Positions 1 through 64,000 are shown, numbered from the stretch's first letter. The stretch: DNA of 64,000 nt from Candidatus Woesebacteria bacterium RIFCSPLOWO2_01_FULL_39_23 (GCA_001793095.1 MGHG01000009.1:221849-285848), one strand, 5' to 3'. Program-made: numbers and translations. Notes: a model not told the origin generated them from the sequence alone.

Positions 1-522
1 GATATCGGCATAAGGCGCTATCGCGTCGATTAAAATATCGCCAGCATCAAGGCCTTCCTTAGCAGCAATTAATGCGTGCTGACCGTCGCTATAATATGAT
101 CCGATAAAGGGGATTATTCTCACCGGGATCAGTAGTTTATATGACCCGTCCAACTCTTTTAAGGAAAGTTTTGTTTTCGTTAAACTTTCCTTGATTTTAC
201 CTAAATCCTGAGATTTTGCTGATTCTTTAAGAGAAACCGCGGAAGCCTTGAAAGCCATAGCCTTTTTGTAAACAACAAAGCTCAGAATGCTAACTATCGA
301 TGCAAAAATAACCAGAACGGCTAGAACCATGAGAATGATTTTCGGATGCTTTTTAAAGGCAAATTTAAATTTTTTAGTTGATTTTTTACTTCCCTTCTGC
401 ATATTTATTTTCGGAATCAATACCGGCTCCTCTTTAGCATCGTCGGATTCGTACACTTTTACGTGGTATCTGTTAGAGGTATTTGTATCATCACCAAATT
501 TGATTTGCGGTATATTTTCCAT
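1..522 (-). CDS. Hypothetical membrane-anchored protein, N-terminal part only; the gene runs off the left edge of the window
   Basis: The reverse-complement ATG at 522-520 opens an uninterrupted frame to position 1, reading MENIPQIKFGDD...KKHPKIILMVLAVLVIFASIVSILSFVVYKKA...LIPVRIIPFIGSYYSDGQHALIAAKEGLDAGD. It has one predicted TM helix after a basic stretch. No family was recognised with confidence. Confidence 0.4.
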   Translation of the reverse strand, partial: MENIPQIKFGDDTNTSNRYHVKVYESDDAKEEPVLIPKINMQKGSKKSTKKFKFAFKKHPKIILMVLAVLVIFASIVSILSFVVYKKAMAFKASAVSLKESAKSQDLGKIKESLTKTKLSLKELDGSYKLLIPVRIIPFIGSYYSDGQHALIAAKEGLDAGDILIDAIAPYADI

Positions 523-659
523 AAATGGTTAACTATTTCATTCAACCTGGAGTTAGCCTATATAACGAGGCTTGAGCCGAGTTTTGAAATACGTTTACAC
601 TTTAACATCATACAATATATAACCATTTTTCAAAAGTTTACATAAAGACTGAAGCTTGA

Positions 660-1313
660 TTACACCGCTCCCTTTCCTGAGATCATTGCCCAAGGCGTTT
701 TTAGGAGAATCAGTATATCAAAAATAATTGACCTTTTTCTCGCATAATAGGCATCCATTTCGATCCGCTTATCAAAGTTCACGTCGCTTCTTCCTGTAAC
801 TTGCCAGTACCCCGTAATACCCGGCTTTACGGACAATACATCTTTAAAGTGTTTTTCAGTTCCGGGAAACCTTTTTTGTTGTTCTCTCAGTTCATCTGGA
901 AGATATGCTCTCGGCCCCACAATACTCATCTCACCTTTAATTACATTAAAAAGCTGTGGCATCTCATCGATCGAATGCTTCCGAATAAATCTTCCCACCT
1001 TTGTAACTCGAGGGTCGTTCATAACCTTATAATTTCCCTTGGTTCGTTTTTCGATATAAACGCTCTTAAACCTTGGGTCAGTTTTTTCTAAAACATCAGC
1101 TTTCACCATCATCGAGCGAAATTTATATAACCTAAATATCTTGCCGTTTTTACCTAAACGCCTCATGTGCGAATTAGTCTTTTCCACAAAAATCGGCCCC
1201 GGAGAAGTTACAAGAATTACAACGGATGTAAGTAACATTACCGGAGAAAAAAGAATAATTAGAAATATTGAACCGATAACATCAATAGTTCGTTTAATAA
1301 ACTCGTAATACAT
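660..1313 (-). CDS. Polyprenyl-phosphate sugar phosphotransferase (small monotopic PGT, PglC / WbaP C-terminal-like); initiating enzyme
   Basis: 217 aa with a single N-terminal TM helix followed by a Bac_transf-type core (KFRSM...DE..QL.NV.KGEMS.VGPR). This is characteristic of bacterial sugar transferases, PF02397. Confidence 0.85.
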   Translation of the reverse strand: MYYEFIKRTIDVIGSIFLIILFSPVMLLTSVVILVTSPGPIFVEKTNSHMRRLGKNGKIFRLYKFRSMMVKADVLEKTDPRFKSVYIEKRTKGNYKVMNDPRVTKVGRFIRKHSIDEMPQLFNVIKGEMSIVGPRAYLPDELREQQKRFPGTEKHFKDVLSVKPGITGYWQVTGRSDVNFDKRIEMDAYYARKRSIIFDILILLKTPWAMISGKGAV

Positions 1314-1338
1314 ATCGGGCAGGCAATTATATCACGAT

Positions 1339-2424
1339 CTAATCTACAAACTCAGGGTTTTCCTCTTCAAGAATTTTAAATAGATCTTTCACTTTAGCTG
1401 TGTCGGACATATCACACACCAAAAGTGCTCCATGAGTATCAACGACAACTATATTTCTTAATCCCACCAGTGAAATCATTTTCTCACCCTCGCCAATTAT
1501 AAGATTCCCTGATGATTCAATAAATTTAGTCTTAATTTCTCCTTCTATTACATTCTCCTCATTTGGTTCAATCATTGCTTTATAGAAAAGCTCCCATGTC
1601 CCCGCGTCCTCCCACTCCGTTTCTGTAGCTATAGTTAATCTCAAATCAGTGGGCATTTTTTCAAACAAACCATAATCAACCGAAACCTTCTCAAATTTCG
1701 AGTATTCTGTTTTAAGAACATCCTCATATTTTTCAGTTCCCCAGGCATCCATTATCTTGACAAGCCCTTCATAAACGGCCGGAGCATATTCTTTATAGTA
1801 TGTAAGCATAAGATCAGACCTCCACGACGCATAACCAGTATGAATTAAATATTTTCCCGCCGCGAAGAGTTCCTTAGCCGTTTTCTCGTCAGGCTTCTCG
1901 ATATGTCTTACAATTTTATATACCGGATAGTCTCCTTCCTCGCCAACTTTATCACCAAATTCTATCCAACCATTATGTATAGAAGCGTAAGTAGGTTTTT
2001 CATTCAACGAAACAGATACTCCAGTTCTTTTTGTATACTCACACGCCGCATTAATAGCTTTAGTAAACTCATCAACCCTACCAATAAAATGGTCCGCCCA
2101 AGAAAAGAACATTACCTCTGAGGGGAATCTCTTCTCAACTATTGCCGCAACTAAGCCTATCGCACCAAGATTATCTCTTCTTATAGGTTCCAAAATTATA
2201 TTTTCAAGTGGAATTTCAGGAGTTTGATCTATTATAAATTGCTTATAACGTGCTTCCGTCGATATTAATATGTCACTTGCACTAAAGGTCGTAGTGTATC
2301 TCTCAAAAGTTCTTCTATAAAAAGAGCGCCCTTTTACAATATTCCTGAACTGTTTAGGATAACTCTTTGTACTTGTCGGCCACATTCTTGTTCCGTAGCC
2401 ACCGCAAAAAATAATAATTTTCAT
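1339..2424 (-). CDS. Mannose-1-phosphate guanylyltransferase-like sugar nucleotidyltransferase
   Basis: N-terminal IIFCGGYGTRMWP nucleotidyltransferase motif. Length of about 360 aa and overall layout are like ManC/GDP-mannose pyrophosphorylase without the PMI domain. It sits in the same locus as gmd/fcl. Confidence 0.7.
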   Translation of the reverse strand: MKIIIFCGGYGTRMWPTSTKSYPKQFRNIVKGRSFYRRTFERYTTTFSASDILISTEARYKQFIIDQTPEIPLENIILEPIRRDNLGAIGLVAAIVEKRFPSEVMFFSWADHFIGRVDEFTKAINAACEYTKRTGVSVSLNEKPTYASIHNGWIEFGDKVGEEGDYPVYKIVRHIEKPDEKTAKELFAAGKYLIHTGYASWRSDLMLTYYKEYAPAVYEGLVKIMDAWGTEKYEDVLKTEYSKFEKVSVDYGLFEKMPTDLRLTIATETEWEDAGTWELFYKAMIEPNEENVIEGEIKTKFIESSGNLIIGEGEKMISLVGLRNIVVVDTHGALLVCDMSDTAKVKDLFKILEEENPEFVD

Positions 2425-2438
2425 TAGTAATATCTATA

Positions 2439-3560
2439 TTAAACTTTTATATTTATTAAGTCTACAAATTCTTTCTTAAAACGTCGTGTTGAAAATTTTT
2501 CAGCATTTTTAATTAATTTATCTCTATCAAATATCATTAAATTGAACGTGTTTACTGCATTACATAACGAATTCTTAGACTGCGTATCAAATAAAACTCC
2601 TGTTTCACTATTAATTACAGTGTCTGACGCGCCACCCTTCGCGTAAGCAATTACCGGACAACCTGCCGCTTGTGCTTCCACAGCCACTATCCCAAAGTCT
2701 TCTTCCTGGGGCATTATTAACGCCCTTGCCCCCCAATAAAGGGAAACTAACTCTTCATCGTCAACAAATCCCTTAAATATAATGTTCTTAAACTTATACT
2801 TAAACTTATACTTTTTCTCCTCACTACCCGTTCCGACAACTACAAGTGGCAAACCAAGCTCATTAAAAGCTTCAATTGCCAAATCCACTTTTTTGTACGG
2901 AACTAATCTCGAAACAATTAAGAAGTATCGTCTCTGCTTCACTACATCACTACGTAGTGATGTAGTATCAACAGATTTCCTTTGAAATTTCTCAATATCA
3001 ACGGGTGGATATATTATCTCTGAACCTCGGTTGTAATATTTTTTGATGCGATCCTGAACAGCAGTCGATATTGCTATCACCACATCTGGTCTTTGGGCGG
3101 CAATTTTATCCCACGATCTTAAATAAGTAACTACTGGTTTTGTTATCCCTTTCCAGCCAAAGGCTGGTCCGCCTCTGGCGGAAAAATAAGTGTCAAAGTG
3201 GCTCCACAAATATCGTGTGGGAGTTAAACAGTAACAAACGTGTAATGTTCCAGGTTTCGTAATTACTCCTTTTGCCGCTTCACTCGTGACAGATATGACA
3301 AGGTCGGACCTTGTCAAGTTAAGACTCTCAAAAGCTATGGGCATAAATGGGGCCAAATACTCATGTTTATCCCTTAAACATGGAATATTCTGCAAAAATG
3401 AAGGGATCACTTCAGGAAACACCTTAGCCCATGTTGCTTTTTCTGGCGAATAAACTGATGTATAAATCGGAGCGTCGGGAAATAATTCATGAAGGGTGAG
3501 AAGAACACGTTCTGCTCCTCCCCACTTGTTTACTCTGTCATAAACTATTGCTGTCTTCAT
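2439..3560 (-). CDS. Glycosyltransferase family 4 (GT-B, retaining)
   Basis: C-terminal E(D)FGIVAVEAQAAGCPVIA motif typical of Glycos_transf_1. It contains a perfect 26-bp palindrome and a 12-bp tandem duplication in-frame. Confidence 0.8.
   Translation of the reverse strand: MKTAIVYDRVNKWGGAERVLLTLHELFPDAPIYTSVYSPEKATWAKVFPEVIPSFLQNIPCLRDKHEYLAPFMPIAFESLNLTRSDLVISVTSEAAKGVITKPGTLHVCYCLTPTRYLWSHFDTYFSARGGPAFGWKGITKPVVTYLRSWDKIAAQRPDVVIAISTAVQDRIKKYYNRGSEIIYPPVDIEKFQRKSVDTTSLRSDVVKQRRYFLIVSRLVPYKKVDLAIEAFNELGLPLVVVGTGSEEKKYKFKYKFKNIIFKGFVDDEELVSLYWGARALIMPQEEDFGIVAVEAQAAGCPVIAYAKGGASDTVINSETGVLFDTQSKNSLCNAVNTFNLMIFDRDKLIKNAEKFSTRRFKKEFVDLINIKV
2787..2810. repeat. 12-bp in-frame tandem duplication (CTTAAACTTATA x2)
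   Basis: Seen directly in the sequence. It encodes KYKFKYKF in the GT4 protein and is followed by a partial third unit (CTT). Confidence 0.5.
2941..2966. repeat. Perfect 26-bp palindrome inside the GT4 coding sequence
   Basis: ACTACATCACTACGTAGTGATGTAGT is its own reverse complement. It encodes TTSLRSDVV on the minus strand and is related to the intergenic palindrome at 5362-5395. Confidence 0.6.
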
Positions 3561-4114
3561 TTAAAAATATCCGGAGCTTTTAATTGGGCAAGTTTTAATA
3601 TCGCAACTGCATCAGTCGCTTTAAATTCCCCTTTTAAAATCAGATCATCTATTTCCTTCGCGGGGATTAATTTGACTTCTATCTCTTCAGTCGCGTCGAG
3701 TTTTTGCATTTTCCTATGATCAACATCCCTCACTAAGAATCCATATGTTTTTTGAGTATCTTTTGAAGGCTCGGCAAACATATAACCCAAAGGTTCGACA
3801 TTTTTTGCAATATATCCCGTTTCCTCTTCTAACTCTGTAACTGCTTCTTCTTCGGGGGTATTTCCATGTTTTATTCTGCCCGCAGGAAGTTCTAACAAAA
3901 CTTCACTTGCTCCGTGTTTATACTGCCTTACAAAAACAACTTCATAGTTTTTGGTCACGGCAACAATCATGGAAACGTCTCCTACCTTAGATAAATAATA
4001 ATCGTCAATTATTTTTCCACTAGATAACTTAACTGTATGTTTATATAACGGAAACCATCGACTGGGCGAAACATCTTCTTCTTTCAAAAGCCGCCATTTT
4101 TTAATTTTATTCAT
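3557..4114 (-). CDS. NUDIX hydrolase (nucleotide-sugar / ADP-ribose pyrophosphatase-like)
   Basis: Nudix box GRIKHGNTPEEEAVTELEEETGY, matching the Gx5Ex7REUxEExGU pattern. Its stop overlaps the downstream GT4 start. Confidence 0.75.
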   Translation of the reverse strand: MNKIKKWRLLKEEDVSPSRWFPLYKHTVKLSSGKIIDDYYLSKVGDVSMIVAVTKNYEVVFVRQYKHGASEVLLELPAGRIKHGNTPEEEAVTELEEETGYIAKNVEPLGYMFAEPSKDTQKTYGFLVRDVDHRKMQKLDATEEIEVKLIPAKEIDDLILKGEFKATDAVAILKLAQLKAPDIFK

Positions 4115-4209
4115 ACTTAAATAATAAGAGTGTCATTAAAAATTCCGCGATTAGAATAAATTCCGCATTCAAGTCTTGGTTTATTTTTATAAAATCTCAT
4201 TTTTTCAAA

Positions 4210-5346
4210 TCATTCTAAGGCTGAGTGATAGACGGATAAAGTTTCTTCAGCCATTTTTGTCCAGGAATATTTATCTATAAATTTTTGTGCACTATTAATA
4301 TATTTCCTTTTATCTAACTCGCTCATATTTAGTACACTAAACATTGTACTCGAAACGGAATTTACGTCCATTGGATTAAAGTAAAAAGCATATCTTCCGT
4401 AAATTTCTTTAAATGTTTCAATATTAGAACATAAAAGTGTTGAGCCGGAGGCAATAGCCTCTAACCCCTGAAGACCAAAACCCTCCGAAAGCGAAGGGTA
4501 AACGAAACCTAAAGCATACCTATACAATATTCTTAAATCCTCATCTTTAACAAATCCTAATAGCTTGATGTAGTCTTTTACTCTGATCGAATTGATTAAT
4601 TTTACGAGTCGTCCCATAAATTCGTCTTGGGCACCTGCAATAACAAAAAGTGCTTCGCGTTCTTTACTCTCATTCAGGTTTTTTATAGCCTTGATTACGA
4701 TATCGACATTTTTATGTGGATAAACTTTTCCTACGTAAAAAAAATAGTTTTTATTGACCAGACCATACTTGGCAAGTGTTTCCAGTTCACCCAAATTACC
4801 GCTGGCAAGATACTTATCCTTATCAATTCCTTCGTTAATAACCGAAATTTTACTTCTATCGGTACCATAATAGCTAGTGATACTTTTCGACACAAACATA
4901 CTCGGAACAATTATTCTCACTGCCCCGTTAATAGCCTTTTCAGCTATATACAAAAAGGGTCCTCTTTTTAAATAATAAACTGGAAGCGGCAACTTGGATG
5001 CATTTCTTCCTTGTTTCTGCATAGTTAAATCATGGCAAGTTAATATATATTTTCCTTTATAAAAAATAGGCACGTTAAGATGGGGAAAATGTACTAAATC
5101 CGCCTTTTCCTTATTTATAATAAATGGCAGCTTGACTTGTTCTTCTAAAGTATAGTGTCCAATATCGACCTGTATTTTTTTCCAGTTACTTTCTAATTTT
5201 AAATCACGATAATAATCTCTTCTTAATAGTACTGTAAACTGCTGATCAGTTTTTATTCGATTAAGCTCTTTTATAAGATTAATTAAATATCTACCGATTC
5301 CGGTATTTTCTAATCCGTACAACCGTGCATCAATCAATATTTTCAT
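4210..5346 (-). CDS. Glycosyltransferase family 4
   Basis: EGFGLQGLEAIASGSTLLCSN motif with a GT-B architecture. Confidence 0.8.
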   Translation of the reverse strand: MKILIDARLYGLENTGIGRYLINLIKELNRIKTDQQFTVLLRRDYYRDLKLESNWKKIQVDIGHYTLEEQVKLPFIINKEKADLVHFPHLNVPIFYKGKYILTCHDLTMQKQGRNASKLPLPVYYLKRGPFLYIAEKAINGAVRIIVPSMFVSKSITSYYGTDRSKISVINEGIDKDKYLASGNLGELETLAKYGLVNKNYFFYVGKVYPHKNVDIVIKAIKNLNESKEREALFVIAGAQDEFMGRLVKLINSIRVKDYIKLLGFVKDEDLRILYRYALGFVYPSLSEGFGLQGLEAIASGSTLLCSNIETFKEIYGRYAFYFNPMDVNSVSSTMFSVLNMSELDKRKYINSAQKFIDKYSWTKMAEETLSVYHSALE

Positions 5347-5361
5347 TTATTTAGTCGAAAA

Positions 5362-5395
5362 TTTTACTACAGCACTACGTAGTAGTGTAGTAAAA
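5362..5395. repeat. Imperfect 34-nt palindrome in the 64-nt intergenic gap between a GT2 and a GT4 gene
   Basis: TTTTACTACAGCACTACGTAGTAGTGTAGTAAAA. Its core ACTACAGCACTACGTAGTAGTGTAGT matches the 2941-2966 palindrome at 23 of 26 positions. Confidence 0.55.
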
Positions 5396-5410
5396 GTCAA
5401 TCATTTTGAA

Positions 5411-6322
5411 CTAGCCGAGCAATAAAGTCCGCATAAATCTTAATACTTTTATTAAATTAATTCCCGAGAGAACAAACACATTAAATAAAAATGGGTATTT
5501 ATTCCAAAGGTGTTTTCTGTAAAATAACTCCATTGAATTTACACCTGCCATTCTATATTTTAGCCTAACCGACAAAGGCATCTCCTTTCTACTTCTGCTT
5601 TCGACTTTACCTTTTGATAGTCCTTTAAAATGCGTTATTGAAACCTTCGGATAATACATAATTTTCCACCCTTTTCCTTTTATTCTCCAACACAAATCCA
5701 AATCTTCACCATCCAGGAAGAAAGCTTCATCAAACCACCCCACCGAATCAAGAATAACTTTCCTTGTGAGAAAAAAAGCTCCCTGTAAAGCGTCTACTTC
5801 ATGAATTAAATCCGGCGAAAGATAACCATACCAATATTTAGCAAACAATTTAGATTTGGGAAAAATTCTATCAAGCTTTAAATAAATATGTATTAAAGCC
5901 ACCCAAGGCGTAATAAAAGATCTCCTTGCGTCTTTATCCAATTCTCCGTTTGGAAGCAGAAGCTTGCATGTAAGTGCTCCCACGCTCTTATTGCTTTCCA
6001 TATATTTAACCGTTTCTTTAAGGGTATTTTTATGAATCAGTGTGTCTGGATTTAGAAATAAAACATATTTGCCTTTAATAAATGGTTTTGCGTAGTTATT
6101 CCCGGCTGCGAATCCTAGATTTTTTCCAATTTTGATAACTTTTGTTACCCAGGGAAATTCTAACTCTACCATTTCAGGAGATCCGTCACCTGAACCGTTG
6201 TCGGGGATTATGACTTCAAAACCAACCTCATTTTTTACTTCATTCAAAGACCGCAGACAATTTCGAAGCACTTCTTTAGTGTTATAGCTTAAAATTACAA
6301 CCGATAGCGTTATTTTTTTCAT
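5411..6322 (-). CDS. Glycosyltransferase family 2
   Basis: N-terminal VVILSYNTKEVL...IIPDNGSGDGS and a later DxD-like region. These are typical of Glycos_transf_2. Confidence 0.8.
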   Translation of the reverse strand: MKKITLSVVILSYNTKEVLRNCLRSLNEVKNEVGFEVIIPDNGSGDGSPEMVELEFPWVTKVIKIGKNLGFAAGNNYAKPFIKGKYVLFLNPDTLIHKNTLKETVKYMESNKSVGALTCKLLLPNGELDKDARRSFITPWVALIHIYLKLDRIFPKSKLFAKYWYGYLSPDLIHEVDALQGAFFLTRKVILDSVGWFDEAFFLDGEDLDLCWRIKGKGWKIMYYPKVSITHFKGLSKGKVESRSRKEMPLSVRLKYRMAGVNSMELFYRKHLWNKYPFLFNVFVLSGINLIKVLRFMRTLLLG

Positions 6323-7515
6323 TTATGGTTAACTAGCTCCTTATAAATCGGGTCATGAAGTTTACCGATAGATTCCCAGTCAAAATATTTCCTGACATGT
6401 TCCCTGCCGCTCGCACCAATTTTTTCAGCAAACTCAGGATTCTTTAATAACTTAATAGCTTTTTCGGCCATGTCGTCGTTTGTATCAGCAATAAAAACAT
6501 TCTTACCATCTCTTAATTTTAACCCTGCGACACCCACAGACGTTGAAACGACAGGCAACCCGGCCGCCATAGCCTCGAGGATTTTTAATCGGGTTCCTCC
6601 GGAACCTTTTATCGGTGCAACCATTATCGTTGCGCCTCCATACGCATCTCTGGCGTATGGTATATTTTCTGTTATCTCCAAATTTCCTTTTCCTGCCAAT
6701 GTTTTAATAGATTCCGGAATCTTTCTTCCGACTATCCAAATAACCGAATTTGGAAATTCTTTTTTTATTTTAGGCCAAACGTCGTTTATCAATATCTCTG
6801 TCGCTTCCTGGTTTTGCATCCATTCATAGTTCGTTACACCATAGAGAATCCGGGGAGGGTATTTCTTAGCAATTTTCTTTTCACCGTAGAATTTCGTATC
6901 GACACCATTCGGGATTATACCGACTTCCTTTCTCGGAACAATTTTTAGCATTTCAACTCTGTCTTCTTCAGACACGCCGAACAATTTGTCTGCCTTTCCC
7001 CAATAATATTTTTCCCAGTATTTTATTTTTAGGACATCATAAAGGTAAAAGGCTCGTAATATCAAAGGAACTTTACTTGTTACATAGTGCCGATAGACGT
7101 TGTGCCAAATCGTCTGTTCGACTAAAATTGTCGGGACGTTTGTCCTGCCTAAATGCGGCATTACATAAAAAGTTTCAGCGTGAATTAAATCATATTTCTC
7201 CTTTTTCAGCTCATCCTGAATTGCCTTTTTTTCATCAACAGACTGATTCCTGATAACTAAAAGGGGGAAAGGGCCAAAAACCCATAAAATTAAATTCCTC
7301 AACATCCACGGCTTCTTCGGTCGGGTAAAAACCCTGACTTTTTTGCAGTATTTTTTAAGTTCAGGAATGAGATCGCGTTCGGAGTCATCCTTAATTAATG
7401 AAAATAATGTAATTTCGTGCTCTCTGGCTAAATATTTTATTATGTTGTACCACCGGGTTTGGCCACCACTCATGGTAATTGTGGGAAGATAAGGCAAGAG
7501 CATGAGTATTTTCAT
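6319..7515 (-). CDS. Glycosyltransferase family 4
   Basis: GGTRLKILEAMAAGLPVVSTSVG motif near the C-terminus. Confidence 0.8.
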   Translation of the reverse strand: MKILMLLPYLPTITMSGGQTRWYNIIKYLAREHEITLFSLIKDDSERDLIPELKKYCKKVRVFTRPKKPWMLRNLILWVFGPFPLLVIRNQSVDEKKAIQDELKKEKYDLIHAETFYVMPHLGRTNVPTILVEQTIWHNVYRHYVTSKVPLILRAFYLYDVLKIKYWEKYYWGKADKLFGVSEEDRVEMLKIVPRKEVGIIPNGVDTKFYGEKKIAKKYPPRILYGVTNYEWMQNQEATEILINDVWPKIKKEFPNSVIWIVGRKIPESIKTLAGKGNLEITENIPYARDAYGGATIMVAPIKGSGGTRLKILEAMAAGLPVVSTSVGVAGLKLRDGKNVFIADTNDDMAEKAIKLLKNPEFAEKIGASGREHVRKYFDWESIGKLHDPIYKELVNHK

Positions 7516-8954
7516 ATTAACTTAAGAATTACATACTTATCCGTTTTTACAACAATTTGAAATTGCTCCATAAATTTTTTAGTCTGTTCGTCATAATTAA
7601 CCGATACGTAATACTGAGCTCCTTCGTCAATAAGTTCGTTTATCGGCAGTTCAACGACCGGCCATCCCCGCCTTTTAGTTTGGTACAAAAAGGCCGTATC
7701 GCCGTTATAATTTGCGATTACAATAGCGTCCTTCGGTGTTAACCTATCGACAGCATTTCCTGCTTCGATAATTTCGGGATGGTTAATTTTGTAAAATTCT
7801 CGTATCTGAAAAGCACTCGTTATCATAGATAAAAATACAAAAAACAAGATTGATAACTTGCGAACAATGTTATTGCCATAATCTAATTTCCACATTTCCA
7901 ATAACCCTTTTGCTAAAACGAGTGATACAACCGGGATAAGCAATGTTTGATAATAGTCATGCCTTACATTTGCTGTAGCAATAATAGAGACATATAAAAA
8001 CATACCAAGAAGCAAAGAGATCAAGAAATTATCTTTCTTCCTTAAGCTTAAAATGCCAAAGGTAAAAGGAATAACTCCCCATACTCCTAAAATTAAAAAT
8101 CCCAACCTGTCACCGAAAATCCATTTCCAAAAGGCAGGTTTGAATCTAATTCCGTCGCCGTTAAATGTCCAAGTCCAAAACGGTATACCTTCCGGGAATT
8201 TCTGCTCCCATACTCTCCATAGCATAAACGGAAGAACGACAATAATTATAGATATCAAGACATGTTTATTAATTAATGACCTTTTAAGTCCGTATTTATT
8301 AAAAAAATAATAGGCTAGTGGTAACCCGAAAAAAACTACATAAGGCTTAACCAAAATACCCAAAGACAACAATATCGAAGAAAGTAGAAGATATTTGTAT
8401 TTTTGATCGTCTTGGTATAACAGAAAAAACCAGAGTGCTGTAACTGCAAATAATATGGCTAAGGGTTCCGGTAGAATAACTCTGGTAAAATATATGTTAT
8501 AAGGCAGTAGTAAATAACATGCAGAACTTATTACACCAAGCCATTTCCCATAAAGCTTTCTACCGATTAAAAATATAACAAAGCTCGTGGTTAGGGTATA
8601 AAAAACGGAAGTTAACCTTCCCCAAACCTCGAAGGATAAAAATGTAAAATTCTTTGCAACAAATGCATGAAGAGCATTATAAATAGGAAATTCTACAAAG
8701 CGATATCCATGGGGATTAAATAAGCCGCTTTGAACCCGGGATATGTCATGATATTTAGGTATAAATAAATTTATGCCATCCACGATATAAATTCGCGAAA
8801 CAGATGCTGTGTCTGCTTGTCTGAAGGAGTGCCAATCGGCAATAGGATTAGTAATTTTATAAAGTCGAGCAGCAAAGCCTATTAAAATAAGTATTGATAA
8901 AATAATGTATTCAATATATTTTGTTTTTAAAATATGAGTAATTCTATTCTTCAT
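7512..8954 (-). CDS. Polytopic membrane protein, GT-C-fold glycosyltransferase-like (divergent ArnT/PMT-like)
   Basis: 480 aa with at least 10 predicted TM helices. An acidic/aromatic first loop (ADWHSFRQADTAS) follows TM1, then a soluble C-terminal domain of about 90 aa. Confidence 0.5.
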   Translation of the reverse strand: MKNRITHILKTKYIEYIILSILILIGFAARLYKITNPIADWHSFRQADTASVSRIYIVDGINLFIPKYHDISRVQSGLFNPHGYRFVEFPIYNALHAFVAKNFTFLSFEVWGRLTSVFYTLTTSFVIFLIGRKLYGKWLGVISSACYLLLPYNIYFTRVILPEPLAILFAVTALWFFLLYQDDQKYKYLLLSSILLSLGILVKPYVVFFGLPLAYYFFNKYGLKRSLINKHVLISIIIVVLPFMLWRVWEQKFPEGIPFWTWTFNGDGIRFKPAFWKWIFGDRLGFLILGVWGVIPFTFGILSLRKKDNFLISLLLGMFLYVSIIATANVRHDYYQTLLIPVVSLVLAKGLLEMWKLDYGNNIVRKLSILFFVFLSMITSAFQIREFYKINHPEIIEAGNAVDRLTPKDAIVIANYNGDTAFLYQTKRRGWPVVELPINELIDEGAQYYVSVNYDEQTKKFMEQFQIVVKTDKYVILKLI

Positions 8955-10311
8955 ATATATGATTATCTACCATACCTATGATAATACCTACTAATAGCCA
9001 AAATACGATAACAAATTTCGATGCCTCAAAGACATCAATAAAAAACGCATTGATACCAACTCCAATTAGAGACGCTGACACGCCAGTAATAAAAGCCAGT
9101 TCTAACCTCTGAAAATGTAAAGAAAAAGGGAATTTTAATAATATATCTTTTAATAATCTCACAAATATAAGGAGAAAAGAGGCAAAACCCAATAATCCGA
9201 CTTCTCCCAAAAGCCTAAGATAATCATTATCGGTAGCTAAAGTTATTGATGAAAAACCCGTACCTAAAAAAGGATTTTTAATTAACGCCCTAATTGCTCT
9301 AGGCCACTCTACATTCAATCTAATTGAAGTCGACCGATCTTCAATCGGAGGTTGCGGGGTTGGTGTGGGAGTCGGATGGTCTCGCCTTGGCGACACTAAA
9401 TTCTCTGAGGCAAATACAAGAGGAGCGGTTAACGAATAATTAATCAAATATTTGCCTTTTAAGACATCAAATACTCTCGAATATCGCGCAATCAGATTGG
9501 ATGAATAACCAACAAAAACCAAACTTATTACAAATATCACTAGTATTTCTTTATACTTTTTTAACATTAATAAGCTCAATGTTGTCGCCAGTAAATAAGA
9601 AAAAAGGGAAATTCTTGAGGCTGCATTTACCATAAGCCAAAGCCCCATAAAAATTACACCACCAATGAGCAATTTGTCACGATACTTCTTAAGAATAAAA
9701 AACAGAGCTATTAAAAAAGGTAAAGTCAAAACCAAAAAAGTAGATAAATCGTAATGGCCTGCAAAGGTTGAATTTACGTGACTACCCGGAATATATCTCA
9801 ATGCAACTCCCTTAGAATATTCGGCGTTTTGAGTAATTATTATCGGCCAATAAAAATGTTTTTGACCGAAGCCATATATAAAGCAAAGCACAATAACTAT
9901 TAAAAAGAGCTTTACATAATAGTTCAAATCTCCTTTATTCAGTTTGATTGCTAAAATACCTATGAAAAACGCCGTGAAATATTCTATCCTTCTTATCCAG
10001 TGTAATATACCCAAATGAGGAAGCACGGTTTTAAGTACTATAATTCCAAAGAGAGTAGATACCAATCCAATTATCAAAAACAATAATATCCCAATAACAA
10101 TATCAGACTTGAGTAGGTTTTTCAGTCTTGTTATTGATATGAGCACAAAAAAAGAAAAAGTCAAAGCCAAAAGAAAATCTTCTAACCTTACTGAGACAAA
10201 GGTTCCCGGGACCTCGATTAAAGGAAATTTAGGGTACAGTGGAACAGCAAGAATAATTGCGGAAACTAAATACTTGTATATTATTTTAAGCTTGGACGAA
10301 CGCTCGTGCAT
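8944..10311 (-). CDS. O-antigen ligase / Wzy_C-family membrane protein
   Basis: Polytopic, with the characteristic late motif RLNVEWPRAIRALIKNPFLGTGFSS...TDNDYLRLLGEVGLLG, close to the WaaL/Wzy_C signature. It contains a PTPTPTPQPP linker. Confidence 0.5.
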   Translation of the reverse strand: MHERSSKLKIIYKYLVSAIILAVPLYPKFPLIEVPGTFVSVRLEDFLLALTFSFFVLISITRLKNLLKSDIVIGILLFLIIGLVSTLFGIIVLKTVLPHLGILHWIRRIEYFTAFFIGILAIKLNKGDLNYYVKLFLIVIVLCFIYGFGQKHFYWPIIITQNAEYSKGVALRYIPGSHVNSTFAGHYDLSTFLVLTLPFLIALFFILKKYRDKLLIGGVIFMGLWLMVNAASRISLFSYLLATTLSLLMLKKYKEILVIFVISLVFVGYSSNLIARYSRVFDVLKGKYLINYSLTAPLVFASENLVSPRRDHPTPTPTPQPPIEDRSTSIRLNVEWPRAIRALIKNPFLGTGFSSITLATDNDYLRLLGEVGLLGFASFLLIFVRLLKDILLKFPFSLHFQRLELAFITGVSASLIGVGINAFFIDVFEASKFVIVFWLLVGIIIGMVDNHIYEE

Positions 10312-11260
10312 ATGTTTTTATCGCACCCTTTCCTTCAATCAGGCCGAATACAATAATACGAAATAGCGCACCAGCTTTTAATATTACTCTCAGAATAGGA
10401 TACTTCCAGACAGAATAGTGTTTTTTATAAAAGAGTTTAATTCCCGCGTATTCGGATAATATCGGATAGGGGGATTTTGAACTCGCTCCTCCTAGATGAG
10501 TTATTTCCCACTGAGGAAGATACCACACCTCCCAGCCGTATTTTTTAATTCTAAAGCATAAATCAGTGTCTTCGGTATACATAAAATAATCTTCGTCAAA
10601 TAGTCCACTCTTATCCAAGGCGGTTTTTCTTAACATCATAAAGGCACCGGTTATCCATTCTACTTCACGCGGTGATTGATAATATATTTCTCCTTTGTAA
10701 AAAGGGGATCTCCTGTGCATTGGATGAAATGGCTTAATAAGTGTGTCAATTAAGGGTATATCGTCCAAAAAAAACATCCAGGCAAATACTCTGAAGAGTG
10801 ACGGAAAGTATCCGCCTGTTCCCTGCAAAGTATTATCACTATTTAATAACGCACAAGTAGCTGCACCGACTTTTAGCCTTTTATCCATCCAACCAGCCAT
10901 GCCGGCTAAAACATTGCTTTTTACAATGGTGTCCGAATTAAGTAAAAGCACATACTTACCATTGGCTCTATTAATGCCTTGATTAGTCGCTCTCCCGAAC
11001 CCGACATTTTTTTTATTAGTTATTATTTTCATCTGTAATGCCGAATCTGCTTGACTTTGTCCTGGATCGTGAGCTTGCCGAATCATTGTTTTTTGGAGCT
11101 TGCGTATTGCAGTTACGCTGCCGTCGGTCGAAGCATTATCTACAACAATTACTTCATAAGTTAAGTTATGCGTATTATTAAAAATAGAATTTAAACACCC
11201 CACAAGAAGTTCTTTAGTATTGTAACTTGTAATAACTATAGAAAGATCAATTTTTCCCAT
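10286..11260 (-). CDS. Glycosyltransferase family 2
   Basis: LSIVITSYNTKELL...VVDNASTDGS N-terminal GT2 signature. Confidence 0.8.
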   Translation of the reverse strand: MGKIDLSIVITSYNTKELLVGCLNSIFNNTHNLTYEVIVVDNASTDGSVTAIRKLQKTMIRQAHDPGQSQADSALQMKIITNKKNVGFGRATNQGINRANGKYVLLLNSDTIVKSNVLAGMAGWMDKRLKVGAATCALLNSDNTLQGTGGYFPSLFRVFAWMFFLDDIPLIDTLIKPFHPMHRRSPFYKGEIYYQSPREVEWITGAFMMLRKTALDKSGLFDEDYFMYTEDTDLCFRIKKYGWEVWYLPQWEITHLGGASSKSPYPILSEYAGIKLFYKKHYSVWKYPILRVILKAGALFRIIVFGLIEGKGAIKTYARAFVQA

Positions 11261-11816
11261 ATTTTTGAAAAGAGATTATTGTTTTTATTATTTCTTTAGT
11301 CAATATAAAGATCAGTGCCACAGTCAGGAGACCAAACACTATGCGTACAAAAACACTTGAGCGGATATACCTGACGGTTATTTTCTGACTCCACACGCGC
11401 CCTTCGATAAAAATCGCATCTTTCGAATCTTTCGGCTCAAAACCGTTAATAAAAACGGACTCCCTAAAGGGATGAACTATTTCTTCCAAAAATGTACTTC
11501 TGGTTTGGTCTCTAATAATACTTTGGGCATCTTCAGGAGGGTAATTTAATCTATATGAAAGTAAATTTAAACCAAAATACCCGGGCAGTTTAAATTCACC
11601 AGAATAATAATCCATAACCTCCGAGCGCGTGTAATTCGTAAAATATGCACGGCGCAATGGCGTTTCGCTATCACCCGGTTCTTTCGACTGAAGTGCATCC
11701 GGGGGCGGAGAAGGAAAATCAGGTTGGGGATAAGATAAATAAAGAAGAAAAATAACCGACACCAGGAGATATCCAAAAAATATTATTTTTCTCATGTTCA
11801 TCGCCTTCCATTTCAC
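11247..11816 (-). CDS. Hypothetical bitopic membrane protein
   Basis: 189 aa with an N-terminal TM helix ([17 protein letters not shown]), a proline-rich segment, and a C-terminal TM helix. No family was recognised. Confidence 0.4.
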
Positions 11817-12454
11817 TGAAACAATCTGGCTCTTCCCAACCTATAATTCGGGTTTTTGAGCTTACGTTCACCGATAATTTTTGCCGGAATTCCGCCTACG
11901 ATGCTATATGCGTCAACGTTTTTTGTAACAACTGCTCCTGCAGCAACTATCGCACCCTTTCCTATTTCTACACCGGGTAAAATAATGGCTCTTGGACCAA
12001 CAAAAACATAATCGTTTATCGTAACAGGCGCATCAATTGCTTTAAACTCGGGGTCTTCAACGTCATGCTCTGAATTATAAATCAATACATCAGTCGCTAT
12101 ATCAACGTGGTCTCCAATTACCAATTTATTTCTTCCGTCCAGAAAAGTTCCCCGTCCGATTATTGAATCCATACCAATAGTTATGCCTTTGGGATCGAAA
12201 AATTTACACCCCATATGCAGTACAGAATTTTTGCCTATTTTTGCACCGGAAAAAATGAACACAATTCTTCTTAATACATGAAAAGGAACATGAAAACTAA
12301 TTACGTGTATTACATACAGTTTTATATCTAGCGCCCAATTACTAATACGGGATTTAATTTTCTTTGATGCCTTCCGAGCAGTTAAAACATTCCCATTTTT
12401 ATCAGTTAAACTCAATTTACCTTTACTAAATCTGATGTTTTCAGAATAAATCAT
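11813..12454 (-). CDS. Hexapeptide-repeat (LbH) sugar O-acetyltransferase
   Basis: Left-handed beta-helix repeats: [14 protein letters not shown]...[46 protein letters not shown]. Confidence 0.8.
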
Positions 12455-12459
12455 ACGTA

Positions 12460-13626
12460 CTAAGAAATTGCTTTTGTTAATACCGATAAAGTTTTTCTAG
12501 CAGCTTCCTCCCATGAGAATTTATTTGATTGTAATAGCAGTTTCTTCTTAAGTATATTATATTCTCTATCATGCAGCGATAAAACCTTTCTAATTCCACC
12601 GGCAATACCCTCAGGATCGTAAGGATCAACATAAATACCGGCGTTGCCGGCTACCTCGGGTAAGCTGCCCATTTTACTAATAACAACCGGAATTCCGCAC
12701 GCCATGGCCTCTAACACATGCATGCCAAAACCTTCCCAAAAGGAAGGGGAGATTAATAGTTCTGATCCTGAAATTAGTAATGCTTTATCCGATTCTTTTA
12801 TAAAATCAGTAAAGATAATATCCGCTTCCAAATTCAGCTGAGCGACTTCTTGAAAAATAGAATCATATAACCATCCTTTTTTACCGGCGATAACTAATAA
12901 AGGTAGGTTGTGATCACTAAATTGCTCCTTTAAAATTTTATAAGCCCGAATAATACCCATAAGATTCTTGCTTGGTTTTAATGTACTTAAGAAAATAATA
13001 TAGGATCTATCGATTTTATATCTTTTAAGAATGTGTCGCACATCATTATTCGGTATATCTAAGTTAAAACGTGACTTATCATAACCATGATGCACAACTA
13101 CAGTCTTATTAATGGCAAAAGGATAATGTCGTACAATATCTTTCTTCGTAGAATTAGAAACAGCTATTATATATTTTGATACATTTATTGAAATGGCACT
13201 CCACAACTTTAACTGCCAAAAGTCTCGTTTTTTGAATTGTTCCGAAAATTTGAGATAACCTAGATCATGAATTACACATACCATCGGTACGAGAGAAAAT
13301 GGCGGTAAATAATGGTTTGGAGAGAAAAATACGTCAGGTTTACGACTCTTTATCAGTTCCGGCATTAATTTTTTTACAATCCATAACCCTTCACCCTTCA
13401 AAATTCTATATTTCCACCCAGGAATCTCCTCGGGAAGGTCGTCTAATGGTATATTTTTTAAGAAAACTTCAAATTCATATGCATCTTTCCATTCATTTCT
13501 TAACTTATATATACCCCATAATATTTCATAAGCATATTGGTGTACACCAACACGCATACTTATATTCGCTTCATTACCATCAATACCAATTAATCGCCTA
13601 AAATTTAGATTCTTCATATACTTCAA
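12460..13626 (-). CDS. Glycosyltransferase family 4
   Basis: [30 protein letters not shown] motif. Confidence 0.8.
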
Positions 13627-14689
13627 GAGTCATGTGAGCAGTTTTATCCCAGGAATATTTTCTTGAAACATCTCTTCCCCTTTTTATCAGTTCTTTTTTA
13701 TTACTTATCGCGTTTAGGATCCCTTTCGTAATTGAGTCAACACTATAAGGATCTACCAGCTCGGAGGCGTCACCCGCAACCTCTTTCATACTACCAATAT
13801 TCGAGGTAACAACAGGTGTTCTTGAAGCATACGCTTCTAATATTGGCAATCCGAAACCCTCGTACAAAGACGGATAAACGAGGAGGGTCGATCCTGAGAA
13901 GAGTGCCGGTAAATCGTGTGTTGGTACACGACCTAAAAATATCACACCACGACCAGCTTCGAAACTACTTGATTTCTCACCAACAACAACTAGTTTTATA
14001 TCCATATCAGGCTTGATTCGTTCATATGCAGCTATAATCCTGCTTAAATTTTTTCTTGGTGCCGTACCAATTGTCAGCATATATTTACCAAGTATCTTGT
14101 ATTTCCTTTTTACAGGCTCAATAACTTCCGGTTTTAGAGATTTAAAAATTGAATTTGGAGCCTCCGGTATTAGTCTTATTGTTTTTTCATTAAAACCTAT
14201 TTGTACTAAATCATTTACGGTTGTCACGGAGGGAACAATGATCCGATCAATTTCTTTTGCTACTATACTGAGTCTTCTTTTATGTACAGCAACAAGTTTC
14301 GGATCAGATATTTTGGGATATAAAATTGGCACCAAATCATGAATCGTGGTAATTTTAAATGCTTTGCTCGGAGGTTGCGACCAATCTGATGAATGAAATA
14401 CATCCACCCGACCAATTAAATTTTCGATCGGAAGAATATGTAGGTTATTCCAAACAAAATCTGCCAGATTTGGAGGAAAAGGATAAATTTTCACCAAACT
14501 CCGATTTTCATAATTTTCACAGATATTACTTGCCTCCTTTTTCAACTCGTTAAATCTTCTTAATGACCCACCAAAAATTACATATCTGTTGTCATTATCT
14601 AACTCAATTAACTTCGAAACCAAGTTCTTAGTGTAATAAGAAACACCCGTTCCGTAAACAATTTGCGAAATATCAATTGCTATTTTCAT
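13598..14689 (-). CDS. Glycosyltransferase family 4
   Basis: EGFGLPILEAYASRTPVVTSNIGSMKEVAGD motif. Confidence 0.8.
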   Translation of the reverse strand: MKIAIDISQIVYGTGVSYYTKNLVSKLIELDNDNRYVIFGGSLRRFNELKKEASNICENYENRSLVKIYPFPPNLADFVWNNLHILPIENLIGRVDVFHSSDWSQPPSKAFKITTIHDLVPILYPKISDPKLVAVHKRRLSIVAKEIDRIIVPSVTTVNDLVQIGFNEKTIRLIPEAPNSIFKSLKPEVIEPVKRKYKILGKYMLTIGTAPRKNLSRIIAAYERIKPDMDIKLVVVGEKSSSFEAGRGVIFLGRVPTHDLPALFSGSTLLVYPSLYEGFGLPILEAYASRTPVVTSNIGSMKEVAGDASELVDPYSVDSITKGILNAISNKKELIKRGRDVSRKYSWDKTAHMTLEVYEESKF

Positions 14690-16143
14690 TATTCTTTAAC
14701 CCAATATTCTATCTCACCCACGCCGTTAAAAACAAAGATGCTATCTTTCTTGTAGTTATTAACTGCTATGACATCTCGTACAATGCCCCTCGGGTCAATT
14801 AAGTCTTGCAGATAGTTAAAATAGTAAACACCGTTTCTGTTTTTTATCAACAACTCAGTTTTAAATCTTGTCTCCTCATCATTTATACTAACAGAATTTG
14901 TAGCACCCCCTGAGTTAATAGCGGCATTTTTATACCAAGTGAAAGGTGCAAAAGATTCAGGGTTCGAAAACAACACAATTTCATCATTCTTAACCGTATG
15001 ATTAAGATAAGCTAGGGTGTTTTTCCAGTCTTCTCTCTTTTGCTTGTTATCGGAATAATACACAACTAAACTAAATGCATTAACAATTACAAAAATTGCA
15101 ATTAATAAATTTCTGACTTTCAAGTTAATCAGACTAGAGGTGCCCCATGCAATTAATAAATAGAAAGCCGGTACTATAAACATAAACCTAAAATATATAA
15201 ATGCTGGAATAAAAAAGGAAAAAACAAATGTCAACGTCAACGGCACAAAAAACCAAAGGTGGATTAAGAAAAACGAACCCGCTCTCCTTAAAGAGTTAAT
15301 TAAAGCACATCCAAAAGGAACAGAGGATACCAATATGAGCGTGTAATAAAATATTTTGTTATAAAAAGAGATTCTTCCAAGTGTAAACTTTGTCCAAACT
15401 AAAAGAAGTTGTTTAAAAGTCGAACCACCCGCCAGCTCTCTCCAAGCAGGTAAATTTTCCAAAACCCATTTCCCACCTGCAAGTTGGGCTCTAAAAATAG
15501 GCAACCACAATAATCCTACCACCACCAGGGGAATGTGAGAAATGAGTAATCCAATCCACCAACTCTTATCTTTTTTCGTTACTAAGCCGTAAAGCCAAAA
15601 AACAGGGATAATAAAAACAGGTACGTAATCACTAAAGACTAACATGAGAAGCGATAAGCTAAAAAATATCCAATATTTTAAGTTATCCTTGACTTGACCG
15701 ATAACTAACAGGAAATAAATGGTTGTTGCAGCAAAAAAAGAAGTTTGCGAGTACATTCTTGCTTCTTGTGAATAATAAATATGAAACTGGGACGTTGCAA
15801 TTAAAAAAGCCGAAAATATCGGAAAAATACTTTTGCTATGCTTAATAAACTTCCCGGCAATCAAATAAGTTATATAAACAGTAAGTACGCCGAATATTAT
15901 AGAAGGCAGTCGAATTGAAAGTTCTGAATACCCAAACAAGCCGGTCCACAGCTTCAATATTAGGTAGTACAAAGGGGGATGATTATCGTGTAGAGGAAAA
16001 TGCAACAACACCCGGTTTATGGTTTCGTTTTTTACAAGATTAGCACCAATCGCTTCATCAAGCCAAAGAGATTGGTTTACCGAAATCAACCTCAGAACGA
16101 AAGCTACAAGCAAAAGTAGCGCAAGTTTTAAACTGATTTTCAC
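14689..16143 (-). CDS. Polytopic membrane glycosyltransferase, GT-C fold (PMT_2/ArnT-like)
   Basis: LWLDEAIGA motif immediately after TM1, at least 11 TM helices, and a C-terminal soluble domain. Confidence 0.55.
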   Translation of the reverse strand: MKISLKLALLLLVAFVLRLISVNQSLWLDEAIGANLVKNETINRVLLHFPLHDNHPPLYYLILKLWTGLFGYSELSIRLPSIIFGVLTVYITYLIAGKFIKHSKSIFPIFSAFLIATSQFHIYYSQEARMYSQTSFFAATTIYFLLVIGQVKDNLKYWIFFSLSLLMLVFSDYVPVFIIPVFWLYGLVTKKDKSWWIGLLISHIPLVVVGLLWLPIFRAQLAGGKWVLENLPAWRELAGGSTFKQLLLVWTKFTLGRISFYNKIFYYTLILVSSVPFGCALINSLRRAGSFFLIHLWFFVPLTLTFVFSFFIPAFIYFRFMFIVPAFYLLIAWGTSSLINLKVRNLLIAIFVIVNAFSLVVYYSDNKQKREDWKNTLAYLNHTVKNDEIVLFSNPESFAPFTWYKNAAINSGGATNSVSINDEETRFKTELLIKNRNGVYYFNYLQDLIDPRGIVRDVIAVNNYKKDSIFVFNGVGEIEYWVKE

Positions 16144-16172
16144 TACCTAATTATACTTGGAAATAATCAAAG

Positions 16173-17675
16173 TTAGAAACTGAAATTGTAATATTTAAGT
16201 TGACCGAGCTGTACTTGATTCAACCGTCGAACCTTTTGAGGTAATACATAAAGCTTGGTCGGATAACCGTCCTTCTTCAACCTGAAGTAACCCGTCGTTA
16301 GTTCGTTAGCCGACTTCCCCATACAATCGCAGTAAAAAAATGTCGGAGGAGTTTCTTTAATATGAGCCGTCACGGCTTCGGCAATTAAAGGGGTTTTCAT
16401 CATCCAATCATAATAAAATAAATAATCCATTGCATGCTCAACGTCTCCCTGCCAATAAATTAAAAATTCATCGGGCACAACAAACAAAGTATCATTATTA
16501 TCTCTCATAATCCGAACTGCTTCACCGTAGTCGAATTGTCTCGAATAGTTGATATAGTAACGCTCGTTCTTATTTATGTTTTGGGTTAAAGTAGCGCTCG
16601 ATAAAGGTAAAGCAACAAATATGGCAAAAAGCGGTAAAAGTGAGGAGTAAGAATTAAGAAGCTTCGTGCACACTATAATAATTGAAAAAATTAATAAACC
16701 GTACCAAGGCAGTAAATGAAAACCCCGATAATATTCTCCTCCGAAAGGAACAAACCTCAACGCCGCCAAAACAAGGAGAACGTAAACTATTAGAAAATCA
16801 ATTTTCTTACGTAATTTAATTAAAAGAAACGATCCAACTACTAAAATAAAAGATAATATCCTAAGTATCATCAAAAATTGGGTTGCGGCTATCCGTGGAT
16901 CAAATAGTAATATCGGGTAGAAAAAGGATTTAAACAACGCAAAATTTCCTGTCGTAGGAATATAATATTGAACATTAATATAAAACACCTGAAAAAAATA
17001 TTCAGACAAAGAAATAAAAGGCAATTGAAGCAAATAAGGTAATACTCCCGCAACTATATATTTTAAGTTTCTTTTCACTACACCCTGCGGGATCTTAAAT
17101 ACTATGCCCACATACAAAAATAGTGACAGTGGCCAAATAAATAGTAGGTTGGATAATAACATTCCTAGAACTAATGACGTTAAAAATAGCGTCTTAGGAT
17201 TAATACTTTTGTTGTAAAAGAAAACGAACGACAAATAAGCCAAGGGATAAACTGATAGAGATTCAGCTAGGAACAGGTCACCGAAAATATATATTTTTGA
17301 CAGTTCGTACAAAATAACAAAACTCAAACCCGCTGAACCATAACCCAAAGTTAGGAACATGCCCCAAATAAATGACCAAAGAATCATTGCCTGTCTATGC
17401 CTGGAAATTAAAGTAAAAATACTTCCCGGATGTGTTAATTTTTGTATTAAAGCGCTGGAGATATAGGCTAATGGTTGGTGTTGGGAAAATAGATCTGAAT
17501 ACAGTTTCTCCCCCTTTAAAATATAGCTTCCCAGGACAATGTTTTCTTCCTCATCTACAAAATGAATATTTAGGGCATGACGGTTATAAAAATACGACGT
17601 AAGTATCAGAAAAATTACGCCAAATACAATTAAAAAACCACGATTATTCACTCTTGTGGATATATTACGAAGCAT
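16173..17675 (-). CDS. Polytopic membrane protein, putative GT-C glycosyltransferase
   Basis: 500 aa. A DEEEN acidic motif follows TM1 (HFVDEEENIVLGSYILKGEKLYSDLFSQHQPLAY), then many TM helices and a soluble tail of about 130 aa. Confidence 0.4.
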   Translation of the reverse strand: MLRNISTRVNNRGFLIVFGVIFLILTSYFYNRHALNIHFVDEEENIVLGSYILKGEKLYSDLFSQHQPLAYISSALIQKLTHPGSIFTLISRHRQAMILWSFIWGMFLTLGYGSAGLSFVILYELSKIYIFGDLFLAESLSVYPLAYLSFVFFYNKSINPKTLFLTSLVLGMLLSNLLFIWPLSLFLYVGIVFKIPQGVVKRNLKYIVAGVLPYLLQLPFISLSEYFFQVFYINVQYYIPTTGNFALFKSFFYPILLFDPRIAATQFLMILRILSFILVVGSFLLIKLRKKIDFLIVYVLLVLAALRFVPFGGEYYRGFHLLPWYGLLIFSIIIVCTKLLNSYSSLLPLFAIFVALPLSSATLTQNINKNERYYINYSRQFDYGEAVRIMRDNNDTLFVVPDEFLIYWQGDVEHAMDYLFYYDWMMKTPLIAEAVTAHIKETPPTFFYCDCMGKSANELTTGYFRLKKDGYPTKLYVLPQKVRRLNQVQLGQLKYYNFSF

Positions 17676-17676
17676 A

Positions 17677-18513
17677 TTATTTGTAAACTTTACCCGTCAA
17701 CAGATTTTCTAAAATACCGAGGAAAATTCCGGAGTCATAAATGACCTTAAAAACAAGAAATCCGGGCGTTCGATTACTTATTGATTTATCGATTCCAATA
17801 ATTATAGAAACTGGCAGGCTCGATCTAAATAAAGCAATAATCTTCCCGATAATATCGAATTTATATTCTCTTTTTGCTACCCATTTGGCTTGATGAAAAA
17901 CGTCAAATAAATTACTTGGGTTTTTGTGATAAAAAATAGCGCCAGGTGCTGACTCGGCCATATAACCAAGCTTCGCATAAAGAGTATAATCATCTGTGTA
18001 ACCACCTTTATTAAAACCACCAACCTTATTAAACTCACTTTTTAATATTGCTCTAAATACTTTTTGTTTATCCGGATAATTTTTCGGGTGTCTTTTTTTA
18101 TGTTCCCAACCCTCGTTAAAATTCCAGCACTTCGCCCAGACATTATCCCAGTTACTTACATATTCTTCCTTACTGAATACCCCTTTATACTTCCCTTCTA
18201 TAATTGGTTTTACAAGAAATCTTAAAAAATCTTTACCAAAAATCATATCGGCATCCACAAAAACCAGAATTTGTCCTTTAGCTTGTTTTGCTCCTAAATT
18301 TCTTGCAACACCAGGCCCCTGATGTTTTTGACGTGTAACATGTAACTTATAACTTACTTGTAATTTTGTTATAACAGTCAAGGTATCATCAGTTGATCCA
18401 TCGTCCACGACAATTACCTCGAAATCTTTTATCGATTGTTTAGCTAATGAAAGTAGACACTCACCGATAACTTGTGCTTCGTTATATGTCGGTATAATTA
18501 CTGATATTTTCAT
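17677..18513 (-). CDS. Glycosyltransferase family 2
   Basis: MKISVIIPTYNEAQVIGECLLSLAKQSIKDFEVIVVDDGSTDDT. Confidence 0.8.
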   Translation of the reverse strand: MKISVIIPTYNEAQVIGECLLSLAKQSIKDFEVIVVDDGSTDDTLTVITKLQVSYKLHVTRQKHQGPGVARNLGAKQAKGQILVFVDADMIFGKDFLRFLVKPIIEGKYKGVFSKEEYVSNWDNVWAKCWNFNEGWEHKKRHPKNYPDKQKVFRAILKSEFNKVGGFNKGGYTDDYTLYAKLGYMAESAPGAIFYHKNPSNLFDVFHQAKWVAKREYKFDIIGKIIALFRSSLPVSIIIGIDKSISNRTPGFLVFKVIYDSGIFLGILENLLTGKVYK

Positions 18514-19757
18514 ATCTGCTTACTAAGCTTGTATAATGCATATTCTCTGCCGATAGCCGTCAAAATACTCTCGTTATATGGCAAGAAACTCGATAGTTCC
18601 CAAACGCCAGGGTTATCAAAATCATAGCTCTTTTTTGACAACACATAAACGCTCTTAGCTCCGGAATAATCAGTCACTCCCTTGGGCGTGAGATTATAAC
18701 TGAACTCCAGTGGATATCTTAATACGTGCCCCCGCGTATCGAAATCAGCAAGTACTACCACATTGAAATTGTCAGGGTTATCTTTCGCTATCATATCAGC
18801 TGCTTTGTAAATTCCCTTCACCGACAAATCTCCCGGCATACCCATTGGTGCTTTAAAGTCAATCCACGGTGAACGGATGTTCAGGTATATAAATATAATT
18901 AAAAGAATATACGCACTACCCTTACGAGATAAGTAAATTTTATGTAACACATACCCCAAAAACAAGGCAGTAATCGGTGCAAACTGTAAGAAATGATAAT
19001 AACTGATTGAACTAGTCCTTGATCCGTGAATTACGTCGGATAAATAAACTATCAAAGTTTTCGATAGATAAAAATTATGTCGCATATCAAAAATTATTGC
19101 CGGCATATTGGGTAGAGTTATTCCTACCAAAAAAAGCATTAGTGTAGCTACTTTCTTTTTGGTTAACTTTAAAGCAATGAATAGTACCAAAAGAAGTGTA
19201 AATAAATAATAATATTCGATCGATAATGCCGTCCCTGAAAGCAAACCTAAAAACAATGCATAGATTGGTTTTTTTCTCTTCGTTAATTTATAAAGAGTAT
19301 AAAAAGTTAACAATCCAAGTAAAATAATGTAATTCTGGTTCCAAATAAATAGCGAGTGATAAATCATCATGCCGCTGAAGAGGAAAATACTTACCGAAAA
19401 AATAGCAGTTCCCGGATTGCTAATTTCTAGCGCAAATTTGTATAAAAGTACCCCGATAAAAATATTAAGAAGACTGAAATAAGCGGTAATTAATATCGGA
19501 TTATAGCTAAAAAGAAGCTGAATAGGCATTAAGCTGTAAGTGAAAAGTGCCCCTGAATAAATTCTATGTCCCAAGGAATTAACTCTTTGGACATTCTCTT
19601 CTCCCAACAAAGAGAACTTTTCTTTAATCATTTTCCCTGAAGTTATTAAGCTAATCGCCTGTTCCGGTCCGAAAGTAATTCTGTCAGAAAAATTATAAAA
19701 TCTTATAAATATTGCAAGTACAAAAACAAGTACAACAAAAAGTTTCCTGTAATTCAT
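18510..19757 (-). CDS. Polytopic membrane protein, putative GT-C glycosyltransferase
   Basis: 415 aa. It has a GPEQA motif after TM1, multiple TM helices, and a C-terminal soluble domain of about 110 aa. Confidence 0.4.
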   Translation of the reverse strand: MNYRKLFVVLVFVLAIFIRFYNFSDRITFGPEQAISLITSGKMIKEKFSLLGEENVQRVNSLGHRIYSGALFTYSLMPIQLLFSYNPILITAYFSLLNIFIGVLLYKFALEISNPGTAIFSVSIFLFSGMMIYHSLFIWNQNYIILLGLLTFYTLYKLTKRKKPIYALFLGLLSGTALSIEYYYLFTLLLVLFIALKLTKKKVATLMLFLVGITLPNMPAIIFDMRHNFYLSKTLIVYLSDVIHGSRTSSISYYHFLQFAPITALFLGYVLHKIYLSRKGSAYILLIIFIYLNIRSPWIDFKAPMGMPGDLSVKGIYKAADMIAKDNPDNFNVVVLADFDTRGHVLRYPLEFSYNLTPKGVTDYSGAKSVYVLSKKSYDFDNPGVWELSSFLPYNESILTAIGREYALYKLSKQI

Positions 19758-20773
19758 CTGATTAAATCCGAAAATACAGTCTCATATTTATTGGCTATTT
19801 CATGCCAACCGAATTTTTCAGCTTGTTCTCGGGGTTTATTTCCCCAATATCGATTTAACGCGTCATTAATGGCATTAGCATAATGCTTAATATTTATCGG
19901 ATCAACAAAAATTCCAGCGTCGCCTATAATTTCCCTACGGATATCATCGTCGATTGCGACGACGGGGAGACCCGAAGATAAAGCTTCAAGATAGACAATT
20001 CCGAAAGCCTCACTCACGTCGGGGGCTAAGGTGAACAAGTTCGCCAATCGGTATATTTTTGGCATATCCTTGTGCTTAAGGTGAATTAACTTAAATCTTT
20101 CCCTCAAGAGTTTATGCCCAAGCTTTTCTATTTCAACTTTAAGTTCACCCTCGCCCACAACAACCAAACTGACGTCCTTCAATATTGAAACGGCCTGTAT
20201 TACTAAATCAATACGCTTGGTTGCGCTTAGTGCCCCTACGCAAAGCACAATAGGCTCTTTAATATTAACCGGGTATTTACTGCCTTCTTGTGAAAATTTT
20301 AACAAATCAACGCCGTTAGGAATGTATACAATCTTCTTTATGTACGGATTTACTTTTCCTGCCCAACTTTTTGCTTTTGAAGATAAGGCTACAAATACAT
20401 CCGGAAAACTCCAAAGATTAAATCTGTCATCCCATCCGATTCCGGATTGCCCTGATATAACCATTTTCCCTCCATACAACCAAGTAATTAGCCGCAGGAG
20501 AGCCGGTTGCCACCCGCCATTTAATGGAATAACTATTTCATATTTATTTTTCCATATTTTCGGCAGTTGTTTGAGTGTAAAAAGTGCAATTGCAATTCCG
20601 GGAGGATCAAGGAACAATCTCCAAATAATTGGCCAGCGCCTCATCGGCTTTTTCTTTTCAGTAAAAACATCAACATTGTGCCGAAAACTAAGCCTATCGG
20701 ATAGCTCTGAGACAAAGGTCTCGGCTCCCCGTGCAACTTCGCACTGATAAATATTTAAAATCGCTATTTTCAT
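19754..20773 (-). CDS. Glycosyltransferase family 4 (short N-domain)
   Basis: SEAFGIVYLEALSSGLPVVAIDDDIRREIIGDAG C-terminal GT-B motif. Confidence 0.7.
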   Translation of the reverse strand: MKIAILNIYQCEVARGAETFVSELSDRLSFRHNVDVFTEKKKPMRRWPIIWRLFLDPPGIAIALFTLKQLPKIWKNKYEIVIPLNGGWQPALLRLITWLYGGKMVISGQSGIGWDDRFNLWSFPDVFVALSSKAKSWAGKVNPYIKKIVYIPNGVDLLKFSQEGSKYPVNIKEPIVLCVGALSATKRIDLVIQAVSILKDVSLVVVGEGELKVEIEKLGHKLLRERFKLIHLKHKDMPKIYRLANLFTLAPDVSEAFGIVYLEALSSGLPVVAIDDDIRREIIGDAGIFVDPINIKHYANAINDALNRYWGNKPREQAEKFGWHEIANKYETVFSDLIR

Positions 20774-20779
20774 ACCCTG

Positions 20780-22162
20780 TTATTTTGGCACGTATAGAGA
20801 GTAAATGCCCACTTTATCGACCTTTACATAATTTTCAGAAATATAGTTAGAAACTTTCAAAGGCTTATACGACCCCAATCCGCTTATGGCATAGTCACCC
20901 TCTACGATCAACTTCGGCCTATGCTCTTTAAAATCTTCAATCATGTTATCCTGAACCCCCGGGAGATCCATATACCATGGAAGGTAGGGAATGAGTGGTT
21001 TAGTTGCAGGAAGGGTGTCGGATAATGCGTATAAATTATCCCAGGCATTTGCGATATAAATGTCCGAACCGGGATATACTGAGTTATTAATAAAATCAGC
21101 AACTTCCACAATAGCCGGTTCGACAAACCGAGTGGGTTTGCTAAAATTTCGGTAAACAAATCTTCCAGCTAGTATCGAAATTGCTAATATATAAACATAT
21201 AACATAGCGTAATATTTATATGATTTAGTAGTTATTGTGTTTACAGTTACACTTCCTGCCAGTATTGCAAGAAAAGGTATGGCCGGCTGTAAATGAAAAT
21301 ATTCAAATCTCGGAAACGCTCCCAATATACCAGCTAATACCCATGCAAATAAGTTAAATTTATCTCTGTTTGCCTGAATTAAAAACGGAATTACGATTAT
21401 AAACGGAAAGAGAGTCACAACAATCTGGCGAAATGTCGGATAGGAAATCTGACCTGCTGCATTCGGCAGGTAAAATATTCCAAACTTAATCGTCCAATTA
21501 TAAATATCCGGCAATATATGTAGTAAATATATTAGAGATACAATAATTCCAGATATGCAGGTTGCACCGATAGCAAATTTCCTCATACCTTGCAAGGTCT
21601 CACCTTTAAAGGTTGATTCCTGCAAGGTAGATATTGTAATTGGTATCAGAAACCAAAAAGCTGTTTGCTTAGTTAAAAAAGCCAGTGTCCATATAAAACC
21701 TGCCCCCAAATAATGTTTTTTATTAAGCAAATAAAAAATCACAAGCGCTAAAGGCGCTAAGGCAAGATCAAACCATAAACCATTGCCCTCGTAAAGAATT
21801 TGAAGCGGAATATAGAACGTAAGTGCAAAAAGGGCTATTTTATTATTCCAAAGTTTTCTTGTTAGGTAATATAAAAGACAATCGGTGGCGAGTATCAAAA
21901 ACCAAGTATAAATTTTAAGTTGAATGACACCTACTCCAAATACTTTATAAAAAAGAGTCAAATCAACTATAAGTAAAGGTGTATGTGCAACTGCAATATC
22001 CCGATATGGCAACCAACCTTTAAGTATTAAGTACGGCCAGGCTAACATCTCCGGCCAGGCCGTAAATTTAACGCTCATGAGAAGAATCAGGTGAATAAAA
22101 ATCAGAATACAGAGAATGACGAATTTGTGTGTCAGCTCTTTTTTAATAACCCGTTCCACCAT
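20780..22162 (-). CDS. Polytopic membrane protein, putative GT-C glycosyltransferase. It carries an in-frame copy of the 24-nt transposon-associated hairpin repeat
   Basis: 460 aa with many TM helices and a C-terminal soluble domain. Nucleotides 21590-21613 match the IS-flanking 24-mer at 23 of 24 positions and encode STFKGETLQG in a loop. Confidence 0.4.
   Translation of the reverse strand: MVERVIKKELTHKFVILCILIFIHLILLMSVKFTAWPEMLAWPYLILKGWLPYRDIAVAHTPLLIVDLTLFYKVFGVGVIQLKIYTWFLILATDCLLYYLTRKLWNNKIALFALTFYIPLQILYEGNGLWFDLALAPLALVIFYLLNKKHYLGAGFIWTLAFLTKQTAFWFLIPITISTLQESTFKGETLQGMRKFAIGATCISGIIVSLIYLLHILPDIYNWTIKFGIFYLPNAAGQISYPTFRQIVVTLFPFIIVIPFLIQANRDKFNLFAWVLAGILGAFPRFEYFHLQPAIPFLAILAGSVTVNTITTKSYKYYAMLYVYILAISILAGRFVYRNFSKPTRFVEPAIVEVADFINNSVYPGSDIYIANAWDNLYALSDTLPATKPLIPYLPWYMDLPGVQDNMIEDFKEHRPKLIVEGDYAISGLGSYKPLKVSNYISENYVKVDKVGIYSLYVPK
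21590..21613. repeat. Solo copy of the IS-flanking 24-nt hairpin, embedded in-frame in a membrane-protein CDS
   Basis: TTGCAAGGTCTCACCTTTAAAGGT matches the copies at 44945 and 45665 at 23 of 24 positions and is flanked by CCTTGCAAGG / CCTGCAAGG. Confidence 0.55.
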
Positions 22163-22985
22163 ATATCATCCTCCTTTTCACTTTTCTAAGCGGAGTATCA
22201 ATAAATGCTCTTACTTTATAAGGAATATCCATTTCAATCCAAGGACTACGAATATTATTCGGTCTCTTTAAGAAAAACGCTTCCGGATAATAAAAATCCA
22301 GAGGAAAATTATTACTCAGCTCGTATTTATATTTCATTGGTCTTTTCGGTACCTTTTCATCTGATTTTCCTCCGGATCGTTTCAGATGAGTGAAGTGTAA
22401 AAAAGATTTTCTGTCTAAAAACAATCTTCTTTTTGGATGCATGTCTTGTACTAGAATGTTTTGCTTATCGAAATAGCCGTGTTGACCGTGTGGTTTTGAA
22501 GTATATAAACCCGGAATATGTCTATTGATGGCTTTGACACTAAGATGTCCTCGTATTTCATCTATCTCATATTTTCCGAAAGCATCATCCTGATAATGGT
22601 AGATATCACCAATCAGATTATAATTTCTGGTAAATACCGAGTCTAAAGTTTTATATCTTACTCGTATTATTTCAGTTAATTCTTTTATGGAATCTCTCCA
22701 CCAGACCTCATCTCCGTCAAGAATAATAAACCAGTCAGCTGAGGTAATATTCAACATTTCTTGTCTCAATTTGGTATACCCGTCAATATCAACATTTCCA
22801 CATTCCTTAAAATCGATTTTACTGCCGTACTCTCCTTTAAGAGATTGAATGATTTCAACGGTTTTGTCGCTGCTTCCTGTGTCCCAAACCAATATCTTAT
22901 CAACAAAATCTATGATACTTTTTATCGCATACCAGATGTAATTTTCCTCATTCTTAACTAGTGTATGCGCCCAAATTTCCGTCAT
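22143..22985 (-). CDS. Glycosyltransferase family 2-like
   Basis: AHTLVKNEENYIWYAIKSIIDFVDKILVWDTGSSDKTVEI...ILDGDEVWW. These are a GT2 N-terminal signature and a DxD-like motif. Confidence 0.6.
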   Translation of the reverse strand: MTEIWAHTLVKNEENYIWYAIKSIIDFVDKILVWDTGSSDKTVEIIQSLKGEYGSKIDFKECGNVDIDGYTKLRQEMLNITSADWFIILDGDEVWWRDSIKELTEIIRVRYKTLDSVFTRNYNLIGDIYHYQDDAFGKYEIDEIRGHLSVKAINRHIPGLYTSKPHGQHGYFDKQNILVQDMHPKRRLFLDRKSFLHFTHLKRSGGKSDEKVPKRPMKYKYELSNNFPLDFYYPEAFFLKRPNNIRSPWIEMDIPYKVRAFIDTPLRKVKRRMIYGGTGY

Positions 22986-22990
22986 ATAAT

Positions 22991-23785
22991 TTATTTTCTT
23001 TTAAATAAAAGTTTGACATTCTCTTTTAGTAAATAATACGGAGAATCAATAAAATATAGCACCCTGCCTTTTACAATTTCTTTCGTATGCGCTTTATAGA
23101 AATCTCTATACAAATCAATTAGTTTATGAAAATTTACATCTTTCATTTCTTTATAAATAATTTTTCCTTCCCAATAATATTCAAGTTCTGGCTCACCCTT
23201 CCATCCAACCGCTTGGAATTCCGACGTATAGAGAAGCGGAAAGTTTTTAGGAATTACTACCATAGTATTGTTATCGTTAAGAAAAAGCCATTTATGATGA
23301 GCATTACCAGGAACTCGTCTTGCACCAGACAACCAATCGGTGAAATTTATATGAGAAAATACTATATCGCAACCGAACGACGGCGTTGAAATGTAACCTC
23401 TTTTTGAAATCCTTGACATTTCTTCAAGAAGTATAAAAGGGTGGTTTAAATCTTCTAAAGTATGGGTGCACAAGCAAAAATCAAACTCTTTGTTTTTAAA
23501 AGGCAGATTGTCTCTCGTAACATCACACTTAACAAAGTTCTTTGCTGTCAATCTGGTGGGAGAATAGGGAGCTTCTTCAGGCTTTATTAAATCGACAAGT
23601 GTATCAATATTGATTTTTGTATGCTGCTTCATACTTCCCCCAATATCGACAACCACATCGCTTTTCTTAATCTTATATTTATTAATCAAATCGGTGTCAC
23701 TTAACATGCTGTTTATCGAATGGCCAATAGTATTTAATGACAATAAACCATACATAAACTGCAAGTATCGTGTTAACAATAGCAA
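22991..23785 (-). CDS. Class I SAM-dependent methyltransferase (putative)
   Basis: Motif I VVVDIGGS and post-motif II DFCLCTHTLEDLNHP...LEEMSRISKRGYIS. The true start may be an internal Met, since the 5' end overlaps the flippase gene by 89 nt. Confidence 0.5.
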   Translation of the reverse strand: MLLLTRYLQFMYGLLSLNTIGHSINSMLSDTDLINKYKIKKSDVVVDIGGSMKQHTKINIDTLVDLIKPEEAPYSPTRLTAKNFVKCDVTRDNLPFKNKEFDFCLCTHTLEDLNHPFILLEEMSRISKRGYISTPSFGCDIVFSHINFTDWLSGARRVPGNAHHKWLFLNDNNTMVVIPKNFPLLYTSEFQAVGWKGEPELEYYWEGKIIYKEMKDVNFHKLIDLYRDFYKAHTKEIVKGRVLYFIDSPYYLLKENVKLLFKRK

Positions 23786-24992
23786 AGGTTATAGCCGGAC
23801 CAAAGGATCCATATTTTGGAATAAAATACAGATTCATGAAAAAAGTTGCTATCAACTGAAATAACGCAAAAGATCCGACAAGTATCGGTTTTTTCATCGC
23901 ATATATTATTGCCGTAACTGCCGGAACAGTAAGTAAAAATGGAATCATTGCCGCTGCAAGAGCCTTAAAGATTGGTATCGATTCGATATATTTTTCACCG
24001 AAGAGAAGTATAATAAAGGATCTTGCTATTAAAACCCATAGGAGGATTCCTACCACCATCGGAATTAACGCCAAACAGGCTTTCTTAATATAGGTTTTTA
24101 CATTAGCCGGATCTCCAAAAGACGCAAAACGCGGAGCTAAAACCGATGAGTAACTCGACGCCAAAAGAACTATAAAGAAGGCCAATCTTGACGAAATGGA
24201 ATAAATACCCGTCGCCGTTGCGCCAAGGAGAGCTGCCAGCATGGTTATATCTAATCTTCCAGAAACAGCCGAAATAACACTACTAACACCAAGCCAGCCG
24301 GAAAATCTTATCAAAGACAAATAGATGAATTTTTGAGGTCTCGCTCTTGCAAATTTAACTCCGATAAAATAAAAACCGACGAGCGATGAAAATAATGCAC
24401 CAAGCGCATATGCTAATAGCGTGTGGCGTATACTCGCTAACCCTAAAGCAACAATCAAACCGACAAATAAAAGTCTTCCAATACCCACCGACACATCTAC
24501 AATTGACGACTTTAAAAACTCTCTTTTTGACCTAAGTACAAAAGGAATAAAAGTACAAGGAAGAAAAAGAAATATAATAATAACCGACCAATATGCAACT
24601 TCTCTATCGGAAGTGGCAATAAACTTATTTGTAATGAATTTAGAAAATATAATCAGAAAAAAAGAAATAACAACTACCGAAATTAACCTCAATAAGAAAG
24701 CAGCTTTTATATATTCATTTGCCCTTGTTGTGTTACCTTCACTAAAATTTTTTGAAGCAAAATTAATTACCCCAGATGAAATTCCCAAATCAGTAACCGA
24801 AATAATCATCAGCACTAGATTGTTTGCAGCAGAAAAAATACCGAAGTCCCCTACCGATAAAGCTCTGGCAACAAGTATCGTAAATAAAAAAGCTAAAAAC
24901 GCAGATGTGACATTACCGATAAAAAGCGTATAGGTGTCGCGTGCAGTTGCAGACAGAGCCAGGGTGCGCGCCCGATTGTAATATCTTTTCAC
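23697..24992 (-). CDS. Oligosaccharide flippase (Wzx / MOP-PST family)
   Basis: 431 aa with about 12 TM helices. The N-terminal region is typical of polysaccharide biosynthesis protein PF01943 (TLFIGNVTSAFLAFLFTILVARALSVGDFGIFSAANNLV). Confidence 0.65.
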   Translation of the reverse strand: MKRYYNRARTLALSATARDTYTLFIGNVTSAFLAFLFTILVARALSVGDFGIFSAANNLVLMIISVTDLGISSGVINFASKNFSEGNTTRANEYIKAAFLLRLISVVVISFFLIIFSKFITNKFIATSDREVAYWSVIIIFLFLPCTFIPFVLRSKREFLKSSIVDVSVGIGRLLFVGLIVALGLASIRHTLLAYALGALFSSLVGFYFIGVKFARARPQKFIYLSLIRFSGWLGVSSVISAVSGRLDITMLAALLGATATGIYSISSRLAFFIVLLASSYSSVLAPRFASFGDPANVKTYIKKACLALIPMVVGILLWVLIARSFIILLFGEKYIESIPIFKALAAAMIPFLLTVPAVTAIIYAMKKPILVGSFALFQLIATFFMNLYFIPKYGSFGPAITFAIVNTILAVYVWFIVIKYYWPFDKQHVK

Positions 24993-25039
24993 TATTAAAT
25001 TCTAACCTAGGTGAAGCAAAAAAGAAATCATTCTGACTA

Positions 25040-26620
25040 TCACTTTTTTACCAGAAGAACTGCTCGCGCATCCTCATTTTCATAATTATCATCCGCATCA
25101 ATACCATACAACCCTTTTAATACGTAGTTATCCCGAATAAACTTATCTTCAGGCTGGTCGGGATTTAGAAAAATTTGCCGCCATTCGCTGCCCATATAAT
25201 AGTTCTCATCGTCCATGAGATAACTCGTTAAGTAAATCGCATCGAACAGATTACTACTATCTCCTATATCCAACATCGACGGAGTTAGGGGAAACCATAC
25301 GGTTTTTCTTTCGCCATACCAAGTTCCCCAAGTATCTAGGTTCGTTACAATAACCTGATCAGGTTCCGTAATATCTTTCAATTTCCATGAAAGGAGAACG
25401 TAAACTGGGGGTTTACCCACATTATGTGTTTTTCTCTCGAATCGTGAGTCGAGAAAAATAACACCCAACGTCTGCCCCACTGCAAATAATAGAATTATGA
25501 ATGATGTAGTAAGAATTACGAATTTACTTTTTGAAATTCGTAAATTAAGAACTGGAAATTGGAAATTGGAAACTAATTGCACAAGGGTAACAACAGCCAC
25601 TATATAAATAAGTGGAACAATTGGATGAATGTATCTGAAAAAAGGAACTGTTATAGACGCTACCAAAAATGTAATAGTGACCATAAAGAAAACACTTATC
25701 TTAAAAACATTCTCTGTTTTACTTTTACTCCACTTAAACATCCCTATAATAAATAACGCCCACAGGTAAGGAGACGCTATTTGTGGCAACAATCTGTAAA
25801 AATTATAAACATTGTATAGGAACTTTTTGATTATCAGTACCACTCCAACTTGTTGACTAAGTCCCCTTAACGCATCAGAAGCAGACTGGGAAGGAAGTTG
25901 CTGAGTAATGGCGAAAAATCCCTGTTTTGAATTAAGCAAAAACAAGACCGAACCAACTATAAATACTAATAGAAAACTAATAACAGCCTTTTTAAGCGGC
26001 TTATTAAGAAGTAAAAATAAAAGTAAAAACCCGAAGATGTATATAATAGCTTGCGGTCGGGTAAAATACATCGCAACAATAACTATTAGTGCAAAAATAT
26101 TTGCCCGCTTGTTCTTCACTACTAAAAGGAGTGATGCAAGAACTATCTCAAAAATAAATAACGACTCCGATGCACCACTAACAGCATAATCAAGAATATT
26201 GTTATTAAAGACAATTGCTGTTGCGGAAAGTACACCTACAAGGTTTCCCCATAATTTAGATCCCAACAAGTAAGTCACCCCTATTAAAGAAAGAAAAAAC
26301 ACTACAGAAGGAATAATAACGCTAATATCAGATACCCCAAATAGCTTAAAACTAGAAGCGATAGAGAATGGCATTAAAGGCGGAACATAACGGGAGATAG
26401 ACGGAAAACCGCTAACTTTTAAGGAGGAATTATTAAAGAAAGTAAAATTTGAAGTATATCCCTCACCCGTGACAACGCTTCTTGCAATGTCAGCAAACTT
26501 AGCTGCGTCAGAAAAACCTAAAAAAAACATATTTTTATTCAGTAAATAAAAATATAGATTCAAAGCACCAAGGGCTAGGCAAATAAGAAGTAATGTCGTT
26601 TTCTTTCTTTTATTTACCAT
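25040..26620 (-). CDS. ArnT/PMT_2-like GT-C membrane glycosyltransferase
   Basis: FSDAAKFADIARSVVTGEGY after TM1 resembles the ArnT DE.RYAEIAREM motif. There are many TM helices and a C-terminal soluble domain. The likely start is an internal Met (MVNKRKK). Confidence 0.55.
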   Translation of the reverse strand: MVNKRKKTTLLLICLALGALNLYFYLLNKNMFFLGFSDAAKFADIARSVVTGEGYTSNFTFFNNSSLKVSGFPSISRYVPPLMPFSIASSFKLFGVSDISVIIPSVVFFLSLIGVTYLLGSKLWGNLVGVLSATAIVFNNNILDYAVSGASESLFIFEIVLASLLLVVKNKRANIFALIVIVAMYFTRPQAIIYIFGFLLLFLLLNKPLKKAVISFLLVFIVGSVLFLLNSKQGFFAITQQLPSQSASDALRGLSQQVGVVLIIKKFLYNVYNFYRLLPQIASPYLWALFIIGMFKWSKSKTENVFKISVFFMVTITFLVASITVPFFRYIHPIVPLIYIVAVVTLVQLVSNFQFPVLNLRISKSKFVILTTSFIILLFAVGQTLGVIFLDSRFERKTHNVGKPPVYVLLSWKLKDITEPDQVIVTNLDTWGTWYGERKTVWFPLTPSMLDIGDSSNLFDAIYLTSYLMDDENYYMGSEWRQIFLNPDQPEDKFIRDNYVLKGLYGIDADDNYENEDARAVLLVKK

Positions 26621-27413
26621 AATTCTTTCTAAAGAATCTGAGATCAGCACCCATAATAATTTCATTGACTAGTGAGTATGATCCAAATTCCTTGATCAAT
26701 AAATTCAGCAGTGAAGCAGCTTCCTTAAAAAGAAATGTAACTTCGAAAAAAGCCTCACTCGTGACTTTTATGGTTTTTTCGGCACCTTTAAGTAGCCTTA
26801 GTTCAGTTCCCTGAATATCAACTTTTAATACATCTATTTTTTTAATGTTCCTATCTTTACAAAAATCATCCAGACTTACCGATGCTACATAAACCTCCTT
26901 CAGCTGCTGCGGCAAATTAAATTCGATAGATTCCTTATCAATTGAATTCGTTTGCTGGCTATGAGGGTTTATATAAAATTTTACTTTCCCACGTTTCTCC
27001 AAAACCGCTTTTTCTACAACTTCAAAATTATGAAAACCCCTAAGATTTTTATAAATAATTTCTATTAAGTCAGGTGTAGGTTCGAATAGGTATAAATTAG
27101 CTTCGGGGAATCTTTTTCCAACAAAAAATGAATATAATCCACAATTCGCGCCGACAACAATAATTGTTTTAGGATTAGTATTCTCAATACTTTGTGCGAG
27201 CTTTTCAAGTTTATTAACTGAATGGCCAATGTGATAGAGGGTAGATCTATCGTTATTTATATAAAGCCGGTTCCCTTTGTACTTAAACGGAATAATCCTT
27301 TTTCCAAATAGAGTTGATAATACAACTCTGCAGCTCTCGATTAAACCTATTGCCTGCAACAATCTGCATAGAGTATTTACAACACCCATCATTTTCTCGC
27401 AAAAATTGTTCAT
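26610..27413 (-). CDS. FkbM-family methyltransferase
   Basis: IIVVGANCGLYSFFVGKRF...LFEPTPD, matching the FkbM domain signature. Confidence 0.7.
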   Translation of the reverse strand: MNNFCEKMMGVVNTLCRLLQAIGLIESCRVVLSTLFGKRIIPFKYKGNRLYINNDRSTLYHIGHSVNKLEKLAQSIENTNPKTIIVVGANCGLYSFFVGKRFPEANLYLFEPTPDLIEIIYKNLRGFHNFEVVEKAVLEKRGKVKFYINPHSQQTNSIDKESIEFNLPQQLKEVYVASVSLDDFCKDRNIKKIDVLKVDIQGTELRLLKGAEKTIKVTSEAFFEVTFLFKEAASLLNLLIKEFGSYSLVNEIIMGADLRFFRKNYGK

Positions 27414-27551
27414 TTATTACTGCGTCATATGAAGTATAACTCGTCTATAATTCCAATGTATACTTTCAATACACAATTGTTTACTCTTAGAAAATTGCAC
27501 ATACATGTTTCTATATATTAAAAATTAATATTATTTTAAAATATAATATTC
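27414..27551. promoter_or_regulatory. AT-rich divergent intergenic region, likely bidirectional promoter region
   Basis: 138 nt and about 80% A+T, lying between the divergently oriented 26610-27413 (-) and 27552-28472 (+) genes. It is the only long non-coding gap in the first 44 kb. Confidence 0.4.
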
Positions 27552-28472
27552 ATGAAAGACAAACTAGAATTACTGGACCCTAAACTTTTAAGCACCTCGG
27601 AATTTAAAGAGTTTAGATACTGGAAAAAAGTAGTTGCCGCTGAAGTTGGGTGGCATTATCCTCTAGACATTACCTGGATCCTATATAATTTAAAAAGGCA
27701 TAAATTACCGAAAGGTTCAGTAATCCTTGACGCCGGTGGCGGATACGGGCTCATGCAATTCATCTTGGCCGGAGAAGGTTATAAAATAATTAGCGTCGAT
27801 CTTACCTCAAGAAAAAAATTACTTCCATTAAAAATGCTTTTCAAGATAAATATTTTCGAAAATAAAATGACCAAATATAAATATATGAGTCATATTAACA
27901 GTGTTTTCAAAAATAGAAATCTCCTACAAAAGGCACTCATTTTATCAAAAAGGCTAAAGTACTTTAGCCCACTATTGTTCATACACGAGGTAATTAATAG
28001 AAAGCAGCACGGAGAAATTAATTTTTATCAAGGTGACTTTAGCAACTTGTCTCTCTTAAAAAACAATTCTGTAGACGCTATTGTATCATGCTCGTCCATA
28101 GAGCACTGTACAACTTACAAGACAATACAAAAATCGTTCGCTGAATTTACACGCATTATTAAACCAAATTCGCCTATTATCATCACAACCAGTGCTACTA
28201 ATAAAAAAACTTGGTTTCATAAACCATCCCAGGGCTGGTGCTTTAGCAAAGAAGATTTAATAAAGTTATTCAAACTTAAAAAGCCAATCTCTAACTATAA
28301 ATATTATAAATTAATCTTCACTAGAATTTTTCATTCGGAGCAGCTTAAAAATAACTTACCTTCTTATTACTTCACGACGGGAAACTCGGGTATGCCGTGG
28401 GGTAAATGGAATCCGAAATACCTTCCGGTCGGAGTGCTTACAACTTATCGAAATTCACATAAAACTTCCTGA
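27552..28472 (+). CDS. Class I SAM-dependent methyltransferase
   Basis: GSVILDAGGGYGLMQFILAGEGYKIISVDL (motif I) and VDAIVSCSSIEHC (Methyltransf_11-like). Confidence 0.6.
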   Translation: MKDKLELLDPKLLSTSEFKEFRYWKKVVAAEVGWHYPLDITWILYNLKRHKLPKGSVILDAGGGYGLMQFILAGEGYKIISVDLTSRKKLLPLKMLFKINIFENKMTKYKYMSHINSVFKNRNLLQKALILSKRLKYFSPLLFIHEVINRKQHGEINFYQGDFSNLSLLKNNSVDAIVSCSSIEHCTTYKTIQKSFAEFTRIIKPNSPIIITTSATNKKTWFHKPSQGWCFSKEDLIKLFKLKKPISNYKYYKLIFTRIFHSEQLKNNLPSYYFTTGNSGMPWGKWNPKYLPVGVLTTYRNSHKTS

Positions 28473-29200
28473 TTCCTCACTATTTTTTTCTTCAACTCAT
28501 AATTCATCTTTTTTAAATACTTTACTAAATCAACTTCACTACTGTTAAATTCTTTCAAATAATTTTTGTGTATTTCAATAAACATCATTCTGGGTTTATG
28601 TTTACTTTTAAGTACGTTTTTCATACCCTTTAGCACGTTCATTTCTGCACCTTCAACGTCAATCTTAACCACAGTCGGATAGGGTAATTTTTCTTTTTCT
28701 ACCAAATCATCCATTGGCACTACCAATACATAAGTCGATTTATTAAAGTTTCTAACATTTATCATACTGGCAGACATGTTATTGTCAGTTACATAAAATA
28801 GTTTCTTTCTAGTCCTTCTTTCGCCGAGTGCATATTTAAATGTTTTAATATTTTTTATTTTATTAATTTTTATATTATCTAAAAATTTCTTATAAACTAT
28901 TGCATCCGGCTCAAACGCAATCACACCTCCCCTTAAAAGTCTGGATGAGGCTAAAATTGATGTAAAACCGACGGAGGCTCCAACAATATACAAATTGTCG
29001 TGGGGTTTTAATTTAGATAAGATATATCTAACATAACCCTCTTCTCCTCCCCACTTTTTGATCCTAAATTCGTCGACCCGATTAGTAATAAAGAAATCAA
29101 TTTTAGCTTTATCAAAGTTTAATGAATATATATAAGGATATTTCCAAAAAAATAATAATCTATATATTTTCGATAGAAACTTTAATAAATTCGATTTCAT
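28445..29200 (-). CDS. FkbM-family methyltransferase
   Basis: LYIVGASVGFTSILASSRLLRGGVIAFEPDA. Its 3' end overlaps the convergent plus-strand methyltransferase by 28 nt. Confidence 0.6.
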   Translation of the reverse strand: MKSNLLKFLSKIYRLLFFWKYPYIYSLNFDKAKIDFFITNRVDEFRIKKWGGEEGYVRYILSKLKPHDNLYIVGASVGFTSILASSRLLRGGVIAFEPDAIVYKKFLDNIKINKIKNIKTFKYALGERRTRKKLFYVTDNNMSASMINVRNFNKSTYVLVVPMDDLVEKEKLPYPTVVKIDVEGAEMNVLKGMKNVLKSKHKPRMMFIEIHKNYLKEFNSSEVDLVKYLKKMNYELKKKIVRNQEVLCEFR

Positions 29201-29201
29201 A

Positions 29202-30029
29202 TTAATTCCCGGAAAATAAGGATTTATAATTCACCTTTTTAAATACTTTTAATTTCCCTCCGATTGTGGCATCTAAAATTTCTCTTCCCTTTTTTTCAAA
29301 AGCTTTTTTGGCTAATCTATAAGCATATTCTGATGTTTTTAAATCAGGTAAATGCCATTTATAACCTTGACCGAAATAATTGCTTTGAAAATGGTCTTTA
29401 TCCTTACCTTCGGTCACAATTTCACTGTGCGGTTTTCCTTTAGTTTTAAAACCATGATCAACGCCGATGAGATAGACCTTTTGAAAACCCAGATAAAAGG
29501 CAAGTTGCATAGCAACATATGTAACTGTGGCCCCTTCCCACACTCCTTGCGTTGGATCATGGGAAAATATCTCACGCACGAGTGTTCTAATATAAACGAT
29601 ATTTTTGTTGTTTCTAAAATACTTTCTTCCTTTCCAACTTATAAACTTCGTCGTATTAACATCCTGTAATTCCCTATTACTTTGATTTAGTACTAAATTA
29701 TTTATTGACACCAAAAAAGTTGTCGTAAATCCCAATTCATCAAACATTAAATAAACTCTATTCAAGCCGAAGGTGTATTCTTTTTTTAGAAGTTTCAAGT
29801 TGGTTTTCTTTAAACTTGGTCCGTTTCCTAATATAAAACATCGTTTATCGAGGTATTTGTCTTTGTATTTTCCCAACTTCTCCCTGCTCATAATCCCCCT
29901 TTTATCAAATCTCCATGCAGGGTAATTAATTGTGTCGTAAAAAAAAGAAATCACATCAAAAATAGGTTGTCCTCTATAGCGTTGAATATACCAACTTTTA
30001 AAGTTCTGAATTACTTCAGTTATTTTCAT
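29202..30029 (-). CDS. DUF115 / MptE-like protein (Maf/Cst-II-like, putative nonulosonic-acid or other sugar transferase)
   Basis: CFILGNGPSLKKTNLKLL...FGLNRV and a later YLIGVDHGF parallel the GNGPSL / YLSGIDFY motifs of GT42 Cst-II and DUF115 proteins. The start is set at the internal Met (MKITEV) to avoid an 89-nt overlap. Confidence 0.5.
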   Translation of the reverse strand: MKITEVIQNFKSWYIQRYRGQPIFDVISFFYDTINYPAWRFDKRGIMSREKLGKYKDKYLDKRCFILGNGPSLKKTNLKLLKKEYTFGLNRVYLMFDELGFTTTFLVSINNLVLNQSNRELQDVNTTKFISWKGRKYFRNNKNIVYIRTLVREIFSHDPTQGVWEGATVTYVAMQLAFYLGFQKVYLIGVDHGFKTKGKPHSEIVTEGKDKDHFQSNYFGQGYKWHLPDLKTSEYAYRLAKKAFEKKGREILDATIGGKLKVFKKVNYKSLFSGN

Positions 30030-30030
30030 A

Positions 30031-31443
30031 TTATTTATTATTACTAGAATTCTTTTTATCCGTTGCATCACCAAAAATAAACTTAATATTGTTATCGGAG
30101 AATACGCCCACCCCAACATATGCCAACACTAGTGGTGTCAATGGCATCATCGCTCTTTGGACCGATATATCTACTTGATTCCACGAAGTATTAACAAAAC
30201 TAAATAAGTATGTGCCCAACATAAAATAGACGGACATTCCTAAAATATAAAAAGGAAAGTAAACATGTTCCTTAGTATTTACGCTTTTCTTTAACAACTT
30301 AATTCCCCAAAATCCTAAAGTAATGAAAAATAATGCATAAATCCATTTATAAGCCCAAAATGACCTGGCAAGATAATATACTACTTCCCAAACCCGTATA
30401 AAAGAAAAGTTATTAATACCCCCCATAATTGAACTTGAAATATAATCCTGTTCCGAAGCATATATAAAACCTTTATTCATGAGTGTAATTATTTTCCACC
30501 AGAATTGACCGGATATCGTGACCGTAATTATACCTAACAACAACCTGAGTCTTTCTTTTTTTATTACGAGCATGCTTACTATTAATCCAAGAACATAAAA
30601 TATGTATAATGATTCAAGGTTTCTAACTTGGGTACTTATTATTATTAAAAACAAAGATAATATTAATAAACCCTTTCTTCTTTTGCTTAACCATTCATAG
30701 AAATAAAGAACTCCCAAAACAAAATAATAAACATACGGAACGTTTGAATATTCGATTATCGAAATCTTGAAAAAATAATATGAACTTGCCAATAAGAAAG
30801 TGAGTATACCGGAAACGGAAATATTAATTTTACTTCTTCTCAAAAACTTATAGAAGAGATAAATAAATCCAACATTTAGAACTACATAAACCCATTTTGG
30901 GTTATTTATACCGTCCAAATACGAAATCGCATGTAAATTTGATGTTAGAAGCGGATATGAAAAATAATACAAACCTCCGGATTTAAGCTGGGCTGGTTTA
31001 GAATAACTGGCCAGATCCGTAAGTGTATGTTCTTGGCTAAAATAACGCCCCCTAAAATCGTAAAGCGCAACGGCGTCCCACATATTTACCGGCCATACTA
31101 ATAGTGAGAATGTAATTACAAATTCAATAATAATCGTGACTAAGATAAACAGTGAAGATATTAAATATTTATTTAGGTTTAATTTAAGTAATAAGCATGG
31201 ATTTATGATATTCCGTTTCTTTGTTCTCGGTATCTTCAAAATTATAATAAGTGAGATAATCCAGCAAAATACAATAATAATTAATTTATTTATCGGGGAA
31301 AATACTAAATTTATAGTAATTATGAAATTTACGATTCCAAAACCTACTCCAAACCCCAATATTAACTTTTCTAAAATGTTATATTTTGGAACTAACACTG
31401 AAACCAACAAGCAACCGAAAATTAATATGGATATACTTAACAT
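30031..31443 (-). CDS. Polytopic membrane protein, putative GT-C glycosyltransferase (module A1)
   Basis: 470 aa. WPVNMWDAVALYDFRGRYF...YYFSYPLLTSNLHA loop after about 3 TM helices. It is clearly paralogous to 32537-33931. Confidence 0.45.
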   Translation of the reverse strand: MLSISILIFGCLLVSVLVPKYNILEKLILGFGVGFGIVNFIITINLVFSPINKLIIIVFCWIISLIIILKIPRTKKRNIINPCLLLKLNLNKYLISSLFILVTIIIEFVITFSLLVWPVNMWDAVALYDFRGRYFSQEHTLTDLASYSKPAQLKSGGLYYFSYPLLTSNLHAISYLDGINNPKWVYVVLNVGFIYLFYKFLRRSKINISVSGILTFLLASSYYFFKISIIEYSNVPYVYYFVLGVLYFYEWLSKRRKGLLILSLFLIIISTQVRNLESLYIFYVLGLIVSMLVIKKERLRLLLGIITVTISGQFWWKIITLMNKGFIYASEQDYISSSIMGGINNFSFIRVWEVVYYLARSFWAYKWIYALFFITLGFWGIKLLKKSVNTKEHVYFPFYILGMSVYFMLGTYLFSFVNTSWNQVDISVQRAMMPLTPLVLAYVGVGVFSDNNIKFIFGDATDKKNSSNNK

Positions 31444-31444
31444 T

Positions 31445-32524
31445 TTATTTTCTCAAAATAATCAACCCCTTTTTGCCGCTGTATAAATTTGAATCAGGTG
31501 TATATATATTTGTTTTAATAGATCCGGCATTAAATATCTTAATTGCACTGACATTTAAAGTTAGATCGGGGAATCCTCTTCTCGGTATAGATCCTTCAGG
31601 AGCTAATTCATTGGGGCCTATCAAAAGCGCGTGTGTAATAGTTTCAGAGGGATAATCTGACTTAATATCCTCATCGTTAACCAAAATTCTCGGATAAAGA
31701 AAATACCTCAATACGACCTGACTACCTTCCCACAAAAAGGGTCCAACTACTGCAGGGTGATAAATTACAGAATCTTCAGTAGTATTATTTTTAATAAATA
31801 ACATATAGCTATAAAACGCTCCCCATTTAAATCCCATTTTTTCGTCATAACTCTTTCCTACATATTTCCATGTATTAACAAATTCGGAAGTTAGCGGGCT
31901 TATTAAGTTTGAAATATTTTCGAAACTCAAAAAAAGTATACAAATAAATATCAACAAACTACGGAAGGATAATTTATGTAGGTAAATAAAAAATAAATTT
32001 ATGCTGTTTATTCCCTTATTTAATATTTTTAATACTCTAATACTTATAGCTTTAGGGAAAGTAAATTTGATTCTTAGTTTTTCGTAGTTAATGTGTGGTA
32101 ATTTTTTGATAACAGGCAATTTCACTCTCGAAATTGATATCAGATAAAATATCGAAGTCAGTACGATAAAAATCATATTTTGGTAGTAAACATGGTAAGT
32201 TGAAAAAACATAATTCGAATAATTACTACTTTCTATGTATCCGAAAATTAGATAAAAACTAAAAAATATTGGCGTAGTTACTGCTGCAATAATATTTGCC
32301 ACGTTATTATTATTGCTTTTGAAATAATTCGTATGTGCTGTATTAATAAAATGGGGAATTAAACTTAATACAGAGATTAAAAATATGGGTATATTTTCAT
32401 TTAATCTAAAAATCCCGGGATGAATAAACGTTTCTCCTAAGTAAAAAATATAACTTATTAATAATGTTAAAACATAAACTCTTTTGTAATATTTATTAAA
32501 ATAAACCGGAATTAAATTCAACAT
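31445..32524 (-). CDS. Membrane protein with C-terminal soluble domain, unknown function (module B1)
   Basis: 359 aa with about 5 TM helices and a C-terminal domain of about 150 aa containing VVLRYFLYPRIL. It is paralogous to 33939-35012 (RLVRYFLFPRNL). Confidence 0.4.
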   Translation of the reverse strand: MLNLIPVYFNKYYKRVYVLTLLISYIFYLGETFIHPGIFRLNENIPIFLISVLSLIPHFINTAHTNYFKSNNNNVANIIAAVTTPIFFSFYLIFGYIESSNYSNYVFSTYHVYYQNMIFIVLTSIFYLISISRVKLPVIKKLPHINYEKLRIKFTFPKAISIRVLKILNKGINSINLFFIYLHKLSFRSLLIFICILFLSFENISNLISPLTSEFVNTWKYVGKSYDEKMGFKWGAFYSYMLFIKNNTTEDSVIYHPAVVGPFLWEGSQVVLRYFLYPRILVNDEDIKSDYPSETITHALLIGPNELAPEGSIPRRGFPDLTLNVSAIKIFNAGSIKTNIYTPDSNLYSGKKGLIILRK

Positions 32525-32536
32525 TCTCTATTTATA

Positions 32537-33931
32537 TCAATGTTTGTTTTTAACAATCATTTTTTCTAGCGGGTTACCGATTGCGACAAGTAAATAAGAA
32601 AAAGGGTATATAAATAAACCCGTTCTTGATATCGAGTCAAAAATTTCTTTTCTTTCCTGAAATTCTATACTTACTATCAACGTTCCCAAAAAGAGAACCA
32701 CCATATCCATCATGAATATGGTGGCAGTAATTCTCAAAAAGTCCGATTTAATTACTTTGGACTTATATTGAAGTAGGGAGATTAATCCTACAGTCGACAA
32801 TAATGCAAATAATATTATATTATCCTGTAAAAATAACAAAATTATTTTTATTGCCTCTAACATATACTCGATCTTAAAATTAGCCAGAACTTTTGCAAAA
32901 ATATTAATATTCAAGCTATTTATAAAAAAGCTGTTTGCATATTTAAGCGCAGTGTTTTTCCACAAATATCTTACAAGTAGTGGAAAAAAGATATATGCAG
33001 GAAAATAAATATAACCTTGTTTATTTTTTATAATCCAAAATAACAAAAACAATATATTTACTAAATAGAACGGCTCCACAGATCTCGACCAAATACTACC
33101 ACCCAATAATATTCCGGAAATAAACATTGCTCCAAGCTGACTTCTATTGGATTTGTTAGCCAATATTTCTGAGAGAATAACAGTAGACAAAAAATAATAA
33201 AAAATATATATCAAGTTCGTATACGAAATGATAGCTTGCCGTAAAATATTCGGGGTGAAAATAAATAAATACGTATAAAATATTGCGTAATTACCGGATC
33301 TTTTTTTGATGGTCGAATAAAAGAATAACCCCAATAATATAAAGGTAAGAGGATAAAGAACTTGCGGCGATCTTCCACCCAGTAAATAAATTTGTGCGTG
33401 AAAGATAGAGGTTAACAATGGATAAGAAAAATAATATCCGGGATTATTAGGATCAAATCTATCAAGTTTTGCTAGATCATTAAATAAATATCCCTGTGAC
33501 AATAATCTACCCCTCAAATCGTATAATGCTAAAGCGTCCCAATCAGTTATAGGCCAATATACGGCTATAATTATTATAAATACAAATAATAATGTGGTTG
33601 AAATTAAAATTAATTTATATATTAACTTCTCACTTGAAAAATATTCTTTTAGTCGATATATAAATAATCTCTTATTTTCTATTTTATTTATAAAATTTTT
33701 GCCCCCAAATATTAAGGATAAAATTAAAAAAGCATATGTCGTTAATACAATAAAATTAAAACTCAATGGTCTGTCCAAACTTAATAAAATAAAACTAGTA
33801 AAAGTAATAAAGAATATACCTAATGCAAATCCAATTGATAATATTTCAATAAAACTGCGTTCTGGAATAATACTTAAGGTTAATATTAGTCCCGCGAATG
33901 AAATTAAAAAGATAAAAATTATCCAATTCAT
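32537..33931 (-). CDS. Polytopic membrane protein, putative GT-C glycosyltransferase (module A2)
   Basis: WPITDWDALALYDLRGRLL...YYFSYPLLTSIFHA. This is a paralog of 30031-31443. Confidence 0.45.
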   Translation of the reverse strand: MNWIIFIFLISFAGLILTLSIIPERSFIEILSIGFALGIFFITFTSFILLSLDRPLSFNFIVLTTYAFLILSLIFGGKNFINKIENKRLFIYRLKEYFSSEKLIYKLILISTTLLFVFIIIIAVYWPITDWDALALYDLRGRLLSQGYLFNDLAKLDRFDPNNPGYYFSYPLLTSIFHAQIYLLGGRSPQVLYPLTFILLGLFFYSTIKKRSGNYAIFYTYLFIFTPNILRQAIISYTNLIYIFYYFLSTVILSEILANKSNRSQLGAMFISGILLGGSIWSRSVEPFYLVNILFLLFWIIKNKQGYIYFPAYIFFPLLVRYLWKNTALKYANSFFINSLNINIFAKVLANFKIEYMLEAIKIILLFLQDNIILFALLSTVGLISLLQYKSKVIKSDFLRITATIFMMDMVVLFLGTLIVSIEFQERKEIFDSISRTGLFIYPFSYLLVAIGNPLEKMIVKNKH

Positions 33932-33938
33932 TTATTTA

Positions 33939-35012
33939 TTAATTTAATTTAATTAATCCGTAAGAACCCGCATTATATCCATCTGAAGGTATATATTCAT
34001 GTGTAATGTATTTCACACGCTTAGAATTTAAGTCGAAATAATAAACAGAATCCGCTTCTATTGAAAATTTCGGCCATCCATAATCGTCACTATTAGCGGG
34101 TGGGAATCCTTCATTACCCCACGCAATCATCACATAATCTACGACGTTACGCCATTCCGGATTTTCCTCATAATAAAGATTTCTGGGAAATAAAAAATAT
34201 CTCACTAATCTCTGATTACCTTCCAGCTGCCAAGGATTTTTCTGTGGTGGCATTAATATATTTGAATCAGGCGGAGTATGTACCTTGATCATCTCCATGT
34301 AATTATAAAAATTACCGTAAGATGCATAAAATTTATATTCAGTTTTTTGCGGATAACTCATTGACAAATTTTTCAGAATTGGCGCAGAGTTTTTTATCAT
34401 ATAGTCAAATAGATTTACACTATTGTCCGACGACACAAAAAGCAGCAATGAGATAAAAAATATTTCTGAAAAAAAAATAGCCAGAGAAGTAATATTGATC
34501 AGTTTTAAATCGCTAAATATTTTATAATAATTTTTATTAATTTTTAAGTGTAGTGTTGGTTTATGTATAGAAATAAATCTTAAACGTAAACCTTGACTTT
34601 TTATAACATTACATAGAACTAAAATGCCGCTAAATATCACTATTCTATTATAATTTTCAGGTTGAATATGCAAAGTCGAAAAAATATAGTTTGGATAATG
34701 GTTGGCTTCTATTATATTCATAAGTACCGAGATTAAGAGTAATACGGGAAAAAGAAGACTGTTAGCGTACAAAAAGATTGTTGGTAAAAGGGCGGTTCCT
34801 TTCTGTTTGGCATGACCATAAAATGTGTCTACAATACCGAAACCTGCGGCAATAATTATTAACAAGGTTGTATCAATATATAGATTTTTAAATAAAAAAC
34901 CTCTATAAGTAAAAGATTCAACAATTAAACTAAAAAAAGTGATTGTTGATAAAAAAGGGAAGATTTGATTAATATATCTTGTCAAATTCTCAAACTTAAT
35001 AGGTTTTAACAT
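33939..35012 (-). CDS. Membrane protein with C-terminal soluble domain, unknown function (module B2)
   Basis: Paralog of 31445-32524, with the same TM-then-soluble-domain layout and a shared RYFL(F/Y)PR motif. Confidence 0.4.
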   Translation of the reverse strand: MLKPIKFENLTRYINQIFPFLSTITFFSLIVESFTYRGFLFKNLYIDTTLLIIIAAGFGIVDTFYGHAKQKGTALLPTIFLYANSLLFPVLLLISVLMNIIEANHYPNYIFSTLHIQPENYNRIVIFSGILVLCNVIKSQGLRLRFISIHKPTLHLKINKNYYKIFSDLKLINITSLAIFFSEIFFISLLLFVSSDNSVNLFDYMIKNSAPILKNLSMSYPQKTEYKFYASYGNFYNYMEMIKVHTPPDSNILMPPQKNPWQLEGNQRLVRYFLFPRNLYYEENPEWRNVVDYVMIAWGNEGFPPANSDDYGWPKFSIEADSVYYFDLNSKRVKYITHEYIPSDGYNAGSYGLIKLN

Positions 35013-35018
35013 AATAAT

Positions 35019-35807
35019 TTACACCTTCTTAAGCCAAACGTAGAAGCTCGCGCAAAATAATCCAGGGGATAACGACACCATGTTTTCTCTTAATTTTTTT
35101 GGGATAAGAAAATTAATAGTTTGCCACAAAGTTTTTAGTATCGTTAATTTGGTTTTATTTTCTCCAGTCTGCTCTAAGTATTCAATCGCCAATTCGGGCT
35201 GACTATAATGATTCAGCGTACCAAAATCAAAATATTTTTTTTCAATTTTAAAACCACTAGTTTCTACAAACTTTTGAAAACCAGCCCATGTAAAAAATAT
35301 TTTATGCATGTAGTCCCAGTCGTTAAACACCTTGGTATGATCATGCAGTGTTGTTTTCCAGACAATACCCTTACCTAGTAATATCCTTATCCTCATTGGT
35401 AAATAAAAATGGTTTGGAACATTTATAACAGCGTATCCGGTTCTCTTCAGGCTTAGCTTAATGTGGTTCATTAGGATTTTGGGTTCGTATAAATGTTCCA
35501 AAATATCTTTAGCTACAATTATGTCGAAATATTTTTCCTTTAATTTGAAGGGTTTATTCAAATCCTGCTTTATTATTTTGATACCCAATTTCTTGCAAAC
35601 ATTAATAGACTCTTTGGAATAATCAGTTCCCCAAACTTCATTATTCCCAAGAAGAAACTTAACATCCCTTGCTGTTCCTATGCCAAAAATCAATATTTTC
35701 TTTCCTACAATACTTTTACCCTTTGTAATTTTGAAGTCTGGTAAATCTAAATCGTGGTAGACTTTGTGAGTATAAATATCATTATAAAACCTTTCTTGAT
35801 TGTTCAT
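35019..35807 (-). CDS. Class I SAM-dependent methyltransferase (putative)
   Basis: KKILIFGIGTARDVKFLLGNNEVWGTDYS (a motif I-like glycine-rich loop) and DIIVAKDILEHL. Confidence 0.55.
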   Translation of the reverse strand: MNNQERFYNDIYTHKVYHDLDLPDFKITKGKSIVGKKILIFGIGTARDVKFLLGNNEVWGTDYSKESINVCKKLGIKIIKQDLNKPFKLKEKYFDIIVAKDILEHLYEPKILMNHIKLSLKRTGYAVINVPNHFYLPMRIRILLGKGIVWKTTLHDHTKVFNDWDYMHKIFFTWAGFQKFVETSGFKIEKKYFDFGTLNHYSQPELAIEYLEQTGENKTKLTILKTLWQTINFLIPKKLRENMVSLSPGLFCASFYVWLKKV

Positions 35808-35812
35808 TATAT

Positions 35813-36574
35813 TTACTGTTTTTTTTTAAATAACACACAGACAGAGCCTCCCATTTGGTTAACCAAAGGTATCTTTGCCGCAACCCGTTCTAAAATAAAA
35901 TCGATTTTTCTCTTAAAGTCAAAGGGAAATACTTTAATGGGAATTATATATTCTGATGTACTAATATTTATTTTCACAAAATTTTTCAATATACTCTGGA
36001 TGGTCAACGGATTAATGGCCCATTCACCGGGTGAATCACCAATTATCCTCTTCAGAAGTGGCGTCGATTTAATAAGAAAAACTATTGGGTTGAGTAAATT
36101 GGGCTCATAAAAGAAAAGTAACCCACTCGGTTTCAATACCCGGTAAGCTTCTTTTCTAAATTTTTCCAAATCAAGGTGATGCAGAACATAAAATCCAAAC
36201 AAAACATCGATAGATTCTGTCTTCAGGCCAGTATCATACGCACTCTTTGCAATAAATTTAACATTTTTATGTTTAGCACATTTTCTTTTGGCGATTTCTA
36301 AAATTTGAGGCGAAATATCCAAACCATATATTGAACTCTCGGGAAAAGATTTCGCAATATGACGGGTATACTCTCCGGTTCCACAACCTATTTCTAGTAT
36401 CTTAATGCTCTTATTGTTGCTTCCAAAATTTCGGATAGCATCTATTATCTTTTTACTCTTTTTATTAATTTTATATTTTGTGAAGGGATCCATATATCCA
36501 TAGTTAACATCATAAGAATTAGCTAACATATCGAAGTGCTCCCTTTCAGTTTTTTCTCCTATTGTTATTTTCAT
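35813..36574 (-). CDS. Class I SAM-dependent methyltransferase
   Basis: KILEIGCGTGEYTRHIAKSFPESSIYGLDISPQ and VLFGFYVLHHL. Confidence 0.75.
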   Translation of the reverse strand: MKITIGEKTEREHFDMLANSYDVNYGYMDPFTKYKINKKSKKIIDAIRNFGSNNKSIKILEIGCGTGEYTRHIAKSFPESSIYGLDISPQILEIAKRKCAKHKNVKFIAKSAYDTGLKTESIDVLFGFYVLHHLDLEKFRKEAYRVLKPSGLLFFYEPNLLNPIVFLIKSTPLLKRIIGDSPGEWAINPLTIQSILKNFVKINISTSEYIIPIKVFPFDFKRKIDFILERVAAKIPLVNQMGGSVCVLFKKKQ

Positions 36575-36610
36575 GAATTAATTATTTCAATTTCAATACT
36601 ATCACCAAAT

Positions 36611-37552
<942 letters not shown>

Positions 37553-38560
37553 CTATACCTTTTTATTTATGCCTACTTTTTTAAAATCTGAATTGAGCAT
37601 GATTTTTACTAGTTCTTTAAACGTAACATTTGGTTTCCATCCAAGTTTTCTTTTTGCTTTTGAAAAATCGCCTTGTAAGGCATTAACCTCAGTCGGTCGT
37701 AAATATCTCTCATCAAATCTGACGTGTCTTTTCCAATTCAATCCTGAAAGTGAAAACGCCAGTTCAACAAATTCTTTTACGCTGTGCATCTCACCCGTAG
37801 CAATTACAAAATCATCGGCTTTTTTTTGTTGCAGCATCGTCCACATTGCCTTAACATATTCCGGCGCATACCCCCAGTCACGCTTAGCTTCTAAATTTCC
37901 CAAATAAAGCTTATCCTGATTACCAACCAAAATATTAGCGATAGCCATCGTTACTTTTCGAGTTAAAAAAGTCTCTCCCCTTCTTGGGGATTCGTGATTA
38001 AATAGAATTCCGTTTACCGCAAAAATACCGTAAGCTTCCCGATAATTTCGTATGGCTTCACAAGCCATAACTTTCGCAATAGCGTAAGGACTGCGTGGTA
38101 AAAAAAGTGTACTTTCGTTTTGTGGTGGAGGTGAAGCGCCGTACATTTCGCTGCTCGAGGCCTGGTACAGTTTAGTATTCAGTTTAAGGTCTCTAATAGC
38201 ATTTAAAATTCTTAGCACACCCATACCTGTAACATTCAGCGTATACTCCGGTAAATCGAAACTTACTCTGACGTGACTTTGGGCGGCCAAATTATAAATC
38301 TCATGAGGTTGAATAGTTTCCAACAATTTATAAATAGTACTACCATCCGCTATGTCTCCGTAATGTAAAAATAGCCTTGTTCCCCTTTCGTGTGGATCTC
38401 GGTAAATATGATCAAGCCTCGAGGTGTTGAAAGTACTCGAGCGGCGGATTATCCCATGTACTTCGTAATCTTTACGGAGCAAAAGTTCGGCCAAATATGA
38501 ACCGTCCTGGCCGGTAATTCCAGTTATAAGAGCTTTTTTACGTTTTATGGTCTTAACCAT
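37553..38560 (-). CDS. gmd: GDP-mannose 4,6-dehydratase
   Basis: [45 protein letters not shown]...LHYGDIAD...[13 protein letters not shown], the classic Gmd signature. Confidence 0.9.
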
Positions 38561-38573
38561 ATATCGTTAATTT

Positions 38574-40031
38574 CTAATATCCAATAAATTGTCTGGCTTT
38601 AATCTCGTACGCATCGGCAGATACATAATCATTACCATAATATACCCTAAAATTTCCAGGATAATATACATAAAAATAATTCTGGTCCGACAATGTTGTC
38701 CTAATAATCTGAGATGGTTTCCAGGGTAAATCCAAATCCTCAGGAGTATCAATAAACACAATTTTATCGTATTTAGTAAAAATATCTCCATTATTCTGAA
38801 AATAAGCATTGACTCTTTTTGCGGTTTTTTCACCTTGAGTTATCCAGTTTGTTTCAGACGTTAAATTTAGAGTAATAAAAGAAAGAAAAAACCAGACGAT
38901 TAAATAAATAGCAGATTGCAGTTGGGAGCTGGTAGATAGAAGAAACGCAATAACAATAACAAAACCAACTAGGGGAAGAGTCAGATAAAAGGTAAACTTG
39001 TGGAGAGGAAGGAAGAGAACTGGAGTGAGAGAAACAAGGAAGAAGAATGCCGAATATAGAATGGTGAATAATGAATTATGGGTAAAAAACTTTTTGAAAT
39101 TTGTTACAAGCATATAAACTAAAAGTGTGATCTCAATTATAAATAAAATACATATCGGGATCATGTAGTCTGACCAGAATTTAAATAAGTTAGGATTGAT
39201 ATGAAATCCAGGACCTATAAAATCAACAAGCATCTCGGGAACATTCAAAGACCATGAGCCATACCAGAAAATTGTATTTACAACTCTCGGGGAAAAGTCC
39301 CAAATGTATGAATCACCGGATGCAAAACCATAATGAAAAATACGGAAGTACAGGTAGGCAGCAAGTAGTAGGAAGTAAGGAAACATTAATTTAAGAGCAG
39401 TAGATAGGGAAAGTTTTCTTTCAACTTCCGGTTTTTTTGCATACTTTAAATATATAAATGTTATTAGTAAAAGGAACGGGGTAACTATAGCGGTTTCTTT
39501 TGAAGCAAGGGCCAGGATGAAGGTAATAAGCGATAAGTAATAAGTTATAGGGTGATTTTGTTTCAGGTATTTAATTAGTAAAATAACCGACAGCAAAACA
39601 AATATCGTGTAACCGAATTCCTGAGTTGAAAGGGAGTATAGTCTGCCGAAATTCGTTGCCGACGTCATATATAAAAAAACAGACATATTAGCCATTTTCC
39701 TCGTTAAACCCAATTCTGTAACTAATTTATAGATCAGATAGCCTGTAATGAGAAATGCCGCAAACATTATAATCCTTAAGGGTATCGGGCTTAAATTAAA
39801 TAACCAAGCTAGGGTAAAAAAAACTTGTGTCGTCAGAGGTCTAAAGTGGGTAAAGCCCTGATGCGCCCTGGTAATATCAAAGTAAGAAAGAAAATTTCCT
39901 AATGTTGAAGGTTTGCTGATATTTAGAACGAAAAAATCATCATTTGTGTAAAAATAGTTGAATGAAGGGTAAAATAAAATAAGTGTTGAAATAACTATAA
40001 TTAAGGACCAAAAATATTTTCTCTTAAACAT
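38574..40031 (-). CDS. Polytopic membrane protein, putative GT-C glycosyltransferase
   Basis: 485 aa. A YTNDDFFVL acidic motif follows TM1, then about 11 TM helices and a C-terminal soluble domain. Confidence 0.45.
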   Translation of the reverse strand: MFKRKYFWSLIIVISTLILFYPSFNYFYTNDDFFVLNISKPSTLGNFLSYFDITRAHQGFTHFRPLTTQVFFTLAWLFNLSPIPLRIIMFAAFLITGYLIYKLVTELGLTRKMANMSVFLYMTSATNFGRLYSLSTQEFGYTIFVLLSVILLIKYLKQNHPITYYLSLITFILALASKETAIVTPFLLLITFIYLKYAKKPEVERKLSLSTALKLMFPYFLLLAAYLYFRIFHYGFASGDSYIWDFSPRVVNTIFWYGSWSLNVPEMLVDFIGPGFHINPNLFKFWSDYMIPICILFIIEITLLVYMLVTNFKKFFTHNSLFTILYSAFFFLVSLTPVLFLPLHKFTFYLTLPLVGFVIVIAFLLSTSSQLQSAIYLIVWFFLSFITLNLTSETNWITQGEKTAKRVNAYFQNNGDIFTKYDKIVFIDTPEDLDLPWKPSQIIRTTLSDQNYFYVYYPGNFRVYYGNDYVSADAYEIKARQFIGY

Positions 40032-40803
40032 TTTTAACTACCATTTTCCTTCCCCAATTATGAATAAAGTGAAGGGCAAGTACAAAAGGATTATTAGTGT
40101 GTAGTTTAACTATCTTCCAATCCTCACTCAGCGTTTTGTCAAACTCGTCCTTAGAAAAACTACGTTCAGGTATTCTAAAAGAAGAAAGGTATTTATTAAT
40201 TACTGCCGGCATCTTTGATCGTCCCACACGAAGCCACAATTCATACTCCATAATAAATCTTGTGTTACCTCTGAAAAGCCCATATTTTTCGAAAACCTTG
40301 GTACTCATAAAAACGGAGGGTTGCATAAGGTAGTTAACCATTAAAAGCAATGGGTAATAATTGATCATTAATAATAAATTTTTATAAGTAGTAATATGTC
40401 TTGTTATTTCCCTTCCTCCACCATCAATAACCCTGCCTCTTCCTGCCAGCCATATTGTGTTGGGATTGGTCCTGAAATACTCACCCACAATACGCAAAGA
40501 TCCTTTTTCATACACGTCATCGGCATTAATAAAAGCAAGTAGTTCTCCTTTGGCCTTACTAAGACCTTTGTTAATTGCGTCTAGCTGCCCATCGTCTTTC
40601 TCTTTATACAATTTAATAACATTATGGTATTTTTTTTCATATGTACGAATTATTTCCAGACTGCCATCAGTTGAACCGGGGTCCTGGATAATAACCTCAA
40701 GATTAGGATAATTTTGCCGTATAATTGATTCGAGCGTTTCACCTATATACTTGACTTTATTATATGAAGGAATAACTATGGAGATCTTCGGAAGTAATTT
40801 CAT
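40024..40803 (-). CDS. Glycosyltransferase family 2
   Basis: ISIVIPSYNKVKYIGETLESIIRQNYPNLEVIIQDPGSTDGS. Confidence 0.8.
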   Translation of the reverse strand: MKLLPKISIVIPSYNKVKYIGETLESIIRQNYPNLEVIIQDPGSTDGSLEIIRTYEKKYHNVIKLYKEKDDGQLDAINKGLSKAKGELLAFINADDVYEKGSLRIVGEYFRTNPNTIWLAGRGRVIDGGGREITRHITTYKNLLLMINYYPLLLMVNYLMQPSVFMSTKVFEKYGLFRGNTRFIMEYELWLRVGRSKMPAVINKYLSSFRIPERSFSKDEFDKTLSEDWKIVKLHTNNPFVLALHFIHNWGRKMVVKNV

Positions 40804-41147
40804 TTTGTTTTCTTGGATTTATCAGCATTTTTTATTGCATCACGTCGGATAAATTCCTCAAATTTATTTTCATACTTTCGGGTCTTCACATATATCCTCG
40901 CTACCATAAATATCACCAAAATAAACCCGCCCACCACCATCAAATCAAACAACCTAGTAATAAAAAATGTTCTTGCAAATGTCCTTAATATTTGAGGAAA
41001 AATAATAATTAACGCCGTTAATATCCATATTGTAAACCAGGAATAAAACTCAAGAGCATCAATATCGCGTCTTTTAAAATGCAGCAGTGCAAAATAAATC
41101 ATTGAAAAAGCGAAAAGTAAGGCAATTATTTGCAGACCAAATATCAT
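40800..41147 (-). CDS. Small membrane protein, DUF2304-like (partner of polyprenyl-phosphate sugar synthase; GtrA-like role plausible)
   Basis: 115 aa with 3-4 TM helices and a basic C-terminus. It is translationally coupled (ATGA overlap) to the DPM1-like GT2 upstream. Confidence 0.5.
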   Translation of the reverse strand: MIFGLQIIALLFAFSMIYFALLHFKRRDIDALEFYSWFTIWILTALIIIFPQILRTFARTFFITRLFDLMVVGGFILVIFMVARIYVKTRKYENKFEEFIRRDAIKNADKSKKTK

Positions 41148-41800
41148 AAACTAAACCTCCATTTAATTACATCAAAAAAAATAGAAAAGGCATCCAATAT
41201 AGTTACGCCTTTTACCCCATCCAAGTATATCGTCTGAACAGTAACACTGCAATGTTTCAGGTTGCGTTTGGCACATCGCACGACCATTTCTGTCTCGACA
41301 GCGTAACCTGTTGAACTCCATATAATTTCCTTGAAAGCGGCTTGTGTTATCGCCCGAAATCCGCAAAGAAGATCGCTAACCTTTATACCAAAAAGTAAAT
41401 AAACTAATACTATGCCAATTCGATTTCCCATTCCTCTTATAACCGGAACATCACGAGCAATTCTTCTGACACCGAACACTACCTCGCATTTTCCTTTTTC
41501 AAGTTTTTCTATAAATTTACTTATATCATCTGGGTTGTGTTGACCGTCGGAATCAATAAAAATAACCGCTTCGGCACCGTTTGCAAAAGCATAACTCGCA
41601 CCGGATTTCATAGCAGCGCCTTTACCAAGGTTAACTTTATGCTTAATAACCGTTGCATATGGCTTCGCAATTGCATTCGTATTATCGGTCGAACCATCAT
41701 CAACTACCACAATATCATATCCTGTTTTCTTAACTCCTTCCAACACTTTTTTGATATGCTTGCTTTCGTTATAAGTAGGTATAACTATAAATATTTTCAT
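41144..41800 (-). CDS. Polyprenyl-phosphate sugar synthase (DPM1 / GtrB / ArnC-like GT2)
   Basis: MKIFIVIPTYNESKHI...DIVVVDDGSTDNT...IFIDSDGQHNPDDI...VVFGVRR, typical of dolichyl/undecaprenyl-phosphate mannose or glucose synthases. Confidence 0.85.
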   Translation of the reverse strand: MKIFIVIPTYNESKHIKKVLEGVKKTGYDIVVVDDGSTDNTNAIAKPYATVIKHKVNLGKGAAMKSGASYAFANGAEAVIFIDSDGQHNPDDISKFIEKLEKGKCEVVFGVRRIARDVPVIRGMGNRIGIVLVYLLFGIKVSDLLCGFRAITQAAFKEIIWSSTGYAVETEMVVRCAKRNLKHCSVTVQTIYLDGVKGVTILDAFSIFFDVIKWRFSL

Positions 41801-41812
41801 GACTTTATCACT

Positions 41813-42967
41813 CTAACTTATCCAATAACCTCTTAAAAATAAAGAACAACTTATAAATAACATCAATAATGCCAGTAAACTCAGTAAAACTTTTGCGATC
41901 CGATGTCTTTTATCAAACCAACTCGCAATTAAAATAAATGCCGGAAAGAGAACTATAACGTATCTTGGAAGCGACGAAAAACTACCGGATAAGGTGGGAA
42001 TTAAAAATCCCAAAGTAAGGTATACTGCATAGCTTATCCTAAGACGGAAAAAGGAAATTAGCATCAATAAAGTAAATATAACCGCAACAATAAACTCCAT
42101 CCAGGCAGCCAAAACCGCCGGGAAATATTTATAAGAAACATTCGGCAGGACCTTAAATACATAGCGATAAAAAACCTGCGGTAAAGAAACAAATACACTT
42201 GACCTTTGCTGACCGAATATTGACACGTTGTGGAAAAATTCAAGCGGGTCGCCCGTTCGAATAAAAAGAAAGTACATATAAATAAAAATTCCCGAAACCG
42301 ACACTATTATCGAGAAAATAAATCGCCAAGAAAGTTTCTCCCTTTTCTTTCTATCCAGCATCCCTTCGGTAACTAAGGCAGGAATGAGCGCAACACCGGC
42401 AAGCCTTGTAATTGCTCCCAAACCACAAAGTAAACCCGCAAAAAGCCATTTTTTCTTCCGTGCAAAATAAAATGACCACACGACCAGCGCAAAAAAGAGC
42501 GATTCAGAATAGACGCTGCCGAAATAGAAAGAGGTCGGGAATATCAGAAGTAGGATATAGGTAAGTTTGGAAACACGTTCCCCAAAATCAGTCCTTAGAA
42601 GTTTATAAAGCCCTGTCGATCCGACAAGAAAAGACAAATTAGAAACTATTAATGCACTGTAGTTCAGATTCTCCAAACCTGCGCCGATAAAAATACTCAA
42701 TAATTTTGTTGCCAGCGGATAAAGCGGGAAGAAAAAATACGTTAAAGGTAAATAACCTTGATAGGCAATTGCAAGGAAATGCTCGCCGTCAAAGTTCGCC
42801 CAAGACCAAAGCCAGGGATTTTTTATATAACTCTCTAACCCTCCGCCCAAAAAGTCTTTCTGTAATGGAAATAAAAACGGAGCAATTATTAAAATTAAAA
42901 AAAGCCCAATTCTCCACATTAAAAAAGAAGTAATTATAAATTTGAGATCGCTCTTTCGAAGATTCAT
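41813..42967 (-). CDS. Polytopic membrane mannosyltransferase-like protein (PIG-V / GT76-like GT-C)
   Basis: WANFDGEHFLAIAYQGYLPLTYFFFPLYP resembles the PIG-V WDS.HF..IAE.GY...AFFP..P signature. The start is set at the internal Met (MNLRKSD), giving an ATGA overlap with the GT4 upstream. Confidence 0.45.
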   Translation of the reverse strand: MNLRKSDLKFIITSFLMWRIGLFLILIIAPFLFPLQKDFLGGGLESYIKNPWLWSWANFDGEHFLAIAYQGYLPLTYFFFPLYPLATKLLSIFIGAGLENLNYSALIVSNLSFLVGSTGLYKLLRTDFGERVSKLTYILLLIFPTSFYFGSVYSESLFFALVVWSFYFARKKKWLFAGLLCGLGAITRLAGVALIPALVTEGMLDRKKREKLSWRFIFSIIVSVSGIFIYMYFLFIRTGDPLEFFHNVSIFGQQRSSVFVSLPQVFYRYVFKVLPNVSYKYFPAVLAAWMEFIVAVIFTLLMLISFFRLRISYAVYLTLGFLIPTLSGSFSSLPRYVIVLFPAFILIASWFDKRHRIAKVLLSLLALLMLFISCSLFLRGYWIS

Positions 42968-44103
42968 GTATTCGGATTTTTTATGACGTTTAAATAAACG
43001 GCTAGAGTTGCTTTCGCGGTTTTTTGCCAAGTATACGTCTCAGAGACTTTGAAACCTCTTTTTATAAATTCTTCCCTTAATTTGTCACTATCAACCAAAT
43101 TCTTAATTTTTTCGGCAAAATCTTCCGGACTATCGGGATCAGCAATAAGCGCAGCGTCATGTGCAATTTCAACCAAGGCTTGTGTTTTAGATATCACGAC
43201 CGGAGTTCCACTAGCCATCGCCTCCAAAACAGGAAGACCAAACCCTTCATATAGTGATGGTTGGCAATAAACAGTCGCAAGATTATATATACAATTAAGA
43301 TCTTCGTCGGAGACAAAACCCAACCTCTTTACCGATGGGTTTTTATTAATTTCGTCTAGTAACATCTTGTAATGCGCTTTCTCAGGGTGAGGTCGGTTTA
43401 ATAAAAATCTTAACCAATCCCTCGGTCCTTTTATTGCTTTGAGGTCCGTTTTCAGATTCCTTTCAATTTCCGAAGCGTGCTTGCCGACAATAACCAGGGG
43501 GACTCTTGCAATATCACACGCTTTTACTAAAACTGGAATGTTTTTATTGTAATTAACATCACCCACATATAAAACAAACTTTTTGGACAAACCAAATTCT
43601 TTTTTTATTCTCGCCAACTTATTGCGGTCTTTTAAGGGTTTAAAAACGTTTTTTGCGGCAAGATATGCCACTTTTATTTTACTTTCGTTAATTCCCAATA
43701 ATCTGACAATATCTTTCTTTGTTGTTTCAGTATCGGTAATAATCGCACTTGCCCGCTTTATTAACAGTTTTTGAATTAGGAAATTTATACGCCCCTTAAT
43801 ACCAGGGGGATAGTGTTTAGGGTAAAGCAGATAAATAAGATCGTGCACCGTAACTATCAGTTTTCCCCGATATTTAATTGGAACTGTCAAAAAGTAAGGA
43901 TTAAAAAAACTCGAGTGAATCAAATCGTACCTTCCGCTGTTTAATAATTTAGCGTTTGTCAAGAAATCGAAATCATCAATGATTAATCTTTCCAAACCGC
44001 TTCTTTCTCTCGATAACGCGTTTAATATCTCGCTCGTGTAAAATCCCACACCTCTTACAGCGTGCCCACTTTTTAATGGTCCGCTGTCAAAAGCAATTCG
44101 CAT
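42964..44103 (-). CDS. Glycosyltransferase family 4
   Basis: EGFGLPVLEAMASGTPVVISKTQALVEIAHDAA. Confidence 0.8.
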   Translation of the reverse strand: MRIAFDSGPLKSGHAVRGVGFYTSEILNALSRERSGLERLIIDDFDFLTNAKLLNSGRYDLIHSSFFNPYFLTVPIKYRGKLIVTVHDLIYLLYPKHYPPGIKGRINFLIQKLLIKRASAIITDTETTKKDIVRLLGINESKIKVAYLAAKNVFKPLKDRNKLARIKKEFGLSKKFVLYVGDVNYNKNIPVLVKACDIARVPLVIVGKHASEIERNLKTDLKAIKGPRDWLRFLLNRPHPEKAHYKMLLDEINKNPSVKRLGFVSDEDLNCIYNLATVYCQPSLYEGFGLPVLEAMASGTPVVISKTQALVEIAHDAALIADPDSPEDFAEKIKNLVDSDKLREEFIKRGFKVSETYTWQKTAKATLAVYLNVIKNPNT

Positions 44104-44145
44104 TAATTAATTTTACAGCTTATTTCATTCCCTTGAAATGAGAAG

Positions 44146-44883
44146 CTAGATGGCACCCTCTTCTTTACCTTTGTAATCTGAAGGATATATCTCAATTTCT
44201 TCCTGAAAATCGTCGTTTTTCAATATTTCGACAAATTTTTTTGCAACCCACTCGGGCGTAAAATACGCTTTACCTTTTAGATTTTCTTCCTTCTTTTCCT
44301 CCAAAGTCATTGGCCCAAACTCAGTTAGCGTGCTCCCAAGTGCAATATGAATAAAATGGATATTAGTATTCTTAAACTCAGCCGCCAGTGACATTGTCAT
44401 ACCCCTAAGAGCATATTTTGTCGCGCAATAAACACTCCTGCATGCTGTCGGAATTTTTCCCATTCCTGAGCCGATATTGATAATCACCGATTTCTCGCTT
44501 TTTTTGAGAAGAGGTAAAAGGGATTTTGTTAAAAAGAAAGGCGCAGTAACATTTATTGCCATAGAATCCTGCCATTCTCGGTACTCAACGTCTTCAATGT
44601 TTTTGTATATACCAACTCCCGCCGCGTTTATCAAAATATCAATATGGTCATTCTCTTCAATTATCTTCTTACACAAATCTTCAGTTTCATCAACTCTTGT
44701 GAAGTCAAACGCATAGTATTTGTGACCTTGTCCTTGAAGTTTGGTTAACAGAAGTTCAAGTTTTTCACTCGTTCTGGCAATTAAAATAAGTTTTGCGCCG
44801 GCATTTGCCAATACCTGAGATAAGGCACTCCCAATCCCACCCGTTGCCCCTGTTAGTACTACTTTTTCGTCTTTCAAATCCAT
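44146..44883 (-). CDS. Short-chain dehydrogenase/reductase (SDR)
   Basis: VVLTGATGGIGSALSQVL (TGxxxGxG) and catalytic YCATKYAL (YxxxK). Confidence 0.85.
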   Translation of the reverse strand: MDLKDEKVVLTGATGGIGSALSQVLANAGAKLILIARTSEKLELLLTKLQGQGHKYYAFDFTRVDETEDLCKKIIEENDHIDILINAAGVGIYKNIEDVEYREWQDSMAINVTAPFFLTKSLLPLLKKSEKSVIINIGSGMGKIPTACRSVYCATKYALRGMTMSLAAEFKNTNIHFIHIALGSTLTEFGPMTLEEKKEENLKGKAYFTPEWVAKKFVEILKNDDFQEEIEIYPSDYKGKEEGAI

Positions 44884-44978
44884 AAATTATTTCTCGAAAA
44901 AACCCATACTTCCAGGATACCACCATCCTTCCCCCTTTTGAACCTTGTAAGGTCTCACCTTTAAAGGTAGCATAGAGT

Positions 44979-45659
44979 ATGCCTGCTAAAAATGTGGTAA
45001 AAACCTATATCAATAATGGCATCTATCATATTTACAACCGTGGTGTAGAAAAAAGAAAAATATTCCAAGATAAACAGGATTATAATATTTTTCTGAACTA
45101 TATTAAGGAATATTTAAGTCCGCCGCCTGATATAAGTCAGTTAAAAACTCAATTCATTTTGCAAGGTGAGACCTTTAAAGGTCTACGAAGGTTACCACGT
45201 AATTATTATAAAAAAATTACTCTGATAGCTTACTGTTTACTTCCAAACCACTTTCATCTATTAATAAACCAAAACTCCACAGATGACATGCAAGAATTTA
45301 TTAGATCACTTTGTACTAGATACTCAATATATTTCAATAAAAAATACGACAGAGTGGGCGGACTGTTTCAGGGTCCATATAAAGCTGTTATTGTTACTGA
45401 GGATAATTATTTGCTCCATCTAAGTCGATACATACACCTTAATCCAAAGGATTACACAAAAGATATTATTAACACTTATTCTTCTTATGCCGAATATATG
45501 GGCCTAAGGAGGACGGAATGGGTAAAACCAGATATTGTGCTGGGTTTTTTCAACAACCCAGCTACACAAGAACTTATCAAAACTAATAATTATCGAGATT
45601 TTGTGGAAAAATACATTAAAGATTCTGAAGCGATTCTAGGTAATATGACACTTGAATGA
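44979..45659 (+). CDS. tnpA: Y1 (HUH) transposase, IS200/IS605 TnpA / RAYT-like
   Basis: YHIYNRGVEKRKIF...YCLLPNHFHLLIN (HuH motif) ...GGLFQGPYKAVIV...LHLSRYIHLNP (catalytic Tyr region). It is the only plus-strand gene in a minus-strand block. Confidence 0.75.
   Translation: MPAKNVVKTYINNGIYHIYNRGVEKRKIFQDKQDYNIFLNYIKEYLSPPPDISQLKTQFILQGETFKGLRRLPRNYYKKITLIAYCLLPNHFHLLINQNSTDDMQEFIRSLCTRYSIYFNKKYDRVGGLFQGPYKAVIVTEDNYLLHLSRYIHLNPKDYTKDIINTYSSYAEYMGLRRTEWVKPDIVLGFFNNPATQELIKTNNYRDFVEKYIKDSEAILGNMTLE
45159..45182. repeat. Loop-flipped internal copy of the IS-flanking hairpin inside tnpA
   Basis: TTGCAAGGTGAGACCTTTAAAGGT is identical to the flanking 24-mer except that the central CTC is GAG and there is a T>C change at position 4. 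It encodes LQGETFKG. Confidence 0.5.
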
Positions 45660-45739
45660 TCTTATTGTAAGGTCTCACCTTTAAAGGTTAACTACTGCTT
45701 TATCTTTTAAACTCATTTTTTGAAACGACAACGCTAATT

Positions 45740-46072
45740 TCAATTTTTTGCTCCGAGGGGAAGTTTTTTTACTGCGACAACAAACCTGGCCGGGTACAGC
45801 TTTACAAGGTGTTTTATATATTCATCATTAAATTCCTGATAATTTTCCATATCAGTTAGAAAAACTTGTGCAAAGACAATATTTGAAGCATCTAATCCTG
45901 CATACTTTAACTCTACCAAAATATTATTCATTGTCTGAGATATTCTTTCCGCAATCATTCCTTCTAACACTTTCCCTCGGGGTGTAAATTCAATTTTTCC
46001 AGAAAAGAAAACCAAATCTTTTGTCTCGATAAATGGAGTAAATGGTAAATCTGCCATAGTTAGTTTAATCAA
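45740..46072 (-). CDS. RidA / YjgF / endoribonuclease L-PSP family protein
   Basis: FSGKIEF...ISQTMNNILVELKYAGLDASNIVFAQVFLTDMENYQEFNDEYIKHL..YPARFVVAVKKLPLGA matches the RidA fold motifs (SGQ-like start, PAR..V.V..LP C-terminus). Confidence 0.65.
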   Translation of the reverse strand: MIKLTMADLPFTPFIETKDLVFFSGKIEFTPRGKVLEGMIAERISQTMNNILVELKYAGLDASNIVFAQVFLTDMENYQEFNDEYIKHLVKLYPARFVVAVKKLPLGAKN

Positions 46073-47048
46073 CTCTGTTTTGAGGTTTACCTTTAGCTAA
46101 AGCGACAATATTATCTACCCAAATCTTATATAAATTTTCCAGAGCTTCTTTGGTATACCATGCAAACCCTTTAAAACCAACCGCATTTTCAAGTTTTGCC
46201 AGAGGTGTGTGAACTAAGTCTTCTCCTTCGTACACGTAAGTATCAACCTTTCCTGACTTCAAGGCTTGAGCCATCGCCTTCTCGCCAACCAACTCCCTAT
46301 CCACGGTATTTACAATAATTACACCTCTTTTCAATTTTGCAATTTCCGATTTTCCAATCATGTTATTATTTGATACCTCGTGAGTAGCATTCAAAGAAAT
46401 CATATCGGATTCTCTTAACAGCTGGTTTAAAGAAACCATCTTTACCCCTTTCATCTTTTTTGGAGATCGATTATAGGCAATAACATTCATGCCAATTCCA
46501 GTACCAAGCTCTGCAACTCTGCTTCCAATATTTCCCAAACCTATGATACCAAGAGTTTTACCTTTCAGTTCAAACCCCTGCACCAGTTCATATTTTCCTT
46601 TTTGAGTCTTTCTATCAGAAATAAAAATTCTCTTTGCTGCACCAAGAAGAAATACTATCGCCTGCTCTGCAACCGATTCTTTCGAGTAACCTGGAATATT
46701 ACTAACGGGAATTTTGTGTTTCTTACACCAATCCTAGTCAACCCAACCAAAAGAAGTTGTCGATAAACAAACTCCTTTTAAACCAGGTACAGATGCCATT
46801 ATTTTAGTTAACTTTTCTTTTGCTTTCTCAAAACCGCCCAGAGGATCAGGGTCTACACCTATAATATCTACGTCTTTAGCCATTTCTAATAACTTATTCT
46901 CCTGTAGTGCCTCTCTGGTTTTTGTGTAAGATACTTTACCGAGCGAGGATAGTTTTTTCTGAAGTTCGGGGGAGAAACTTGATTGAGGATTAAATATAAC
47001 TATCTTCATAATCGTACTATAGCACTCTAAATCAAAAAGTAAATGCAA
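46065..47048 (-). pseudogene. D-isomer-specific 2-hydroxyacid dehydrogenase (glycerate/phosphoglycerate-DH-like) interrupted by a single in-frame TAG
   Basis: N-terminal catalytic-domain fragment (46737-47048) and NAD-binding fragment (GKTLGIIGLGNIGSRVA, 46065-46733) are in the same frame, separated only by TAG at 46734-46736. Read-through gives a colinear protein of about 327 aa: ...SFGWVD*DWCKKHKIPVSNIPGYS... TAG is used as a genuine stop elsewhere, for example at 1339. Confidence 0.6.
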
Positions 47049-47128
47049 CTAAATATTTTCAGTAAATCAACTTGCAAAAATCACCATGCCCGTGCATATC
47101 AAGATTACATTATTTTCGAATACGACTA

Positions 47129-48022
47129 TCATTTCCTCTTACTATTAAGAGACCAATACTTAAAATATGAAATCGGATAGTGAAGGGAAGAAAACGTGCT
47201 CCAAAGAAAGCCGCGTATGCCGTCCATAAACCCGCGATGTCTCACATATAGACTTACAAATGTAAGAGCGGGTTTGTATAAAGTATAAAGAATTAAGAAG
47301 TATGCATTTTTAGGGACACGCCTGTCTTTTAAATCCTGCGCATGTAAATCAGTATAGCGGTTCATACGCTCTAAATATCTCCTTAATGTTGGTGAGTCGT
47401 GGTGTTCCAAATCATGAAATAACCAACCGACTTCCCCATCAACCTCCATTAGCTCATGAACAGATTTTCCCGGTAGTCTTGCTTTTCCTTTCTTAAAAAG
47501 ACGTATTACCCCGTCTGGATAAACCCCGGCGTGAATTAAAGGCTTACCCAAGAAATAATTTAGTCGGGGTATGAAAAAAGCCACCACTTCTCCTGTGTGG
47601 CTACCCAGTGCACCTTCACGCTGCCTGATTAATCCCTCGTGTCTCCTGAATAACCTCTCCTTGTCACCCCTAACTCGTTTCGGAACCGATTCTGAAATAA
47701 ATTCAGCATGACGGTCTGTTAATACAGATTTAATTTCTTTCGCTAAGTCAGGTGTTACAACTTCGTCGGCATCGAGCTGCAAAATCCACTCCCCCGTCGC
47801 TTTATCTATGGCCTTTTGCTTCGTAATATGAAAATTCGTCTCGTAATGAAATTCATATACTTTAGCACCATAGGATTTAGCAATTTCAACCGTATCATCT
47901 GTAGAATATTGATCGGCCACTATAATCTCATCGGCTAAATTCTTTACCGAATTTAGACCCCGATCGAGATTTTGCTCTTCGTTCAAAACCGCTAAGACAA
48001 CTGATATTTTTTGTCTAGTCAT
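47129..48022 (-). CDS. Glycosyltransferase family 2
   Basis: ISVVLAVLNEEQNL...EIIVADQYSTDDTVEIAKSYGAKV...QLDADEVV (DxD). Confidence 0.7.
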   Translation of the reverse strand: MTRQKISVVLAVLNEEQNLDRGLNSVKNLADEIIVADQYSTDDTVEIAKSYGAKVYEFHYETNFHITKQKAIDKATGEWILQLDADEVVTPDLAKEIKSVLTDRHAEFISESVPKRVRGDKERLFRRHEGLIRQREGALGSHTGEVVAFFIPRLNYFLGKPLIHAGVYPDGVIRLFKKGKARLPGKSVHELMEVDGEVGWLFHDLEHHDSPTLRRYLERMNRYTDLHAQDLKDRRVPKNAYFLILYTLYKPALTFVSLYVRHRGFMDGIRGFLWSTFSSLHYPISYFKYWSLNSKRK

Positions 48023-49313
48023 GAATTATTAACTTCGCCACCTCTAGTCCATTTTCTACCGCATAATTAGTACCCCTGTCCCACGGATACACCTGCTGAA
48101 TATTGGATAAATATAAGCCTTGGATCGGTGTCACAAACGGTGGAATAGACTTCGAATAATTTAAAGGAAGTATCGGTTGTGCAAAAGGCGTTTTGAATAC
48201 ATAAATATTATTTATCCATGACTTTCGAAACTTCGGATTAATTTTATTTAGATACGGATAAAAAATACCGAATAATTCATCATCAGTTTTTTGAAAATAG
48301 TCATGATTATGAGGCAGGTAGTTACCTATGTACATTAAATGCGCGTTATCATAATACTCTTTATTCATATAATTCGTGTGTTCGACCACTGCTAAGAAGG
48401 GGAAGTTTAAATCGTTAATATTTAACCAATAAGTTCCATCCTCTAAAAATTGATGCTTCAAAGAAATCACCATATTTATCGCACCCAAACCTTTGAGCGG
48501 AGACAACTTTGCTTTATAGTTTATTGGTAAATCCACGGCCATTTTTAGAAAAAGAGGTGTCGGGAGCGTGCAGATTACTTTATCGAATTCATATTTTCCA
48601 TTTCCAGTTGTAATCGTTATTTTTCCATTCTCTTCTGAGATTTTATAAACCGACGTATTATAAAAGATCTTGCCGTCATTTTTTCTTATTACTGTATCGA
48701 GTCTTTCCGCAAAAGCCAAAAATCCCCCCTTAGGATAACCGAGCGAGCTACTTCTTTTATTAATTCTTGTCCAAAACCATGCAGCAGAAATCTCATCCGC
48801 ATAGTTACCAAACTTTTTCTCAAAGAGCGGTTGCCATAAAACCTTCCATGAGGTGTTACCCATGTATTTAGTTAAAAAAGATTTCGCTGTGATTTTTTCA
48901 AGTTTCTCCCAATCACGAATCATTTTCAAATATGCAATTACTGCACCAGTTCTTATGCGTTCCCGAAGAGGAAGAGCGGTAAATTTCATGAGGCTCATCG
49001 GAGTATCAAGTTGATAAATTTTCCCATGATAATACGTGGATGTTTTAGGTTGTAAGTAAATTAATTCTTGTCCGATCTCTTCAGCTAAATTTCTTATTGC
49101 CCAGTCTGAATAGAACAAATGATGGTAGTGTTTCTCAATAGTCCATTTCCACTTTGGCTCTTTAAAACCGATTGCAAGCCCACCCGGTTTTGTGTCTGCT
49201 TCAAAAACAGTTACATCACTACCTCCTTGTGCAAGTTTGTATGCACTGGCCAATCCCCCGAAACCTGCACCGATAATAGCAACTTTCATAGGATACTGAA
49301 ACAAGTTCAGCAT
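48015..49313 (-). CDS. FAD/NAD(P)-binding oxidoreductase (amine-oxidase / phytoene-desaturase / protoporphyrinogen-oxidase-like)
   Basis: MKVAIIGAGFGGLASAYKLAQGGSDVTVFEADTKPGGLA dinucleotide-binding motif. 432 aa. The substrate is unknown. Confidence 0.55.
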   Translation of the reverse strand: MLNLFQYPMKVAIIGAGFGGLASAYKLAQGGSDVTVFEADTKPGGLAIGFKEPKWKWTIEKHYHHLFYSDWAIRNLAEEIGQELIYLQPKTSTYYHGKIYQLDTPMSLMKFTALPLRERIRTGAVIAYLKMIRDWEKLEKITAKSFLTKYMGNTSWKVLWQPLFEKKFGNYADEISAAWFWTRINKRSSSLGYPKGGFLAFAERLDTVIRKNDGKIFYNTSVYKISEENGKITITTGNGKYEFDKVICTLPTPLFLKMAVDLPINYKAKLSPLKGLGAINMVISLKHQFLEDGTYWLNINDLNFPFLAVVEHTNYMNKEYYDNAHLMYIGNYLPHNHDYFQKTDDELFGIFYPYLNKINPKFRKSWINNIYVFKTPFAQPILPLNYSKSIPPFVTPIQGLYLSNIQQVYPWDRGTNYAVENGLEVAKLIIHD

Positions 49314-49323
49314 GACATTAGCG

Positions 49324-50991
49324 TCAATTCGCTACTGCTTGAAAATATTTATATCCGTTTGTTCCATAAATTTCTTGAACAATGTTAGCTTCATTAGGTA
49401 TCTCTTCGTCTGTTCCGATTATAAGGCTTTTTGGGTAAGTAAGCCTATCTCTATCCCAATTTATGGATAAAAAGTGGTATTTGTCAAAACTTCTGACGGT
49501 CGAGAATTCATATGCGTCGCGGGGAGTTAAGTTGTGTTCTTTTTGAAATCTTGCCGGTGGGTATTTAAAATAGAAAAGAAACAAAATATAGGGCTGGTCA
49601 TACCTGTCAGTAACGACGATATTGTCATATCTATCCTGATTCTCTTTGACAAAAGTAACGAGTTCCTTTATACCGTACTGCGATGAATAAGGATACTCTT
49701 TAGACATATGATACCAGTACATATTTAAGTACCTTGAAAAACTCCAAATTCCCAAAAGTCCAAATACCAAAAAACCAGTAACCCCTAACCATTTCAGCTT
49801 TACGGTTGATAATCTATTTAAAGAGTATGCGAATCCAAAAGCAGTTATTATAGTCAGTGGAATGACCATATTTTGACTGCGCAACGCATGAGGAGATTGA
49901 AAAGTGAGAGCCGCAGCAGTCGGAGCAATTAATAACCACCATAGAATTAGGTAGTAGGGCTTAGTATGTAGGGAGTAGGTCCTGAAAAAATAAATTAATC
50001 CCAAGATAATAAATAGAATGTCAAATAAATACATTTGCCCTGTTTCGGGTACGGCGTTTCTTTGAATTACATCTCCCGATATAAATAGAAATCCACCACT
50101 ATAGTGATCACTCCAATTCTCTAAAAATGCTAAGCCGTAATTAACCGGTCTATTGTGTAAGAATAATGCTGGAAGTCCTCTAATATTCTCGTGTTCGCCG
50201 CGTTGTTCGTTTATTCTGGCCAGCGGGCCGGGATCTGACAAAAGCCCCACACCGGCAGCCCGGGAGGCTACGTCCCCTTTTATTAAATCCAACCCGAGGG
50301 GGATGAGAAGCAAGAATGCAATAGTACCTGTTATTGCGATCTGTTTAATATTTTTACGTATTTCATATCTGTAAATAACAAGTAGTCCAAAAAGTAAAAG
50401 CGGAACGACAACCCGAGCTGCATGATATGTGTATAAAGAAAGCACAAAACTAAGTGCTGATAACATTAAGAGTGGCAAGCTGCCCTTGCCTTTCAAAAAT
50501 AACCACAAACCCAAAACCATAAAAAAGGTTGCGACATTTACTTCCCAACCTCCCCGGGAAAAATGAATATGCCACGGCGAGATTGCGAGTATCAGCGATG
50601 CAATCGAAGCCAGTACATCAGCATTCATCTGTTTATGGATCTGCGTAAATCCTTCCCTAAATAACTCCTTAACTAATAAATACATTAGTAAAACGGTTAA
50701 TACACCCAACATAGCACCCGGAATCCTTACAGCCCATTCGTTCAAACCCAGTACTTTGACGAATGGAACAACCATATAAAAATAAAGTCCTGGTTTATAA
50801 TCATTGAAGGATTGAAAGTGTATCGGCCAAGGATTACCGTGTTCGTCACGACCGGTTTGAATTAACGAATATGCATTATAACCTATTGCCGCCTCATCGG
50901 CATTTAGTGCAGGATAAGAATTTAATTTATAGAATCTCAAAACAAAAGCCAAAATAATAATCAGAATTAAGACTAGTTTATTTTTATTCAT
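49324..50991 (-). CDS. ArnT/PMT_2-like GT-C membrane glycosyltransferase (paralog 1)
   Basis: LNADEAAIGYNAYSLIQTGRDEHGNPWP follows TM1, then about 12 TM helices and a C-terminal soluble domain. Confidence 0.65.
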   Translation of the reverse strand: MNKNKLVLILIIILAFVLRFYKLNSYPALNADEAAIGYNAYSLIQTGRDEHGNPWPIHFQSFNDYKPGLYFYMVVPFVKVLGLNEWAVRIPGAMLGVLTVLLMYLLVKELFREGFTQIHKQMNADVLASIASLILAISPWHIHFSRGGWEVNVATFFMVLGLWLFLKGKGSLPLLMLSALSFVLSLYTYHAARVVVPLLLFGLLVIYRYEIRKNIKQIAITGTIAFLLLIPLGLDLIKGDVASRAAGVGLLSDPGPLARINEQRGEHENIRGLPALFLHNRPVNYGLAFLENWSDHYSGGFLFISGDVIQRNAVPETGQMYLFDILFIILGLIYFFRTYSLHTKPYYLILWWLLIAPTAAALTFQSPHALRSQNMVIPLTIITAFGFAYSLNRLSTVKLKWLGVTGFLVFGLLGIWSFSRYLNMYWYHMSKEYPYSSQYGIKELVTFVKENQDRYDNIVVTDRYDQPYILFLFYFKYPPARFQKEHNLTPRDAYEFSTVRSFDKYHFLSINWDRDRLTYPKSLIIGTDEEIPNEANIVQEIYGTNGYKYFQAVAN

Positions 50992-52691
50992 CTTTTTTCT
51001 AAAATCCTAAACGCAACCTTGCCGTTTAAATATCTTATTTCTCTTATTTCACTAAAATCGAATTTAGTGAAGTCAGCATGGATTCTATCCGCATTTCCTA
51101 CAACTATATAGGATTTTGTGGCTCCAATATGGGGAAAACTATAATCCTCAAAACGAATATTATCCAATCTTTCGACTTGGCCCACATCACCCCTATACAC
51201 ACTCTCTTTTAACTTGGCCTTGCTTTGATAGAGTATTGGGTCATATTTTCCATAGAATAGAAAGTAGATATAAGGTTGTGCAAATGTTTGCTGGACAATA
51301 ACCTCGTTATATTCATCCTTAATAGGAGATACCACCTCGACAATCTGTTTATATCCATACTCCCAAAGTTTTGAATCGTGATTTGGAAGATGTACAAAAT
51401 AAGAATCAAAAAAATAAATCAAACTTCCGACATAAAGTGCAGTTAGAAGTATGTAGCTGGTAGCTCGGATAAATGCATGGGTTTTAATATTCTGCAACCA
51501 TAAAATTATTCCATTTAGACCAAAGGAAAGAATTATTATAAGTGGGATTACCATATTCATCGATCGTATCGCATGTACTTCATTGCGCGAAAGAACAGAT
51601 GGCAAAGGCGCGAATATAAGCCACAACGATACAAATAATATTTCTTTCATTAGTTTTCTTTTACATAGTACAATTAAACCCGCTAATAAAAATATTGCAT
51701 CCGTCATTAATAACATACCCTGATGTGGCGAGGAATGCCGCGGATTTGACCAATCACCTTCAAAAAATAAAAACCTGCTCGACATATGGTTGAACCACCT
51801 CCCCATTATTCCTCGAAAATAATTTAATGATTCGGTATGAAATAAATAATAACGTAAAGAACCGACTTTATCGTTATCCTCACTCAAGAATTTTTGTAAT
51901 TGATCGCCCGGCCTTGGATAAGAAAAAACGCTAAAAACAGTTAGCCTCCCCGCTTCTCCATTAACATAACTTTTGATAACGGGTACTAAACATAGACTAA
52001 CAATTAGCGTGCTTATAATCACAGGCTTAGAGGCGGGTTTAAAAACACCCCAAAAACTTTTCCAATATATAATCATCAGCAATGTCACAACTATTAAAGT
52101 AGAGAGCTTGGTACCCTGATATGTAATAAAAGTTAACGCAAAAAAGAGTACCGAGTAAATTAGAAATTTTGGCTTTCGAAAAGATTTGAGAAAAAAAAAT
52201 ATCCCAGCTAAGGTTAAAGTAAGGGCAACGTTTGCTTCCCAGGCTCCTCTAGAAAAATATATTAACCACGGTGTAATAGAAGAAATAAATGCGGATAATA
52301 TTGCAAGTCGACGATTGCCGAACAATTCTTTTGTAATTAGATAAATTAAGTAAACCGTTATTATCCCTGCCGTTGCGCTCGGGAGTCTAACGGAATATTC
52401 GTTTAACCCCAAAAGAGCGATGAAGGGAGCAGCTAAATAAATATAAAAACCAGGTTTGTAGTCCCCGAAAGATTTAAAAATAATCGGCAATACTTTCCCG
52501 TATTCGTCCCGACCGGTATTCAAAATTGAATATGCGTTATATCCGAGAGCGGCTTCGTCGGGGGTCAAGCTCGGAGGTATGCTCCCCAACTTCCATAGTC
52601 TTAATAAAACTGATAACAGAATAATAAAAAACAATAACATAGTACTGGTTTTGAGTTTTAAGTTATGAGTTCTAAGTTTATTTATTTTCAT
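50988..52691 (-). CDS. ArnT/PMT_2-like GT-C membrane glycosyltransferase (paralog 2)
   Basis: LTPDEAALGYNAYSILNTGRDEYGKVLP. The start is placed at the internal MKINKLRT. Confidence 0.65.
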   Translation of the reverse strand: MKINKLRTHNLKLKTSTMLLFFIILLSVLLRLWKLGSIPPSLTPDEAALGYNAYSILNTGRDEYGKVLPIIFKSFGDYKPGFYIYLAAPFIALLGLNEYSVRLPSATAGIITVYLIYLITKELFGNRRLAILSAFISSITPWLIYFSRGAWEANVALTLTLAGIFFFLKSFRKPKFLIYSVLFFALTFITYQGTKLSTLIVVTLLMIIYWKSFWGVFKPASKPVIISTLIVSLCLVPVIKSYVNGEAGRLTVFSVFSYPRPGDQLQKFLSEDNDKVGSLRYYLFHTESLNYFRGIMGRWFNHMSSRFLFFEGDWSNPRHSSPHQGMLLMTDAIFLLAGLIVLCKRKLMKEILFVSLWLIFAPLPSVLSRNEVHAIRSMNMVIPLIIILSFGLNGIILWLQNIKTHAFIRATSYILLTALYVGSLIYFFDSYFVHLPNHDSKLWEYGYKQIVEVVSPIKDEYNEVIVQQTFAQPYIYFLFYGKYDPILYQSKAKLKESVYRGDVGQVERLDNIRFEDYSFPHIGATKSYIVVGNADRIHADFTKFDFSEIREIRYLNGKVAFRILEKR

Positions 52692-54408
52692 ATATTTCAA
52701 AAGCAGTCTTTCCATCCAAATAATTAACGGTTTCTAACTTGTTCCAATTCATCGGCACATTTCCCGGACTAGTTATCAACATACAATTTATTTTTTTGCA
52801 CTCAAAGCCGCCCCCGTATTCCATCTTCCATAGTCCATCTTCTAGTTTCGGTATATCCCAGTCATTAACAAAATAAAATTTGTCGAACCGATCAACCCAA
52901 TACCAGTTAGACTGATGGAAACGAATTAGATTCGGATCGTTTTTATATTGTTGCGGATCCCATGGCCAAAAGAAAAGGAGAAACTCGTGGGGTTCACCGT
53001 ATTTTTTCGTAACGATAATTTTATCGTACTTACCGTAATTTACCCTTGCATAATTTATAACCTCTTTATACCCGTACTGCCAAGACCATGAGTAGTTTAA
53101 TCTGTAATTCCCAAAATAATTCCTCAAATATGCATAAACAGAAATTCCTAGGAATGTGAAATATATAATTGCAGCAAGTGGTGCGAATGCTTTGAATGTG
53201 TGATAACTTATCCAGTACTTCATACCGGCTGTAACCCTTCCCTTAACCATCCATTCCCAAATCGTAGCTAAACCAAATGCAGATAACAACATTGGCAGAG
53301 GTAGCATTGTTGAGGCCCTCGTTACAGCAAATGTTTCATTAGTAATACTTCCCGATATCGGACTTAATAAAAGCCAAGTTAATATTAATAAGTAGTCCTT
53401 CGATCCTTTGATGGCATTTTTTATTACTAAAAATATACCCAGGTAGAAAAAGGGTAAGTTAACAAGATACGATAAACCAAAACCCGGAAGGTTATATTGA
53501 TATTGAGTCCCTCCTTTAAAAAAGAGAAACTTCGGTGAAAAATATCCAAGAAAATTCGAGGTAAATTTTGTAATAAAATATGTCGGACGGTTATAAACAA
53601 ATCTTGCAATTTCATAAGGAAGAGTAGAAGCTTCACGCTTTTCAATAATACGATTGATCGCAGCCTGGTCGATAATAAAGAGCCACTTCGACCTAGCTCT
53701 CGAATTCGGATCGATTAAAATAACTACCGAGACTAGAAAAAAAACAATTATTGAAACAATAAATATTAATGAAATTAATCCTTTCCTCAAATATTTCTCT
53801 TTGAAATCATTTCTGAATATAAAAAGAGTTACTATAACTAAAAGCGGGGAAAAAATGCGCGTCGAATGATACGAAAATAATGTCAGAAACATTAATATGA
53901 ATGAGGCGGGAAGAAGAAATTTACTTTTGTGTTTATTGAAAAAGGCTGCCATGCCTGCGGTGAGTAAAAATATGGAAAGGTTTTGTTGGAGTACTATCCT
54001 TGATGTAAATAAAGTCCATGGTTCCAATACGACCAAGAGTGTTGTCAATAGTGATATGCCCCTGCTTTTAGTTAACGCATATGCTAAAAAATAGGCAGCG
54101 AGGGCAGTTAGTATACCCAAGATTGCATGCGGTAAACGTATTGAGAACGTACTTAATCCCAGAGCCGCAACGTAAGGAATAGTTAAATAAAGGTTTAAGG
54201 GAAGGGGATAATCTCCATAAGCTCGAAAATTTAAAATCGGAATCTTTCCCCATTCATCCGTTCCTGTTTTCAAAAGTGAATAAGCGTTATAGCCATGAGA
54301 GATTTCGTCCCACGACACAGATGGCGGATTTTCGCTAAGGTTAAACACTCTTAAGATAAATCCTGAGATTAGAATAATGGCCAAAAGTATATATATTCTT
54401 CTATTCAT
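52678..54408 (-). CDS. ArnT/PMT_2-like GT-C membrane glycosyltransferase (paralog 3)
   Basis: VSWDEISHGYNAYSLLKTGTDEWGKIP. Confidence 0.65.
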   Translation of the reverse strand: MNRRIYILLAIILISGFILRVFNLSENPPSVSWDEISHGYNAYSLLKTGTDEWGKIPILNFRAYGDYPLPLNLYLTIPYVAALGLSTFSIRLPHAILGILTALAAYFLAYALTKSRGISLLTTLLVVLEPWTLFTSRIVLQQNLSIFLLTAGMAAFFNKHKSKFLLPASFILMFLTLFSYHSTRIFSPLLVIVTLFIFRNDFKEKYLRKGLISLIFIVSIIVFFLVSVVILIDPNSRARSKWLFIIDQAAINRIIEKREASTLPYEIARFVYNRPTYFITKFTSNFLGYFSPKFLFFKGGTQYQYNLPGFGLSYLVNLPFFYLGIFLVIKNAIKGSKDYLLILTWLLLSPISGSITNETFAVTRASTMLPLPMLLSAFGLATIWEWMVKGRVTAGMKYWISYHTFKAFAPLAAIIYFTFLGISVYAYLRNYFGNYRLNYSWSWQYGYKEVINYARVNYGKYDKIIVTKKYGEPHEFLLFFWPWDPQQYKNDPNLIRFHQSNWYWVDRFDKFYFVNDWDIPKLEDGLWKMEYGGGFECKKINCMLITSPGNVPMNWNKLETVNYLDGKTAFEIYENK

Positions 54409-56068
54409 GTTTTTTCTTCAAGATAAGCAAACCAGCTAGTGCGAAACCGGCCAAACTTAAAAAATCTGTAAATAATCTGAATGGTGTCTCTTTCCAATAA
54501 ACACGTACCGTCGCAGGCGTACCATCTAAATGAATTTTGATATTCCCGTTCGGTTCTTTTATTTCAGTAGGCACTTCATTACCATTTACTTCTGCATACC
54601 AGCCGGGGAAATAATAGGAGTTAAAATACAAATCGCCTTTGCCGTTAACCTCTGCAGTGTAATCAATACTTGTATGTTCCGTAATACCAATTATAACTAA
54701 ATCATCAGATGTGAATTTTGCTGATTGGAGTTCAGAGGGTCGATCTCTTGCCCAGACGGGTAATAACAAATAATCTTCGCTATAATTTTTATATATCAAG
54801 CTTTCTTGTGATTTACCTGCGGATAACCGATTAGCAAAGAAGCGTTTCAAAAAATAATTATCATCGGGATTATAATACTCACTTGGCTTAAAATAAGCCA
54901 GTCCAGCCAATAAACTAAACATAATTAGCACAATTAATAATATTTTCCCGATTTTTGTGCGACTATTAATGAAGATCACCATGCTTGAGGTTAAAAAAGC
55001 GGTCAACATAAGAAGTCTCCAGGGGAATTGAATAAACTTGGACAAAGTTGAAATCTCCCAAATAAAAGTTGATCTGATGTTCATCATAAACAAAATCAAC
55101 AACGTCGCCGCGAGAAAAATAGTAGCCTCTATGTTTTTAAGTCCCTTTTTATATACAAAAATAGCAGTTACGATAATCAATGAAATATTCACAAGTCCAA
55201 TTTGAAAAGACATGTCATCATAAACGCCAGGGTTTGATGCTCCGTATCCCCACGAAGGAATAATCAGTTGTTTAATGAAAGGAAAGTGATCTTTATAATT
55301 AAAGGGTGTAATACTTACCAGATATTTTTGTTCTATTAAAGATGGCATCCAAAAAAAAGCACTTATCAGAAATCCGACAATAATACCTTCAAATATTTTA
55401 ATATAATTTCTGTTTTTAAAAGTTGTTAAAGATATAATAAATCCGTAAATAAACACACCCGGCATAAAAATTAATGGTGCAAGATTGTGGCTTAATATAA
55501 GTAAGGCCGTAAATAAACTCAAAAATCCTATGTCTTTCGTTTCGCCTGATTTAGCAACTTTGTAAACAAAATAAGCTATCAAGGGAAAGAAGATAAAAGC
55601 ATACAATTCCCCCAAAGCGCCCCTTATATAAAGGTCAACGGCACGGTAAGGCGTAAAAGTATAAACCAGAGCTCCCGTAAAGCTTGTCAATTTATCCGCG
55701 TGAAGTCTCAGCCATTTATACATAAGCATCGAAGATGCCGGAATAGTTAACAGGAATAGCATTTTAAGAGATATAACCAACGAGCCGGTAAGTTCATAAA
55801 ACAATGCACCTATATAAAAGGGTAGTGGGTAATAAAAATTAAATAGTGGATAACCATAGTTATAACTCATATCCGGTGCCCACCGCGGAGGGATCTGACC
55901 TGACCCGATTGCCCTAATCATTTGATATAAATTAGCAATGTGGGGTTCATCCGAAAAATAATAAAATCCCCGATGCAAGAGGGGTAAGCTTGCCGGTATT
56001 ATAAATACAAGTAACAGTACTAACCAACCGGTGTCAGACCAAAACAGGTTTTTTGTAAATTTTTTCAT
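54401..56068 (-). CDS. Polytopic membrane protein, putative GT-C glycosyltransferase of a distinct subfamily (GYGYPL / QFPWR signature)
   Basis: YFSDEPHIANLYQMIRAIGSGQIPPRWAPDMSYNYGYPLFNFYYPLPFY ... FIQFPWRLLM. Paralogous to 56065-57828. Confidence 0.45.
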   Translation of the reverse strand: MKKFTKNLFWSDTGWLVLLLVFIIPASLPLLHRGFYYFSDEPHIANLYQMIRAIGSGQIPPRWAPDMSYNYGYPLFNFYYPLPFYIGALFYELTGSLVISLKMLFLLTIPASSMLMYKWLRLHADKLTSFTGALVYTFTPYRAVDLYIRGALGELYAFIFFPLIAYFVYKVAKSGETKDIGFLSLFTALLILSHNLAPLIFMPGVFIYGFIISLTTFKNRNYIKIFEGIIVGFLISAFFWMPSLIEQKYLVSITPFNYKDHFPFIKQLIIPSWGYGASNPGVYDDMSFQIGLVNISLIIVTAIFVYKKGLKNIEATIFLAATLLILFMMNIRSTFIWEISTLSKFIQFPWRLLMLTAFLTSSMVIFINSRTKIGKILLIVLIMFSLLAGLAYFKPSEYYNPDDNYFLKRFFANRLSAGKSQESLIYKNYSEDYLLLPVWARDRPSELQSAKFTSDDLVIIGITEHTSIDYTAEVNGKGDLYFNSYYFPGWYAEVNGNEVPTEIKEPNGNIKIHLDGTPATVRVYWKETPFRLFTDFLSLAGFALAGLLILKKKHE

Positions 56069-57828
56069 GACGTCCTCCCCCGAGTCAGACTCGGGGGTTT
56101 CCCTAAGGAGGATGACTTGTCAGAGTTCAATTCACCCCCGGCCTGAAGGGCAGGGTTTTCTTGAACATTGTTATAAAGAATGTTATTTATAATTATTAAA
56201 AACATCGAGACTAAACTTACTATTGAAACCATATCGCCGGCAGTTCTCGGAAAAGAATTATTAAGACTTGCGTAAACAACATAATGCCCCTTGGTTAAGT
56301 CAAATTTTGGGAGTCCCAGGGTCCCGGAATTTGTATAAGGTATATCCGTATCGTTTGCGCTAATCTTCCAAACCGGGAAAGAATACGCAGGTAAAGCCAG
56401 TTCCGCCATACCGCTTTCTACAATTAAATCATATTTAAACCAATTACTACCTTTTATCGATGATTTTAAGTTAATTTCTCCGGTTAAGGGGATTAATCCT
56501 TCGGGTGCTACGTCATCGGGTGCACGCGACGCACTTTTTGGGAGGTAATCATAAATACTTGCAGTTAACTGTCTTTTCAAATTTTCGCCGCTAAGTTTTT
56601 CAGAATCATTTATAAAAAACCAATCTTTCGGTTTAAACATCCGCGAATAAAAAATAAGTATAATAAATATCGTAGCTAACGAGGAAAAGATTAAGAACTT
56701 GCCCTTAGACTGATTAAGAGCAAAACCGGCGAAAAAGGAAGATATAAAAATCGGCATCATAAGGAATCTCCAAGGAAACTGAAGAAATTCAAGAAAAGAT
56801 AAATTTTGCCAGATAAATATTGATTTGCTGTGAGACATAAACGCATAACCTAAAAAGCCCATCATACCGAATAAAAATAACGCCAAATTTAGTTTACGTT
56901 TGTTCACTTTAACAATTAATACCATTAAACCAGTAATAACTGCCAAGGTATGAATTGGGCCAATACCTAAAAAGGCATCGTCCCCTGCTCCGATAACCGA
57001 AGGGCCATAACCCCAATGAGTAAATACGAATAATTGACTAACGCTAAGAAAGTGTTGAAGGTAACCGAAATAACCAGCCGTCAAAGTCTCTACATGCACC
57101 AAATTTCTTTCATAAATAAGTGGTATTAAGAAAAAAGATGATAATCCTACACCTAATAATGAATACTGAAAAAGATCAATAAGTGCCTGCGATCTAACTT
57201 TGTAAAACTTTAATCGAAGCACAACCCAAATTAAAAAGATCGGAAGTACGATTAATACGGTCAGGTTGTGTGTTATGAAAAATATCGAGAGCGATAAAGA
57301 AAGTATTATTCCGGAAATTTTGCTTTTTTTCGCCAAATAATTTTCAAGTGCCCAAAAGATGAGTGGAACTACAACCAGCCCCCAACTCTCACCCATCGCA
57401 CCGCGAACATAAATTCCAGCAGCTCTCATCGGTGCGTAAATATATAAAGCAGTCGTTGCAAAAGATACATATTGTTTAAAAAATCTTCTTGAAAATAAAT
57501 AAAAAAACAGGGCAGAAAAAATAACGCTCAAGATAAAACCCGCTTTTACTGAATTAATTAACGATATCCCCAACAAATGAATTCCCTCCATGATGTAGTA
57601 CGGAAGCGGAGCATAATATATATAAAGCGGATAGCCATAACCTAACCCTAAATCCGGCACCCACCGGCAAGGAATTTGGCCATCCCTGAGGCATTTATCC
57701 ATCTCCCAAACACGTACAACCTGCATATCATCATACATTGAATAAAACCCACCTTTAAATAACGGAAATATTGCTGGAAGACACAGCAATAATAAAGTAA
57801 ATGCTGTGATGATGTTTTTCTTGAGCAT
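56065..57828 (-). CDS. Polytopic membrane protein, putative GT-C glycosyltransferase (paralog of 54401-56068)
   Basis: YSMYDDMQVVRVWEMDKCLRDGQIPCRWVPDLGLGYGYPLYIYYAPLPYY ... FLQFPWRFLM. The start is placed at the internal MLKKNIITAF. It has a C-terminal periplasmic-type domain and a low-complexity tail. Confidence 0.45.
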   Translation of the reverse strand: MLKKNIITAFTLLLLCLPAIFPLFKGGFYSMYDDMQVVRVWEMDKCLRDGQIPCRWVPDLGLGYGYPLYIYYAPLPYYIMEGIHLLGISLINSVKAGFILSVIFSALFFYLFSRRFFKQYVSFATTALYIYAPMRAAGIYVRGAMGESWGLVVVPLIFWALENYLAKKSKISGIILSLSLSIFFITHNLTVLIVLPIFLIWVVLRLKFYKVRSQALIDLFQYSLLGVGLSSFFLIPLIYERNLVHVETLTAGYFGYLQHFLSVSQLFVFTHWGYGPSVIGAGDDAFLGIGPIHTLAVITGLMVLIVKVNKRKLNLALFLFGMMGFLGYAFMSHSKSIFIWQNLSFLEFLQFPWRFLMMPIFISSFFAGFALNQSKGKFLIFSSLATIFIILIFYSRMFKPKDWFFINDSEKLSGENLKRQLTASIYDYLPKSASRAPDDVAPEGLIPLTGEINLKSSIKGSNWFKYDLIVESGMAELALPAYSFPVWKISANDTDIPYTNSGTLGLPKFDLTKGHYVVYASLNNSFPRTAGDMVSIVSLVSMFLIIINNILYNNVQENPALQAGGELNSDKSSSLGKPPSLTRGRTS

Positions 57829-57900
57829 GTGAATCGGCTTTTTTAGTCTAAGCACTATATTCAATTGTAACACCCCCTTAATGCTTGTTAAAATATAACG

Positions 57901-58725
57901 GTGAAGTTGAAAAAAATAATTATATTTCTCGGACTAATCTTTTGGCCTCTGACCCTATTATTAGCGAACACCCCATTGGATCTGATACGCTACTTGTTAC
58001 CGGCATTGATATTACTATTTTCTTTCAATCTCTTCCAAAAAGGTAAAAATTACTTCGAATATCCGCTTTTGTTCATATCGTTAATTGAACCCAAACTAAC
58101 ACTATTTCCACTTATTTTTGCCTTGATACTATATATAACCGACAAAAAACATATAACCCTAAGACGAAGTTCAGTAGTCCTCCTGATATCAATCGCTCTT
58201 ATCGTTACTAATTTTTTTGAATTGTCACGACAAACTATCTTCGTCAAAGATTATGAAGCACAACAAAAAGTCCTCAGAAATATTACCCTGTATCCAAATG
58301 TGTTAACTGCCAGGATCTTTCAAAACAAAGCCAGAATTATCATCAACAAATTCGATGATAATTTTTTTACGCTAACAGATCCGAATAATTATTTTTTCAG
58401 TAATCACCCAAGGGAAGATATCTTAGCGAATCAAAACTTAATAAAATATCCTTTTCTGGCTATTATTCCGTTTTTTATCGGAATCTATTTTATTTCTAAA
58501 AATAATGACCGGAAATTTATTATAATATCAGCAGTTGCAGCATTATTAACCCTAACACTCCTGACAAACTTCGACCGACACGATTTTGTTTTATGGGTTC
58601 CCGTATCGCTTATATTTACTGATGGGGTTAAGAAAATGGCGAAAAAAAAATATTTTACGGTTTTCGCTTCCATTTTTCTTATCATCTCATTTATTGAATT
58701 AATCCGTGCATACTACCTTTTTTAA
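57901..58725 (+). CDS. Hypothetical polytopic membrane protein
   Basis: 274 aa with about 6 TM helices and a probable GTG start. It lies immediately upstream of, and is co-oriented with, an ArnT-like gene. Confidence 0.4.
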   Translation: MKLKKIIIFLGLIFWPLTLLLANTPLDLIRYLLPALILLFSFNLFQKGKNYFEYPLLFISLIEPKLTLFPLIFALILYITDKKHITLRRSSVVLLISIALIVTNFFELSRQTIFVKDYEAQQKVLRNITLYPNVLTARIFQNKARIIINKFDDNFFTLTDPNNYFFSNHPREDILANQNLIKYPFLAIIPFFIGIYFISKNNDRKFIIISAVAALLTLTLLTNFDRHDFVLWVPVSLIFTDGVKKMAKKKYFTVFASIFLIISFIELIRAYYLF

Positions 58726-58727
58726 AT

Positions 58728-60407
58728 ATGACTAAAAAAATATCTTTACTGATTTTAATTTTGGCAATACTACTTGCCGTAATTACCCGATTATATAAAT
58801 TAGGCGAGGCACCTCACGGACTATATGTCGACGAAGCCGGACAGGGTTATAGCGCATACTCCATTTTAAAAACCGGTAAGGACGAGTTTGGGATGCCCTA
58901 CCCTTTTGTTTTTAGATCTTTTGCTGATTTTAAAACACCTGTTTATATTTATTTAATTGTTCCCTTAATTCCGGTTTTCGGTCTTACAATTTATGCTGTT
59001 CGGTTTCCTTCTTATTTCTTCAGTATTCTCACTATCATCCTAACCTACTTACTGATTATTGAAATTGCACCCAAAAAGTACAAATACTCGCTTGCCTGTG
59101 TAAGTTCTTTGTTACTTGCCGTTTCCCCCTGGCATATACTCTTTGGCCGGACCAACTTCGAATGCAATGTTGGTCTTTTCTTTTTACTAGGTGGTGTTTA
59201 CTTTTTCTATCTCGGCCTCAAAAAACCCATGTTTATCGTTTTGTCTTCCGTTTTCTTTGCTATTGCGCTTCCGGCTTATCACTCCCAAAGAATTGTTGCC
59301 CCGCTTACCCTTTTAGCATTAACACTTAGGCACAGAAAAGAACTTTTCTTAAAGACCAATACAAAATACCTAATAATTGCCGCCACTGTGGGTTTTCTGA
59401 TAACCTTACCCACCCTTTCTGTTGCTACAACTCCGGGCTTTTTAGCTCGAGCAACCGGTCTAAATATTTTTTCGACCGTTAGGCGGACTCCTTCCGGAAC
59501 ACTTGACGAAGTTAGGGGATTATCATCTTTTTTCGTGAATAACAGAATGTTCCTCTCTTCTAAAGAATTCCTTGCGTTATATCTCGCATATTATTCCCCT
59601 AGAAATATGTTCGTGCTTGGAGATTACGGCCTGAGAAGTTCATTTCCCGATCTTTCAACCTTCTTCATGTGGCAATTCCCGTTTTATATCTACGGAGCTT
59701 ATTTGTTTTTCAAAGAAAAAATGCTTGGTGAGCTTAGATCTATCGTCTTAACACTTTTTTTTATAGCTCCGATACCCGCTGCCGTTACAATAGATCCTTA
59801 TACTACAATCAGATCAATACCGCTTGTTATCCCCCAGCTAATATTTATTGCATTCGCCATAGTTTATGCTTTCGAAAAAATCAAAGACAAAAAGAGTAAA
59901 TATTTCTTTTACATATCTTTCGTTGTAATTCTCATATATTCAATCGCAAAACTATACAGTTCAGTAATCATCATCAATGAATTCTACCGAGCACAAGCTT
60001 GGAATTACGGTTGGGAAGAAGTCGTAGATGTTATAACAACCCGTCTTGATCCCAAAATCCCCATTGTAATAGATAATGCACGGGAAGACGGCTACATCCA
60101 ACTTCTATTTTTCTTAAAATATGATCCGGCAACTTACCAGAAATCAAATAACGAAGTTGCTCTTTCCGAATATTATACAAACATGCAACGCGTCGATTCA
60201 CGACAGATCGGAAATATCACTTCAAGGAAAATAGATTGGACTCCCGACACCATGAAAGAACAATACTTAATTGGGGATAATTTAGCAATATCGAACGAGC
60301 AAATAAAACTTCACTATTTAACCCCCATTACTGATATATTTTATCCCGACGGCAGCACGGCCTTTCGCGTGGTAAAAACAAACCCGAATCTAAAGCCAAG
60401 ACTGTAA
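58728..60407 (+). CDS. ArnT/PMT_2-like GT-C membrane glycosyltransferase (paralog 4, plus strand)
   Basis: LYVDEAGQGYSAYSILKTGKDEFGMPYP. Confidence 0.65.
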   Translation: MTKKISLLILILAILLAVITRLYKLGEAPHGLYVDEAGQGYSAYSILKTGKDEFGMPYPFVFRSFADFKTPVYIYLIVPLIPVFGLTIYAVRFPSYFFSILTIILTYLLIIEIAPKKYKYSLACVSSLLLAVSPWHILFGRTNFECNVGLFFLLGGVYFFYLGLKKPMFIVLSSVFFAIALPAYHSQRIVAPLTLLALTLRHRKELFLKTNTKYLIIAATVGFLITLPTLSVATTPGFLARATGLNIFSTVRRTPSGTLDEVRGLSSFFVNNRMFLSSKEFLALYLAYYSPRNMFVLGDYGLRSSFPDLSTFFMWQFPFYIYGAYLFFKEKMLGELRSIVLTLFFIAPIPAAVTIDPYTTIRSIPLVIPQLIFIAFAIVYAFEKIKDKKSKYFFYISFVVILIYSIAKLYSSVIIINEFYRAQAWNYGWEEVVDVITTRLDPKIPIVIDNAREDGYIQLLFFLKYDPATYQKSNNEVALSEYYTNMQRVDSRQIGNITSRKIDWTPDTMKEQYLIGDNLAISNEQIKLHYLTPITDIFYPDGSTAFRVVKTNPNLKPRL

Positions 60408-60439
60408 ATCTTCAAAGAAATAGACCCTGAAAAATAATA

Positions 60440-60970
60440 TTACTCCCCAAATAATTTATGACCATGTAAAAATTCATTCCAATACTTTACCCATAAAGGT
60501 GTCACCTCATGCTGATACTGAATGGCATCTTGGAGGTTGTTGTAGACCTTAACCTGGTATTGGGTGAAATTTCTGATTTCTTTTGTCCAAATTCTTCTTG
60601 CTGCGTTAAAGTTCTTTCTACCTTCCCAACTAACCCCAGAAAGTCGCTCCTTTATTCTCTCAATTTGACCTCGAATAATTTCCGGTAACTCTGGTAAGTT
60701 TTTTTCCCAATCCATTCGAATATACAATGAAGCTTTTGCGTATTCTGTCCTATGCGGAAGATAAATATTTTTATAACCAAAGGAGTTCTCATCATCACCT
60801 ATGATGCTTGCCAATACATTACCTAGTAGCAATTTATTTGTATCTAACCCCAACTGTGGAGAAATATGCCTCAGCCAGTCGCTATGAAGAGGTCCTGCTA
60901 TTGCCCAAGTTAACGGATTTTTCAGATCGGGTCTTGTTAAGTGAGGTGGCTGTTCAATTTCAAGCGACAT
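60440..60970 (-). CDS. Hypothetical soluble protein
   Basis: 176 aa with no TM helix and no recognisable family motif. Confidence 0.35.
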   Translation of the reverse strand: MSLEIEQPPHLTRPDLKNPLTWAIAGPLHSDWLRHISPQLGLDTNKLLLGNVLASIIGDDENSFGYKNIYLPHRTEYAKASLYIRMDWEKNLPELPEIIRGQIERIKERLSGVSWEGRKNFNAARRIWTKEIRNFTQYQVKVYNNLQDAIQYQHEVTPLWVKYWNEFLHGHKLFGE

Positions 60971-62259
60971 TAGCCACGATTATATCTCTTTAGTTTTAAC
61001 ACATTCAACTTGATGAATAGAAAAACAAAAACGAGCAAATTAATTACTGCTATTATATTCATAAAGAGCATGTTTTTATATAAATTCTCCAAAGATGTAA
61101 ATGAGGGTGCCCAGAATAAATAATAAATGTTAGCCAGGTGTGTTAAAGAAAGAATTATATAAGGTGTAATTAGTGTCGGAAGAAACGCCAAAGTAACGGT
61201 CGCATATGGGAAAAAGGGGTATAAATACCTCGGATGAATTCTGGTCATAAAAAGAAAGGAAATTAAACTACTCATCGCCAGAAGTAAAAATATATTTTTA
61301 GGAATCAAACTTTTTCTCAGGTAATAAATGGCCAAAATAACAAGCATCAAAAAAATCATCAAGCCATATGTTCTTGCTGATATTCCTAAAAATTGCGTCG
61401 AGTCTAGCACTCTCCCGGGACTAATAAGCCACCAGAAATTAAAGGCATTTGCGGTCAAAAAACCAATCTCACCCGGCAAGATTCTGTCTTGATACAATTT
61501 AACGAACCACATGGGAAAATCTGAATATGGGTGGAACCAAATTCCTATAGTAATAACTGTGGCTAACGACATAATAATTGCTTTAAGCCAAGAATTAAGT
61601 TTATGTTTTTGCATGATTGCAACCATTCCGAGTACGGGCATAAAAACAGCCAACGATGCCTTAAAAAGAAAACTTAAGGTAAAAAATAATGCAAATCGAA
61701 GAAGATTATTGTTGAGCAATGCAAAAACAGCCAGTAATCCGAAGAGATTTACAATCGCATCTGTCTGCCCCCACACAGCGGAGTTATACCATGTAAGCGG
61801 ATTAAATAGCCAAATCGCTGATAATAAAACCGCCAATCTGCTCTTGTTGGTTTTGTGGATGATATAACGATAAATCATCCATCCGATACACAAGTCTGCA
61901 AAAATACTCGGAAGTTTGACCAAAAGTGTCATGCCTCTTTGCTCCCAAAACCATATAAATGCAGATGGGAAAAATCTAAAGCTATCATTTAGATTTAAAG
62001 CAAGAGCATAAACAACTTTCCAGATACCACTTAAAGCTGTGAACATTAAAATATAGAGAGGTGGTTGATTTGGTTGAGAGTATGGCCATCCACCGGTAGG
62101 AATTTTATCGTATAGGCCATTTAAACCCCTCTGAAGGGCGATACCACCCCAGGATATATTGTTATTCAAATCCCCGTGATAAGCACTAAAGATAAGCGAA
62201 AGTCTTAAGACAAAGGCTAAAGCTAAGACAAAAAATAGGTATTTTTTAGATAACGGCAT
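60970..62259 (-). CDS. Polytopic membrane protein, putative GT-C glycosyltransferase
   Basis: 429 aa with about 11 TM helices. The first extracytoplasmic loop reads YHGDLNNNISWGGIALQRGLNGLYD...GGWPYSQPNQPPLY. Confidence 0.4.
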   Translation of the reverse strand: MPLSKKYLFFVLALAFVLRLSLIFSAYHGDLNNNISWGGIALQRGLNGLYDKIPTGGWPYSQPNQPPLYILMFTALSGIWKVVYALALNLNDSFRFFPSAFIWFWEQRGMTLLVKLPSIFADLCIGWMIYRYIIHKTNKSRLAVLLSAIWLFNPLTWYNSAVWGQTDAIVNLFGLLAVFALLNNNLLRFALFFTLSFLFKASLAVFMPVLGMVAIMQKHKLNSWLKAIIMSLATVITIGIWFHPYSDFPMWFVKLYQDRILPGEIGFLTANAFNFWWLISPGRVLDSTQFLGISARTYGLMIFLMLVILAIYYLRKSLIPKNIFLLLAMSSLISFLFMTRIHPRYLYPFFPYATVTLAFLPTLITPYIILSLTHLANIYYLFWAPSFTSLENLYKNMLFMNIIAVINLLVFVFLFIKLNVLKLKRYNRG

Positions 62260-62262
62260 TGA

Positions 62263-63975
62263 TCAAAGGTCTTTTCCTTCCACAATTAAATACGCAGGTC
62301 TTCCGCTCGGGTAGTAGATGGTTTTTATTGCGGGAACGTTATACTTAAATTCGTCGGGTTTACCTACCACAAGCACGTTTTTGTCCCTGTATGACGAGTT
62401 AATACTCCCAAAAATATATTTTCCCAATCTGTAACCATCTAACTGATCTAAAAATTTATAACCATTTTGTTCATAGACCAACCAGCTTTTAGATTCATTT
62501 TGATAATCTACTGGATCCCATTTTTCAAAAAAAGCAATCCAGATATTAGGAACCGAAAGTGTCCGACTCACAACAATATTGTCGTATCGGTATTCTATAC
62601 TAGCAACATACTTCACCGTCTCTTTTATACCATAATGCATACTCTCAGCACTTTGTACTGGTGCATGATAAATATAATTCTCCGTAAACTTGGCAATATT
62701 AAAAATTGCTAAAAGACTAAAAATACCAATCAGAACATATTTGAAAGTTAAAGGCCTGATGCTGTTTTTTAAACCTATCCATAACACGAATGCACCATAT
62801 GCAGAAATAACCTGAATTGCAGGCATCATCAACGCAGCCCGATTTGCAGCGTACCCAGGACCTTTGGTTAATGCTGCAGGTATTGGCGAAAGAATAAGCC
62901 ATAATAAGAAAAAATTCATATATTTAAAACCACGCTCCCTAACAAAAGCGATAAGCGCAGCAAACACAAAAACAGATTCGAATAAGTACAAAACCCCCTG
63001 ACCGGGAATCATCCCGTAGGTCCACTCTCCCGCTCCCTGAATAAACAAATAGTACGGAGATATGTAGGTAAAATAATTAGTTGTAAAAAGTTCAAAGACG
63101 TAGACGGCTTTATTTGAAAAAACCCTGGATATTAAATCGGGTAGTCCCTGAAGGTATGCAACGTAGCGCCTATCCGCAACTGCCTGCCACTTGTCGGTCG
63201 GGTTTAATATTGTCACGTCCAGGGGGCGTGCTGAGGCTTTACCGATTGTTGAAAAACATGCCGGAATAATAAATAAAAGTAATGTTACTGTCGATATAAC
63301 AACCCAAGTTCGATATTTTTTTTCTCTAACTAATTTCATTAACGCTTCGGCGTTTACATAGATCAGAAGTGCTAACATCGGGGGTACAAAAAATCTTGCG
63401 GCATGATAACTGAAAAGACTCAGGCCGAATGTTAAAGCGGATACAACTAACCATTTAGGATTACGTAACCCCTTCCAAAAAGAATAAATCCCAAACGGTA
63501 TAAAAAAAGTTGTTAAATTTGCTTCAAACGCGCCCCTGGATAAAGGTAGGTGCCATGGTGAAACTGCCAAGAGAGTAGCTGCCAGAATTTCCAAATTCCA
63601 TCCGCCGGTTGGCGGACCGATTTCCAATTTACTGTCACCCCTTCTTAACTCTTTGACCAGCAGATAAGTAGCGTATATGGCTAACGTACCAATTACGGCA
63701 TTAGGTAGCCGCACGGCAAATTCATTAAGTCCGAATAACGCAATTGATGGAACCGCAAGGTATGAGTATAGCGGCAGTTTAAAATCACCAAACGAGCGCA
63801 ATGATAACGGCAGGTATTCTCCCCAGGAATCGCGTCCTGTTTTTAAAATAGAATAAGCATCATAACCTATCCCCGCCTCATCCTGGGTAAATCCTGTCGG
63901 ATAAGATGTTAAGTTATACACTCTTAAAAAAAATCCCAGTGCAATTATAAAAAAAAGGAACGTTTTAGCTTTCAT
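62263..63975 (-). CDS. ArnT/PMT_2-like GT-C membrane glycosyltransferase (paralog 5)
   Basis: FTQDEAGIGYDAYSILKTGRDSWGEYLP. Confidence 0.65.
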   Translation of the reverse strand: MKAKTFLFFIIALGFFLRVYNLTSYPTGFTQDEAGIGYDAYSILKTGRDSWGEYLPLSLRSFGDFKLPLYSYLAVPSIALFGLNEFAVRLPNAVIGTLAIYATYLLVKELRRGDSKLEIGPPTGGWNLEILAATLLAVSPWHLPLSRGAFEANLTTFFIPFGIYSFWKGLRNPKWLVVSALTFGLSLFSYHAARFFVPPMLALLIYVNAEALMKLVREKKYRTWVVISTVTLLLFIIPACFSTIGKASARPLDVTILNPTDKWQAVADRRYVAYLQGLPDLISRVFSNKAVYVFELFTTNYFTYISPYYLFIQGAGEWTYGMIPGQGVLYLFESVFVFAALIAFVRERGFKYMNFFLLWLILSPIPAALTKGPGYAANRAALMMPAIQVISAYGAFVLWIGLKNSIRPLTFKYVLIGIFSLLAIFNIAKFTENYIYHAPVQSAESMHYGIKETVKYVASIEYRYDNIVVSRTLSVPNIWIAFFEKWDPVDYQNESKSWLVYEQNGYKFLDQLDGYRLGKYIFGSINSSYRDKNVLVVGKPDEFKYNVPAIKTIYYPSGRPAYLIVEGKDL

Positions 63976-64000
63976 CGGCTTATTTCTGTATAGACATAAA

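Follow-up and report, generated by a model that had tools for sequence, protein, structure and literature searches.

The window analysed here, a stretch of 64,000 nucleotides from Candidatus Woesebacteria bacterium RIFCSPLOWO2_01_FULL_39_23, carries two adjacent genes for large membrane proteins that share long conserved motif strings. A first-pass annotation regarded them as a possible uncharacterised GT-C-like clade and could assign the motifs to no named family. Here, we asked whether the two genes are genuine paralogs, to which family they belong, and what they may do at the cell surface.

The tandem gene pair and its junctions

Both genes lie on the minus strand. Gene A (54401-56068) encodes 555 amino acids from an ATG start, and gene B (56065-57873) encodes 602 amino acids from a GTG; the ORF listing reproduces exactly the coordinates and lengths given by the first-pass annotation. 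In the NCBI annotation, gene B is 587 amino acids long and starts at the ATG at 57828. A further start, a TTG at 57864, is preceded by a GGGGG Shine-Dalgarno sequence, and the true start of gene B is likely one of these two. The products of both genes match hypothetical proteins already deposited for the same organism (A3A76_03805 and A3A76_03810) with 100% identity. All four motif strings that had been quoted for the pair occur verbatim in A and B. BLASTP aligned the two proteins over approximately 508 residues with 31% identity (E 2e-59). Since this similarity extends well beyond the motifs, it reflects full-length paralogy rather than chance; A and B, both of the PTPS_related family (PF10131), diverged long ago.

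The junctions were read directly from the sequence. At the B/A junction (56065..56080, minus strand; GGGGAGGA), a Shine-Dalgarno sequence lies within the end of B, and the stop codon of B and the start codon of A overlap by 4 nt in an ATGA. At the other end of A (54401..54408, minus strand; ATGAATAG), 8 nt are shared with a downstream PMT-type gene (52678-54408, minus strand), whose start codon lies inside the end of A. The two overlaps, together with the Shine-Dalgarno sequence inside B, indicate translational coupling. A duplicated contig region, or a single gene split in two, might in principle produce such a pair, a reading to which we give practically no probability. Such an annotation or assembly artefact is excluded: A and B are each full length and no more than 31% identical, the same pair is present on 22-25 contigs from several sources, and dozens of genomes carry an orthologous pair.

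Family membership and membrane topology

Both proteins score above the gathering score of PF10131 (26.4 bits), A with 56.1 bits over residues 76-406 and B with 30.7 bits over residues 86-263. The same domain was matched in 36 of the 40 aligned homologs, most homologs carry precomputed PF10131 labels, and the UniRef names of A and B already reflect it. PF10131 is listed in the GT-C clan CL0111 with function unknown (PMC7801869). The Pfam model begins at residue 76 of A, leaving an invariant aspartate after TM1 and the GQIPxRWxPD string uncovered. As this half of the signature and the acidic pair fall outside the model, the motif had no family name associated with it. A profile search against 1.84 billion representatives returned 21,331 clusters at E <= 1e-3 and 14,822 at E <= 1e-10, so the PF10131-type family is very large. 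Distant high-GC members share D...G-x-hP-x-RW...G-x-P-x-F...Y-x-P and QFPWR, and the signature is therefore family-wide. An NCBIfam scan of A, B and four neighbours gave no match. Searching the PDB by sequence with A, B and a 40-sequence profile gave nothing significant, and no solved structure is thus detectable by sequence.

Related families were compared in the same way. Neither A nor B matches YfhO (PF09586; gathering score 28.5 bits) at E <= 0.01, and the YfhO model is matched by 2 of the 40 homologs and by a natural fusion protein, P0241 (63.5 bits). With PMT_2, A reaches 18 bits, below the gathering score of 26.1, and B has no match. The first-pass annotation had set the pair apart from the neighbouring proteins bearing a DEAxGYxAYS motif; Pfam assigns these neighbours to PMT/PMT_2, in agreement with that distinction. 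Alignment of the A/B family with the PMT-like neighbours by hhalign gave a moderate relationship (probability 72%, E 3.3e-5). No WWD or WWDYG motif and no STT3 Pfam match were found in A or B for STT3/PglB/AglB (GT66), and oligosaccharyltransferase (OST) membership was rejected as a candidate. Within the GT-C superfamily, PTPS_related and YfhO are close sister families. The earlier interpretation is supported overall. Its GT-C part stands, and literature searches revealed no functional study of PF10131, PTPS_related, COG5617, IPR018776 or GT-C enzymes of candidate-phyla-radiation (CPR) bacteria; the clade itself, however, is already catalogued. The pair is real, but it belongs to this catalogued family and represents no new protein type, fold or principle.

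AlphaFold2 models of A and B (pLDDT 90.1 and 88.6) are similar in three dimensions to solved GT-C enzymes, with Pmt4, Aft and ArnT among the matches. Model secondary structure, hydropathy and the positive-inside rule together predict 12 TM helices in each protein, with both termini inside, which fits the 8-13 TM helices of polytopic GT-C proteins. In the model-based topology of A, the first outer loop spans residues 32-81 and a long flexible loop residues 250-291. The extracytoplasmic C-terminal domain of A (54485..54895, minus strand; residues 392-528) comprises approximately 135 residues, including a beta-sandwich at 458-525, and is placed between TM11 and the last helix. That helix (54419..54484, minus strand; residues 529-550 by hydropathy and AlphaFold2) is followed by a cytoplasmic KKKHE tail. 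B shares this arrangement.

Conserved residues and paralog classes

Conservation was assessed in 218 family members from 79 species-representative genomes, covering four positional classes. In A numbering, D40, P60, R149, G150, E154, H194 and Q347-F-P-W-R351 are conserved in all 218 members, and Q58, R62, D66, G72, K102, P140 and E246 are nearly invariant. The first-loop signature of A (LYQM...GQIPPRWAPD...GYGYPLFNFYYPLPFY; 55814..55930, minus strand) covers residues 47-85, and that of B (VWEMDKC...GQIPCRWVPD...GYGYPLYIYYAPLPYY; 57595..57711, minus strand) covers residues 55-93 and includes C61 and C69. Hydropathy and model secondary structure place this signature in the first extracytoplasmic loop, as had been proposed. 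P74 is kept in 100% of the A class versus 86% of the middle (B') class.

The acidic pair lies directly after TM1 and had been overlooked at first reading (FSDE in A, YDD in B); its invariant aspartate is a better catalytic candidate. In A, it is D40-E41 (55946..55951, minus strand), with D40 present in 218 of 218 members and a candidate catalytic residue; its counterpart in B by alignment is D48-D49 (57727..57732, minus strand; 602-aa numbering). GT-C enzymes have a conserved acid or a modified DxD motif in the first extracytoplasmic loop; the acid here is D40, within DE in A and DD in B. DE is the catalytic motif position in PMT-type GT-C enzymes, and in the hhalign alignment (E 3.3e-5) D40-E41 stands opposite the DE motif carried by the window's five PMT-like paralogs.

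The second motif, QFPWR, occupies residues 347-351 of A (55016..55030, minus strand) and 365-369 of B (56767..56781, minus strand). It was correctly placed before a later TM helix: by hydropathy and AlphaFold2 helices, it lies at the outer end of TM10, immediately preceding that helix. An arginine in front of TM10 is characteristic of GT-C families (PMC7801869), and by analogy R351 of A is a candidate phosphate-binding arginine. The topology predicts that the conserved polar residues D40, D66, R149, E154, H194, E246 and R351 all lie at the outer face. From this topology, rather than from distances, the invariant residues may cluster into one pocket.

The window pair is a short form of an array found in Microgenomates, in which 2-4 paralogs share one strand and their ends abut or overlap. 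Such same-strand arrays were found in nearly all 79 loci, and they are present at most Microgenomates loci (Woese-, Davies-, Shapiro- and Collierbacteria). The usual order is B, a middle gene of B' type, A and, in some arrays, one more paralog, the fourth. Average-linkage clustering of the 218 members split A from the rest and did not separate the B subclasses. The classes were then defined by position in the array, which raised the within-class identity, to 41-46% within versus 29-37% between positional classes. The window B falls in the class found at the first position; the window has no middle gene.

The classes also differ in the first loop. A C-x7-C pair (C61/C69 in B) is 100% conserved throughout the B-like classes, and the A class lacks it, having Ala/Thr and Pro at these positions. 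An arginine at position 46 is likewise invariant in all B-like classes. A contains no cysteine, and B contains three, one in TM1 in addition to C61 and C69. C61 and C69 may form a loop disulfide in the B-like classes.

Genomic context and proposed function

The window is a glycan-biosynthesis island encoded nearly entirely on the minus strand. Its glycosyltransferase genes comprise several of the GT4 and GT2 types, among them a GT2 at 47129-48022, together with a GT2+DUF2304 pair, whose GT2 lies at 41144-41800, and at least 10 PMT-type GT-C genes. Also encoded are a Bac_transf initiating transferase, ManC, a Wzx flippase, a Wzy_C/O-antigen-ligase-like protein (8944-10311), Gmd with an epimerase/reductase, and methyltransferases including FkbM. 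The 64 kb yielded no GtrA-type flippase. The operon itself consists of B, A, three PMT-type GT-C genes, an FAD oxidoreductase gene and a GT2 gene. An identical order (B, A, PMT, PMT_2, PMT, an amine-oxidase-like flavoprotein and GT2) occurs on another Patescibacteria contig. More broadly, 54 of 80 loci have GT2 genes bordering the array; PMT-type GT-C genes also border the arrays, and Wzx-type flippases are often nearby.

Natural fusions were found in several combinations. P0241 is a seamless B'-A fusion of 1093 amino acids with three cluster members, from independent sources (NCBI, Logan and ENA). Four proteins of approximately 825 amino acids join a GT2 domain to the first-position class (P0247, P0255, P0277 and P0330), three join PTPS_related to PMT/PMT_2 domains (P0290, P0383 and P0296), and one carries TPR repeats (P0372). 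These fusions follow the order of the genes, which speaks for a functional and possibly a physical link. In the GT2 fusions, the GT2 domain is closer to two ordinary GT2s encoded in the window (10286-11260 and 5411-6322) than to the GacI-like GT2, and we therefore do not claim that the fused domains make the lipid-linked donor.

For A and B, family membership, fold, conservation, operon structure and the fusions are shown, and activity, donor, acceptor and complex formation are inferred. The two proteins are probably GT-C transferases that transfer sugars at the outer face from polyprenyl-phosphate donors to a surface glycan or glycoprotein, possibly as a hetero-complex. The donor of each would be a flipped polyprenyl-phosphate-linked sugar, which would be added to the growing cell-surface glycan or glycoprotein; it is the GT2, GT2+DUF2304 and Wzx genes nearby in the island that support such a donor. 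D40 would serve as the acceptor-activating acid/base, like the DE motif in PMTs, and binding of the lipid phosphate would fall to R351 and H194/K102. A and B may add different sugars or linkages, as steps in a multi-GT-C pathway. Both keep every invariant residue, which suggests that both are probably active. They may act side by side, perhaps in a hetero-complex like Pmt1-Pmt2 or EmbA-EmbB; it is gene order and the fusions that suggest such a complex.

[quoted passage not shown] If true, it would constitute a previously undescribed polymerising GT-C system with an EmbA-EmbB-like logic of independent evolutionary origin, in which the C-x7-C B-like subunits and the Cys-free A subunits would be distinct, for example catalytic-extending versus priming or acceptor-holding. 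Alternatively, the pair could carry out OST-like en bloc transfer of a pre-assembled glycan from undecaprenyl-diphosphate, flipped by Wzx, onto proteins such as S-layer proteins or pilins. The absence of WWDYG and of an STT3 Pfam match makes this improbable, and the structural matches to Pmt4, Aft and ArnT are equally strong. The arrays of 2-4 paralogs and the many PMT-type enzymes better fit stepwise monosaccharide addition, and for en bloc chemistry a separate protein, the Wzy_C/O-antigen-ligase-like one, is present. There is also very little to be said for one paralog being a catalytically dead scaffold or acceptor-binding subunit, or for the family being non-transferases that flip or export lipid-linked glycans: every family-invariant polar residue is kept in A, in B and in all four positional classes, neither protein looks degenerate, and the class differences (the Cys pair and R46) are substitutions around an intact core. 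Two GT-C transferases acting on polyprenyl-phosphate-linked sugars therefore remain the preferred reading.

Relation to known systems and significance

YfhO is the nearest experimentally studied relative of A and B, and the NCBI name of some B-type homologs is "YfhO family protein". YfhO acts on lipoteichoic or wall teichoic acid in Bacillus, Staphylococcus and Listeria, together with a co-encoded GT2 C55-P-sugar synthase and a GtrA-type flippase; unlike these hosts, the present one is a Patescibacterium, in which teichoic acids are not known. YfhO transfers GlcNAc from C55-P-GlcNAc to teichoic acids (PMC5836110, PMC8035078). The two systems have the same topology, in which a large outer domain is inserted ahead of the final helix (PMC5836110), and GT2 genes accompany both. 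They differ in that the outer domain of the B. subtilis protein has 389 residues (PMC5836110), compared with approximately 135 in A, and in that YfhO is a single gene paired with CsbB, in contrast to the arrays described here.

Other GT-C systems are more remote. Compared with Pmt1-Pmt2 and Pmt4 (GT39) and with the neighbouring PMT_2 proteins, A and B lack a MIR domain and have a different first-loop signature, and the PMT_2 match of A is weak and below threshold. The mycobacterial enzymes AftA, AftB, AftD and EmbA-EmbB, also GT-C, have no detectable sequence similarity to A and B, which are much smaller and come from a different phylum. Nor do A and B share the WWDYG or STT3 signature, or any sequence-level match, with ArnT (GT83) and STT3/PglB/AglB.

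Bacteria of the candidate phyla radiation have tiny genomes, yet in this host glycan synthesis takes up an entire stretch of 64 kb, with at least a dozen GT-C enzymes. The family to which the pair belongs comprises more than 21,000 clusters at 50% identity, without an experimentally assigned function or a solved structure. What is gained is a well-defined signature that includes candidates for the catalytic residues (D40, R149/E154, H194 and the arginine of QFPWR), together with orthologous subclasses (B, B', A and the fourth), a conserved operon and natural fusions. Taken together, the signature, subclasses, operon and fusions make PF10131 testable for biochemists.

Composition of the glycan-biosynthesis island

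The entire window (1-64000) is a single glycan-biosynthesis island, transcribed from the minus strand almost throughout. It encodes Bac_transf (660-1313), ManC (1339-2424), Wzy_C (8944-10311), Wzx (23697-24992) and Gmd (37553-38560), together with at least 5 GT4 and at least 7 GT2 glycosyltransferases and several methyltransferases. Besides the two PTPS_related genes, at least 10 GT-C genes of the PMT/PMT_2 type were found in the window, located at 7512-8954, 14689-16143, 25040-26665, 38574-40031, 41813-43030, 49324-54408 (three genes), 58728-60407 and 62263-63975.

The GC content drops to 26.6-30.6% at 30000-36000, compared with about 35-38% elsewhere in the window. Four ORFs inside this trough (30031-31443, 31445-32524, 32537-33931 and 33939-35012) have no Pfam match and adjoin MptE-like and FkbM methyltransferase genes. 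The trough is reminiscent of the variable core in O-antigen-type loci, which is also low in GC. Among the few plus-strand genes of the island is an IS200-like Y1 transposase (44979-45659). Its neighbors are a RidA-like gene and a fragment of 172 aa, which spans just part of the NAD-binding domain of D-2-hydroxyacid dehydrogenases. In this region (44979-46583), an insertion seems to have disrupted island genes or split them apart.

Immediate surroundings of genes A and B

The C-terminal tail of gene B (56065-56160, minus strand) comprises about 30-40 residues and is disordered in the model. Homologs of B do not carry this tail and cover about 88% of the protein. The Shine-Dalgarno sequence for gene A sits within the coding sequence of the tail. 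At its other side, gene B is transcribed divergently, across a very short intergenic gap, from a 274-aa membrane protein gene (57901-58725, plus strand), for which the single match was a sub-threshold, EpsG-like one.

Two minus-strand genes nearby encode proteins that were not assigned to a family. The 176-aa soluble protein (60440-60970) has no family match, and the 429-aa polytopic membrane protein (60970-62259) has no match in Pfam or NCBIfam. Relatives of the latter adjoin PTPS_related arrays in 13 of the fetched loci. Its profile is only weakly similar to that of the PMT-like paralogs, with an hhalign probability of 26%, and it may be a further, very divergent GT-C.

Fusions and arrays in other genomes

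Natural fusions of PTPS_related proteins were observed among the profile-search matches (P0241, P0247, P0255, P0277, P0330, P0290, P0383, P0296 and P0372), joining paralog to paralog, GT2 to paralog, paralog to PMT, or paralog to TPR. A further match, the high-GC protein P0243, of 3329 aa, contains several YfhO/PTPS-like modules and a GT87-like segment, and may be either a gene-calling artefact or a true mega-fusion.

Microgenomates-type arrays also occur in many records (L004, L006, L007, L010-L012 and many other loci) titled "uncultured Gammaproteobacteria/Pseudomonadales bacterium", which are species-representative TPA_asm MAGs. Their arrays share 40-50% identity with the Woesebacteria proteins, and the titles look like placeholders or wrong taxonomy.

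A candidate source of lipid-linked donor

A GT2 gene (218 aa) is followed directly by a gene for a DUF2304 membrane protein (115 aa) at 40800-41800 on the minus strand, and locus L001, one of the fetched array loci, has the same pairing. GacI/GacJ is the undecaprenyl-phosphate-GlcNAc synthase of group A Streptococcus, which we take the GT2-DUF2304 pair to resemble. The pair is a candidate maker of a lipid-linked donor that the GT-C enzymes would use.
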